A stretch of 32,000 bases of DNA, from assembly GCA_027460535.1 (NCBI GenBank), contig JAPZAR010000031.1, positions 91,072 to 123,071 of the forward strand, given 5' to 3'. The stretch comes from Candidatus Methanoperedens sp. GTDB lineage: Archaea; Halobacteriota; Methanosarcinia; Methanosarcinales; Methanoperedenaceae. The notes under the pieces were generated by a model. The model was not told the origin of the DNA. It worked only from the letters and a program-made list of their open reading frames with translations, and did no database searches. This document shows, piece by piece, positions 1 through 32,000 of the stretch. Every line of letters begins with the position of its first letter. The first letter of the stretch is position 1. A program made the translations under genes and the position numbers.

Positions 1-116
1 GTTGGAATAAGACCGTGGCCAAGTATAGTGCCGTTGGATACGATCACAGATTTGGTCGTTAGCGAGCCCACATCCACACCCGCAAATATTGGTTTATCAT
101 CTATTTTTTTTGTCAT
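1..116 (-). CDS. BcrAD/BadFG/HgdC-type activase ATPase, N-terminal 38 codons only (gene runs off the left edge)
   Basis: Manual minus-strand translation from ATG at 116-114 gives MTKKIDDKPIFAGVDVGSLTTKSVIVSNGTILGHGLIP. AGVDVGSxTTK resembles the ASKHA phosphate-1 motif of this family. AGGAGT lies 5 nt upstream of the ATG. Confidence 0.5.
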   Translation of the reverse strand, partial: MTKKIDDKPIFAGVDVGSLTTKSVIVSNGTILGHGLIP

Positions 117-154
117 ATTATACTCCTAATGTAGAGTAAACACACTATACTCTA

Positions 155-183
155 TTCTTATAATACTCTTTAGAAATCAGCAA
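155..183 (-). promoter_or_regulatory. Promoter: TTGCTGATTTCT 12-mer + TATA (ATTATAAG) upstream of the activase-like gene
   Basis: Minus strand reads TTGCTGATTTCT-aaagagt-ATTATAAGAA. The 12-mer (plus coordinates 172-183) lies 56 nt from the ATG at 116. The same 12-mer occupies the same position at two other promoters (1976-1987, 2871-2882). Confidence 0.55.
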
Positions 184-255
184 CTGCAGCCTAATTTATT
201 CCAAATCCTGCATCATTGTGGCAATATTTTCCGAATCAATTCTGTTTTCTGCCGT

Positions 256-486
256 CTAGAAAGTATAGAACGCCAGGGTACCAAATGGAAGCATAAACCC
301 CAGAAGAATCACCTGCACTCCAAAGGCATCCCCTATTATCCCTCCAAGCATAGGCCTAAGAATAGCGCCAGTGCTGGAGCCAAGGAATGGTGATTCTATC
401 TTGTCCTTTTCTCCATCAATATTTCCAAGCTGTGTAAAATCAGGGTTAGGCAGCCCGGAATGTATTCCAAGGATTAATGAAGCCAT
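256..486 (-). pseudogene. Possible C-terminal remnant of an MFS-type transporter (76-aa ORF)
   Basis: The tail GAILRPMLGGIIGDAFGVQVILLGFMLPFGTLAFYTF looks like the last TM helices of an MFS permease. An in-frame TGA lies just upstream, so no full-length gene exists. No clear RBS. Confidence 0.2.
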
Positions 487-680
487 TCCAGGTTGGGTGA
501 TATCTTTTCCTAATCCAGGTCTCCCTCAGTTGAGCCGCCTTCGTAAAAAAGCTGTCTGTAGAATAGTGAAGCAATGGGCTGAATCTATCTACTGAGGCTA
601 TCCCCGCGAGATCATCACCCACATGGAAAGTATTTTTGCGTGCGCTGCGAATATTCTGCCCCGTAAAAAAGGAGGAGAGT

Positions 681-1925
681 TTAATCTCTCCTCAGTATTA
701 AATATCCTGTCGTAACAAGTCCTGCCATTGCAAACAACTCCCAATACCACTGCTGTGGTTCGGCTATAATGCCCGGTTTCGTATCCGTCTGCAGGGAATT
801 TGACGATAGTGTTTGAGATGGCGCTGCTGCCTGCAGCGAGGCAGGCGCTGGAGTTGCAGCTGCTGTCTGTGTCGCAGCGGGCATGGTAGTAGCAGTTGCT
901 GTAGCACTTGCGGCTTTTAATTCCACCTTGGGCGCTGTCGGAATTGTTTGTTCGAGAATCGGATAGAACCGCAGCGCAGTCGAACTATCCGCCACCCTGA
1001 ACTTCAGGTCACCGTACAACGGCTGCACCGTGTTCTGGTCAAGGTTTATGGTCTTGTCCTTATTGTAGAGGAGCACGTAGTTTTCATTTGCCTCCTTGAC
1101 CTCAAATACCCCAAACGCATCCCCAGCTTTGACCTCAAGCACATTCTGTGAGATGAACCATGTATATCTGAGCTGGACTAAAGTAGACATACCTTCTGCA
1201 CCTGCAAAAATGCTCACTACATTTGTAACGAATACCGGGACATCGGATTCACCTTTCAGGTTATTCACGGAATACGAATAAACGTCACCCTCGTTAACCA
1301 CTTTATTATCCAATATTTTTCCATCCCTGGATAAGGAAAGGTGCGCCTGTCTTGGGGATGCTGTTGTATCAAGTGCTTCGACAGTAAGATTATAACCTTC
1401 CCCGAGCTCCCAGATTGTACCAAGCTTTAATGTCTTCTGTTCTTCAATACCTCTTCCCTGATTAACAAGTAACCTGGCTAACTTATTTGCTTTGCCGTTT
1501 ACAGCCACGTACTGCACGCCAAACCAGCCAAGCTGAGCATATTTACCGCCTGTAGCGCTCTTTGTAAAGGTACCGCTGCTGTAATCAAGACCATTCTCTA
1601 CTTCTTTGCCCTTCTCAGTGAACACTGTAAAGTTCTGGTCTGTGAGTGAGGTATTATAGAAAAGATTTTCCTTCTGGATAGTCCTGCTGCTGGCTGTTAA
1701 GCTTGATGCAGATTGAGTAATGCTGAGAGTTTCACTTGATTTGCCGCCGTTAAAGTTATACCAGAAACCCGGGAATTTCTGGGCATCCCACAGCAATGTG
1801 GTATTATATATTTTCGAACCCTGGTCAAAAACAACGCCGTGAATCTCGACTTTGGTCACATTGGCAGCAGTTGCGGGCATTATTAAAATGAGCACGAGTG
1901 CAAATATTGCTATTATTTTTTTCAT
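681..1925 (-). CDS. Secreted surface (S-layer-related, DUF1608-type by recollection) protein with C-terminal membrane anchor
   Basis: 414-aa ORF. It has a signal peptide (MKKIIAIFALVLILIMPATAANV), a Thr/Ala/Pro linker (ATATATTMPAATQTAAATPAPA), and a terminal hydrophobic helix plus basic tail (WELFAMAGLVTTGYLILRRD). GGAGAT RBS upstream. Confidence 0.8.
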   Translation of the reverse strand: MKKIIAIFALVLILIMPATAANVTKVEIHGVVFDQGSKIYNTTLLWDAQKFPGFWYNFNGGKSSETLSITQSASSLTASSRTIQKENLFYNTSLTDQNFTVFTEKGKEVENGLDYSSGTFTKSATGGKYAQLGWFGVQYVAVNGKANKLARLLVNQGRGIEEQKTLKLGTIWELGEGYNLTVEALDTTASPRQAHLSLSRDGKILDNKVVNEGDVYSYSVNNLKGESDVPVFVTNVVSIFAGAEGMSTLVQLRYTWFISQNVLEVKAGDAFGVFEVKEANENYVLLYNKDKTINLDQNTVQPLYGDLKFRVADSSTALRFYPILEQTIPTAPKVELKAASATATATTMPAATQTAAATPAPASLQAAAPSQTLSSNSLQTDTKPGIIAEPQQWYWELFAMAGLVTTGYLILRRD

Positions 1926-1960
1926 TTTTATTATCTCCGTATGCCAGACATTTTCCCAAA

Positions 1961-1987
1961 CTTATATAATGATAGAGAAATCAGCAA
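1961..1987 (-). promoter_or_regulatory. Promoter: TTGCTGATTTCT 12-mer + TATA (ATTATATAAG) of the S-layer-like gene
   Basis: Minus strand reads TTGCTGATTTCT-ctatc-ATTATATAAG. The 12-mer (1976-1987) lies 51 nt from the ATG at 1925. Confidence 0.6.
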
Positions 1988-2232
1988 GAGTTGTCATCAT
2001 AGTTCCAGAAACCAAATAAACCCGGCAAATTAATCCGCATATATTCCAATTAGCGAGGATTCAAAGCAAAATCATCCTCTTTACAATATTAAATAGACTG
2101 AAAGAAGTAAGCGCATGTGCAATCGCGGTTGCACACCTGTGCAACAGAGTGAGCTTCTCCCATCTCCATACCTCCGACCATCAGATTATAAAAAATTTTG
2201 AGAGGAATATCAGTAAAAGCAACAAAAACTGT

Positions 2233-2451
2233 TCAGCATTTTCTTATAATCACTCTAAGATCTCGGCCCGAATCCTCAATCTTAACTATCTCATGCCCGT
2301 GTTCCTTGCTCCACCGCGGAATCGTATCTTTTGCGATGGTATCATCAGTCAATACTTCAAGCTCTTCCCCGGGTTTCAACCCGTCGATCTCTTTCTTGGT
2401 GTAGAACAGCGGCAGCGGGCATACCTTGCCTCTTGCGTCTAATTTATGCAT
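2233..2451 (-). CDS. TusA/SirA-family sulfur-carrier-like protein
   Basis: 72-aa ORF with the family Cys-Pro-x-Pro motif (RGKVCPLPL) and typical length. Confidence 0.85.
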   Translation of the reverse strand: MHKLDARGKVCPLPLFYTKKEIDGLKPGEELEVLTDDTIAKDTIPRWSKEHGHEIVKIEDSGRDLRVIIRKC

Positions 2452-2602
2452 GTATCTCCCATGAATTTCCGGTTTATTGTAATTTAAGGTGCAGGCAAAA
2501 ATTGCTCTTATTGTTTGCCTTAGCCTTTAACCCGATATCCAGCACGAGACTGGGTATCTCGGTACACGGTCTTTGGATTGTGCCAACAAAGATTTGTCAT
2601 AT

Positions 2603-2822
2603 TTATCGACCTTTAAAATAAACCTCGTGTTCATTATTTGATTCAGCTGCCTTCTCAACTCTTGCTATCATAGCATCAAGAGTGTCAAGTATCGGCGTTC
2701 TCCTCTGCGTTCGTGAGTACTCAAACTCGCGCCATTCCTTCAACGTATCGAGAACCGGAGTTGTTTTCTGTTCTTTGCCTTTGTCGGAGACAAAGACGAT
2801 TCCTTCTTTTGATGTTTTTCAT
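2603..2822 (-). pseudogene. Small ORF interrupted by a 1-nt frameshift in an A5 run (or a homopolymer sequencing error)
   Basis: ATG at 2822 sits behind a 12-mer+TATA promoter but the frame stops after 33 codons. Removing one A from the A5 run (plus T5, 2815-2819) gives a 72-codon frame, MKTSKEGIVFVSDKGKEQKTTPVLDTLKEWREFEYSRTQRRTPILDTLDAMIARVEKAAESNNEHEVYFKGR, ending at 2603. The 220-nt span equals 3n+1. Confidence 0.3.
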
Positions 2823-2857
2823 TTTGTATCACCTGATACATAACAAATAACTCAATA

Positions 2858-2882
2858 CTTATATCAATTCAGAAATCAGCAA
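2858..2882 (-). promoter_or_regulatory. Promoter: TTGCTGATTTCT 12-mer + TATA (ATATAAGTAT) upstream of the frameshifted small ORF
   Basis: Minus strand reads TTGCTGATTTCT-gaattg-ATATAAGTAT. The 12-mer (2871-2882) lies 49 nt from the ATG at 2822. Confidence 0.55.
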
Positions 2883-3380
2883 CTTTTGACAGATATATTC
2901 TGAAACTGTAACAATAGAGACAATTTTTTCCCACTGATTATACCTTATGGCGGCTCAGCCCGCAATAGCAAGCCAACCATGACCGATGGAGGCAACCATC
3001 TCCCAAAACACTGGATAAAAGCTGCCTGCGGGAGATCGTGAGGGTTGATAAAGGGAGCATGAGCCGTTACTCTAGAAGTTTCACACAATACATCACAACA
3101 AATTGATTTTTATGGGATTATTGCCTTGGTCTTCCTGAAAACCGAATGAATTTGTCAAATTTGGCTCATTTCTCGATTTAAATATCTTAGAAAACTATGC
3201 TGTATTGGTGATAAAATGACACTACAAGAAAACAGAAGGGGTTTACTTTGCCCCAGATACAGATACCGGTAAGGGTATAGTTAAAGGGGAATCCAATCTA
3301 CTGCCCGAAAGCGGGCAGGAAAAAGATTTGGTTAAAAGCTCAAGCAATCTCCAGATACAGGATTTTGTCTGGTGGCTGAT

Positions 3381-3530
3381 ATGACTTCAACCAAACAGTA
3401 CAAATGCCCCAACTGCAAGGCCACGATATCAATAACGAGCGCGGATTTTATCAAAGGGATAGCCATGGCATCATGCAGTGACTGCGGTAAAGATGCTTTT
3501 GCCATCGAAGAAATCCTGTTGAAGGGATAA
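3381..3530 (+). CDS. Small zinc-ribbon protein (49 aa)
   Basis: Manual translation gives MTSTKQYKCPNCKATISITSADFIKGIAMASCSDCGKDAFAIEEILLKG, with two CxxC pairs. It is below the ORF-track size cut-off and has no obvious RBS. Confidence 0.35.
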   Translation: MTSTKQYKCPNCKATISITSADFIKGIAMASCSDCGKDAFAIEEILLKG

Positions 3531-3629
3531 AAATGAATAAGCGGGGGGTTCTAGGCGTTGTTGTCATAATATTTTTCTCCTATAATATTTTCTCCTACAT
3601 AGTAATGTTAAAATGCCTCTGAAGCCGCA

Positions 3630-5286
<1,657 letters not shown>

Positions 5287-5323
5287 TATTCCTCCTATAA
5301 TTTGCATGATGGCATACGGCTGT

Positions 5324-5350
5324 CTACTGAATAGTTAATATTATATAAAG
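5324..5350 (-). promoter_or_regulatory. amtB-glnK promoter (TATA CTTTATATA + CAGTAG element)
   Basis: Minus strand reads CTTTATATAATATTAACTATTCAGTAGACAGCC. CAGTAG begins exactly 21 nt after the start of the TATA box, the same spacing as at nifH. Confidence 0.6.
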
Positions 5351-5382
5351 CTTATCATAGATAATATCTTTATACTGAATAT

Positions 5383-6261
<879 letters not shown>

Positions 6262-6265
6262 GAAC

Positions 6266-6583
6266 ATGAAGATGATACGTGCAATAATCAGGCCGAACAG
6301 GGAAGAAAAAGTCGTGGAGCATCTGGAAAAAGATGGATTCTACTCCATGACCAAGATGAATGTGTTCGGGCGAGGCAAACAGAAAGGAATCAGGGTAGGG
6401 ACGGTTTGTTACGATGAACTTCCCAAGGTGATGCTGATGCTGGTCGTGGAGGACGAGGACGTTCCAAAGGCGGTGAACGTTATCCAGAACAGCGCACGCA
6501 CCGGGAATATCGGGGACGGCAAGATCTTCGTGACCGATGTTTCAGAGGCGTACACTGTGAGGACCGGAGAATCAGGATTATAG
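6266..6583 (+). CDS. nifI1: PII-like nitrogenase regulator NifI1
   Basis: 105 aa from MKMIRAIIRP. PII fold motifs are present (GRGKQKG, GDGKIFV). It sits between nifH and nifD as in methanogen nif operons. The start is moved to 6266, behind GAGAGGTGA. Confidence 0.93.
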   Translation: MKMIRAIIRPNREEKVVEHLEKDGFYSMTKMNVFGRGKQKGIRVGTVCYDELPKVMLMLVVEDEDVPKAVNVIQNSARTGNIGDGKIFVTDVSEAYTVRTGESGL

Positions 6584-6591
6584 GTGAGATA

Positions 6592-6969
6592 ATGAAGGAA
6601 GTTATCGCCATAATACGAAGGCACAGGTTGCAGGAGACAAAAGCAGGTCTTCTGGGGATTGGCGTTCCCACCCTTACAATGGTAAGCGTGGAAGGCAGAG
6701 GAAAACAGAAAGGACTGCCGGGCTGGAATTATGAACTTGATCCCACACTCACTGAGGTGGAAGAGAAAAATACTGGCGCAAGCATGCGCTTTATTCCCAA
6801 GAGGATGATATACGCTGTGGTCGAGGATGAAGATGTCACAAAAGTTGTTGAGACCATAATCAGGACAAACCAGAGCGGGCACATAGGAGACGGCAAGATC
6901 TTCGTGTGCCCTCTGGAAGATGCAGTGAGAGTTAGAACAGGAGAGAGCGGAGAACAGGCATTGAAGTGA
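6592..6969 (+). CDS. nifI2: PII-like nitrogenase regulator NifI2 (long T-loop insert)
   Basis: 125 aa, MKEVIAIIRRH...GRGKQKG...GDGKIFV, with the extended loop typical of NifI2. Confidence 0.93.
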   Translation: MKEVIAIIRRHRLQETKAGLLGIGVPTLTMVSVEGRGKQKGLPGWNYELDPTLTEVEEKNTGASMRFIPKRMIYAVVEDEDVTKVVETIIRTNQSGHIGDGKIFVCPLEDAVRVRTGESGEQALK

Positions 6970-6981
6970 ATAGTAACGAAC

Positions 6982-7049
6982 CGCAGATAAACGCAGATGA
7001 ACGCAGATTTACTGCTTCGGATATCTGCGTTTATTCTGGTTCATCTGCG
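6982..7049. repeat. Phased-decamer hairpin element in the nifI2-nifD spacer
   Basis: Left arm is CGCAGATAAA-CGCAGATGAA-CGCAGAT (6982-7008). Right arm is ATCTGCGTTT-ATTCTGGTTC-ATCTGCG (7023-7049). Hand pairing gives a 7-bp outer and roughly 12-bp inner stem with a 14-nt loop. Its two ends recur at 16197 and 16336. Confidence 0.75.
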
Positions 7050-7099
7050 ATTAAAATTGTTCAATAGGAATAATAACGCGATAAAAAGGAGAAATAAAC

Positions 7100-8470
7100 A
7101 TGACAACAATCTTACCTGAATGCGATATTCCCATACCGCAGCGTCAGCCACACATTGTATGCCATGAACCCGGGAACATGATACTGCCCATGTGCAATAT
7201 CCAGACAGTGCCCGGGGACATGACCGAGCGCGGCTGCACGTTCGCGGGATGCAGGGGTGTGGTAGGCGGACCAGTAAAGGACGCAATACAACTGGTGCAC
7301 GGTCCGATAGGATGCGCTTATTATACATGGGGCACGCGCAGGAACCTTTCAGATGTAAAGCTGCACAGGAAGTACTGCTTCAGTACGGACCTGACCGAAG
7401 AAAGCGTGATATACGGGGGTGCAAAAAAGCTACTAAATTCCATTATAGAAGCACATGAACTGTTTCCTGAAGGCAAGGCGGTTTTCGTGTATTCCACCTG
7501 CGTGGTCGGGCTGATAGGCGACGATACCGACGCTATATGCAAGCAGGCCCAGGAGAAGATCGGAATACCCGTTGTGCCTTTCCATTGCGAGGGCTTCAGG
7601 GGCGTGAGCCAGTCCCTTGGACACCACATCGCAAACCGCACGCTATTTGAGAAAGTGGTCGGGACAGAGGAGCCCGAGACCACCACGCCCTATGACATGT
7701 GCATAATCGGTGAATTCAACATCGACGGCGATGCCTGGATAGTCAAGCCGCTGTTTGAGAGAATGGGCGTGAGAGTTCTATCAGTATTCACAGGCAATGC
7801 CTCGTACCATGACATCCCCCCAATGCACAGGGCGAAACTGAATATCGTGCAGTGCCAGAGGTCCTCGACCTATATCGCCAAGATGATCCAGGACAAGTAC
7901 AATATTCCCTATATCAACGTGTCCCTGTTCGGCATGAAGCAGACTGCGGACGCCCTTCGCGATGTTGGGAAGTTCTTCCACCTTGAAGAGAACGCAGAGA
8001 AGGTGATAGCAGAGGAGCTCGCAAAGTACCAGCCAATGATCGATCACTATCGGAAGAAGCTTGAGGGCAAGAAGTGCTTCATATACCAGGGAGCGCCGCG
8101 AGCCTGGCACTGGATAGACCCGATGCGAGAGTTAGGTATCGAAGCGATTCTCACGGCAACCACGTTCGGGCACAAGGACGACTACGAGAAAATAATGGAG
8201 AAGGCAAAGCCCGGGCATATCTGCATTGATAACCCCAATGCCCTTGAGATAGAGGAATACTTGGTCAAGCTCAAGCCTGATTTCTTCATCGGAGGCTTGA
8301 AGGAAAAATACCTGACATACAAGCTTGGTATTCCCTTTATCAACGGACATTCCTACGAAGAAGGACCATATGCGGGATTTGAGGGCTTTGTGAATTTTGC
8401 AAAGGACATTGATGTTGCGGTGAACAGCCCTGTGTGGAAGTTCATAAACCTGCCACTGGAGGTGAAGTAA
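7100..8470 (+). CDS. nifD: Nitrogenase MoFe-protein alpha chain NifD
   Basis: 456 aa. The cofactor-ligand contexts are present: CQRS (Cys275 equivalent) and NGHSYEEGPYAGFEG (His442 equivalent). P-cluster Cys contexts are GCAYY and STCVVGLIGDD. AAGGAG RBS upstream. Confidence 0.95.
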   Translation: MTTILPECDIPIPQRQPHIVCHEPGNMILPMCNIQTVPGDMTERGCTFAGCRGVVGGPVKDAIQLVHGPIGCAYYTWGTRRNLSDVKLHRKYCFSTDLTEESVIYGGAKKLLNSIIEAHELFPEGKAVFVYSTCVVGLIGDDTDAICKQAQEKIGIPVVPFHCEGFRGVSQSLGHHIANRTLFEKVVGTEEPETTTPYDMCIIGEFNIDGDAWIVKPLFERMGVRVLSVFTGNASYHDIPPMHRAKLNIVQCQRSSTYIAKMIQDKYNIPYINVSLFGMKQTADALRDVGKFFHLEENAEKVIAEELAKYQPMIDHYRKKLEGKKCFIYQGAPRAWHWIDPMRELGIEAILTATTFGHKDDYEKIMEKAKPGHICIDNPNALEIEEYLVKLKPDFFIGGLKEKYLTYKLGIPFINGHSYEEGPYAGFEGFVNFAKDIDVAVNSPVWKFINLPLEVK

Positions 8471-9832
8471 ATGGCTTTGATGAATCAGAGTTCTGAGCCT
8501 ATCAAGACGGTTCGTAAAACTCGAAGCGTTACAATAAATCCTCCCAAGATGTGTCAGCCTATGGGTGCCATACTCGCCTACATGGGAGTGCACGGCTGCG
8601 TTCCACTGGTACATGGTTCCCAGGGATGCAGCACGTATCCCCGCTACAATATCGCGCGCCATTTCAGGGAATCTGCCGAGGTAGCGGTTTCTTCGCTTGC
8701 CGAGGACGCAGCTGTATATGGAGGAGCCAAGAACCTGACAGAGGCAATAAAGAACATCAAGTCCAGGCTGAACCCGGCTGCAATAGGTATCTGTACCACG
8801 TGCATGAGCGAAACGATAGGTGACGATGTGAAACTGATCGCAAAGAAGGCGCTGGCTGATGATACGATGAAGATATTCCCTGCGTCCACGCCGAGCTATG
8901 TTGGCACGCATCTCACTGGCTATGATAATGCCCTCAGGACGCTTGTGGAAACGCTGGCACAAAAGGCAGAACCCAATAACAAAATAAACATTATCACGGG
9001 CATAATAAACCCCGGCGATATCAGGGAGTTAAAGAACATGCTGCGCTTAATGAATGTGCAAAGCATATTCCTGTCAGATATCTCCGAAACCCTTGATACT
9101 CCCATATTGCCTGGAGGACATAAACCAATGCTCCCCGATGGCGGAACAAAGATTGCCGACATCGCAGATTCGGCGAACTCGCTTGGTACCATAGCGATAT
9201 GCAGGACAGCAGGCTCTGCTGCCGTATATCTTAAAAACAAGTTCAACGTGCCCGCGATCCTTGACCCTGCGCCAATCGGCGTTGCAAACACGGACAGGTT
9301 CGTGCAGAATATAAGCCGTTTGAGCAAAGTGCCAATCACAAATGAAATTGTGATCGAACGCGGCCGCCTGATAGACAGCATGGTGGACGTGCATCACTAT
9401 ATGTATGGCAGGAAGGTCGCGATATTCGGCGACCCTGATCTTGTGTCTGCCATCGTAAGGTTCTGCGCCGAAGCGGGCATGAACCCCACAGTAGCGATGA
9501 CAGCGACAAAGCACAAGGACTTTGCCCCGGACATCAAAGCGGTGAACAGCGAATACAAGACCGATACCCAGATACTTGAAGGCACTGACCTCTATGAATT
9601 CCATGAGGTCGTGAAAACCCACGGCGCTGAACTGATACTTGGCAACTCCAAGGGCAAGGACATAGCGGATGATGAGGGTGTTCCTTTAGTGCGCTTCGGG
9701 TTCCCTGTGTATGACCGTGTGGGCGTGTACCGCTATTCCATCATAGGCTACAACGGCTCGATATACCTTCTTGACCAGATGACGAACGCTATACTGGGGC
9801 ACAAGTACGACCCAAATAAGCTTCATCAGTGA
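8471..9832 (+). CDS. nifK: Nitrogenase MoFe-protein beta chain NifK
   Basis: 453 aa. The ATG immediately follows the nifD TAA. It has the LVHGSQGCSTY and TTCMSETIGDD motifs. Confidence 0.95.
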   Translation: MALMNQSSEPIKTVRKTRSVTINPPKMCQPMGAILAYMGVHGCVPLVHGSQGCSTYPRYNIARHFRESAEVAVSSLAEDAAVYGGAKNLTEAIKNIKSRLNPAAIGICTTCMSETIGDDVKLIAKKALADDTMKIFPASTPSYVGTHLTGYDNALRTLVETLAQKAEPNNKINIITGIINPGDIRELKNMLRLMNVQSIFLSDISETLDTPILPGGHKPMLPDGGTKIADIADSANSLGTIAICRTAGSAAVYLKNKFNVPAILDPAPIGVANTDRFVQNISRLSKVPITNEIVIERGRLIDSMVDVHHYMYGRKVAIFGDPDLVSAIVRFCAEAGMNPTVAMTATKHKDFAPDIKAVNSEYKTDTQILEGTDLYEFHEVVKTHGAELILGNSKGKDIADDEGVPLVRFGFPVYDRVGVYRYSIIGYNGSIYLLDQMTNAILGHKYDPNKLHQ

Positions 9833-9841
9833 GGTGGAAGC

Positions 9842-10111
9842 ATGGAATATTTAACAGGAATAACATCTTCCGGCGGGAGCTGGACTCCCACCTTTGTGGT
9901 GCGCAGCAACATTAACGACTGCGGCTGCTGCGGAAAATGTTTCAAGATATGTGGGCGCGGTGTGTTCGAGTACATCGATCATCCCAATAGCGATGACCTT
10001 TGCGGGGCAAAAGTAATGACAGTGGCGCATCCCGGGAACTGCATCGGCTGCGGTGCATGTGCACGCGGATGCCCGAAGAAGAATATTGTGTGCGAGCCGA
10101 AAGTGAGGTAA
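9842..10111 (+). CDS. 2x[4Fe-4S] ferredoxin-like protein
   Basis: 89 aa with two CxxCxxCxxxC motifs (CGCCGKCFKIC and CIGCGACARGCP). A GAGGTGGA RBS lies 9 nt after the nifK stop. Confidence 0.85.
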   Translation: MEYLTGITSSGGSWTPTFVVRSNINDCGCCGKCFKICGRGVFEYIDHPNSDDLCGAKVMTVAHPGNCIGCGACARGCPKKNIVCEPKVR

Positions 10112-10118
10112 GAACTTA

Positions 10119-10162
10119 CACCGCAAAGATTATTGTTGCTCTGCTTTGCGTTCTTTGCGGTG
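10119..10162 (+). terminator. Hairpin after the ferredoxin gene (possible nif operon end or processing structure)
   Basis: Perfect 10-bp inverted repeat, CACCGCAAAG (10119-10128) against CTTTGCGGTG (10153-10162), with a 24-nt loop. The right arm is itself a tandem CTTTGCG repeat. No strong oligo-T tract follows. Confidence 0.35.
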
Positions 10163-10189
10163 ATTAAAACTAAACGAGGTTACCAAAAC

Positions 10190-11077
10190 ATGGCAAAAAT
10201 ACGCTACATCCTTCTGAAAAACCCGGTGGTGGTTCCCACCGGGACAAAACTCATTGAGGCAGCGCAGCTCATGAAGAAAACTAAAGTCGCAAGTGTGCTG
10301 GTAAGCAAAAATGGCATGCTTGCCGGCATTGTTTCAATGGAAGATATCGTGCTTAGAGTAGCAGAAAGAGCGGATATAGATATTGCAGTAGATGAAATGA
10401 TGCAATCTCCGGATCTTACCATTGATTCAGAGAAATGGCTTTCAGACGCCGTTACAATGTTCGAGCGCCACAAAGCTTCCCATATAACAGTGGTAGAACA
10501 TGGGGAGAAGGTAGGCATTATCAGGGCAGATGATATACTGCACACGTATAGGTTTAATAAAGAGGGCAGTTACGGATTAGAGGCATTGCCCAAAATATGC
10601 ATACAGAGGTTAAAATTGAGGAGAAAAGATAAAGAAATCGAAGATACAAGAGAGATAGAATCCATAATAAGCAGATCTGATGTCTGCAGGATTGCTCTTT
10701 CTGAAAACAATTCTCCGTATATCATCCCTATGTGCTTTGGTTACAGGGATAACTGCCTGTATTTCCATTCTGCAGCCAATGGCAAGAAAATAGATATCAT
10801 TAAAAAAAATAACAGGGTTTGTTTTGAGTTCGATACTCATGAGGGGTTAATAAAATCCGAAAATGCCTGCGATTGGGATATGAAATATCAAAGCGTTGCA
10901 GGGTCTGGTAAGGCGTTTTTTATTGAAGACCCTGAGGAGAAAACAAAAGCTCTGAATATTATAGTGGGTCATTATTCAAGTGATGCGCACGAATATCAAA
11001 AAAATTCAGTTGATAATGTGATAATTATTAAAGTTGAGATAGAAAAAATTACAGGAAAAAAATCTGGATATTTATGA
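10190..11077 (+). CDS. CBS-domain pair fused to a pyridoxamine-5'-phosphate-oxidase-like (NimA-type) flavin-binding domain
   Basis: 295 aa from MAKIRYILLKN. The N-terminal half has a CBS-pair pattern. The C-terminal half (VCRIALSENNSPYIIPMCFGYRDNCLYFHSAANGKK...) matches my recollection of COG3467/PNPOx-like proteins. The ORF-track start at 10133 falls inside the hairpin and is rejected. Confidence 0.8.
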   Translation: MAKIRYILLKNPVVVPTGTKLIEAAQLMKKTKVASVLVSKNGMLAGIVSMEDIVLRVAERADIDIAVDEMMQSPDLTIDSEKWLSDAVTMFERHKASHITVVEHGEKVGIIRADDILHTYRFNKEGSYGLEALPKICIQRLKLRRKDKEIEDTREIESIISRSDVCRIALSENNSPYIIPMCFGYRDNCLYFHSAANGKKIDIIKKNNRVCFEFDTHEGLIKSENACDWDMKYQSVAGSGKAFFIEDPEEKTKALNIIVGHYSSDAHEYQKNSVDNVIIIKVEIEKITGKKSGYL

Positions 11078-11775
11078 GAATCCATTCCCTTGAACACGAA
11101 CCCTTTGAAGGCCTGGCAAACGTCGAAGTATGGGCAAAGAACAGGGGCCACGGCATTTCAAGAACCCTCCTCTTCAATAACGAAGAACTCCCCGATATGA
11201 GCGATTTCGACTGGCTTGTCATCCTGGGCGGCTCGATGAACATCTACGAGGAAGAAAAATACCCCTGGCTCAGGGAAGAAAAGAATTTCATTGCCGAAGC
11301 TATTGCGAACAAAAAAATTGTGCTGGGAGTGTGCCTCGGTTCTCAACTGATTGCAGATGTCCTTGGGGGCAGGGTTAGCAAGAATAGATTTAAGGAAATC
11401 GGATGGTTTCCTGTCTCATTAGCAGGAGAAGCAAAAAACTCCCCGATATTCAGTACCTTTCCCAGCACATTTACGGCTTTCCACTGGCATGGTGATGCAT
11501 TCAGAATACCGCCTGGCGCGGCAAGAATGGCTGAAAGTGAAGGATGCGCGAACCAGGCGTTTGAATACGGACGGGTGATAGGATTGCAGTTCCATCTTGA
11601 ATATTCAGTTGAGAGCATCGATCTCATGTTACAGAACTGCGAAGATGAGATTGTTGAGGGGAAATACATACAGAAACCGGAAGAAATTATATCACAATAT
11701 AATAATGTGCGAGAAATAAATAAATTGTTGATTTTATTGCTGGATAATATTGAAAGAGAGTTCGGTAGACCATAA
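11074..11775 (+). CDS. Class-I (type 1) glutamine amidotransferase
   Basis: 233 aa. It has the nucleophile elbow GVCLGSQL and a His/Glu region (QFHLE). ATGA overlap with the upstream gene. Confidence 0.85.
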   Translation: MRIHSLEHEPFEGLANVEVWAKNRGHGISRTLLFNNEELPDMSDFDWLVILGGSMNIYEEEKYPWLREEKNFIAEAIANKKIVLGVCLGSQLIADVLGGRVSKNRFKEIGWFPVSLAGEAKNSPIFSTFPSTFTAFHWHGDAFRIPPGAARMAESEGCANQAFEYGRVIGLQFHLEYSVESIDLMLQNCEDEIVEGKYIQKPEEIISQYNNVREINKLLILLLDNIEREFGRP

Positions 11776-11786
11776 TCGAGAAAGAT

Positions 11787-12521
11787 ATGATGGACATTAT
11801 TCTTCTTTCAGTTCTCATCTTTGCAGCGGGGCTGCTTTACTCTTCGGTAGGTCATGCCGGTGCATCGGGGTATCTGGCAGCAATGGCATTGTTCGGTCTT
11901 GCTCCAGATGTAATGAAGCCGACGGCTCTGGTATTGAACATTCTTGTCGCGTCCATCGCAACTTTCCAGTTCTACCGGGCGGGTTATTTCTCATGGAATA
12001 TCTTCTGGCCGTTTGCTGTTAGTTCGATCCCGTTTGCGTTTATAGGAGGGGCTTTATCTCTTCCTGGTTCCGTTTACAGGCAGGTCCTTGGTTTAATCCT
12101 ATTGTTTGCAGCATACAGGCTTTTTCAATACAGGCACTCGGCGGTTACAGATTCAGTTAAGCCAGTTCCGGTTCTCGGAGCCATTCTTTTCGGAGCAGGT
12201 ATTGGACTATTATCCGGAGCAATCGGAGTAGGAGGTGGAATCTTCCTGAGTCCCCTGCTCCTGTTTATGGGTTGGGCTAAAACAAAGCAAACCGCCGGGA
12301 TTTCTGCTGCTTTCATCCTGGTGAACTCCATAGCCGGAATTGCTGGGCATCTTGCAAGTGTGCAATTTCTGCCGGATGTCATGTATCCATGGGCATTAGC
12401 AGCAGTGTTTGGCGGGATAATCGGCTCTCATCTGGGAAGCCGTATGTTTGTGACTGTAACGCTATACCGTCTGCTCGCAATGGTCCTCGTTATCGCCAGC
12501 GCAAAGCTCATGCTTGGGTAA
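11787..12521 (+). CDS. TauE/SafE-family (DUF81) anion exporter
   Basis: 244 aa with about 7-8 TM helices. The N-terminus LLYSSVGHAGASGYLAAMALFGL is typical of the family. Confidence 0.85.
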   Translation: MMDIILLSVLIFAAGLLYSSVGHAGASGYLAAMALFGLAPDVMKPTALVLNILVASIATFQFYRAGYFSWNIFWPFAVSSIPFAFIGGALSLPGSVYRQVLGLILLFAAYRLFQYRHSAVTDSVKPVPVLGAILFGAGIGLLSGAIGVGGGIFLSPLLLFMGWAKTKQTAGISAAFILVNSIAGIAGHLASVQFLPDVMYPWALAAVFGGIIGSHLGSRMFVTVTLYRLLAMVLVIASAKLMLG

Positions 12522-12775
12522 ATTCCCTTGCGACCAGCCTTCCGCACAAATACCAAATGTTTCCTTCTTGATTTAACATTTTTATTCACATTATGAGTAT
12601 ATAAATAAATATGTATATATTGCTGAATATATGGGCTAAATTTGCTGCTATTCGAACAAAGCCAGGATTATCGCCACAATAATTGCCCCGGGGATTAAAA
12701 GTTTGAATGGCATGAAAGTAATTTCTCCAAAAGATTTATGAACATGCCTTCATAATGTTTAATGGGGAGGTTTTT

Positions 12776-13153
12776 ATGGATAAAGTAGTGCATTTTGAAA
12801 TTCCTTCTGACGACATTGAGAGAGCCCGGAAATTTTACAAAAACATTTTCGGATGGAAGATGGACAGCATTCCAGATATGGATTACATATTGATCGGCAC
12901 GACACCGGTGGATGAAAACGGTATGCCGACAGAGCCGGGGGCGATCAATGGCGGGATGATGAAGCGGCAGCGCCCTATCATTTCTCCTGTCATAACCATA
13001 AGGGTGGAGAACATAGACAATGCCCTGAAAAATATCAAGAAAATGGGTGGTGAAATGATTAGAGGAAAAATGCAGGTGGGAGACATGGGCTACTCTGCCT
13101 ATTTCAAAGATACAGAGGGCAATATCCTCGGACTCTGGGAGACCATCAAATGA
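12776..13153 (+). CDS. VOC (glyoxalase/bleomycin-resistance) family protein
   Basis: 125 aa from MDKVVHFEIPSDDIERARKFY. GGGGAGG RBS is 5 nt upstream, so the start is moved from 12755. Confidence 0.85.
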   Translation: MDKVVHFEIPSDDIERARKFYKNIFGWKMDSIPDMDYILIGTTPVDENGMPTEPGAINGGMMKRQRPIISPVITIRVENIDNALKNIKKMGGEMIRGKMQVGDMGYSAYFKDTEGNILGLWETIK

Positions 13154-13166
13154 ATGGAGCCAAAAA

Positions 13167-13553
13167 ATGAAAACCATTCGACAATCCGTAATTTTCAAAG
13201 CTAATCCTCATGAAGTCTTTGAGGCGCTGATGGATTCACATAAACATTCGGAGTTTACCGGTGAAAAGGCCAGCATCAGCCGTGAGGTTGGGGGAGAGTT
13301 CAGTGCTTATGGCGAGTATATCAAAGGAGTGAACCTTGAACTTGTTCCCGACAAGAAAATCGTACAGTCATGGCGCGGAAGTGATTGGCCTGAGGGCCAT
13401 TATTCCAGAGTTACTTTTTTTCTGGATGAAGTAAAGGAGGGTACTCGCCTCACATTTACCCAGACGGGCGTTCCTGACGAGCATTATGACGAAATAAGTC
13501 AGGGCTGGTACGATTTCTACTGGACCCCCATGAAAAAGATGCTGGAAAAATAA
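13167..13553 (+). CDS. SRPBCC/Aha1-domain protein
   Basis: 128 aa. MKTIRQSVIFKANPHEVFEALMDSHKHSEFTG matches the typical family N-terminus. Confidence 0.8.
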   Translation: MKTIRQSVIFKANPHEVFEALMDSHKHSEFTGEKASISREVGGEFSAYGEYIKGVNLELVPDKKIVQSWRGSDWPEGHYSRVTFFLDEVKEGTRLTFTQTGVPDEHYDEISQGWYDFYWTPMKKMLEK

Positions 13554-13705
13554 AAAATTATAGTTCAATAATTGCTCAAATAAATAGATTTATAAAGGAT
13601 GAATCTGAGTTTAATTCGGTGATGAACCAATGAGGAATTGTCTTTGCAAACAGTGAAACAGCGAAGATAGATCATCTGCCCCCCTCAGCAAAGCTTGTTT
13701 TTAAG

Positions 13706-13897
13706 GTGCTGGAAACCAGCGGTTTTTTGACACAGAAGGATATCGTGAGGCAGACCTATCTTCCGGCGAGAACAGTAAGATACGCCCTGAACAGATTGAA
13801 GGAAGAAAACGTATTGCAGGAGCGCTTCTATTTTCAGGATGCGCGCCAGAGTCTGTACGGGCTGAACAGAACAAGCGGGGAGGTGGTGACAGGGTAA
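13706..13897 (+). CDS. Small winged-helix DNA-binding protein (MarR/TrmB-like)
   Basis: 63 aa from a GTG start. The open frame continues upstream to 13634 (GIVFANSETAKIDHLPPSAKLVFK) and reads like the normal N-terminus of such proteins, but it contains no ATG/GTG/TTG. The true start is therefore uncertain. Confidence 0.5.
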   Translation: MLETSGFLTQKDIVRQTYLPARTVRYALNRLKEENVLQERFYFQDARQSLYGLNRTSGEVVTG

Positions 13898-14027
13898 TTG
13901 CCTCTTATTTCTTCTTAAAAAATGCAGGATGGAGGAGCCACTACGCGATCACCCATAGGATATCTCAATACTTAAACAGTTTGAAGCGTTAAGTACTTAA
14001 GTTTACACTGTGTGTAAAACCATTAAA

Positions 14028-14627
14028 ATGATAGAACTGGATAATCTCGATGTAAAGATATTGACCCATCTGGAGAGCAATGGCAGAAAGTCCTTTCAAG
14101 AAATAGCGAAGCACTGCCTGACAAGCGTCCCCACTGTCAAGAGCCGTGTGGACAGGCTTCTTGAACTTGGAATTATCAGTAAATTCACCATAGACATTGA
14201 TAACAGCAAACTTGGGATAACCGAGGCGATATTACTTATGAATGCAAAGCCAGGCGCCATTAGCAGGATAACTGAAGAGCTCCGGGGGCTTGAAGAAGTT
14301 AAGGAACTGTACGTAACATCTGATTCTGAAACAGCCATAGTATCAAGGGTAGCGGGGGATATGCAGCGCATTCTCGCGATACAGGACAGAATAAATCTCA
14401 CCGACGTGAATAACATCCGCATATTATCAGTAAAAAATGCATTCACAAAGGATTCAACTATCCCGCTCGCCTCTTCCAGTATAACCTTGACATGTTCTTA
14501 TTGCAATAAGAAAATGGCCGGAGATGCTGTAAGGAAGAAATTCGACAACAAAGACTATTACTTTTGCTGCACCACATGCCAGGGCGAGTTTGAAAAAAAA
14601 TACTCTAAACTGCTTGCCAAAGTCTAA
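14028..14627 (+). CDS. Lrp/AsnC-type HTH regulator with a C-terminal TRASH metal-binding domain (CopR-like architecture)
   Basis: The N-terminus LDNLDVKILTHLESNGRKSFQEIAKHCLTSVPTVKSRVDRL is an AsnC-type HTH. The C-terminus CSYC-x20-CCTTC fits the TRASH pattern Cx2C-x19-22-Cx3C. Confidence 0.8.
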   Translation: MIELDNLDVKILTHLESNGRKSFQEIAKHCLTSVPTVKSRVDRLLELGIISKFTIDIDNSKLGITEAILLMNAKPGAISRITEELRGLEEVKELYVTSDSETAIVSRVAGDMQRILAIQDRINLTDVNNIRILSVKNAFTKDSTIPLASSSITLTCSYCNKKMAGDAVRKKFDNKDYYFCCTTCQGEFEKKYSKLLAKV

Positions 14628-14764
14628 TGAGAGAATAATCAGGAAACAGAAAAAATCTACTGAATTAGTATGCATTTTCAAAAAAGCAAATTTAATGCAT
14701 TTTTATCTTAATTTTATAAAGCACAAATCAAATAAAAGATTATCACCTTCAATCTAGTGCAGCG

Positions 14765-15001
14765 ATGGCGGAGAAAATGCAAAATACTATACTGGATGTA
14801 AGAGGTAAGACATGCCCTTATCCTTTCATCAGGACAAAATGGCAGATGGAAAAGATGGGAAGCGGGGAGATACTTAAAGTGATAACCGATGATTCTGAGG
14901 CACCTCATAACATCGATGCATGGACGAAAAAATCGGGTGATGAGATTAAGAAACTTGAAAAGGAAGGGAGCACATTTATTATTTATCTAAGAAAGAATTA
15001 A
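14765..15001 (+). CDS. TusA/SirA-family sulfur-carrier-like protein (second copy)
   Basis: 78 aa with the RGKTCPYP Cys-Pro-x-Pro motif. Confidence 0.85.
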   Translation: MAEKMQNTILDVRGKTCPYPFIRTKWQMEKMGSGEILKVITDDSEAPHNIDAWTKKSGDEIKKLEKEGSTFIIYLRKN

Positions 15002-15004
15002 AGT

Positions 15005-15655
15005 ATGGACAGTAATTTTAATAAATATATCCCGGCTCTCAGCCATGAGTGGTTAACGCCTTTGTATGATCCGATAATGCAGCTGTTCATGCGCGAATCC
15101 ACATTCAAGCGTTGCCTTGTCCTGCAGGCAAAGATAGAAAAAGGTTATCGAGTCCTTGACATAGGCTGCGGTACTGCCACACTCACTATTCTCATAAAGA
15201 AAGTCAATCCCGAAGCTGAAGTGAGGGGGCTTGATGGAGATCCTCAAATCCTCAAGATGGCAAAGACAAAAATAATTCGTGAAGGTATTGACATTAAACT
15301 TGACCTCGGGATGTCATTTGAATTGCCGTATCCTGACAGCTCTTTTGACCGTGTGGTTTCAAGCCTGGTATTTCATCATCTGACTCAGGAACAAAAAGCC
15401 CGCACATTTAAAGAGATATTCCGGGTTCTGCGGTCCGGAGGAGAATTGCATGTCGCTGACTTTGGAAAACCTCATAATGGACTGATGTATTTGATATCCC
15501 TGGTATTCCGGCATCTTGAAGAAACAAGAGATAACATAAGAGGTTTGCTGCCGGAGATGATGCAGAAAGCTGGTTTTGACCATGTCGAAGAGACAGCCAG
15601 ATATTCGACAATTTTTGGCACGCTTTCCCTTTACAGGGCAAGAAAGGCTCTTTAG
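15005..15655 (+). CDS. Class-I SAM-dependent methyltransferase
   Basis: 216 aa. Motif I is VLDIGCGTATLT, with an acidic post-I residue (RGLDGD). It starts 3 nt after the TusA-like gene. Confidence 0.9.
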   Translation: MDSNFNKYIPALSHEWLTPLYDPIMQLFMRESTFKRCLVLQAKIEKGYRVLDIGCGTATLTILIKKVNPEAEVRGLDGDPQILKMAKTKIIREGIDIKLDLGMSFELPYPDSSFDRVVSSLVFHHLTQEQKARTFKEIFRVLRSGGELHVADFGKPHNGLMYLISLVFRHLEETRDNIRGLLPEMMQKAGFDHVEETARYSTIFGTLSLYRARKAL

Positions 15656-15780
15656 ATTTGTAAACCGAAAACCCTTAAACTGATAGGTGGTATAAATAAT
15701 TTAAAAACGTATGAAACAAAAACGAGTGTTCCTTGTTCTATTAATAGCAATTATAGTTTTGAACTTCAATTAGCATTCTC

Positions 15781-15960
15781 TTGTTCCAGTGGCTGCTGAT
15801 GCTTATTGGATTGGGGTTCTCGATTTCAATCGGCAAAAATATTTCGAAACGGATTTTCCGCGGAAATAATTCTGTATATATCCCTGTATTGATATTTGTT
15901 CTCATCTTTTTTATTTTCAATCTCTGGGTACTCGGACAGCCGATAATGCATAAACACTGA
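15781..15960 (+). CDS. Possible small 2-TM membrane protein (59 aa from TTG, 53 aa from ATG at 15799)
   Basis: Manual translation gives LFQWLLMLIGLGFSISIGKNISKRIFRGNNSVYIPVLIFVLIFFIFNLWVLGQPIMHKH. An upstream 20-codon hydrophobic ORF (15711-15773) in another frame suggests a decayed larger gene. Confidence 0.2.
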   Translation: MFQWLLMLIGLGFSISIGKNISKRIFRGNNSVYIPVLIFVLIFFIFNLWVLGQPIMHKH

Positions 15961-16099
15961 TCAATTGGCTAACTGCGCTCCCGTAGGCCCCTATTGTTCG
16001 TGTAAGCCCCAAGTAGGGGAGCTTTTTCTTCCTGTTCTTTTGTCTATTATCTGGCGCTCCGTTGGGTGTCCTGAGGAGCGGAGTAAAAATTAGTATATT

Positions 16100-16167
16100 T
16101 ATTACACACTAATTATAAAACCCTCGGCGCCGATATGTTCCCGAAGCATCTTCATTCTTCAAAACCA
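16100..16167 (-). repeat. Inverted copy of the tail/promoter (T/P) module of the 27.8-32 kb repeat family
   Basis: Minus strand reads GGTTTTGAagaatgaagatGCTTCGGGAACATATCGGCGCCgagggTTTTATAATTAGTGTG. Compare 29826-29878, GCTTCGGGAACATATCGGCGCagggagTTTAATATTTTTGAAGTGATA. Confidence 0.7.
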
Positions 16168-16196
16168 AGCCTGCCAGATCACATATATAATACAAA

Positions 16197-16352
16197 CCGC
16201 AGATAAAAGCGCCCAGAGTCACGGGCCTCCCGAGTCGCGCCTCGGGAGGGCGCACCCACGCATGCCGCAGGCATGCGTGTATACCAAGTCGAGAAGCGTA
16301 GTTTTCGGTCTGAGAACCCGCAGGGTTTCGGCATTGATGAACGCAGATTTAG
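16197..16352. repeat. Long member of the CGCAGAT element family carrying GC-rich perfect hairpins
   Basis: It starts ACCGCAGATAAA and ends GATGAACGCAGATTTA, the same two ends as the 6979-7012 element. The interior holds CCTCCCGAG/CTCGGGAGG (16226-16249) and CACGCATGCC/GGCATGCGTG (16257-16279), plus AACCC-GCA-GGGTT (16315-16327). Confidence 0.7.
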
Positions 16353-16856
16353 AGTCTCGTTCTTCATAGCATTTTTACTACGCCGAATATTTATAACTCT
16401 GTAATTATTAAACTCCAGGCGCGCCGTTCCCGGAGCAGCAATATTCCATTAGACCCGAACTCCCCAGGCCCACGTTGATGGGATGGGCTTTTTTCTTGCG
16501 GAGGGGAAGACGGAATCATTTCTGGCTGGGGGCGCGAGGAGAGGTATATGATCAGTTCGCTTGTTGTTCTGACGCGTGAGATTATGCTGGCTCTTAAAGT
16601 CGTAAATGTCGTGGAATGCAGGGATGAAACCTGTGATTTCGTCGGATATAGCAGGGAACCAAAAACAGAACCAAAAATATCTTGAAGACTGATATAATGT
16701 TGAGAAGAATTCACCGTTGAAACGTGGCATCGAAATGAAAAATATATTGCATAATTAGAATTGATTTCTTGAATCCAGAATTGGATTTCTGAGAACATCG
16801 GTAGACTCGTCCTAGGTTGACGCCGAACGCTAAGAGCATCCAGAGACGGCTGTGAA

Positions 16857-19800
16857 CTATGCTTCGCCTCGAACAAAGTAATCTGCCAATAACTCAGCCT
16901 GCTTTAACACTGTATCAATAGCTTTTTGCTGCATATCCGGCGGATACCCGTATTTGTTTAATGTTCTTTTTACCAGTACCATTAGCTTTGCCCTTGCACT
17001 TTCCCGAATTGTCCAATCTATTGTCGCATTAGCCTTTACCTTTTCTGCCACTTCAATTGCAATAATTCTCAATTTGTCATCACCTAAGACTTCAACCGCT
17101 GAACCATTTTCAGCAAGTGCATCATAGAAAGCCAACTCTTCTTTTGATAAACCTAAATGAGCTTCTCTTTCATCATTCTCCTTTATTTTCTTGGCAACTT
17201 CATCAACTAAAAACTGTATAATTTCTGCTGTTGTCAGCAATCCATTATTGTACTTCTTGATTGCAGTTTCAAGCATTTCAAGCAAGGCCTTGCTTTTTAC
17301 AAGGTTGGTTTTTGAACGGGTTCGGATTTCATCATTGAGGATTTTCTTTAACAATTCAAGAGCCAGGTTCTGATGCTTCATACCTTTTATCTCCTGCAGA
17401 AATTCCTGTGAGAGAATGGATATCTCAGGCTTTTTTATGCCTGCCGCATCAAAAATATCTATCACCTGATCTGAACTCAACGCTTCATCAACTATCTGTT
17501 TTATGGTAGTTTCAATATCCAGATCTGATCTGCCACCACCGTTGCCTATAAACTTTACAAGCCTTGCCTTTACAGCCTGAAAGAATGCAACTTCATCTGT
17601 TATTGCCAGCGCTTGTCCGTCTGGCACGGATAACGCAAACGCCTGAGAAAGCATTGTGACTTCCCGGATTAAACGGTTCTTGCCATTCTCAAGACCCATT
17701 ATATGTTCCTCTGCCTGTAAGATTATCGAGAGCTTTTCTTGTGGTGAAGCTGAAAAGAAACGCCTGTAATTAAAGCCCGTTCCAGGATATTTGCCATAAT
17801 AAGCCGTGGGTTCCGCGATAAGGATCGCCTCTTTTGATTTGCTTTCTTCAAAGAAAAGCTGGCGCACTATTTCCAACTTCTCCAGCATTGCAGCTACTGC
17901 CTTTTCCTGCCCTTCTGCAGGGTCGCCTTTTCCACCTGAATTAGAATAAAAAGACAATGCTTTTTTAAGGTCTGTTGCAATGCCAAGATAATCAACAACC
18001 AGACCGCCAGGTTTGTCTCTAAATACCCTGTTTACCCGCGCTATAGCCTGCATCAGACTGTGGTCTCTCATTGGCTTATCAACATAAAGCGTATGCAGAC
18101 AGGGCACATCAAAACCCGTGAGCCACATATCTATGACGATGACCAGTCTTAACGGGTCTTCCGGGTCTTTCATTCTATCGGATAAATCCCTACGCTGCGA
18201 TTTAGTGGTGTGATGCTTCTGCATGACTGGGCCGTCAGCACTGGATGCAGTCATGACAACTTTGATCGCACCTTTTGACAGGTCGTCATTATGCCACTGC
18301 GGTCTAAGCTTGGTGATCTCATTATAGAGGTCAACCGCAATCCTGCGGCTCATAGCCACGACCATTCCCTTGCCCTCAAATCTGGCTGTCCGCAGCTCAA
18401 AGTGTGTGACGATATCCCTTGCTAAATTCTTTATCCGTTCCGGATTCCCAACAATGGCTTCAAGTTTTGCCCACTTGGCTCTTACTCTTTGCTTGTCGGT
18501 TATTTCTTCGTCTTCTTCAAGTTCTTTATCGAACTCTGCGATCAAGCGCTTGCCTTCCTCATCCAGATTTACTTTGGCAAGACGGCTTTCATAATAGATC
18601 TTAACTGTTGCGCCATCAGCAACGGATTGTGAAATATCGTAGATGTCAACATACTGCCCGAAAACTGCCGGGGTGTTTACGTCTGTACTTTCAATGGGCG
18701 TGCCTGTAAAACCAATGTATGTAGCATTGGGAAGGGCATCTCTCATATACTTGGCAAAGCCGTAGGCTATGCGTTTGCCGATTACATCTTTGGTTTCTTT
18801 GTCTTTTACATCAACAAGCTTTGCTTCAAAGCCATACTGGGTTCTATGCGCTTCATCAGCAATAACTACAATATTTCTTCTGTCTGAGAGCCGGTCGAAT
18901 TCTGCCTTGCCTGCTTCGGGTAAAAACTTCTGGATGGTTGTAAACACAATACCGCCGGAGGCAACGTTCAGCAGTTGTTTCAAATGCTCCCTGTCTCTTG
19001 CCTGTACCGGTTCCTGCCTCAGCAACTGCTTTGAGGCTGCAAAGGTGTCAAATAGCTGGTCGTCAAGGTCGTTGCGGTCTGTGATAACTACAACGGTGGG
19101 ATTGTTCAGGCTTAAAACAAGCTTGGCTGAATAGAAAACCATCGAAATGGATTTGCCGCTACCCTGTGTGTGCCATACAACACCGCCTTTGCGGTTTCCA
19201 TTTGTAGAAGCTGCTTTGATTGTGTTTTCTACTGCTTTATTGACTGCATAGTATTGATGATAGGCTGCTAATTTCTTTTCAGTCTCAACCTGTGTAATGC
19301 CTGTTTTTGGATCTTTCTTCTTTGATTTCTCAAATATTATGAAATTGCAAACAAGGTCTAATAAGGTAGTGGGGTTCAGCATTCCTTTTATCAGGATCTC
19401 TAACTGTGGAATGAACCGCGATGCTTCTTTTTTGCCGTCTGCACTTTTCCATGTCATGTAGCGGCTGAATCCTGCAGAAACGCTTCCTGCCCTGCAATCC
19501 ATTCCATCTGAAATAATGCAGACCTCATTGAAAGCAAATAAGCCCGGAATGGTGGCTTTGTAGGTCTGGATTTGGTCAAAGGCTTTTTTTATGGTTGCAG
19601 TTTCATCTGCTGCATTCTTCAACTCAAAAAGCACGATTGGGATACCATTGATAAAGAGCAAGATGTCAGGTCGCTTGTTCTGGTTATTCTCAACGATCGT
19701 GTACTGATTGACAACTAAAAATTCGTTGTTTGAAGGATGAGCAAAATCAATCAACGCCACTTCAAAGCTTCTTTCGTAGCCGTCCTGCTGATATGGTATT

Positions 19801-20099
19801 TTTATTTTCTCAATTAAGAACTGGTGAAAGGTTTCATTGTTGTGCAACAGGTCTGGTGAATAAATACGCAGCACTTTTTGCACAGCCTGTTCCTGTGCAT
19901 CCGCAGGAATATCAGGGTTTAACTTTGCAACAGCTTTGCGCAGGCGCTGCGTTAAAATGATCTGATCAAAACCTTCTCTCTCGGCAAACTCGGCGCCGGG
20001 GGCGATGGAAAGACCGTGGACATGTTGCCAGCCTAATGTCTTAAGTATTTCGATGGTAAAGGTTTCGATTTGTGATTCAGTGATTTTATTCGTCGTCAT
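16857..20099 (-). CDS. hsdR: Type I restriction enzyme R subunit HsdR
   Basis: 1080 aa. The N-terminal nuclease motif is RPDILLFINGIPIVLFELK. Helicase motifs are HTQGSGKS and VIADEAHRTQ. A conserved C-terminal domain is present. 14-nt overlap with the upstream rhuM-like gene. Confidence 0.95.
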   Translation of the reverse strand: MTTNKITESQIETFTIEILKTLGWQHVHGLSIAPGAEFAEREGFDQIILTQRLRKAVAKLNPDIPADAQEQAVQKVLRIYSPDLLHNNETFHQFLIEKIKIPYQQDGYERSFEVALIDFAHPSNNEFLVVNQYTIVENNQNKRPDILLFINGIPIVLFELKNAADETATIKKAFDQIQTYKATIPGLFAFNEVCIISDGMDCRAGSVSAGFSRYMTWKSADGKKEASRFIPQLEILIKGMLNPTTLLDLVCNFIIFEKSKKKDPKTGITQVETEKKLAAYHQYYAVNKAVENTIKAASTNGNRKGGVVWHTQGSGKSISMVFYSAKLVLSLNNPTVVVITDRNDLDDQLFDTFAASKQLLRQEPVQARDREHLKQLLNVASGGIVFTTIQKFLPEAGKAEFDRLSDRRNIVVIADEAHRTQYGFEAKLVDVKDKETKDVIGKRIAYGFAKYMRDALPNATYIGFTGTPIESTDVNTPAVFGQYVDIYDISQSVADGATVKIYYESRLAKVNLDEEGKRLIAEFDKELEEDEEITDKQRVRAKWAKLEAIVGNPERIKNLARDIVTHFELRTARFEGKGMVVAMSRRIAVDLYNEITKLRPQWHNDDLSKGAIKVVMTASSADGPVMQKHHTTKSQRRDLSDRMKDPEDPLRLVIVIDMWLTGFDVPCLHTLYVDKPMRDHSLMQAIARVNRVFRDKPGGLVVDYLGIATDLKKALSFYSNSGGKGDPAEGQEKAVAAMLEKLEIVRQLFFEESKSKEAILIAEPTAYYGKYPGTGFNYRRFFSASPQEKLSIILQAEEHIMGLENGKNRLIREVTMLSQAFALSVPDGQALAITDEVAFFQAVKARLVKFIGNGGGRSDLDIETTIKQIVDEALSSDQVIDIFDAAGIKKPEISILSQEFLQEIKGMKHQNLALELLKKILNDEIRTRSKTNLVKSKALLEMLETAIKKYNNGLLTTAEIIQFLVDEVAKKIKENDEREAHLGLSKEELAFYDALAENGSAVEVLGDDKLRIIAIEVAEKVKANATIDWTIRESARAKLMVLVKRTLNKYGYPPDMQQKAIDTVLKQAELLADYFVRGEA

Positions 20100-21105
20100 C
20101 TTTTTTTCCTGTGATGCGCTTTATCTCTTTGTCAAAATCGGAGATGTAATTTTTATCCTGAATTTTCTTGAATCTTTCATATTCTTTATTGACCAGAGCC
20201 AGAGCAACTTCATGACTGATTTGCCCGGCATTGGTGAGTATTTCGTATTCACTGAATTTCAGGAAGGCGTTCAGTTTTTCAATCCAATCTTTCATGTACA
20301 TTGGCGAATTGCGAACCGCCTGTAATTCCGCAAAATCAAGATACATGGTAACTATGCGGTTCAAATGATCAAGCTCAGGTTTGTCTAGATAGTTTTTTGC
20401 TATGGTAACATCACCTGGCATGATTTTACCGCCAGGTGCTTTTCGCCATGATGTCAATCCCATATTTGGCTTGTCGCTGCTGGCTCGTGTGGCTATAATT
20501 TCCGCGGCGGTCTGCCCTGTAATGGCAAAGTGCAGTTTGTTCTGTACCATCGCAAAGAACTGTTTTGTGTCCTGTGCTTTTGGCGAATAGTCAATAGAAG
20601 TGGCGTAAATATCAGTAATTTTCTGATACAACATCCGCTCACTGGAACGGATATCCCGGATTTCTTCGAGTAAGTCGTCAAAATATCGTGCGCTGAAACG
20701 GGAACCATATTTAAATCTGTCGCTGTCAATCGCAAAACCTTTATGAATATATTGCTGAAGAATTGAAATTGCCCATTGCCGGAACTGTGTGCCACGTTCT
20801 GAGTTAACCCTGTACCCCACCGCGATAATTGCTTCAAGCGAATAAAACTTTGTCTGATATTCCTTGCCATCTTCGGCAGTATGTGCAAAATTTGCACATA
20901 CTGAATCTTCCTCTAACTCGTTCTCAGAAAAGATGTTCTTCAGGTGCTTGGTGACAACACTACGATCTACATCGAACAGTTCCGCAATCCGCTTCTGGGG
21001 AAGCCAGATGTTTTCATTAGCGTATAGCACTTCAATGTTGATTTTTCCATCAGGTGTTTGATAAACGGTAATTTGATTGTCGGGTAATTTTTTATTTTTG
21101 GCCAT
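20086..21105 (-). CDS. RhuM-family protein (commonly embedded in type I R-M loci)
   Basis: 339 aa. The N-terminal region ITVYQTPDGKINIEVLYANENIWLPQKRIAELFDVDRSVVTKHLKNIF...AIIAVGYRVNSERGTQFRQWA matches my recollection of the RhuM family. Confidence 0.75.
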   Translation of the reverse strand: MAKNKKLPDNQITVYQTPDGKINIEVLYANENIWLPQKRIAELFDVDRSVVTKHLKNIFSENELEEDSVCANFAHTAEDGKEYQTKFYSLEAIIAVGYRVNSERGTQFRQWAISILQQYIHKGFAIDSDRFKYGSRFSARYFDDLLEEIRDIRSSERMLYQKITDIYATSIDYSPKAQDTKQFFAMVQNKLHFAITGQTAAEIIATRASSDKPNMGLTSWRKAPGGKIMPGDVTIAKNYLDKPELDHLNRIVTMYLDFAELQAVRNSPMYMKDWIEKLNAFLKFSEYEILTNAGQISHEVALALVNKEYERFKKIQDKNYISDFDKEIKRITGKKDDDE

Positions 21106-21322
21106 ATTTTACCTTTCGTACATCCACGGAACCTCTGTTTTTTTCAGTTATTCTGCCAGTGGCTTTTCGCAGGCGTTCCAGCAGTAGATCATCTTCAAAG
21201 GAGCCACTTTCCGGTTTCTCGCCAGCAGGGGCAATGTCGGGAGCGTAGAGATACTGGTAGCCCTGCTTTTCGAGGAGTTCGATTGCGAATTTTTCGATGA
21301 CGGATTCGGTAATATTGGTCAT
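21092..21322 (-). pseudogene. Relic N-terminus of a second, different hsdR allele
   Basis: MTNITESVIEKFAIELLEKQGYQYLYAPDIAPAGEKPESGSFEDDLLLERLRKATGRI aligns with the N-terminus of the intact HsdR (MTTNKITESQIETFTIEILKTLGWQHVHGLSIAPGAEFAEREGFDQIILTQRLRKAVAKL). Homology is lost after about residue 58 and a stop follows at codon 77. Confidence 0.6.
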
Positions 21323-21338
21323 TGTATTTGTTTCTTAT

Positions 21339-22160
21339 TCATTGGTTTAGTTTAAGTACAGAGTTTGCCAGCCTTTTTTCATTGCCTATCGGTGTTGTGT
21401 AATATCTCTGCTCAATACCATACAATATCTTTTTAAGATGGTCGTCTGTGCTAACAAGAAATGTGTCATCTTCTACTGGAACATCTTCACAATACGACCG
21501 TATATATTGAAAAATCTGCTGTTTGTTATCTTCTGTGAATTGGTTTAATATATCGATTGCCATTGCTATTCGCTTTCTATTGGCTGTTTTCACATTGTTG
21601 CAAGTAAATGTTTCATCAAGAGAAATGAAGTCTTGCTCCAGAAAAGCATCAACTTCGGCTTGAGTGGCTTCTCTGTAGAGTTCCTCAATACCTCTGAATA
21701 TTGATTTGACTCTTGCTATATTTTTAAAGTAAAGACTGTCAGCGTTTATATCGTAAACAGCATCAACAAAACTATTGAGGATTATAATAGGCTTATCAAT
21801 TTCAAGCGTTGGTTCGCTTGAAATGCGAAACCACTTTTTATAAATTAATTGAGTTGAAGACATCTTCAGAAAAAGAAAAAAATTGCCTTGTTTGCTACAT
21901 AAATAATTGATTTTAGAATATTGTCTTACAGTTATTTGATTATAAACTGTACTATCAAAGGTGCTTCCTATAAAGTTATTCTCATAACCAAGACTTAAAA
22001 AGTTATCTAATTTAAACCATTCACCATCTTCCAACTTATATGCTGGCGAATATGCTTGACTATCTGATAAGTCAGGCAAATCAAATACGCCTCTTTGAAC
22101 TGACATGACCTTCAAAAACTCTGCATTTCGACCTTTTATTTCTGCTAGTAAATAATTCAT
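21339..22160 (-). CDS. Hypothetical soluble protein, possibly KwaB-like (DUF4868-like)
   Basis: 273 aa from MNYLLAEIKG, with GGAAAGGT RBS 7 nt upstream. No motif is securely recognised. Its size, its position directly after a multi-TM protein, and the central region LYFKNIARVKSIFRGIEELYREATQAEVDAFL resemble my recollection of KwaB. Markedly AT-rich. Confidence 0.45.
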   Translation of the reverse strand: MNYLLAEIKGRNAEFLKVMSVQRGVFDLPDLSDSQAYSPAYKLEDGEWFKLDNFLSLGYENNFIGSTFDSTVYNQITVRQYSKINYLCSKQGNFFLFLKMSSTQLIYKKWFRISSEPTLEIDKPIIILNSFVDAVYDINADSLYFKNIARVKSIFRGIEELYREATQAEVDAFLEQDFISLDETFTCNNVKTANRKRIAMAIDILNQFTEDNKQQIFQYIRSYCEDVPVEDDTFLVSTDDHLKKILYGIEQRYYTTPIGNEKRLANSVLKLNQ

Positions 22161-22164
22161 AATA

Positions 22165-22219
22165 TTACCTTTCCATATCCACAAATGTATATTTACCTTT
22201 CCATATCCATAAATGTATA
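22165..22219. repeat. 27-nt tandem duplication (period 28, 1 mismatch) at the junction of the membrane and soluble genes
   Basis: TTACCTTTCCATATCCACAAATGTATA (22165-22191) against TTACCTTTCCATATCCATAAATGTATA (22193-22219). The second copy encodes the last codons and stop of the membrane protein. The first copy supplies the RBS region of the next gene. Confidence 0.85.
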
Positions 22220-22735
22220 ATTATTGATGCGTTTTAGATTGTCAAATGCTGCGCTTTTAGGCTCTTTTATTTGCTTTCGTGTAATTAATAACACTTTGAT
22301 ATTCTTATTGTTCACGAGATAATAAAAGTTGAATCCAAACAGGAAAAATATCGGATTAAAATAAGAAATTCTGGAATAAAAAATAAAAATACAAATTATC
22401 CCGAAAACATAAAGAAATACCTCAATGTTTGGAATGCTTAACGCAACAAAAAAATAACCTAAATAACTTGGTAAGAATGCGTCATTGGCTGGTTCAATAA
22501 CCGAGATGGAGCCTGCATCTATCGTGTCTGTGCCTAAAAAGTTAATAAGCCGCATACTCAGCCATGTAAATATTAAAACTACTACAAAATATAAAATATA
22601 AGAAATTATATTTGGTAAGCTTGAAAGGTATGGATACAAAGAGTTTATGACAATCCCTTCTTTAATAAGAAATACAATCAACGAGAGTAATAATGAATTT
22701 AATGTCAAACAAAATTTAAAAATGTGTTCTATCAT
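22193..22735 (-). CDS. Small multi-TM membrane protein, possibly KwaA-like
   Basis: 180 aa with 4-5 hydrophobic helices by eye (LLLSLIVFLI, IISYILYFVVVLIFTWL, YLGYFFVALSI, VFLYVFGIICIFIFY, IFFLFGFNFYYL). It starts 9 nt after the hsdS stop. Very AT-rich. Confidence 0.45.
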   Translation of the reverse strand: MIEHIFKFCLTLNSLLLSLIVFLIKEGIVINSLYPYLSSLPNIISYILYFVVVLIFTWLSMRLINFLGTDTIDAGSISVIEPANDAFLPSYLGYFFVALSIPNIEVFLYVFGIICIFIFYSRISYFNPIFFLFGFNFYYLVNNKNIKVLLITRKQIKEPKSAAFDNLKRINNYTFMDMER

Positions 22736-22744
22736 TCATCCTCC

Positions 22745-23944
22745 TCACATTTCAACCCTCACTTCCCCGCTCATCAACTTCGGCAGCAGCGTATCGCGCA
22801 GGCGGGTGAGGGTGCGGATTTGGATTTGATTGCTTTTTATTTTTTCAAAAGTTGGATTAATTATTTCATGCATTTCTTTTAATTTATTTTTTGGCGGAAC
22901 TAATACCGTTGCACTTGATAAATGATGTCTTTGGATATGTCCCATTGTGGTTGCTTTATCTTCTGCTATTCCTTGAAATTCAGGTAAGTGATATTTCACC
23001 CAGAAATAATAAAACCATTGTGGAAATTCAGTTGATGAAACTTTAAATAAATGTTGATTCAAAACTCCTTTACCTTCTGACCAAATCACAATATCTAAAC
23101 TACCTGACCATGAGAAAAGCATATCACCATTATGAACCAAATATTTTTCAGGAACATCATTAGTTGCAATATCCGAAGCATCTGTAATTCCTGTTCTCAA
23201 TTCTTTTATCTTGATAACAGGCAAACCAACTTCACCGACTTTTGCTGGAAATTTCTGACAAGCTAAACCATTTAAGAACTCTGCAATTTCATCCATACCT
23301 TTTTCTTCCCACCCCTCCTCCGCCTCTTCCACAAACCACTGCCTGAACAGCGTCTCTGCCAGTGCCTCCAGGGTTTTGTTCTGGCGGTGCAGCAGGTCTA
23401 TTTTGTTGTCGAGGCTGGAAAGCACAGAGGCGATGGATTGTTGTTCTAGGAGGGGGGGGACAGGGAGAAAAATTTCCTTTAAAGCAGAAAGATTTAATGT
23501 TGGCTGAACTGTATCGTTTGTGTGACTATAGATTTGATATTTTACTTGTTCAAAAGAGAAGCAGTATTTTATAAATGATTTATCATAAGCCTCAGAAATA
23601 TTGGAAACACTCACTGCTCTTGCAACATTCCAACCTTTGTAGACATTGGGGACAATTGCACATTCTCCAACACTTCCAACAACCGTTAATAAAAGTTCCC
23701 CACCCTTAAGTCTTGTTCGGGAATATTTTTTTTCAATCTCTTTATCTACCATCATCACATCAACTGAAAAAATTCTTCCGTCTTTTATGTTATTAACTCT
23801 AAGAACAGGGATACTATTGGTAACTTGATGGAAACCGGGTTGAACAATGCCATAAGACAGACCATTCGGGATAATTATTCTCTCAAAAGGCAAGCAGTCC
23901 CAATGTTTAGGAATTAATCCAACTTTACTGTCTTTGTATTCCAT
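22745..23944 (-). CDS. hsdS: Type I R-M specificity subunit HsdS
   Basis: 399 aa. Two variable target-recognition regions are separated by conserved helices (LPPLLEQQSIASVLSSLDNKIDLLHRQNKTLEALAETLF and RTLTRLRDTLLPKLMSGEVRV). Confidence 0.9.
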   Translation of the reverse strand: MEYKDSKVGLIPKHWDCLPFERIIIPNGLSYGIVQPGFHQVTNSIPVLRVNNIKDGRIFSVDVMMVDKEIEKKYSRTRLKGGELLLTVVGSVGECAIVPNVYKGWNVARAVSVSNISEAYDKSFIKYCFSFEQVKYQIYSHTNDTVQPTLNLSALKEIFLPVPPLLEQQSIASVLSSLDNKIDLLHRQNKTLEALAETLFRQWFVEEAEEGWEEKGMDEIAEFLNGLACQKFPAKVGEVGLPVIKIKELRTGITDASDIATNDVPEKYLVHNGDMLFSWSGSLDIVIWSEGKGVLNQHLFKVSSTEFPQWFYYFWVKYHLPEFQGIAEDKATTMGHIQRHHLSSATVLVPPKNKLKEMHEIINPTFEKIKSNQIQIRTLTRLRDTLLPKLMSGEVRVEM

Positions 23945-23945
23945 A

Positions 23946-25553
23946 TCATCCCACAGTTGTGTTATTGATATTGATTTTAGAAAGATTGTTTTGAATACGA
24001 TTGTTTAATTCGGTTTCTTCGATAATTTGTTTTTCCAACTCGGTTTTCAGAGAAATAAATCGTTCAACAAAATTGAAATCATCCTCATCATCTGGCAAGC
24101 CAATATACCTGCCGGGTGTCAGTACATAGTTCAAAGTCTTTACGTCATCCAGTGCCGCTGATTTACAGAATCCCTGCACATCCTTATATTCCCCTTCACC
24201 TGTGCGCCAGTTGTGATATGTGCGCCCGATCAATGCAATATCTTCATCAGATAACTCCCTGTTTTTGCGGTTAATCAAATGCCCCATATTACGGGTATCA
24301 ATAAACAATATTTTGCCCTTGCGTTGCTGTTTGTTACGGCTCAAAAACCACAAGCATGCGGGAATCTGGGTATTCAGGAATAGCTTGGTTGGAAGATTCA
24401 CAATGCAATCTATTAAATCATTTTCCACCATAGCCTTGCGTATATCGCCTTCGTTGTTGGTTTTGGTGGTCAGTGAACCCTTAGCCAAAACAAAGCCAGC
24501 CTGCCCCGTCGGCGCCAGATGATAGAGGAAATGCTGTATCCATGCATAGTTGGCGTTGGCTGGCGGCGGCGGCAGTTTTTGTCCTAATACGCTCCAGCGC
24601 GCATCATCACGGAGCATCTCGCCGCTCCAGTCACTGTCGTTGAATGGGGGATTTGCAATGATGTAATCGGCCTTCAGATCCTTATGCATATCGTTGAGAA
24701 AAGAGCCTTCATTGTTCCACTTTACATTGCTGCTGTCAATGCCGCGGATGGCAAGGTTCATTTTGGCCAGGCGCCAGGTGGTCTGGTTGCTCTCCTGCCC
24801 GTATATTGAGATGCGGTCTTTGGGATCAATGCTTAATTTCCTGCCATTATTTTTTTTATAATGATCCTGATGCGCCTCAATGAACTTTTCACTCTGCACA
24901 AACATACCGCCAGAACCGCAGCAGGGGTCAAAAACGCGCCCTTCATAAGGCTCAAGCATCTCAACCAGTAGCTTTACAACGCTACCCGGAGTGTAGAACT
25001 GTCCTCCCTTTTTGCCTTCTGCCAATGCAAATTCACCCAAGAAATATTCAAATACCTTGCCCAAGAGGTCTTTACCTTTTGCTTCCTTAGTACCCAATTC
25101 CGCGCTGCCTATAAGGTCAATCAAACCGCCAAGGCTCTGTTTGTCTAATTTCTCCTGTGCAAATACTCTGGGCAACACCCCTCTGAGGGAAGGGTTGTCC
25201 TTTTCGATTGCATCCATGGCTTCATCTACATCTTTGCCTATGGTGGGAAGCTTTGCTCGACCCTGCAACCAATTCCAGCGCGAAGAAGGGGGCACGTAAA
25301 AAACCTTTTCAGCAGTGTATTCATTCTTATCTTCGGGGTCAGCACCTTCATAGGCGCCTTTGCCTTCTTTCAGCTTTTGATGAAGTTCGAGAAAGGCGTC
25401 AGAAATATATTTCAGGAAGATCAAGCCCAAAACAATATGCTTGTATTCGGCTGCATCCATGTTCTTGCGCAACTTGTCGGCTGCCTTCCAGAGTTTCTTT
25501 TCTAAGGGTTCATCATTGTGGTTATTTTTTTCTTTATCGAACCGGGCCATCAA
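23946..25553 (-). CDS. hsdM: Type I R-M N6-adenine DNA methyltransferase HsdM
   Basis: 535 aa. The SAM motif is FDPCCGSGGMF and the catalytic motif is IANPPFN. The N-terminal HsdM domain reads LWKAADKLRKNMDAAEYKHIVLGLIFLKYISD. Confidence 0.95.
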   Translation of the reverse strand: MMARFDKEKNNHNDEPLEKKLWKAADKLRKNMDAAEYKHIVLGLIFLKYISDAFLELHQKLKEGKGAYEGADPEDKNEYTAEKVFYVPPSSRWNWLQGRAKLPTIGKDVDEAMDAIEKDNPSLRGVLPRVFAQEKLDKQSLGGLIDLIGSAELGTKEAKGKDLLGKVFEYFLGEFALAEGKKGGQFYTPGSVVKLLVEMLEPYEGRVFDPCCGSGGMFVQSEKFIEAHQDHYKKNNGRKLSIDPKDRISIYGQESNQTTWRLAKMNLAIRGIDSSNVKWNNEGSFLNDMHKDLKADYIIANPPFNDSDWSGEMLRDDARWSVLGQKLPPPPANANYAWIQHFLYHLAPTGQAGFVLAKGSLTTKTNNEGDIRKAMVENDLIDCIVNLPTKLFLNTQIPACLWFLSRNKQQRKGKILFIDTRNMGHLINRKNRELSDEDIALIGRTYHNWRTGEGEYKDVQGFCKSAALDDVKTLNYVLTPGRYIGLPDDEDDFNFVERFISLKTELEKQIIEETELNNRIQNNLSKININNTTVG

Positions 25554-25663
25554 TCAGTCTCCTATACAAACAATATATATTTTATTTTTAAGTCCGAATG
25601 AACTGCAGGCGCTCTTAGTGCGCGCGCATCGTAAATAACATAAAGTACAAAGTAATGCTGCTT

Positions 25664-26248
25664 TCATAATAGATGACTTTTTGTAACTTCAATAATTCGA
25701 TCTAACATAATAGCTGAATTTCTAAATTTCATATCCTTTTCCTGTGGATTTCCAATTTTCTCTCTAAAACCTTGTGTTATAGAATCAAGGACAATATCCA
25801 AGTCTTCTCTTAGTTTTATCTCTTTCTCATTTAAGACTTCATTTAAGTCAGGTTGATTTTCTGTATGATATTTCTTCATATAATTGGATATTTTAATAAT
25901 TTGATTTTCAATTTCTTCTTGTGATTTCTTTTTGAAGATGTTCTTATCATTTTTAATAAAGGATATCCAATTCTTACTATTTCGTTTACTATTACAAGTA
26001 GGGCAGGACGGAACTACATTTCCTATAACATGAAGTCCACCAATTGTTTCTGGCCACAAATGGTCAGGCTGTAAATCTTGATCATCCTTGGAAATACCAC
26101 AATAAACACAATTAGGCCCTAATTCCTCAAGTGATCTCTCAAATGCATCCTCTTGACTATGCTTCTGCAATAAAACTGATAAAATAGCCTTTCTAAATGC
26201 ACCACGTCCATTTCCTAGAATTTGTGCAATTGGTTTCGGTTTTGGCAT
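25664..26248 (-). CDS. HNH endonuclease-domain protein
   Basis: 194 aa with CVYCG...DHLWP...GNVVPSCPTCNSKRNSK (CxxC...DH...N...CxxCN). AAGGAG RBS and a TATA-like AAATATATAAC lie upstream. AT-rich. Confidence 0.85.
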   Translation of the reverse strand: MPKPKPIAQILGNGRGAFRKAILSVLLQKHSQEDAFERSLEELGPNCVYCGISKDDQDLQPDHLWPETIGGLHVIGNVVPSCPTCNSKRNSKNWISFIKNDKNIFKKKSQEEIENQIIKISNYMKKYHTENQPDLNEVLNEKEIKLREDLDIVLDSITQGFREKIGNPQEKDMKFRNSAIMLDRIIEVTKSHLL

Positions 26249-26383
26249 TGTTTATCTCCTTTATGTTATATATTTAGTGTCACTATTACGCACAACGGTA
26301 TGAGTGTTTGATTAGGACGGAACCTTTGGATTTTAACCTGTTAAATGAAATTGCTCTTTGATTATACAAATCAAACAACAGCA

Positions 26384-27409
26384 TCAATCTTCACCTGATT
26401 CATATGTTTCTAAAAGTAAAACCGAAACTCCCGGGCCGCCTTCATCATTCCATTGCCCTTCGTGTCTATTCGGTGGAAGGTCATTATTTGAAAAAGAAAA
26501 ATCAACCAACTCCTGCAGGAAAGATCGTCTTGATGGTCGTATGCTAGGAGGCGTTGCATAGAAACACCCATCTATTTCAGATGGCGAAGCTCCTGTAGTT
26601 CTAGGTTGTTTTCCGTATTTAGAATTAGCTCTTCGAAATGCTTTTTCAGCGGAGCTTTTTAAAATGTCCCAAACGACTCTTGACCATCCATTTTCCTTAA
26701 TAGCTGTTTTGCTATCATCAAATGGATCACCGGAAAGGAGTTCCAATGAATGAACAATTTCCAATCCGAGGTCACAATGATCCATTATCGGATTGCTTGG
26801 AATGCAAGATCCGATAGGATAGGTGCATGGACTACCCAATATACCGGATTCCGGTCTTTCAGGAGGTCGGTCATCAATAAGTAGATATTGAGCGCCTCTA
26901 CGTGGAGCTGAGGGCTTAACGTGTCTTGTTTGACCATTTAATGAGCCAGAAGTGACATAGGTAAATGCAGGCCACGTTGAATAAAGTTTTAATTGGTCTT
27001 TGTCATTTCCACGAAGTTTATATGGCTGAACCGCAGACTTTTTTGCCTGATATAAAATTGCATTTCTAATTACATTTCCGTCAATATCAGAATGGACATG
27101 ACACCATAATAAATCGCCGAGTTCGCATGAGTTGCCTTTCATACCGCTAAAGTTGACTTTAGGTGTCTGATGACAATAAATTCCAGTAACAACAATCCGG
27201 ATTCCGAGTGAATCAAAAACATTGCGCCATTCATTTTCAATAATTTTTGTACCATTTAAAACCAAAGATGCAACGATATCTGGTTCTTCAGGCTCATTAC
27301 CTCTGATTCTACAATTATTCCATGCTTCAATCATGCTTACTGATATTGCATATCGAGCAGAAGTAACTAGATAAGGCTTAACCTTCATAACAGTAAGCAA
27401 AAATGACAT
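26384..27409 (-). CDS. Uncharacterised 341-aa protein with a PD-(D/E)xK-like motif
   Basis: Long ORF with GAAGGA RBS. I recognise no family. CELGDLLWCHVH...(about 20 aa)...ILYQAKK resembles an E..D...QxK restriction-endonuclease-fold core. No P-loop seen. The C-terminal 90 or so residues are P/S/R/G-rich. Confidence 0.6.
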   Translation of the reverse strand: MSFLLTVMKVKPYLVTSARYAISVSMIEAWNNCRIRGNEPEEPDIVASLVLNGTKIIENEWRNVFDSLGIRIVVTGIYCHQTPKVNFSGMKGNSCELGDLLWCHVHSDIDGNVIRNAILYQAKKSAVQPYKLRGNDKDQLKLYSTWPAFTYVTSGSLNGQTRHVKPSAPRRGAQYLLIDDRPPERPESGILGSPCTYPIGSCIPSNPIMDHCDLGLEIVHSLELLSGDPFDDSKTAIKENGWSRVVWDILKSSAEKAFRRANSKYGKQPRTTGASPSEIDGCFYATPPSIRPSRRSFLQELVDFSFSNNDLPPNRHEGQWNDEGGPGVSVLLLETYESGED

Positions 27410-27870
27410 GTTCCTTCATCTCTATTATTATATGCTCTTGCGTTCGCTTTTTGCACATTACTCGTTCATATCCGAACTCGATTCGAATATAGGTTCTTTT
27501 GCCTGAATACCAATTCCTTACTCATCAAATACCACCTCGCATTATATTTGTCTAAAGGATTTTTTATTCTGCTTAATTCTATATTACTCACATATGTATA
27601 AGAGTTCCTCATAATAGTGAATTTAAACCATAATACTAATGGTGGCCTTAGTCATGCAAATGCATGGCTTATCAGTGCACAGTTAATTATTTCAGGTGCA
27701 GGAACAGTAAGACAAAAGCCTTTATAACAAAGATCGCACACATGGTCGAAAAGGAAGCCATCAACCCATCCCAGGTCCTTCATCACCATACATTCCTATC
27801 TCGCAGTGGATAGCTTTCAACCGAGTTCTTGACCAGCTTGCCGTACTTCTTCTACCTTCTCATCTCCATG

Positions 27871-28076
27871 GTGAACAGGGTCTTCAATCAAAATAATCCC
27901 ATAGCCCTTCATATCCAGCAGCCCCATCACCCTATTCCTCTCGCCAGCCATCTTGAATCTATAGCAGGACTGTCGCCCAACCGCAGGCGGATTCGGGCCG
28001 AACGGGCGGCGGGGGTTTGATGTGGTTGCCCGGGGTGCATATCGGCACCAAGGGATTAATATTTTTTAAGTGATAC
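27871..28076 (+). repeat. Composite repeat unit 1 (body B 27871-27987, tail T1, promoter-like P 28031-28076)
   Basis: B runs GTGAACAGGGTCTTCAATC...CCCCATCACCCTATTCCTCTCGCCAGCCATCTTGAATCTATAGCAGGACTGTCGCCCAACCGCAGG. P reads CATATCGGCACCaagggaTTAATATTTTTTAAGTGATA and abuts the MNT gene region. Confidence 0.85.
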
Positions 28077-28136
28077 ATGTCTTCGACCCTTCCTGCACCC
28101 CAATTCTTAAATATTATTGTTCACATATATGAACAT

Positions 28137-28676
28137 ATGTTCAAAAAAATGAACGTATTCTCAAAGCCCTCCATACAAATAATACAATATCTTGGCAGGA
28201 GATATCGAGATGGCTACTATGTCCGCGAGATATCAAGAAATCTTGGTATCGGTCTGGGATCAGCGAGCCAGAGCCTGAGAACGCTCGAAGAAGCCGGACT
28301 CGTTTTAAAAGAGCACAAGGGCAGGCTGGTAATATACAGGGCGAACATGCAAAATTTCGTGCTCAGGGAGTTCAAGATACTTCTCACCCTTCTGGAAATA
28401 TATCCGTTCATCTTGCCCTTAAAAAAAATCTCTTCAAGGATCATCCTATTTGGAAGCTGTTCCGCAGGGGAGGACACAATAGACAGCGATATCGATATTT
28501 TCATTGAATCCGATAATAAAAGAGATGTTTCCATGCTTCATGACCGTTATTGGGAAGAGATCCCCAGGAAGATATCTCCCATTATTCTGGACGCCTCTGA
28601 ATTCAGGAACCTGGAGGCTAAAGACAGACCACTTTTCGAAAGGATTAACATTGGAAAAGTAATCCATGAAACATAA
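28137..28676 (+). CDS. Winged-helix + minimal nucleotidyltransferase (MNT) fusion, antitoxin-type partner of HEPN
   Basis: The wHTH is IQIIQYLGRRYRDGYYVREISRNLGIGLGSASQSLRTLEEAGLV. The NTase motif is ILFGSCSAGEDTIDSDIDIF. The start is set at M21 of the track ORF because the 28077 ATG lies too close to the TATA-like box (28057-28068). 28149 is also possible. Confidence 0.8.
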   Translation: MFKKMNVFSKPSIQIIQYLGRRYRDGYYVREISRNLGIGLGSASQSLRTLEEAGLVLKEHKGRLVIYRANMQNFVLREFKILLTLLEIYPFILPLKKISSRIILFGSCSAGEDTIDSDIDIFIESDNKRDVSMLHDRYWEEIPRKISPIILDASEFRNLEAKDRPLFERINIGKVIHET

Positions 28677-29101
28677 TGAGATATCAGTTTGAACAGTGCA
28701 TTGACAAAGGTAAGATAGTAAAAATCGAAATAGCCTCTGATCTAATATCTAAAGAGATCGATGAGGCAAAAAACGATCTTAATTCATGCGAGAGATCCAT
28801 ACAGGAAAGTAACTTCAAATGGGCGATAATCCAGGCATATTATTCCATGTTTCACTCATTTAGAGCCCTTATTTTCAGCAAAGGCTATAGAGAAAAAAGC
28901 CACACTTGCATAAAATACGCAATAGAATCTCTTTTTGTGGACACAGGCGCTCTGGATAACCAGCTCTTACAGGACTTTAGCTATGCCATGAAGGTCCGGG
29001 AAGGAGCGGATTATGGAAGTGTATATGGTAAAGACTCTGCGCTGGAATTGCAGATCTCAGCAGGTAGAATATACGAAGTAGCTAAAAGGTTAATTTCATA
29101 G
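28676..29101 (+). CDS. HEPN-domain protein (toxin-type partner of MNT)
   Basis: 141 aa with AIIQAYYSMFHSFRALIFSKGYREKSH...KVREGADYG, a HEPN helical pattern. TAATG overlap with the MNT gene. Its TAG stop lies inside the resumed repeat (CATAGCCC). Confidence 0.85.
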   Translation: MRYQFEQCIDKGKIVKIEIASDLISKEIDEAKNDLNSCERSIQESNFKWAIIQAYYSMFHSFRALIFSKGYREKSHTCIKYAIESLFVDTGALDNQLLQDFSYAMKVREGADYGSVYGKDSALELQISAGRIYEVAKRLIS

Positions 29102-29245
29102 CCCTTCATATCCAGTAGCCCCATCACCCCATCCCTCTCGCCAGCCATCTTGAATCTATAGCAGGACTGCCGCCCAATTGCACGCTCGAAGCCTGACCCG
29201 CGAGAGGTTGTGGAGGCGGTGGTGAGTGGGGTGCTTGAGGAAGAA
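29097..29245 (+). repeat. 5'-truncated repeat body (B 3' part) + tail variant T3 + degenerate P
   Basis: CATAGCCCTTCATATCCAGTAGCCCCATCACCCCATCCCTCTCGCCAGCCATCTTGAATCTATAGCAGGACTGCCGCCCAA is followed by GCTCGAAGCCTGAC...CGAGAGGTTGTGGAGGCGGTGG. The second part recurs at 29754-29803. Confidence 0.8.
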
Positions 29246-29321
29246 TCGCATAATGAGAATATCAAATGAAAATAAAGAAAACATATATACGATATTAGTA
29301 ATCTATTAAAATTGCATTAAT

Positions 29322-29540
29322 ATGGTAAAAGCGATAGTGAATATAAACGAAAGAGCCAACAGGGTATTAAATATAGTAAAAGCAAAACATGGTTTGAAAA
29401 CCAAATCTGAAGCTATTAATAAAGTGGTAAGTGAGTATGGAAAATCACTTCTTGAACCTGAACTGGATATTCTCAAAACTTGCAAAGAGAGATCCGAAAA
29501 AGATGCGGATGATCGAGAAAAAGATAAAACAGATTTGTGA
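29322..29540 (+). CDS. Archaeal antitoxin-like protein (DUF2683-like by recollection)
   Basis: 72 aa. MVKAIVNINERANRVLNIVKAKHGLKTKSEAINKVVSEYGKSLLEPEL fits a family usually found upstream of archaeal RelE-type toxins. Confidence 0.65.
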   Translation: MVKAIVNINERANRVLNIVKAKHGLKTKSEAINKVVSEYGKSLLEPELDILKTCKERSEKDADDREKDKTDL

Positions 29541-29694
29541 AAAACCTCTGCATTTCAAACCCTTAAGAGCGCCGATGCAGCATTTGCGAAGAGTCCATAT
29601 TGATAAAAGCTTTGTCTTAACCTATTCAGTCAATGAGAAAAATAAAGTTGTGGTAATAGAAGATTACGATCACCATGATAAAATCTATTTATAG
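29437..29694 (+). CDS. RelE/ParE-superfamily toxin
   Basis: 85 aa from MENHFLNLNWIFSKLAKRDPKK...HFKPLRAPMQHLRRVHIDKSFVLTYSVNEKNKVVVIEDYDHHDKIY, a typical archaeal RelE pattern. It overlaps the antitoxin ORF out of frame by 104 nt. Confidence 0.8.
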   Translation: MENHFLNLNWIFSKLAKRDPKKMRMIEKKIKQICEKPLHFKPLRAPMQHLRRVHIDKSFVLTYSVNEKNKVVVIEDYDHHDKIYL

Positions 29695-29749
29695 TAATTT
29701 TTATTTTACAGCACCGCATCGCCGCCAGACCAGCTCGTGCCCCTCTGCG

Positions 29750-29878
29750 ATAAGCTCGAAGCCGGACTCCTGCGCTCGCAGGCGGACAGCGAGAGGTTGA
29801 TGGAGGCGGTTGGAGGATGCTGGCGGGGCTTCGGGAACATATCGGCGCAGGGAGTTTAATATTTTTGAAGTGATATAA
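29750..29878 (+). repeat. Tail variant T3 + promoter-like P module
   Basis: GCTCGAAGCCGGAC...CGAGAGGTTGATGGAGGCGGTTGG is followed by GCTTCGGGAACATATCGGCGCagggagTTTAATATTTTTGAAGTGATATA. Confidence 0.8.
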
Positions 29879-29917
29879 GATGTGATAGAACACGGAGCGC
29901 ACTGATAACACAGAGTG

Positions 29918-29968
29918 GCATGGATTAAAATTATCCGTGCGTATCCGTTAAATCCGTGTCATCCGCGT
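29918..29968. repeat. ATCCG phased-decamer hairpin element
   Basis: GCATGGAT-taaaatt-ATCCGTGC forms an 8-bp stem including one G-T pair. It is followed by tandem ~10-nt units: ATCCGTGCGT, ATCCGTTAA, ATCCGTGTC, ATCCGCG. Confidence 0.6.
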
Positions 29969-30136
29969 TCCATTCTTCGAACCGCCTCCCCCCACAAAAA
30001 GAAGCAATAACCGTTTCCCCGCCCCCCATCGCCGCCGCCTGCCCCGCGCCATCGCCAGCACTATCCCTCATCGGATAGCTCTCAACCGGAGTTCGCTGTT
30101 GATTCTGAGTAAACGCGCTGTCCCATAGGCCGTGAG

Positions 30137-30189
30137 GCTGCTTCGGGAACATATCGGCGCCGCGAGATTAATATTTAAAGAGAGATAAA
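30137..30189 (+). repeat. Promoter-like P module (variant)
   Basis: GCTGCTTCGGGAACATATCGGCGCCgcgagaTTAATATTTAAAGAGAGATAAA. Confidence 0.75.
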
Positions 30190-30217
30190 TGTGCGGTGCG
30201 CAAAGGACGCGAAGCAT

Positions 30218-30387
30218 GCCCCATCACCTTATTCCTTTCGCCAGCCATCTTGAATCCATAGCAGTGCAGGACTGCCGCCCAACCGCAGGTGGATCCGAGC
30301 CGAATCTCGGTTTTGATGCGAGGTGGTTACCTGGGGCCGTATCGGCGCCGGAATTGAATATTTTCTAAGTGATATATATTTCTCCAA
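30218..30387 (+). repeat. 5'-truncated body B + tail T2 + P module
   Basis: CCCCATCACCTTATTCCTTTCGCCAGCC...GCCCAACCGCAGG is followed by TGGATCCGAGCCGAATCTCGGTTTTGATGCGAGGTGGTTACC and then GGGGCCGTATCGGCGCCggaatTGAATATTTTCTAAGTGATATATA. Confidence 0.85.
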
Positions 30388-30504
30388 GTGAACAGGGTCT
30401 TCATTCAAACTAGGGTCATAGCCCTGCATTTCCGGCAACCCCATCACCCTATTCCTCTTGCCCACCATCTTGAATCCATAGTAGGACTGTCGCCCAACCG
30501 CAGG
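30388..30504 (+). repeat. Full repeat body B (117 bp)
   Basis: GTGAACAGGGTCTTCATTCAAACTAGGGTCATAGCCC...GTCGCCCAACCGCAGG. Identical to 31884-32000. Confidence 0.9.
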
Positions 30505-30639
30505 GGTCTTCAATCAAAATTAGACCATACCCCTTCATATCCACCAGCCTATCACCCCATCCCTCTCACCGGCCATCTTGAATCTATAGCAGGACTGTCG
30601 CCCAACCGCAGGCGGATTCGGGCCGAACGGGCGGCGGGG
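30505..30639 (+). repeat. Repeat body B fused head-to-tail to the previous one, + tail T1
   Basis: The junction ...CCGCAGG|GGTCTTCAATC lacks tail, P and the GTGAACA start, and falls at the shared CAGG. The unit ends ...GCCCAACCGCAGGCGGATTCGGGCCGAACGGGCGGCGGGG. Confidence 0.85.
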
Positions 30640-30787
30640 TACGCATACATCAGATGGTTGATCTTGCTGAGGGCGAAGGCGGATTATCAGGATGGAGAAT
30701 GAGGGGAAGTTCTATCGGGATATTCTTATCGCAAAGATGAATTATGCGAAGACGAAGAGGCTCATGGAGCAAGATAATGTTTATATT

Positions 30788-31141
30788 TTACCTTATGATC
30801 CCCAACTGAAAACACAATCTATCGATTAGTTCTTCCTGTAAGCTCAAATCCTCGATTTTACCTAAATCCCTGATAAGGCGCCTTTTGTCAAGAGTCCTTA
30901 TTTGATAACATAGTGCAATGGACTCTTTCTCAAGCCCTCCGGTAGAGGCGGGGATCAAAACCTCATTCGGATAAATCCTCCTTTCTTGTTTTCTTGATGT
31001 TATCGGAATAACGTTCACGACCGGTAGTATCTGATTTATCTCTTCCTCGCTTATTACAATGACGGGACGTATCTTCCCCTGCTCAGAACCAATAACGGGA
31101 TCTAGATTTACCAAAAATATATGCCATTTATACTGCATCAT
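30788..31141 (-). CDS. mazF: MazF/PemK-family toxin endoribonuclease
   Basis: 117 aa with IFLVNLDPVIGSEQGKIRPVIVIS...VIPITSRKQERRIYPNEVLI...ALCYQIRTLDKRRL, the classic PemK/MazF pattern. Confidence 0.92.
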   Translation of the reverse strand: MMQYKWHIFLVNLDPVIGSEQGKIRPVIVISEEEINQILPVVNVIPITSRKQERRIYPNEVLIPASTGGLEKESIALCYQIRTLDKRRLIRDLGKIEDLSLQEELIDRLCFQLGIIR

Positions 31142-31376
31142 CTAATCCTTCTAGATCAATCGATTTGAAATCTTCAGATATTTCTTCCATATCTTCGAGG
31201 AACAGTTTGTCTTTTGCAGCGTTCTTCAATTCACGGATTCTTTCTCTGAAGCTATCCTGCTTTTTCTTCATAATCAAAATTACCTCAACTGTCTCATTTT
31301 CAGGGAATTCCCTAGGGACTTTGATCTTTATTTCATGGTTCTTTGGTATCTTGATAATCTGTTTGACTGCTTCCAT
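31128..31376 (-). CDS. Putative cognate antitoxin (MazE/AbrB-like by position)
   Basis: 82 aa with an acidic C-terminus. 14-nt overlap with mazF. I do not securely recognise the fold. Confidence 0.6.
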   Translation of the reverse strand: MEAVKQIIKIPKNHEIKIKVPREFPENETVEVILIMKKKQDSFRERIRELKNAAKDKLFLEDMEEISEDFKSIDLEGLDDAV

Positions 31377-31592
31377 GTCTTAGTCCTCTTGATTGGCATT
31401 TCAGGTGCTTTGTGGTATCTTAAACCGATGTCATAGTATTTGATACGCATTTTATACACTTAAACTTGGTTTTATAGGATATATAATCTGATGAGATACC
31501 GTGCTGAATCTACCTTGACACGAGTCTGGGACTTTTGCAAGGGAAGACTTTGGAGGAACTCTTTCTTTTCAGGATGTAATTTTGTAATGCGC

Positions 31593-31665
31593 GGTTTTTG
31601 ATGTTGTCCGGGGGCATATTGGCGCCGGAATTGAATATTTTGGAAGTTATATATGTTTCTCCACA
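31593..31665 (+). repeat. Partial tail + P module
   Basis: GGTTTTTGATGTTGTCCGGGGGCATATTGGCGCCggaatTGAATATTTTGGAAGTTATATATGTTTCTCCACA. Confidence 0.8.
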
Positions 31666-31883
31666 GTGAACAGGGTCTTCAATCAAAATAAGACATAGCC
31701 CATCACATCCAATACCCCATCACCCTATTCCTCTCGCCAGCCATCTTGAATCCATAGCAGTGCAGGACTGCCGCCCAACCGCAGGTGGATCCGAGCCGAA
31801 TCTCGGTTTTGATGCGAGGTGGTTACCTAGGGCCGTATCGGCGCCGGAATTGAATATTTTGTAAGTGATATATATTTCTCCAA
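31666..31883 (+). repeat. Complete 218-bp unit (B + T2 + P)
   Basis: GTGAACAGGGTCTTCAATCAAAATAAGACATAGCCC...CCGCAGG + TGGATCCGAGCCGAATCTCGG... + GTATCGGCGCCggaatTGAATATTTTGTAAGTGATATATATTTCTCCAA. The next unit follows directly. Confidence 0.9.
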
Positions 31884-32000
31884 GTGAACAGGGTCTTCAT
31901 TCAAACTAGGGTCATAGCCCTGCATTTCCGGCAACCCCATCACCCTATTCCTCTTGCCCACCATCTTGAATCCATAGTAGGACTGTCGCCCAACCGCAGG
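31884..32000 (+). repeat. Full repeat body B, ending exactly at the window edge (the array continues beyond)
   Basis: Identical to 30388-30504. Confidence 0.9.

Follow-up and report, generated by a model that had tools for sequence, protein, structure and literature searches.

A large, unnamed protein family as a candidate single-gene defence cassette, next to an independent HNH gene at the head of a Candidatus Methanoperedens defence island

PrrC occupies the slot between hsdS and hsdR of type I restriction-modification (R-M) operons, which also houses TgvAB. Genes located within type I R-M operons are frequently defence genes (PMC11411939; bioRxiv 10.1101/2024.01.29.577857), and PrrC, according to Payne et al., is almost exclusively embedded in this way. 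Septu combines the PtuA ATPase with the PtuB HNH protein, and Lamassu combines the LmuA effector with the LmuB SMC ATPase and, optionally, LmuC. Nucleases of the RecB type exhibit the motif D...(D/E)xK on adjacent β-strands, between a helix that bears an acidic residue and a later helix that bears QxxxY; HNH nucleases exhibit a catalytic His that acts as the general base, a structural Asn, a metal-binding Asn or His and two CxxC pairs of zinc ligands.

The window, i.e. the whole stretch of 32,000 nt of the Ca. Methanoperedens chromosome that was analysed, contains a defence island in which the genes A (341 aa), HNH (194 aa), hsdM, hsdS, KwaA, KwaB, rhuM and hsdR follow one another in this order on the minus strand. 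The ORF calls place gene A at 26384..27409 and the HNH gene at 25664..26248, with the spacing of 135 nt reported in the first-pass annotation of this DNA. The hsdM ORF (23946..25553; Pfam N6_Mtase 9e-107 and HsdM_N) begins 110 nt after the HNH gene, but its probable start is the ATG at 25550, with which the hsdM start of a syntenic relative of the locus (L053) aligns. Further along lie hsdS (22745..23944; Pfam Methylase_S 1.4e-27), KwaA (22193-22735; PADLOC 9e-12), KwaB (21339-22184; PADLOC 6.7e-15), the rhuM-family gene (20086..21105; Pfam Virulence_RhuM 4e-107) and hsdR (16857..20099; Pfam HSDR_N, SWI2_SNF2 and T1RH-like_C), the Kiwa pair (21339..22735) being embedded within the type I R-M operon. 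MNT/HEPN and ParE-like cassettes were identified upstream (Pfam). A type I R-M, a "possibly Kiwa-like" pair, rhuM and TA cassettes had been noticed earlier from the letters of the DNA, and this context is confirmed. Scanning the window for Rfam families and tRNAs gave no matches. Both ORFs are genuine genes, A because it has 117 close homologues and more than 1,300 clusters of remote ones, and HNH because it has 13 full-length homologues.

All 117 close homologues of A are labelled 'hypothetical', and at 50% identity the family falls into at least 1,323 clusters. The family is large, unnamed and mostly bacterial; its members are stand-alone proteins of ~320–350 aa, and it moves horizontally between bacterial and archaeal chromosomal defence islands. 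Searches with the single protein against Pfam, PADLOC, NCBIfam and PHROGs revealed no family match, in line with the initial impression that A belongs to no family that could be named. The relaxed Pfam scan of 150 members (E≤5) returned noise only, the PDB search with the A sequence and two profiles returned no match, and neither did the comparison with the PADLOC models, including PrrC, HECs and 145 PDCs. No fused domain could be recognised in members that are extended at the N or C terminus, the phage, plasmid and IMG/VR viral collections contain no A, and the literature search for accessions of the family found nothing.

Protein A exhibits a single-domain-like architecture of 341 aa, for which a confident AlphaFold (AF2) model was obtained (pLDDT 87, pTM 0.89). 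The sequence contains the ELGD (aa 96–99) and YQAKK (aa 120–124) motifs that had been compared with a PD-(D/E)xK nuclease core, and the search for a P-loop confirmed that there is none. The alignment of 217 sequences revealed invariant polar residues E42/D44, E96-x-G-D99, Q121-x-K123 and Q139-xxx-Y143, with the conservation of E42/D44, D99, Q121-x-K123 and Q139-xxx-Y143 ranging from 96 to 100%; E42, D44, H80, E96, D99, Q121, K123, Q139 and Y143 are the candidate catalytic residues. In the AF2 model the invariant residues fall on helix, strand, β-hairpin, helix and strand elements, and D99 and Q121/K123 are located on paired strands of the same hairpin. Further invariant features include C79-H80-Q81-x-P83, W146-P147, G172-A-Q-Y175, W247-D248 and the C-terminal strand. 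The region rich in P, S, R and G is indeed present (42% of aa 263–328); its conservation is weak and its model of low confidence. The description of it as a tail is not supported, as the protein ends in a conserved strand (aa 326–341, GVSxLLLET) that belongs to the modelled fold.

In A, the conserved residues appear to be ordered and placed as in the RecB/Cas4-type PD-(D/E)xK nucleases, including the N-terminal nuclease domain of HsdR: the pre-sheet helix carries an acidic residue, a β-strand opens with G-D, its hairpin partner bears h-h-Q-x-K, and the helix after it bears QxxxY. Unlike these nucleases, A has a glutamine at the D/E position of motif III, a longer spacing between D and QxK (22 residues) and the extra invariant features within its undivided 341-aa architecture, and it shows no detectable sequence, profile or Foldseek similarity to the known members. 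The Foldseek searches identified no significant match, either for the full model in PDB and BFVD or for the trimmed core (aa 36–240) in PDB (best E-values: 0.2 in BFVD; 1.2 and 0.1 in PDB); the top BFVD matches, below significance, were one PD-(D/E)XK nuclease and five UL24 proteins. The hhalign comparison of the family with seven HsdR N-terminal nuclease domains yielded only a 14-residue match, with a probability of 0.5%. The resemblance proposed in the first-pass annotation holds for the conserved D...QxK in a β-hairpin, and the nuclease fold itself did not emerge from Foldseek, with the full model or the core, or from hhalign. The conserved residues and the modelled secondary structure suggest that A might be a PD-(D/E)xK-type nuclease, a tentative assignment to which we give slightly less than even odds. 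Points against a nuclease or defence reading of A are the empty Foldseek, hhalign and Pfam searches, the glutamine in place of D/E, the pI of 6.2 and the occurrence of GatB and ClpP among the neighbours.

The 194-aa protein belongs to the HNH superfamily, as its Pfam scores exceed the curated cut-offs (PF14279, HNH_5: 1e-9, 38.6 bits, cut-off 27.5; PF01844, HNH: 3.9e-8, 33.7 bits, cut-off 21.4) and the motif residues C47xxC50, D62-H63, N77 and C82xxC85-N86 are present, in agreement with the CxxC...DH...N...CxxCN pattern read from the sequence before. It also matches many PHROG HNH families. The protein is of the ββα-Me type; its N-terminal part contains the invariant motif GRGxFRKA, and its C-terminal half is helical. 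Five of the 12 aligned members of this rare family have F or L in place of H63, and therefore nuclease activity may not be family-wide. The sequence 5' of the HNH start, ACTAAATATATAACATAAAGGAGATAAACAATG, contains the putative TATA-like and RBS-like strings that had been pointed out, and the gene is, as had also been remarked, more AT-rich than hsdM (GC content of 31.6% vs 45.2%). PADLOC revealed weak matches to PDC-M01B (9.1e-6), the HNH component of the candidate system PDC-M01, and to PtuB (1.2e-4); these matches span only the generic HNH catalytic core. Unlike in Septu, there is no ATPase partner, as A has neither a P-loop nor a match to PtuA or PDC-M01A, and the earlier statement that the pair does not fit Septu remains valid. 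The HNH protein is encoded by a rare, mobile, stand-alone gene of the nuclease type, without a fixed partner.

DNA similarity delimits A (27634-26293) and HNH (26262-25621) as separate units. The 5' flank of A (27410..27634, minus strand) shows 83% nt identity to L048, L050 and L051, in which the genes further upstream differ; this flank, which travels with A, likely comprises its own predicted promoter and leader, and an RBS-like GAAGGA is located 5 nt ahead of the ATG of gene A. The 3' flank (26293..26383, minus strand), delimited by blastn boundaries, travels with A as well. In relatives, as alignment and folding show, it contains a 10-nt inverted repeat, AGTGCTTGAG...CTCAAGCACT, the 5' arm of which is deleted in the window; only L048 and L062 have a convincing hairpin here (z -1.2 and -2.2), and that of the window is degenerate. 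The extent of the HNH cassette (25621..26262, minus strand) follows from a DNA match of 88.8% nt identity to L152, which has HNH, neither A nor hsdM, and no other match to the window. Terminal inverted repeats at the two cassette boundaries (I5 and I7) were rejected, as AT-rich DNA yields such repeats about as often by chance, and most of the upstream arm of I5 lies beyond the stretch in common with L152. The interpretation of the 125–218-nt repeats upstream of A as integron attC sites or MITEs was likewise rejected, because the copies fold less well than their shuffled counterparts (z +1.3 to +1.6).

Could A and HNH nevertheless cooperate as the two-gene defence system proposed in the first-pass annotation, for instance with A as a sensor or first nuclease and HNH as an effector, if only in this Methanoperedens lineage? 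The genes are adjacent and co-oriented, both have a low GC3 (26% for A and 21.5% for HNH, vs 51% for hsdM), and the order A-HNH-hsdM is kept in L053 (75%/80% aa identity), where the 3' flank of A is missing and the three genes are packed with gaps of 32 and 15 nt, so that they may be co-transcribed and functionally linked in this lineage. However, L053 is a syntenic relative and therefore represents a single evolutionary event rather than an independent co-occurrence. Our survey covered 137 A loci (114 distinct at 95% identity; 83 with at least 800 nt downstream), and this HNH is found beside A only in the window and in L053, i.e. in 2 of the 114 distinct loci, while the remaining 112 are without it. 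In 43 genome loci, the 8 kb on either side of A contained no HNH homologue. Relatives of A at 81–88% identity adjoin other genes (a 66-aa ORF followed by an LmuB-like SMC, a PDC-S28 helicase, an OLD-type nuclease), and relatives of HNH at 84%, 71%, 54% and 46% identity occur without A, which is missing from 4 of the 5 distinct contexts of HNH. Outside the window and L053, then, each gene is found without the other; this, and the structure searches from which no nuclease fold emerged, are two of the outcomes that the first-pass annotation had named as refuting its proposal. Moreover, the two cassettes have separate boundaries, A in the window keeps its own 3' flank between the genes, PADLOC shows no A-type partner for HNH proteins similar to PDC-M01B or PtuB, and A has no ATPase domain. 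Cooperation of the two proteins is therefore highly improbable, and A and HNH very likely do not form an obligate module. A different partnership is suggested by four loci (L048, L050, L062 and L107), which share a block of A, the 66-aa ORF and an SMC protein of ~808 aa at 86–94% nt identity, despite differences in both flanks. The SMC matches PADLOC LmuB (1.6e-28), and the A copies of the block are the closest relatives of A in the window (83–88% identity). As the three genes move jointly in the clade to which the window belongs, A may not always act alone, and it could be the effector of a Lamassu-like system of A, the 66-aa protein and the LmuB-like SMC ATPase, with the copy in the window orphaned. 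Unlike in Lamassu, the ORFs and Pfam matches of the window include no SMC gene, A does not match any LmuA model, and the linkage to SMC is limited to one narrow clade: an ABC or SMC ATPase is found within two genes of A in only 9 of the 114 loci, four of which represent this block. The similarity of the window to the block loci ends 91 nt past A, ahead of the 66-aa gene, and the Lamassu arrangement of LmuB beside LmuA is not seen in the window. The Lamassu-like explanation is thus very unlikely.

The flanks of A are rich in defence genes across the 114 distinct loci, with neighbours including type I and IIG R-M, AriA-like ATPases, GmrSD, Mrr, BrxC, DrmMI, MADS and HD-CE, which strengthens for A the guilt-by-association argument previously based on the island in the window. 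No single neighbour family is found in more than 5 of the 114 neighbourhoods, and the all-against-all clustering of neighbours revealed no fixed partner above 8 of the 114 loci. The most frequent neighbourhood is type I R-M, with A within or beside the operon in 9 of the 114 loci: the tight arrangement hsdM-hsdS-A-hsdR, with gaps of 10–71 nt, is present in L032 (an Azonexus-type locus), L122, L126 and L137, and related layouts are present in L028, L103, L108 and L128. The A copies in type I R-M operons are mutually divergent (31–41% identity). This recurrence, in the slot shared by PrrC and TgvAB, would be expected if A were an accessory of type I R-M, either a latent effector guarded by HsdMSR and freed upon phage inhibition of restriction (as PrrC) or a partner acting against DNA that escapes restriction (as TgvAB). 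Yet at more than 90% of its loci A has no gene of type I R-M as close as three genes away, and therefore A cannot generally depend on HsdMSR; besides, the gap between hsdS and hsdR is a known landing site of unrelated defence genes, illustrated in the window by Kiwa and rhuM. A role as an R-M accessory is thus distinctly unlikely. Or perhaps A could be not an immunity nuclease at all, but an enzyme or binding protein of a new fold, engaged for example in mobile-element maintenance or stress, which accumulates in variable regions? Every fold and family method came back empty, the protein is acidic to neutral, GatB, ClpP and an MFS transporter are among the neighbours at some loci, and one locus adjoins T4SS genes and RadC. 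This possibility is nonetheless unlikely, considering the taxonomically wide abundance of defence genes in the flanks, the repeated embedding in R-M operons, the absence from plasmid, phage and viral collections, and the invariant D, QxK and QxxxY at the positions expected for a PD-(D/E)xK centre. Judging from its context, A is probably a defence gene.

The best explanation, with a probability of roughly 0.6, is that A and HNH are independent single-gene cassettes that came to lie side by side in one Methanoperedens lineage, where they head a defence island of type I R-M, Kiwa and RhuM, and that the A family is mobile and acts alone as a defence effector. The family would spread between chromosomal islands and repeatedly enter type I R-M operons, for the most part in the gap that separates hsdS from hsdR. 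Its activity would most likely be that of a metal-dependent phosphodiesterase whose RecB-type PD-(D/E)xK centre has diverged strongly; in this centre, E42/D44 would be provided by the pre-sheet helix, E96-x-G-D99 by the start of a hairpin strand, Q121-x-K123 by its partner strand and Q139-xxx-Y143 by the next helix. A might cut the nucleic acid of the invader, or that of the host in an abortive response, complementing the neighbouring R-M. A bolder version, which is somewhat unlikely, would have A found a new, widespread, autonomous single-gene immune family, of a fold that is either new or a PD-(D/E)xK too divergent for the current tools, which type I R-M operons preferentially took up to add a second line of defence and which crossed from Bacteria to Archaea. 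Lack of support for the two-gene module spares the effort of testing a probable non-module. A itself is a reasonable candidate for single-gene immunity, because its family moves alone between defence islands, often inside type I R-M operons; as a concrete and inexpensive target it offers more than 1,300 clusters, unnamed in the libraries, a confident model with no recognised structural neighbour, and an occurrence in defence islands and R-M operons that extends over many phyla. If A alone restricts phages or plasmids, a common immune gene has been missed altogether by PADLOC and by Pfam-based annotators, also in archaea such as Methanoperedens, and a further case will be at hand for asking why accessory defences nest in type I R-M operons.

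Among the known systems, a further comparison is that with the genes nested inside type I R-M operons (PrrC, RloC, TgvAB and the 'PDC' candidates of PADLOC that guilt-by-embedding brought to light). Unlike them, A has no PADLOC match, no ATPase domain and no anticodon-nuclease domain, and most of its copies are not embedded. Like them, it uses the slot hsdM-hsdS-X-hsdR, in several divergent lineages; it is found inside type I R-M operons of multiple genomes and is neither a mobility nor a housekeeping gene, which is the kind of location by which the guilt-by-embedding criterion of Payne et al. would select it.

The two genes proposed by the first-pass annotation as a defence module upstream of hsdM were both recovered at the positions reported there: gene A, an ORF of 341 aa (26384–27409, minus strand), and the HNH gene, encoding 194 aa (25664–26248, minus strand). 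They are separated by 135 nt, and the HNH stop lies 110 nt from the start of hsdM (the listed ORF opens with TTG at 25553, whereas the hsdM start of L053, a locus discussed below, lines up with the ATG at 25550). Protein A is 100% identical in amino acid sequence to a Candidatus Methanoperedens MAG protein, for which the NCBI start is M8 (334 aa); because homologues conserve residues 1–7 (start region 27389–27409), M1 (341 aa) is the better start. The motifs described earlier for A were found as ELGD (residues 96–99) and YQAKK (120–124), with no P-loop, and its P/S/R/G-rich stretch spans residues 263–328 (42% P/S/R/G), which are weakly conserved and modelled with low confidence. The HNH protein exhibits C47xxC50, D62-H63, N77 and C82xxC85-N86 and exceeds the Pfam thresholds for both HNH_5 and HNH; TATA-like and GGAG strings do precede its start, and the gene is indeed more AT-rich than hsdM (GC 31.6% vs 45.2%). 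The GC3 falls from ~43–51% in hsdR and hsdM to 21–30% in A, HNH and the Kiwa genes.

The idea that A and HNH act as a pair was not supported by the co-occurrence analysis. Loci with A collected from genomes, metagenomes and exact-protein look-ups (137 in total) were reduced at 95% identity to 114 distinct ones, 83 of them with 800 nt or more of sequence on the downstream side of A. The HNH-family HMM identified a member in only two, the window and the syntenic L053, where A (75% identical) and HNH (80%) are likewise followed by the hsdM start, and where nucleotide similarity to the window begins at the A start codon. L053 is the window's locus in a relative, and the two therefore count as one evolutionary event. 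Elsewhere, close relatives of A have other partners: a 66-aa ORF and then an ~808-aa SMC ATPase (LmuB match, 1.6e-28) downstream in P0002 (88%), P0004 (83%) and P0005 (84%), a helicase matching the PADLOC defence candidate PDC-S28 (8e-285) downstream in P0003 (84%), an OLD/GajA-type nuclease upstream in P0006 (81%), and TIR-like, HD, methylase, ClpP, GAF or GatB genes adjoining further relatives. Conversely, A is absent from the vicinity of the HNH relatives in L152 (84%), L054 (71%), L056 (54%) and L059 (46%). The DNA common to A-only loci corresponds to 27634–26293 in the window (225 nt of 5' flank, the ORF and 91 nt of 3' flank), and that common to the HNH-only locus L152 to 26262–25621; most of the 135-nt spacer is therefore A's own 3' flank, which is lost in L053. 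Thus, we regard A and HNH as independent cassettes that became adjacent in one lineage, and assign their independence a probability of about 0.85.

In one clade, linkage of A to an SMC ATPase is better supported than its linkage to HNH. In L048 (6992–10753), L050 (6957–10714), L062 (734–4495) and L107 (274–2571), A, the 66-aa ORF and the LmuB-like SMC gene form one DNA block with 86–94% nucleotide identity, flanked on either side by different genes from locus to locus; the ~808-aa ATPase also shows a weak match to the Rad50 zinc hook. This layout, with A moving together with an SMC ATPase, resembles that of Lamassu, and A may serve as the effector of a three-gene system of that type encoded by the block. 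The block is limited to this clade, an ABC/SMC ATPase lies within two genes of A in only 9 of the 114 loci, and the similarity of the window to the block loci stops before the 66-aa gene. A second, independent ATPase–A pairing is found in L025, from a Cyclobacteriaceae MAG, in which a 510-aa ABC-type ATPase (6463–7995) shares 4 nt with the start of the A homologue (7992–8951), in apparent translational coupling.

A search of 5.8 billion sequences yielded 13 full-length homologues of the HNH protein, which makes its family a small one. The matches to PDC-M01B (another PADLOC candidate; 9.1e-6), PtuB (1.2e-4) and, far below the cut-off, the HNH region of IscB/Cas9 span only the generic catalytic core, and viral contigs yielded core-level matches only. 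Conservation is complete at the zinc ligands, at D62, N77 and N86, and in an N-terminal GRGxFRKA motif; the C-terminal half is helical. In 5 of the 12 aligned members, F or L stands in place of H63, the histidine presumed to act as general base; judging from the alignment, part of the family may not be active nucleases. The gene's remaining settings resemble defence islands (helicase-MZB-PLD and Vsr near the gene in L056; DUF2779, RmuC, WYL and giant helicases in L059), and no neighbour recurs across them. In sum, HNH is a rare and mobile but otherwise unremarkable HNH gene.

Gene A, on the other hand, represents a real, unannotated and widespread family. When 1.84 billion representative proteins were searched with the family profile, 1,323 clusters scored at E<=1e-3, of which 1,006 reached E<=1e-10. 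With few exceptions the members are stand-alone proteins of 310–350 aa, and the few longer ones carry no recognisable additional domain. Members occur in many phyla of Bacteria, and one small clade comes from archaeal and candidate-phyla MAGs; the family is absent from 50,697 phage records, 72,556 plasmid records and 2.9 million viral contigs. Homologues are named 'hypothetical protein' throughout, and a literature search found no paper citing their accessions. The earlier statement that A matches no nameable family holds: Pfam, NCBIfam, PADLOC and PHROGs gave no match, even with 150 members scanned one by one at E<=5, and neither sequence nor profile comparison with the PDB identified anything.

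The proposed PD-(D/E)xK-like core fared less evenly. The AlphaFold2 model of A (47-sequence alignment) is confident (pLDDT 87, pTM 0.89; core, residues 36–240, modelled separately: pLDDT 88), yet Foldseek, run on the full model against the PDB and BFVD and on the core against the PDB, returned no significant neighbour. The best BFVD matches, none significant, were a 'PD-(D/E)XK nuclease superfamily' protein (E 0.2) and five herpesvirus UL24 proteins; MspI appeared among the core matches, also without significance (E 0.64), and hhalign against seven HsdR N-terminal nuclease domains gave nothing. In the model, the conserved residues do fall on elements where such a core would carry them. Among 217 sequences, E42-P-D44, C79-H80-Q81-x-P83, E96-x-G98-D99, Q121-A-K123, Q139-x-x-L-Y143, W146-P147, R162, G172-A-Q-Y175, W247-D248, R260, R270 and E334 are 86–100% conserved. 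In the model, helix 42–66 begins with E42/D44, D99 directly precedes strand 100–107, and Q121-A-K123 lies in strand 113–124, paired with the former strand via a 5-residue turn, a pairing that would place D99 opposite Q121, with K123 on the same side; helix 134–145, carrying Q139/Y143, and strand 149–152 follow. RecB/Cas4-type PD-(D/E)xK nucleases are characterised by an acidic helix residue, G-D, h-h-X-h-K and QxxxY. A as modelled would have the same alpha-beta-beta-beta-alpha-beta order and motif set, but with glutamine at the second acidic position, for which E96 could possibly stand in. A may thus tentatively be viewed as a PD-(D/E)xK-type nuclease, and its unassigned fold raises the potential value of the family.

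Pfam and PADLOC also recovered the island surroundings claimed in the first-pass annotation (type I R-M, a possibly Kiwa-like pair, rhuM and TA cassettes). The order is A-HNH-hsdM-hsdS-KwaA-KwaB-rhuM-hsdR-161aa, with MNT/HEPN, ParE-like and PemK cassettes on the other side. The Kiwa pair (21339–22735, minus strand; PADLOC KwaA 9e-12, KwaB 6.7e-15; no Pfam match for either) and the rhuM-family gene (20086–21105, minus strand) are nested between hsdS and hsdR, a clear archaeal case of nested defence systems. The 161-aa ORF (16391–16876, minus strand) shares 20 nt with the 3' end of hsdR, has no match in Pfam or PADLOC, and may be a further embedded or appended island gene. The island, which starts near 16.4 kb, is chromosomal, because positions 1–16000 hold ordinary housekeeping and nitrogen-related genes (S-layer protein, ammonium transporter Amt, nifH, two nitrogenase component-1-type nifD/K-like genes, a CBS/PNPOx protein, TauE and an AsnC/TRASH regulator). 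At 27863–32000, at least eight full or partial direct copies of a 125–218-nt repeat (80–98% identical, on one strand) are interleaved with the small toxin-antitoxin cassettes (MNT/HEPN, 28077–29101; ParE-like, 29322–29694; PemK with antitoxin, 30788–31376), and spurious ORFs there are translated repeat. The repeat was found nowhere else in the window, nor in any of the loci collected; attC sites and MITE hairpins were rejected, because shuffled sequence folds better than the copies do (z +1.3 to +1.6).

The defence-island setting of A extends beyond the window. Among 114 flanking genes from genome loci, the commonest Pfam/PADLOC assignments are defence functions (AAA_21/AriA-like ATPases, SMC_N, Eco57I/N6_Mtase, ResIII, GmrSD_N, Mrr_cat, HD-CE, BrxC, DrmMI, PglX and MADS components), no single one of which accounts for more than 5. 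One homologue (38% identical; L001:1–9167) lies in a conjugative-element-like region (TrbC, VirB3, VirB4, TraG, RadC), flanked by an Mrr_cat gene and by a gene for a 654-aa DUF2779 protein; a DUF2779 protein is also encoded near the HNH homologue of L059. Neighbour clustering of the 114 distinct loci identified the type I R-M operon as the most frequent context, with the order hsdM-hsdS-A-hsdR in L032, L122, L137 (gaps of 10–71 nt around A) and L126 (short overlaps), variants of it in L028, L103 and L108, and A-hsdM-hsdS-hsdR, the window's order without HNH, in L128. The A proteins of these loci are 31–41% identical, the pairs L032/L137 and window/L053 excepted, so the link to type I R-M is seen repeatedly in deep family branches. 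A cannot depend on HsdMSR in general, however, since in more than 90% of its loci no R-M gene lies within three genes of it.

Payne et al. (bioRxiv 10.1101/2024.01.29.577857) showed that a gene's location inside a type I R-M, BREX or DISARM operon is predictive of a role in defence; none of the 145 embedded candidates that they placed in PADLOC matches A. By the same guilt-by-embedding, A is a reasonable single-gene defence candidate, and it probably has a role in defence. PrrC occupies the hsdS–hsdR slot of type I R-M operons. This placement was also noted by Payne et al. (bioRxiv 10.1101/2024.01.29.577857), TgvAB occupies the type I R-M slot as well (PMC11411939), and it is this slot that A shares with both.

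Follow-up and report, generated by a model that had tools for sequence, protein, structure and literature searches.

The window, a 32,000-nucleotide stretch of Candidatus Methanoperedens DNA, ends in a repeat array (27781-32000). The initial annotation described seven or more copies of an element with three modules, B, T and P, filling the gaps between three toxin-antitoxin (TA) modules. Profile searches with nhmmer recovered seven B bodies and six P modules (E 1e-14 to 1e-37). All three TA modules are present; only two are intact, as relBE has a deletion of 123 bp that are still there in another contig, L028. The array extends past the window end (position 32000), and all related contigs break within it. 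The features are as follows (B and P copies by nhmmer).

27652..27963, minus strand: gene X pseudogene, codons 46 to ~125 (tblastn, DNA alignment, blastn)
27872-27987: B copy c1
27964..28076: T/X junction, T1 (T with an internal deletion) and P copy 1; non-coding, joined to X codon 46
28025-28080: P copy 1 (E 2e-15)
28100..28158, plus strand: putative MNT-HEPN promoter/operator, TATA-like TTAAATATTAT ~26 nt before the ATG at 28137 (sequence conservation)
28137..28676, plus strand: MNT antitoxin-type gene, wHTH and nucleotidyltransferase (Pfam NTP_transf_2, Polbeta, HTH_5)
28676..29101, plus strand: HEPN toxin-type gene (Pfam HEPN, E 1e-13)
29090..29250, minus strand: c2 unit, X codons 46-63, then a decayed mid-X/T3 piece, 29181-29240 (nhmmer; X alignment)
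29090-29182: B copy c2 (B profile 23-115, E 4e-25)
29322..29694, plus strand: relB/relE(parE)-type TA pair, inactivated by the 123-bp deletion (Pfam ParE_toxin; comparison with L028)
29700..29879, minus strand: c3, decayed X 3'-half remnant (29700-29790), T3 piece and P copy 2 (nhmmer; alignments)
29826-29879: P copy 2 (E 1.2e-15)
29990..30192, minus strand: c4, X 3'-half remnant with an internal deletion, then P copy 3 (alignment to intact X; nhmmer)
30137-30192: P copy 3 (E 2.7e-15)
30218..30386, minus strand: c5, B cut at its 5' side (X-derived part trimmed), T2 and P copy 4 (nhmmer)
30218-30289: B copy c5 (B profile 51-117, E 6e-17)
30330-30378: P copy 4 (E 2.9e-15)
30389..30612, minus strand: c6 and c7, two B bodies fused head-to-tail at 30504/30505 (nhmmer)
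30389-30504: B copy c6
30503-30612: B copy c7
30606..30686: 5' part of T (profile positions 21-127), severed by the MazEF insertion (nhmmer T profile, E 3.3e-10)
30691..30769, plus strand: 3'-end fragment of an Lhr-like helicase gene (...FYRDILIA..NYAKTKR...), 86% nucleotide identity to the gene end in contig L007
30788-31141, minus strand: mazF (Pfam PemK_toxin, E 1.5e-27)
31128-31376, minus strand: mazF antitoxin gene (codon-position identity to contig L017)
31584..32000, minus strand: 3' part of T and P copy 5, then two 218-bp tandem units (B c9, T2, P copy 6, B c10; nhmmer B/P/T)
31607-31656: P copy 5
31667-31785: B copy c9
31826-31874: P copy 6
31885-32000: B copy c10

Repeat junctions and TA cassettes

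The tandem units have a direct-repeat spacing of 218-219 bp, in keeping with the 218-bp unit first described, and in every complete unit the B start follows P at a distance of ~25 nt. The fusion of two B bodies at a shared CAGG (30504/30505) is also there. Contig L001, 100% identical over 30504-32000, retains at this point a 218-bp T-P-B-start segment that the window lacks, and the fusion appears to be a deletion at the CAGG microhomology. Together with the relBE deletion, this makes two deletions between the window and near-identical sibling contigs. The supposed three variants of the tail are internally deleted forms of a single ~225-nt T module: T1 and T2 are such forms, and T profile positions 147-223 match 28009-28082.

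The idea that genes were slotted in at defined module borders did not survive. MNT-HEPN occupies the place of the spacer and X codons 64-76, and MazEF was inserted inside T; L017 has its T split at the identical point. The HEPN/B junction was correctly located at 29097-29101; it consists of a 6-nt microhomology, TCATAG, and is identical in another genome (L007). B however is not the donor of the HEPN stop codon, because the homologous HEPN in contig L035 ends ...KLIS and a stop where no B is present. Each junction type has a different position and microhomology only (CAGG, TCATAG). The junctions look like one-off microhomology events with no common recombination site.

The mechanical ORF start of MNT is 28077, but its homologues begin MFK(K/T)MNVF. 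The putative operator contains overlapping GTTCA-N-TGAAC palindromes and a 20-nt tandem. In front of its MNT homologue, L035 has neither P nor T but does conserve this segment, which probably acts as the pair's own promoter. Compared with L007, MNT has 89% nucleotide identity (codon-position identity 0.93/0.96/0.79) and HEPN a codon-position identity of 0.99/0.99/0.87. In L034-L037, intact X genes alternate with MNT-HEPN pairs.

The relBE deletion, at 29464/29465, cost RelB its C-terminus and RelE its first 11 codons, the start among them. The pair is intact in L028, where the flanking alignment blocks are 100% and 99.9% identical to the window. Direct T3-like copies bracket relBE as reported (29181-29240 and 29754-29825 in the coordinates of the initial annotation).

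Against L017, mazF and its antitoxin gene have codon-position identities of 0.92/0.95/0.78 and 0.96/0.99/0.87. The TA genes are under purifying selection. The L007 gene that matches the neighbouring fragment has a C-terminus matching proteins named Lhr-like helicase. The same fragment accompanies MazEF in L017, neither array adjoins Lhr, and the fragment appears to be baggage carried with MazEF from another locus. Other Methanoperedens contigs have TA cassettes bracketed by duplicated Lhr 3' ends; in L020 a 516-bp HicBA cassette lies between 110-bp Lhr 3' repeats whose mutual identity is only 89%. A TA-like pair in L019 is bracketed by ~146-bp repeats.

Gene X and the repeats

Read on the minus strand, B corresponds to codons 46-76 of a ~130-aa protein family, here called gene X. 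This family falls into 233 clusters at 90% identity (consensus length ~130 aa), and all but two of those with a taxon name are labelled Ca. Methanoperedens; at 50% identity there are 305 representatives. No Pfam domain was found in gene X. The further 22-nt module, shared as claimed by 27808-27829 and 30073-30095, consists of the KNSVESYP codons from the middle of X. The pseudogene at 27652-27963 includes B copy c1 and the first of these modules. It carries 6-nt and 5-nt deletions, frameshifts and two stops, matches aa46-76 at 27877-27963 and aa79-107 at 27789-27875 (tblastn, E 1.9e-14), and is 74-76% identical to intact X genes (blastn). Identity of the B-T repeats to intact X is 74-82%, and the c1 flank, c3 and c4 align to intact X at the DNA level. 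The X assignment is weaker for c3 than for c4.

All element copies in the window, L001, L007, L017 and L018 begin at X aa46 (tblastn). At the DNA level, homology to intact X starts at nt ~136. The ~225-nt non-coding T-P segment joined there, at codon 46, is unrelated to the native 5' end of X. Because the copies in all five contigs share the codon-46 junction, they probably descend from a single T-P/X fusion. The element had been judged not to be protein-coding. This holds for the present copies, which are without codon periodicity and in several cases frameshifted, but B and the 22-nt module are minus-strand fragments of a protein gene, and the 5-nt indel cited against coding lies outside the X-derived part of B. 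Gene X is a protein family whose decayed copies explain both. The repeats are mostly decayed, duplicated pieces of gene X with a non-coding leader.

Intact X paralogs differ at the three codon positions by 131/92/469, and over codons 46-76 by 38/26/127. For the B copies the counts are 18/20/23 (p=0.73), and c7, c9 and L017b carry 1-nt indels. The intact paralogs are under strong purifying selection; the B copies show none. Cross-genome identity is 0.85-0.86 for B, 0.82 for T, 0.82 for the Lhr fragment, and 0.84 and 0.92 for P, against 0.78-0.87 at third codon positions, a neutral-rate calibration that consists of two pairwise genome comparisons of short segments only. On this scale B and T diverge at about the synonymous-site rate, and the conservation of P seems at best marginally above neutral. 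P may nevertheless have a function, because in one of the two comparisons no other module is as well conserved (0.92), its sequence is BRE/TATA-like, and it is present without X at 16.1-16.4 kb, in further P-like copies outside the flagged region (16096-16149 and 16388-16439, minus strand).

Proposed origin and competing explanations

The region is probably an eroded remnant of a gene X/TA array in a deletion-prone island of the Ca. Methanoperedens chromosome. It represents neither a new integron-like system nor a new system of small RNAs. In the ancestral layout an X paralog would have stood divergently beside an MNT-HEPN pair, as is still intact in L035. A single illegitimate event may then have swapped the first 45 X codons for T-P. 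Unequal homologous recombination or replication slippage between direct repeats would have multiplied the resulting P-T-X' unit into the 218-bp tandem units, and microhomology deletions would have trimmed it at CAGG (B-B fusion) and TCATAG (HEPN/B). TA cassettes with their own flanks may have interrupted the unit, MazEF with its Lhr 3' piece inside T and relBE between mid-X/T3 pieces.

Tandem small-RNA genes, in which P drives a ~180-nt B-T or antisense regulatory transcript acting for example on TA modules or X paralogs, would account for the placing of P ~25 nt upstream of B in complete units, and plus-strand B-T transcripts would be antisense to X mRNAs (74-82% identity). This reading, offered by the initial annotation, is very improbable. 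Whichever strand is folded, and whether as RNA or DNA, the units score z 0.0 to +0.7. When copies from several genomes are folded to a consensus, the energies are -1.3 and -4.3 kcal/mol and covariation is practically absent; no Rfam match was found even at E<=1. The units diverge near-neutrally, with many indels, and are cut at arbitrary points. An extremely improbable explanation is that B-T is a non-canonical attC used by a tyrosine recombinase encoded past the window end. GCCCAAC at the end of B resembles an R'' box, and TA cassettes that have their own promoters and point either way recall sedentary chromosomal integrons. The likeness to the Vibrio superintegron (~120-bp VCR/attC), with many small genes that are TA modules and ~120-220-bp direct repeats between them, is however superficial. 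The window repeats are protein-gene fragments plus a leader and form no attC-like hairpin (ssDNA fold z 0.0 and +0.5), no inverted repeats or complementary R' partner were found within the units, and cassette boundaries are not fixed but fall at varying unit positions with microhomology junctions. No recombinase was found in the 32-kb window, nor IntI or attI. A survey of archaeal integrons makes no mention of Methanoperedens, Methanosarcina-type or Halobacteria-type lineages (PMC9668308). What stands of the integron analogy is a variable TA hotspot. The pdif (XerC/D-dif) modules of Acinetobacter plasmids are small TA or accessory modules bounded by short repeated sites in varied contexts. The dif-like 28-bp inverted-arm site is absent from the window in inverted-repeat searches, and the repeats of the array are long and direct and stem from a gene.

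It is quite improbable that T-P is the end of an unrecognised mobile element, or a mobile promoter, inserted in X at codon 45/46, with P as an outward or bidirectional promoter. The break in homology at codon 46 is sharp, P is BRE/TATA-like, T-P-like copies without X sit downstream of hsdR, inverted relative to the array, and in L018 P and T lie upstream of an intact 85-aa X' ORF. T-P however showed neither terminal inverted repeats nor target-site duplications, the copies on the two sides of the island share only a 58-nt core, and the many X fragments yielded no reciprocal junction of X(1-45) with the element. T-P has no associated transposase or integrase and gave no matches in ~120 kb of other Methanoperedens loci, and MNT-HEPN does not need P. 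An unlikely alternative is a homology-driven platform in which X-derived and T-P repeats (elsewhere duplicated Lhr 3' ends) serve as portable homology. A TA cassette with one repeat would loop out via flanking direct repeats and re-enter Campbell-style at a similar repeat, so that arrays would need no dedicated integrase to expand and to swap cassettes. Direct repeats do bracket all cassettes (B for MNT-HEPN and MazEF, T3 for relBE), as they do in L020 and L019, and MazEF travels with its Lhr fragment in two arrays away from Lhr. P-MNT-HEPN-B' adjoins Lhr in L007 but the X pseudogene and defence island in the window. Any interspersed duplication, however, automatically leaves direct repeats around genes, and few independent events are needed because the junctions shared across genomes are identical by descent. 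Neither circular intermediates nor empty/occupied site pairs were seen, the polymorphisms observed are plain deletions, and the repeats drift neutrally. The Lhr duplicates also recall the att-type 3'-end duplications of tRNA or protein genes by archaeal integrative elements. Here, though, the inserts are 0.5-1 kb TA pairs without an integrase, the window fragment is solitary and distant from any Lhr gene, and the main repeats come from X rather than from an integration target of proven repeated use.

The favoured reading, an eroding gene X/TA array, resembles other eroding genomic or defence islands. The region is a chromosomal variable region adjoining a type I R-M/Kiwa/HNH island, several TA modules lie among neutrally evolving gene fragments, deletions differ between near-identical strains, and assemblies break inside it. 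Unlike such islands, it has one fused unit (P-T-X') amplified into tandem and dispersed copies, and the parent X is a large lineage-specific multicopy family alternating with MNT-HEPN in other genomes. This pairing, and the same TA cassettes with the same flanking repeat pieces adjoining different neighbours in L007, L017 and L035, could point to organised exchange rather than decay. In the eroding array, X fragments would drift as junk while the TA modules persist, because these are addictive or selected. Apart from the homology they offer for continued rearrangement, the repeats seem to have no role.

Layout of the array and its surroundings

The window comes from the chromosome of a Candidatus Methanoperedens-like archaeon; an S-layer/amt/nifHDK region is followed there by a defence island and then by the array. 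Its closest public matches are Methanoperedens MAG contigs. The island carries hsdM-hsdS-KwaA-KwaB-RhuM-hsdR, an HNH gene and a 341-aa gene without an assigned family:

16857-25553: type I restriction-modification (R-M) operon
20086-21105, minus strand: RhuM-family gene
21339-22184, minus strand: KwaB
22193-22735, minus strand: KwaA
25664-26248, minus strand: HNH-nuclease gene, with weak PADLOC matches to PtuB and PDC-M01B
26384-27409, minus strand: 341-aa gene, with no match in Pfam or PADLOC

The Kiwa-like KwaA-KwaB pair and the RhuM gene lie between hsdS and hsdR, and 20086-22735 is thus one defence system nested in another. The HNH gene and the adjoining 341-aa gene, which separate the R-M operon from the array and are kept in the related contigs L028 and L029, may be an undescribed defence pair.

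The repeat family described in the initial annotation is real. Mechanical repeat finding and profile searches recovered seven copies of the body, B, and six of the promoter-like module, P, with a unit spacing of 218-219 bp. The array is restricted to the right end of the window and includes three TA pairs recognized by Pfam: MNT-HEPN, a RelB/ParE-RelE-type pair (relBE) and MazEF. It extends past the window end, and the related contigs, as well as all contigs with the exact MazF or HEPN protein, stop within the array. Scans of the reference-genome and the metagenome collections for the B core gave one to two real loci per collection, the rest being chance 20-mer matches; a scan of viral contigs was empty.

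Gene X as the source of the repeat body

In the related contig L018, the B sequence opens an intact 85-aa ORF, with the tail module T and then P upstream on the same strand. The ORF belongs to a protein family, X, with a typical length of ~130 aa, which forms 233 clusters at 90% identity and has 305 representatives at 50%. Among the clusters with a taxon name, all except two bear the label Ca. Methanoperedens. The family has no domain match in Pfam or NCBIfam. The AlphaFold model (pLDDT 70) is alpha/beta, and its best Foldseek matches in the PDB, the DNA-damage-recognition domains of XPB and MutS, are not significant (E 0.09-0.4). In single relatives a fusion to C2H2 zinc fingers or an SRAP domain is seen. 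Intact copies of X in related contigs include:

L021 7001-7399: intact gene X
L023 7001-7390: intact gene X
L026 6956-7354: intact gene X
L035 1604-1987: intact gene X

Read on the minus strand, B is codons 46-76 of X. tblastn detects the homology, at E values of 1e-5 to 1e-14 in the window copies and of 9e-38 in L018, and blastn of the repeat against intact X gives 72-82% identity over 76-242 nt (E 3e-7 to 1e-67). At the start of the array, 27652-27963 is a frameshifted X pseudogene spanning codons 46 to ~125. By alignment to intact X, copy c4 (copies are numbered along the window) is a remnant of the 3' half of the gene, as is, with a weaker assignment, copy c3. A 22-nt further module noted initially is indeed shared between copies; its identity is the reverse complement of the mid-X codons for KNSVESYP.

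The intact X paralogs differ at 131, 92 and 469 sites in codon positions 1, 2 and 3 (38, 26 and 127 in codons 46-76 alone), a pattern that indicates strong purifying selection. The B copies show 18, 20 and 23 changes at the same positions (p=0.73), hence no codon periodicity, and several are frameshifted by 1-nt indels or contain stops. X is thus a real gene, of which the B copies are dead fragments. The initial description of the element as not protein-coding holds for the present copies but not for their origin. A minus-strand peptide in B, MAGERNRVMGLLDMKGY..., is found again across genomes; B was considered as a functional small ORF on this basis, and was retained as a pseudogene fragment given the lack of codon periodicity, the frameshifts and the absence of a Pfam match. 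The T3 form of the tail, which has an HsdS-helix-like plus-strand reading (...LCDKLEAGLLRSQADSERLMEAV), had suggested a decayed HsdS C-terminus; it is actually the reverse complement of mid-X, and tblastn with the window's HsdS was uninformative on this idea.

X is multicopy in Methanoperedens and often fragmented, with breakpoints elsewhere at many different positions, and also occurs alone in varied neighbourhoods.

Junctions, toxin-antitoxin pairs and drift

In the window and in L001, L007, L017 and L018 alike, homology to X always starts at residue 46, with one and the same T sequence in front of it. The complete T-P segment is ~225 nt long (L018 5745-5977); T1 and T2 of the window lack internal parts of T. 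An origin of T-P from the native 5' coding region or promoter of X was rejected because homology is absent upstream of nt 136. The coding region of the Lhr helicase was rejected at the sensitivity of the T profile, which found no match in intact Lhr genes.

P is promoter-like by its resemblance to a BRE/TATA element only. It is not needed as the promoter of MNT-HEPN; a TATA-like box and a palindromic operator specific to that operon lie ~26 nt upstream of its start codon (ATG at 28137), and both are kept in L035, where P is absent. Overlapping palindromes, GTTCACATATATGAACATATGTTCAAAAAAATGAAC, at 28119-28154 span the start codon of MNT and are likewise kept in L035; they are likely to be the operator through which the HTH-MNT antitoxin regulates its own leaderless transcript. 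Beside P modules in several genomes lie the 7-mers ATCCGCG, ATCTGCG and ATCCGTG with the complement CACGGAT at ~9-11-nt intervals, which could be protein-binding iterons:

Window 29930-29975: 7-mer cluster
Window ~16200-16350: 7-mer cluster
L007 ~7100-7170: 7-mer cluster
L017 ~4575-4645: 7-mer cluster
L018 ~5990-6080: 7-mer cluster

The unit junctions are each unique and differ one from another. At 30504/30505 two B bodies are fused by a deletion, with CAGG as the microhomology. The HEPN-B junction is a TCATAG microhomology that is common to the window and L007, and is therefore identical by descent. The HEPN stop codon, previously assigned to B, is native, because the homologous HEPN of L035 ends ...KLIS* in the absence of any B. 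MazEF lies within T, between T profile positions 127 and 142, where it was inserted together with a 3'-end fragment of an Lhr-like helicase gene; T is split at the identical point in the window and L017. MNT-HEPN takes the place of the spacer and X codons 64-76, and relBE sits between mid-X/T3 pieces. With junctions that differ and MazEF inside T, the proposal that genes are slotted in at defined module borders does not hold; the boundaries of the three pairs fall each at a different place in the unit.

The pairs have the characters of type II/VII TA modules: adjoining small toxin and antitoxin genes, Pfam family domains and, for MNT-HEPN and MazEF, purifying selection. All three annotated pairs are present, but relBE is inactivated by a 123-bp deletion at 29464/29465 that removed the RelB C-terminus and the RelE start. 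The missing segment is found in L028 (6790-6912), a contig from a public metagenome in which the pair is intact and the flanking blocks are 100% and 99.9% identical. L001, which matches window 30504-32000 at 100% identity, still carries at the B-B junction a 218-bp segment that the window lacks (T-P and the start of B; L001 1500-1717). The window and L001 thus differ by a population-level copy-number polymorphism of the unit. The T variant in this extra segment contains a long imperfect hairpin, GAGAGCACAGAG...CTCTGTGTCCTCTGTGCC, also seen in L017 at ~4830-4885 and 7420-7475.

Rates of change were compared in two genome pairs.

Identity between genomes, by component of the array
B: 0.85-0.86
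T: 0.82
Lhr fragment: 0.82
P: 0.84-0.92
TA genes, third codon positions: 0.78-0.87
TA genes, first and second codon positions: 0.92-0.99 (MNT-HEPN, MazEF)

The identities of B and T are close to that of third codon positions, and therefore B and T drift at a roughly neutral rate and MNT-HEPN and MazEF are maintained. With homology to an intact family, lost coding selection and a near-neutral rate, the repeats have the sequence hallmarks of pseudogene or segmental-duplication relics.

Related arrays show similar arrangements. In L035 an X 3' fragment is followed by HEPN-MNT, a divergent full-length X, a second HEPN-MNT and X' (a truncated X); the HEPN-MNT adjoining the 3' fragment is 83-86% identical to the window pair. 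The L037 array resembles that of L035, and intact or truncated X alternates with MNT-HEPN in other Methanoperedens contigs. Duplicated Lhr 3' ends around TA cassettes are a separate, recurrent arrangement: in L020 (9379-10114) HicBA comes after an intact Lhr, and beyond HicBA lies a 110-bp copy of the Lhr end at 89% identity, and in L019 (8819-10080) ~146-bp repeats surround another TA-like pair. Lhr 3' fragments also occur singly in further contigs (e.g. L018 341-478). P-MNT-HEPN-B' lies beside Lhr in L007 and beside the X pseudogene in the window, and MazEF carries the Lhr fragment in two arrays that do not adjoin Lhr. The same cassettes thus have different neighbours, and therefore pieces of the array have moved between loci. 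Database matches to the Lhr C-terminus are mostly 'partial' proteins, many on short contigs, which suggests that assemblies often break near the Lhr-like helicase gene.

Origin of the array and its meaning

The array is probably the product of erosion of an X/TA array. One fused unit, P-T-X' (X' here being X without its first 45 codons), would have been amplified by unequal recombination or slippage and then trimmed by microhomology deletions. TA cassettes would interrupt the trimmed array, the TA genes persisting and the X fragments drifting.

The readings proposed initially, an integron analogue, small-RNA genes or mobile promoters, are less likely. An attC site, an imperfect R''-L''...L'-R' palindrome that folds as an ssDNA hairpin, was not found; there are no inverted repeats within units, and the GCCCAAC in the unit is unaccompanied by a complementary GTTRRRY partner. 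Nor was there a fixed cassette boundary (G|TT in R'), since the boundaries vary among the three TA pairs. No recombinase (IntI tyrosine type with attI and Pc) was found among the scanned ORFs of 1-27400, but the array runs off the window end and one may lie beyond it. An archaeal integron survey makes no mention of Methanoperedens, Methanosarcina-type or Halobacteria-type lineages (PMC9668308). Neither arrays of this kind nor family X were described in the literature searched. Folded whole, as RNA or ssDNA and on either strand, the units were no stabler than shuffles (z 0.0 to +0.7; RNA 0.26 to 0.67, ssDNA 0.01 and 0.53). Across eight copies drawn from five contigs, RNAalifold consensus energies were -1.3 and -4.3 kcal/mol, compensatory pairs numbered 0-1 and covariation was not meaningful; Rfam gave no match even at E<=1. 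These results speak against tandem small-RNA genes and sites of attC type, and structured RNA and attC-like hairpins were rejected on them. As for a mobile-element end or mobile promoter, no MITE- or IS-type inverted repeats are present at the unit ends. P-like, partly T-like copies do occur at 16096-16149 and 16388-16439 (minus strand), just downstream of hsdR and inverted relative to the array, without an X fragment and with no obvious gene downstream. Their match to the array copies is limited to a ~58-nt core, and the idea that long inverted T-P repeats enclose the defence island was rejected for this reason.

The main rival to an eroded X/TA array is that the repeats serve as portable homology for Campbell-type cassette exchange, which is unlikely. 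The flanking-repeat pattern and the 'baggage' carried by cassettes fit such exchange, but the same pattern is expected from any interspersed duplication, and the polymorphisms seen are deletions only. It is similarly doubtful that X paralogs, the repeats derived from them and duplicated Lhr 3' ends form a Methanoperedens-specific, integrase-independent platform, with TA and defence cassettes looping out and re-inserting between X copies; in a variant of this proposal X would be a functional third partner of MNT-HEPN. If exchange does take place, it would be cassette exchange driven by gene-derived homology with no dedicated recombinase.

The main value of this account is corrective: what looks like a new integron-like or small-RNA array is built of duplicated pseudogene fragments, and such a case can be settled by an opposite-strand reading and one intact homologue elsewhere. 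The array and the Lhr neighbourhood help account for the breaks in assemblies, which fall within arrays and on the downstream side of the Lhr helicase gene. Ongoing deletion at the population level is documented in TA-rich regions. X itself is a large, uncharacterised, lineage-specific multicopy family, whose copies and fragments mark the variable TA-rich regions of Methanoperedens.
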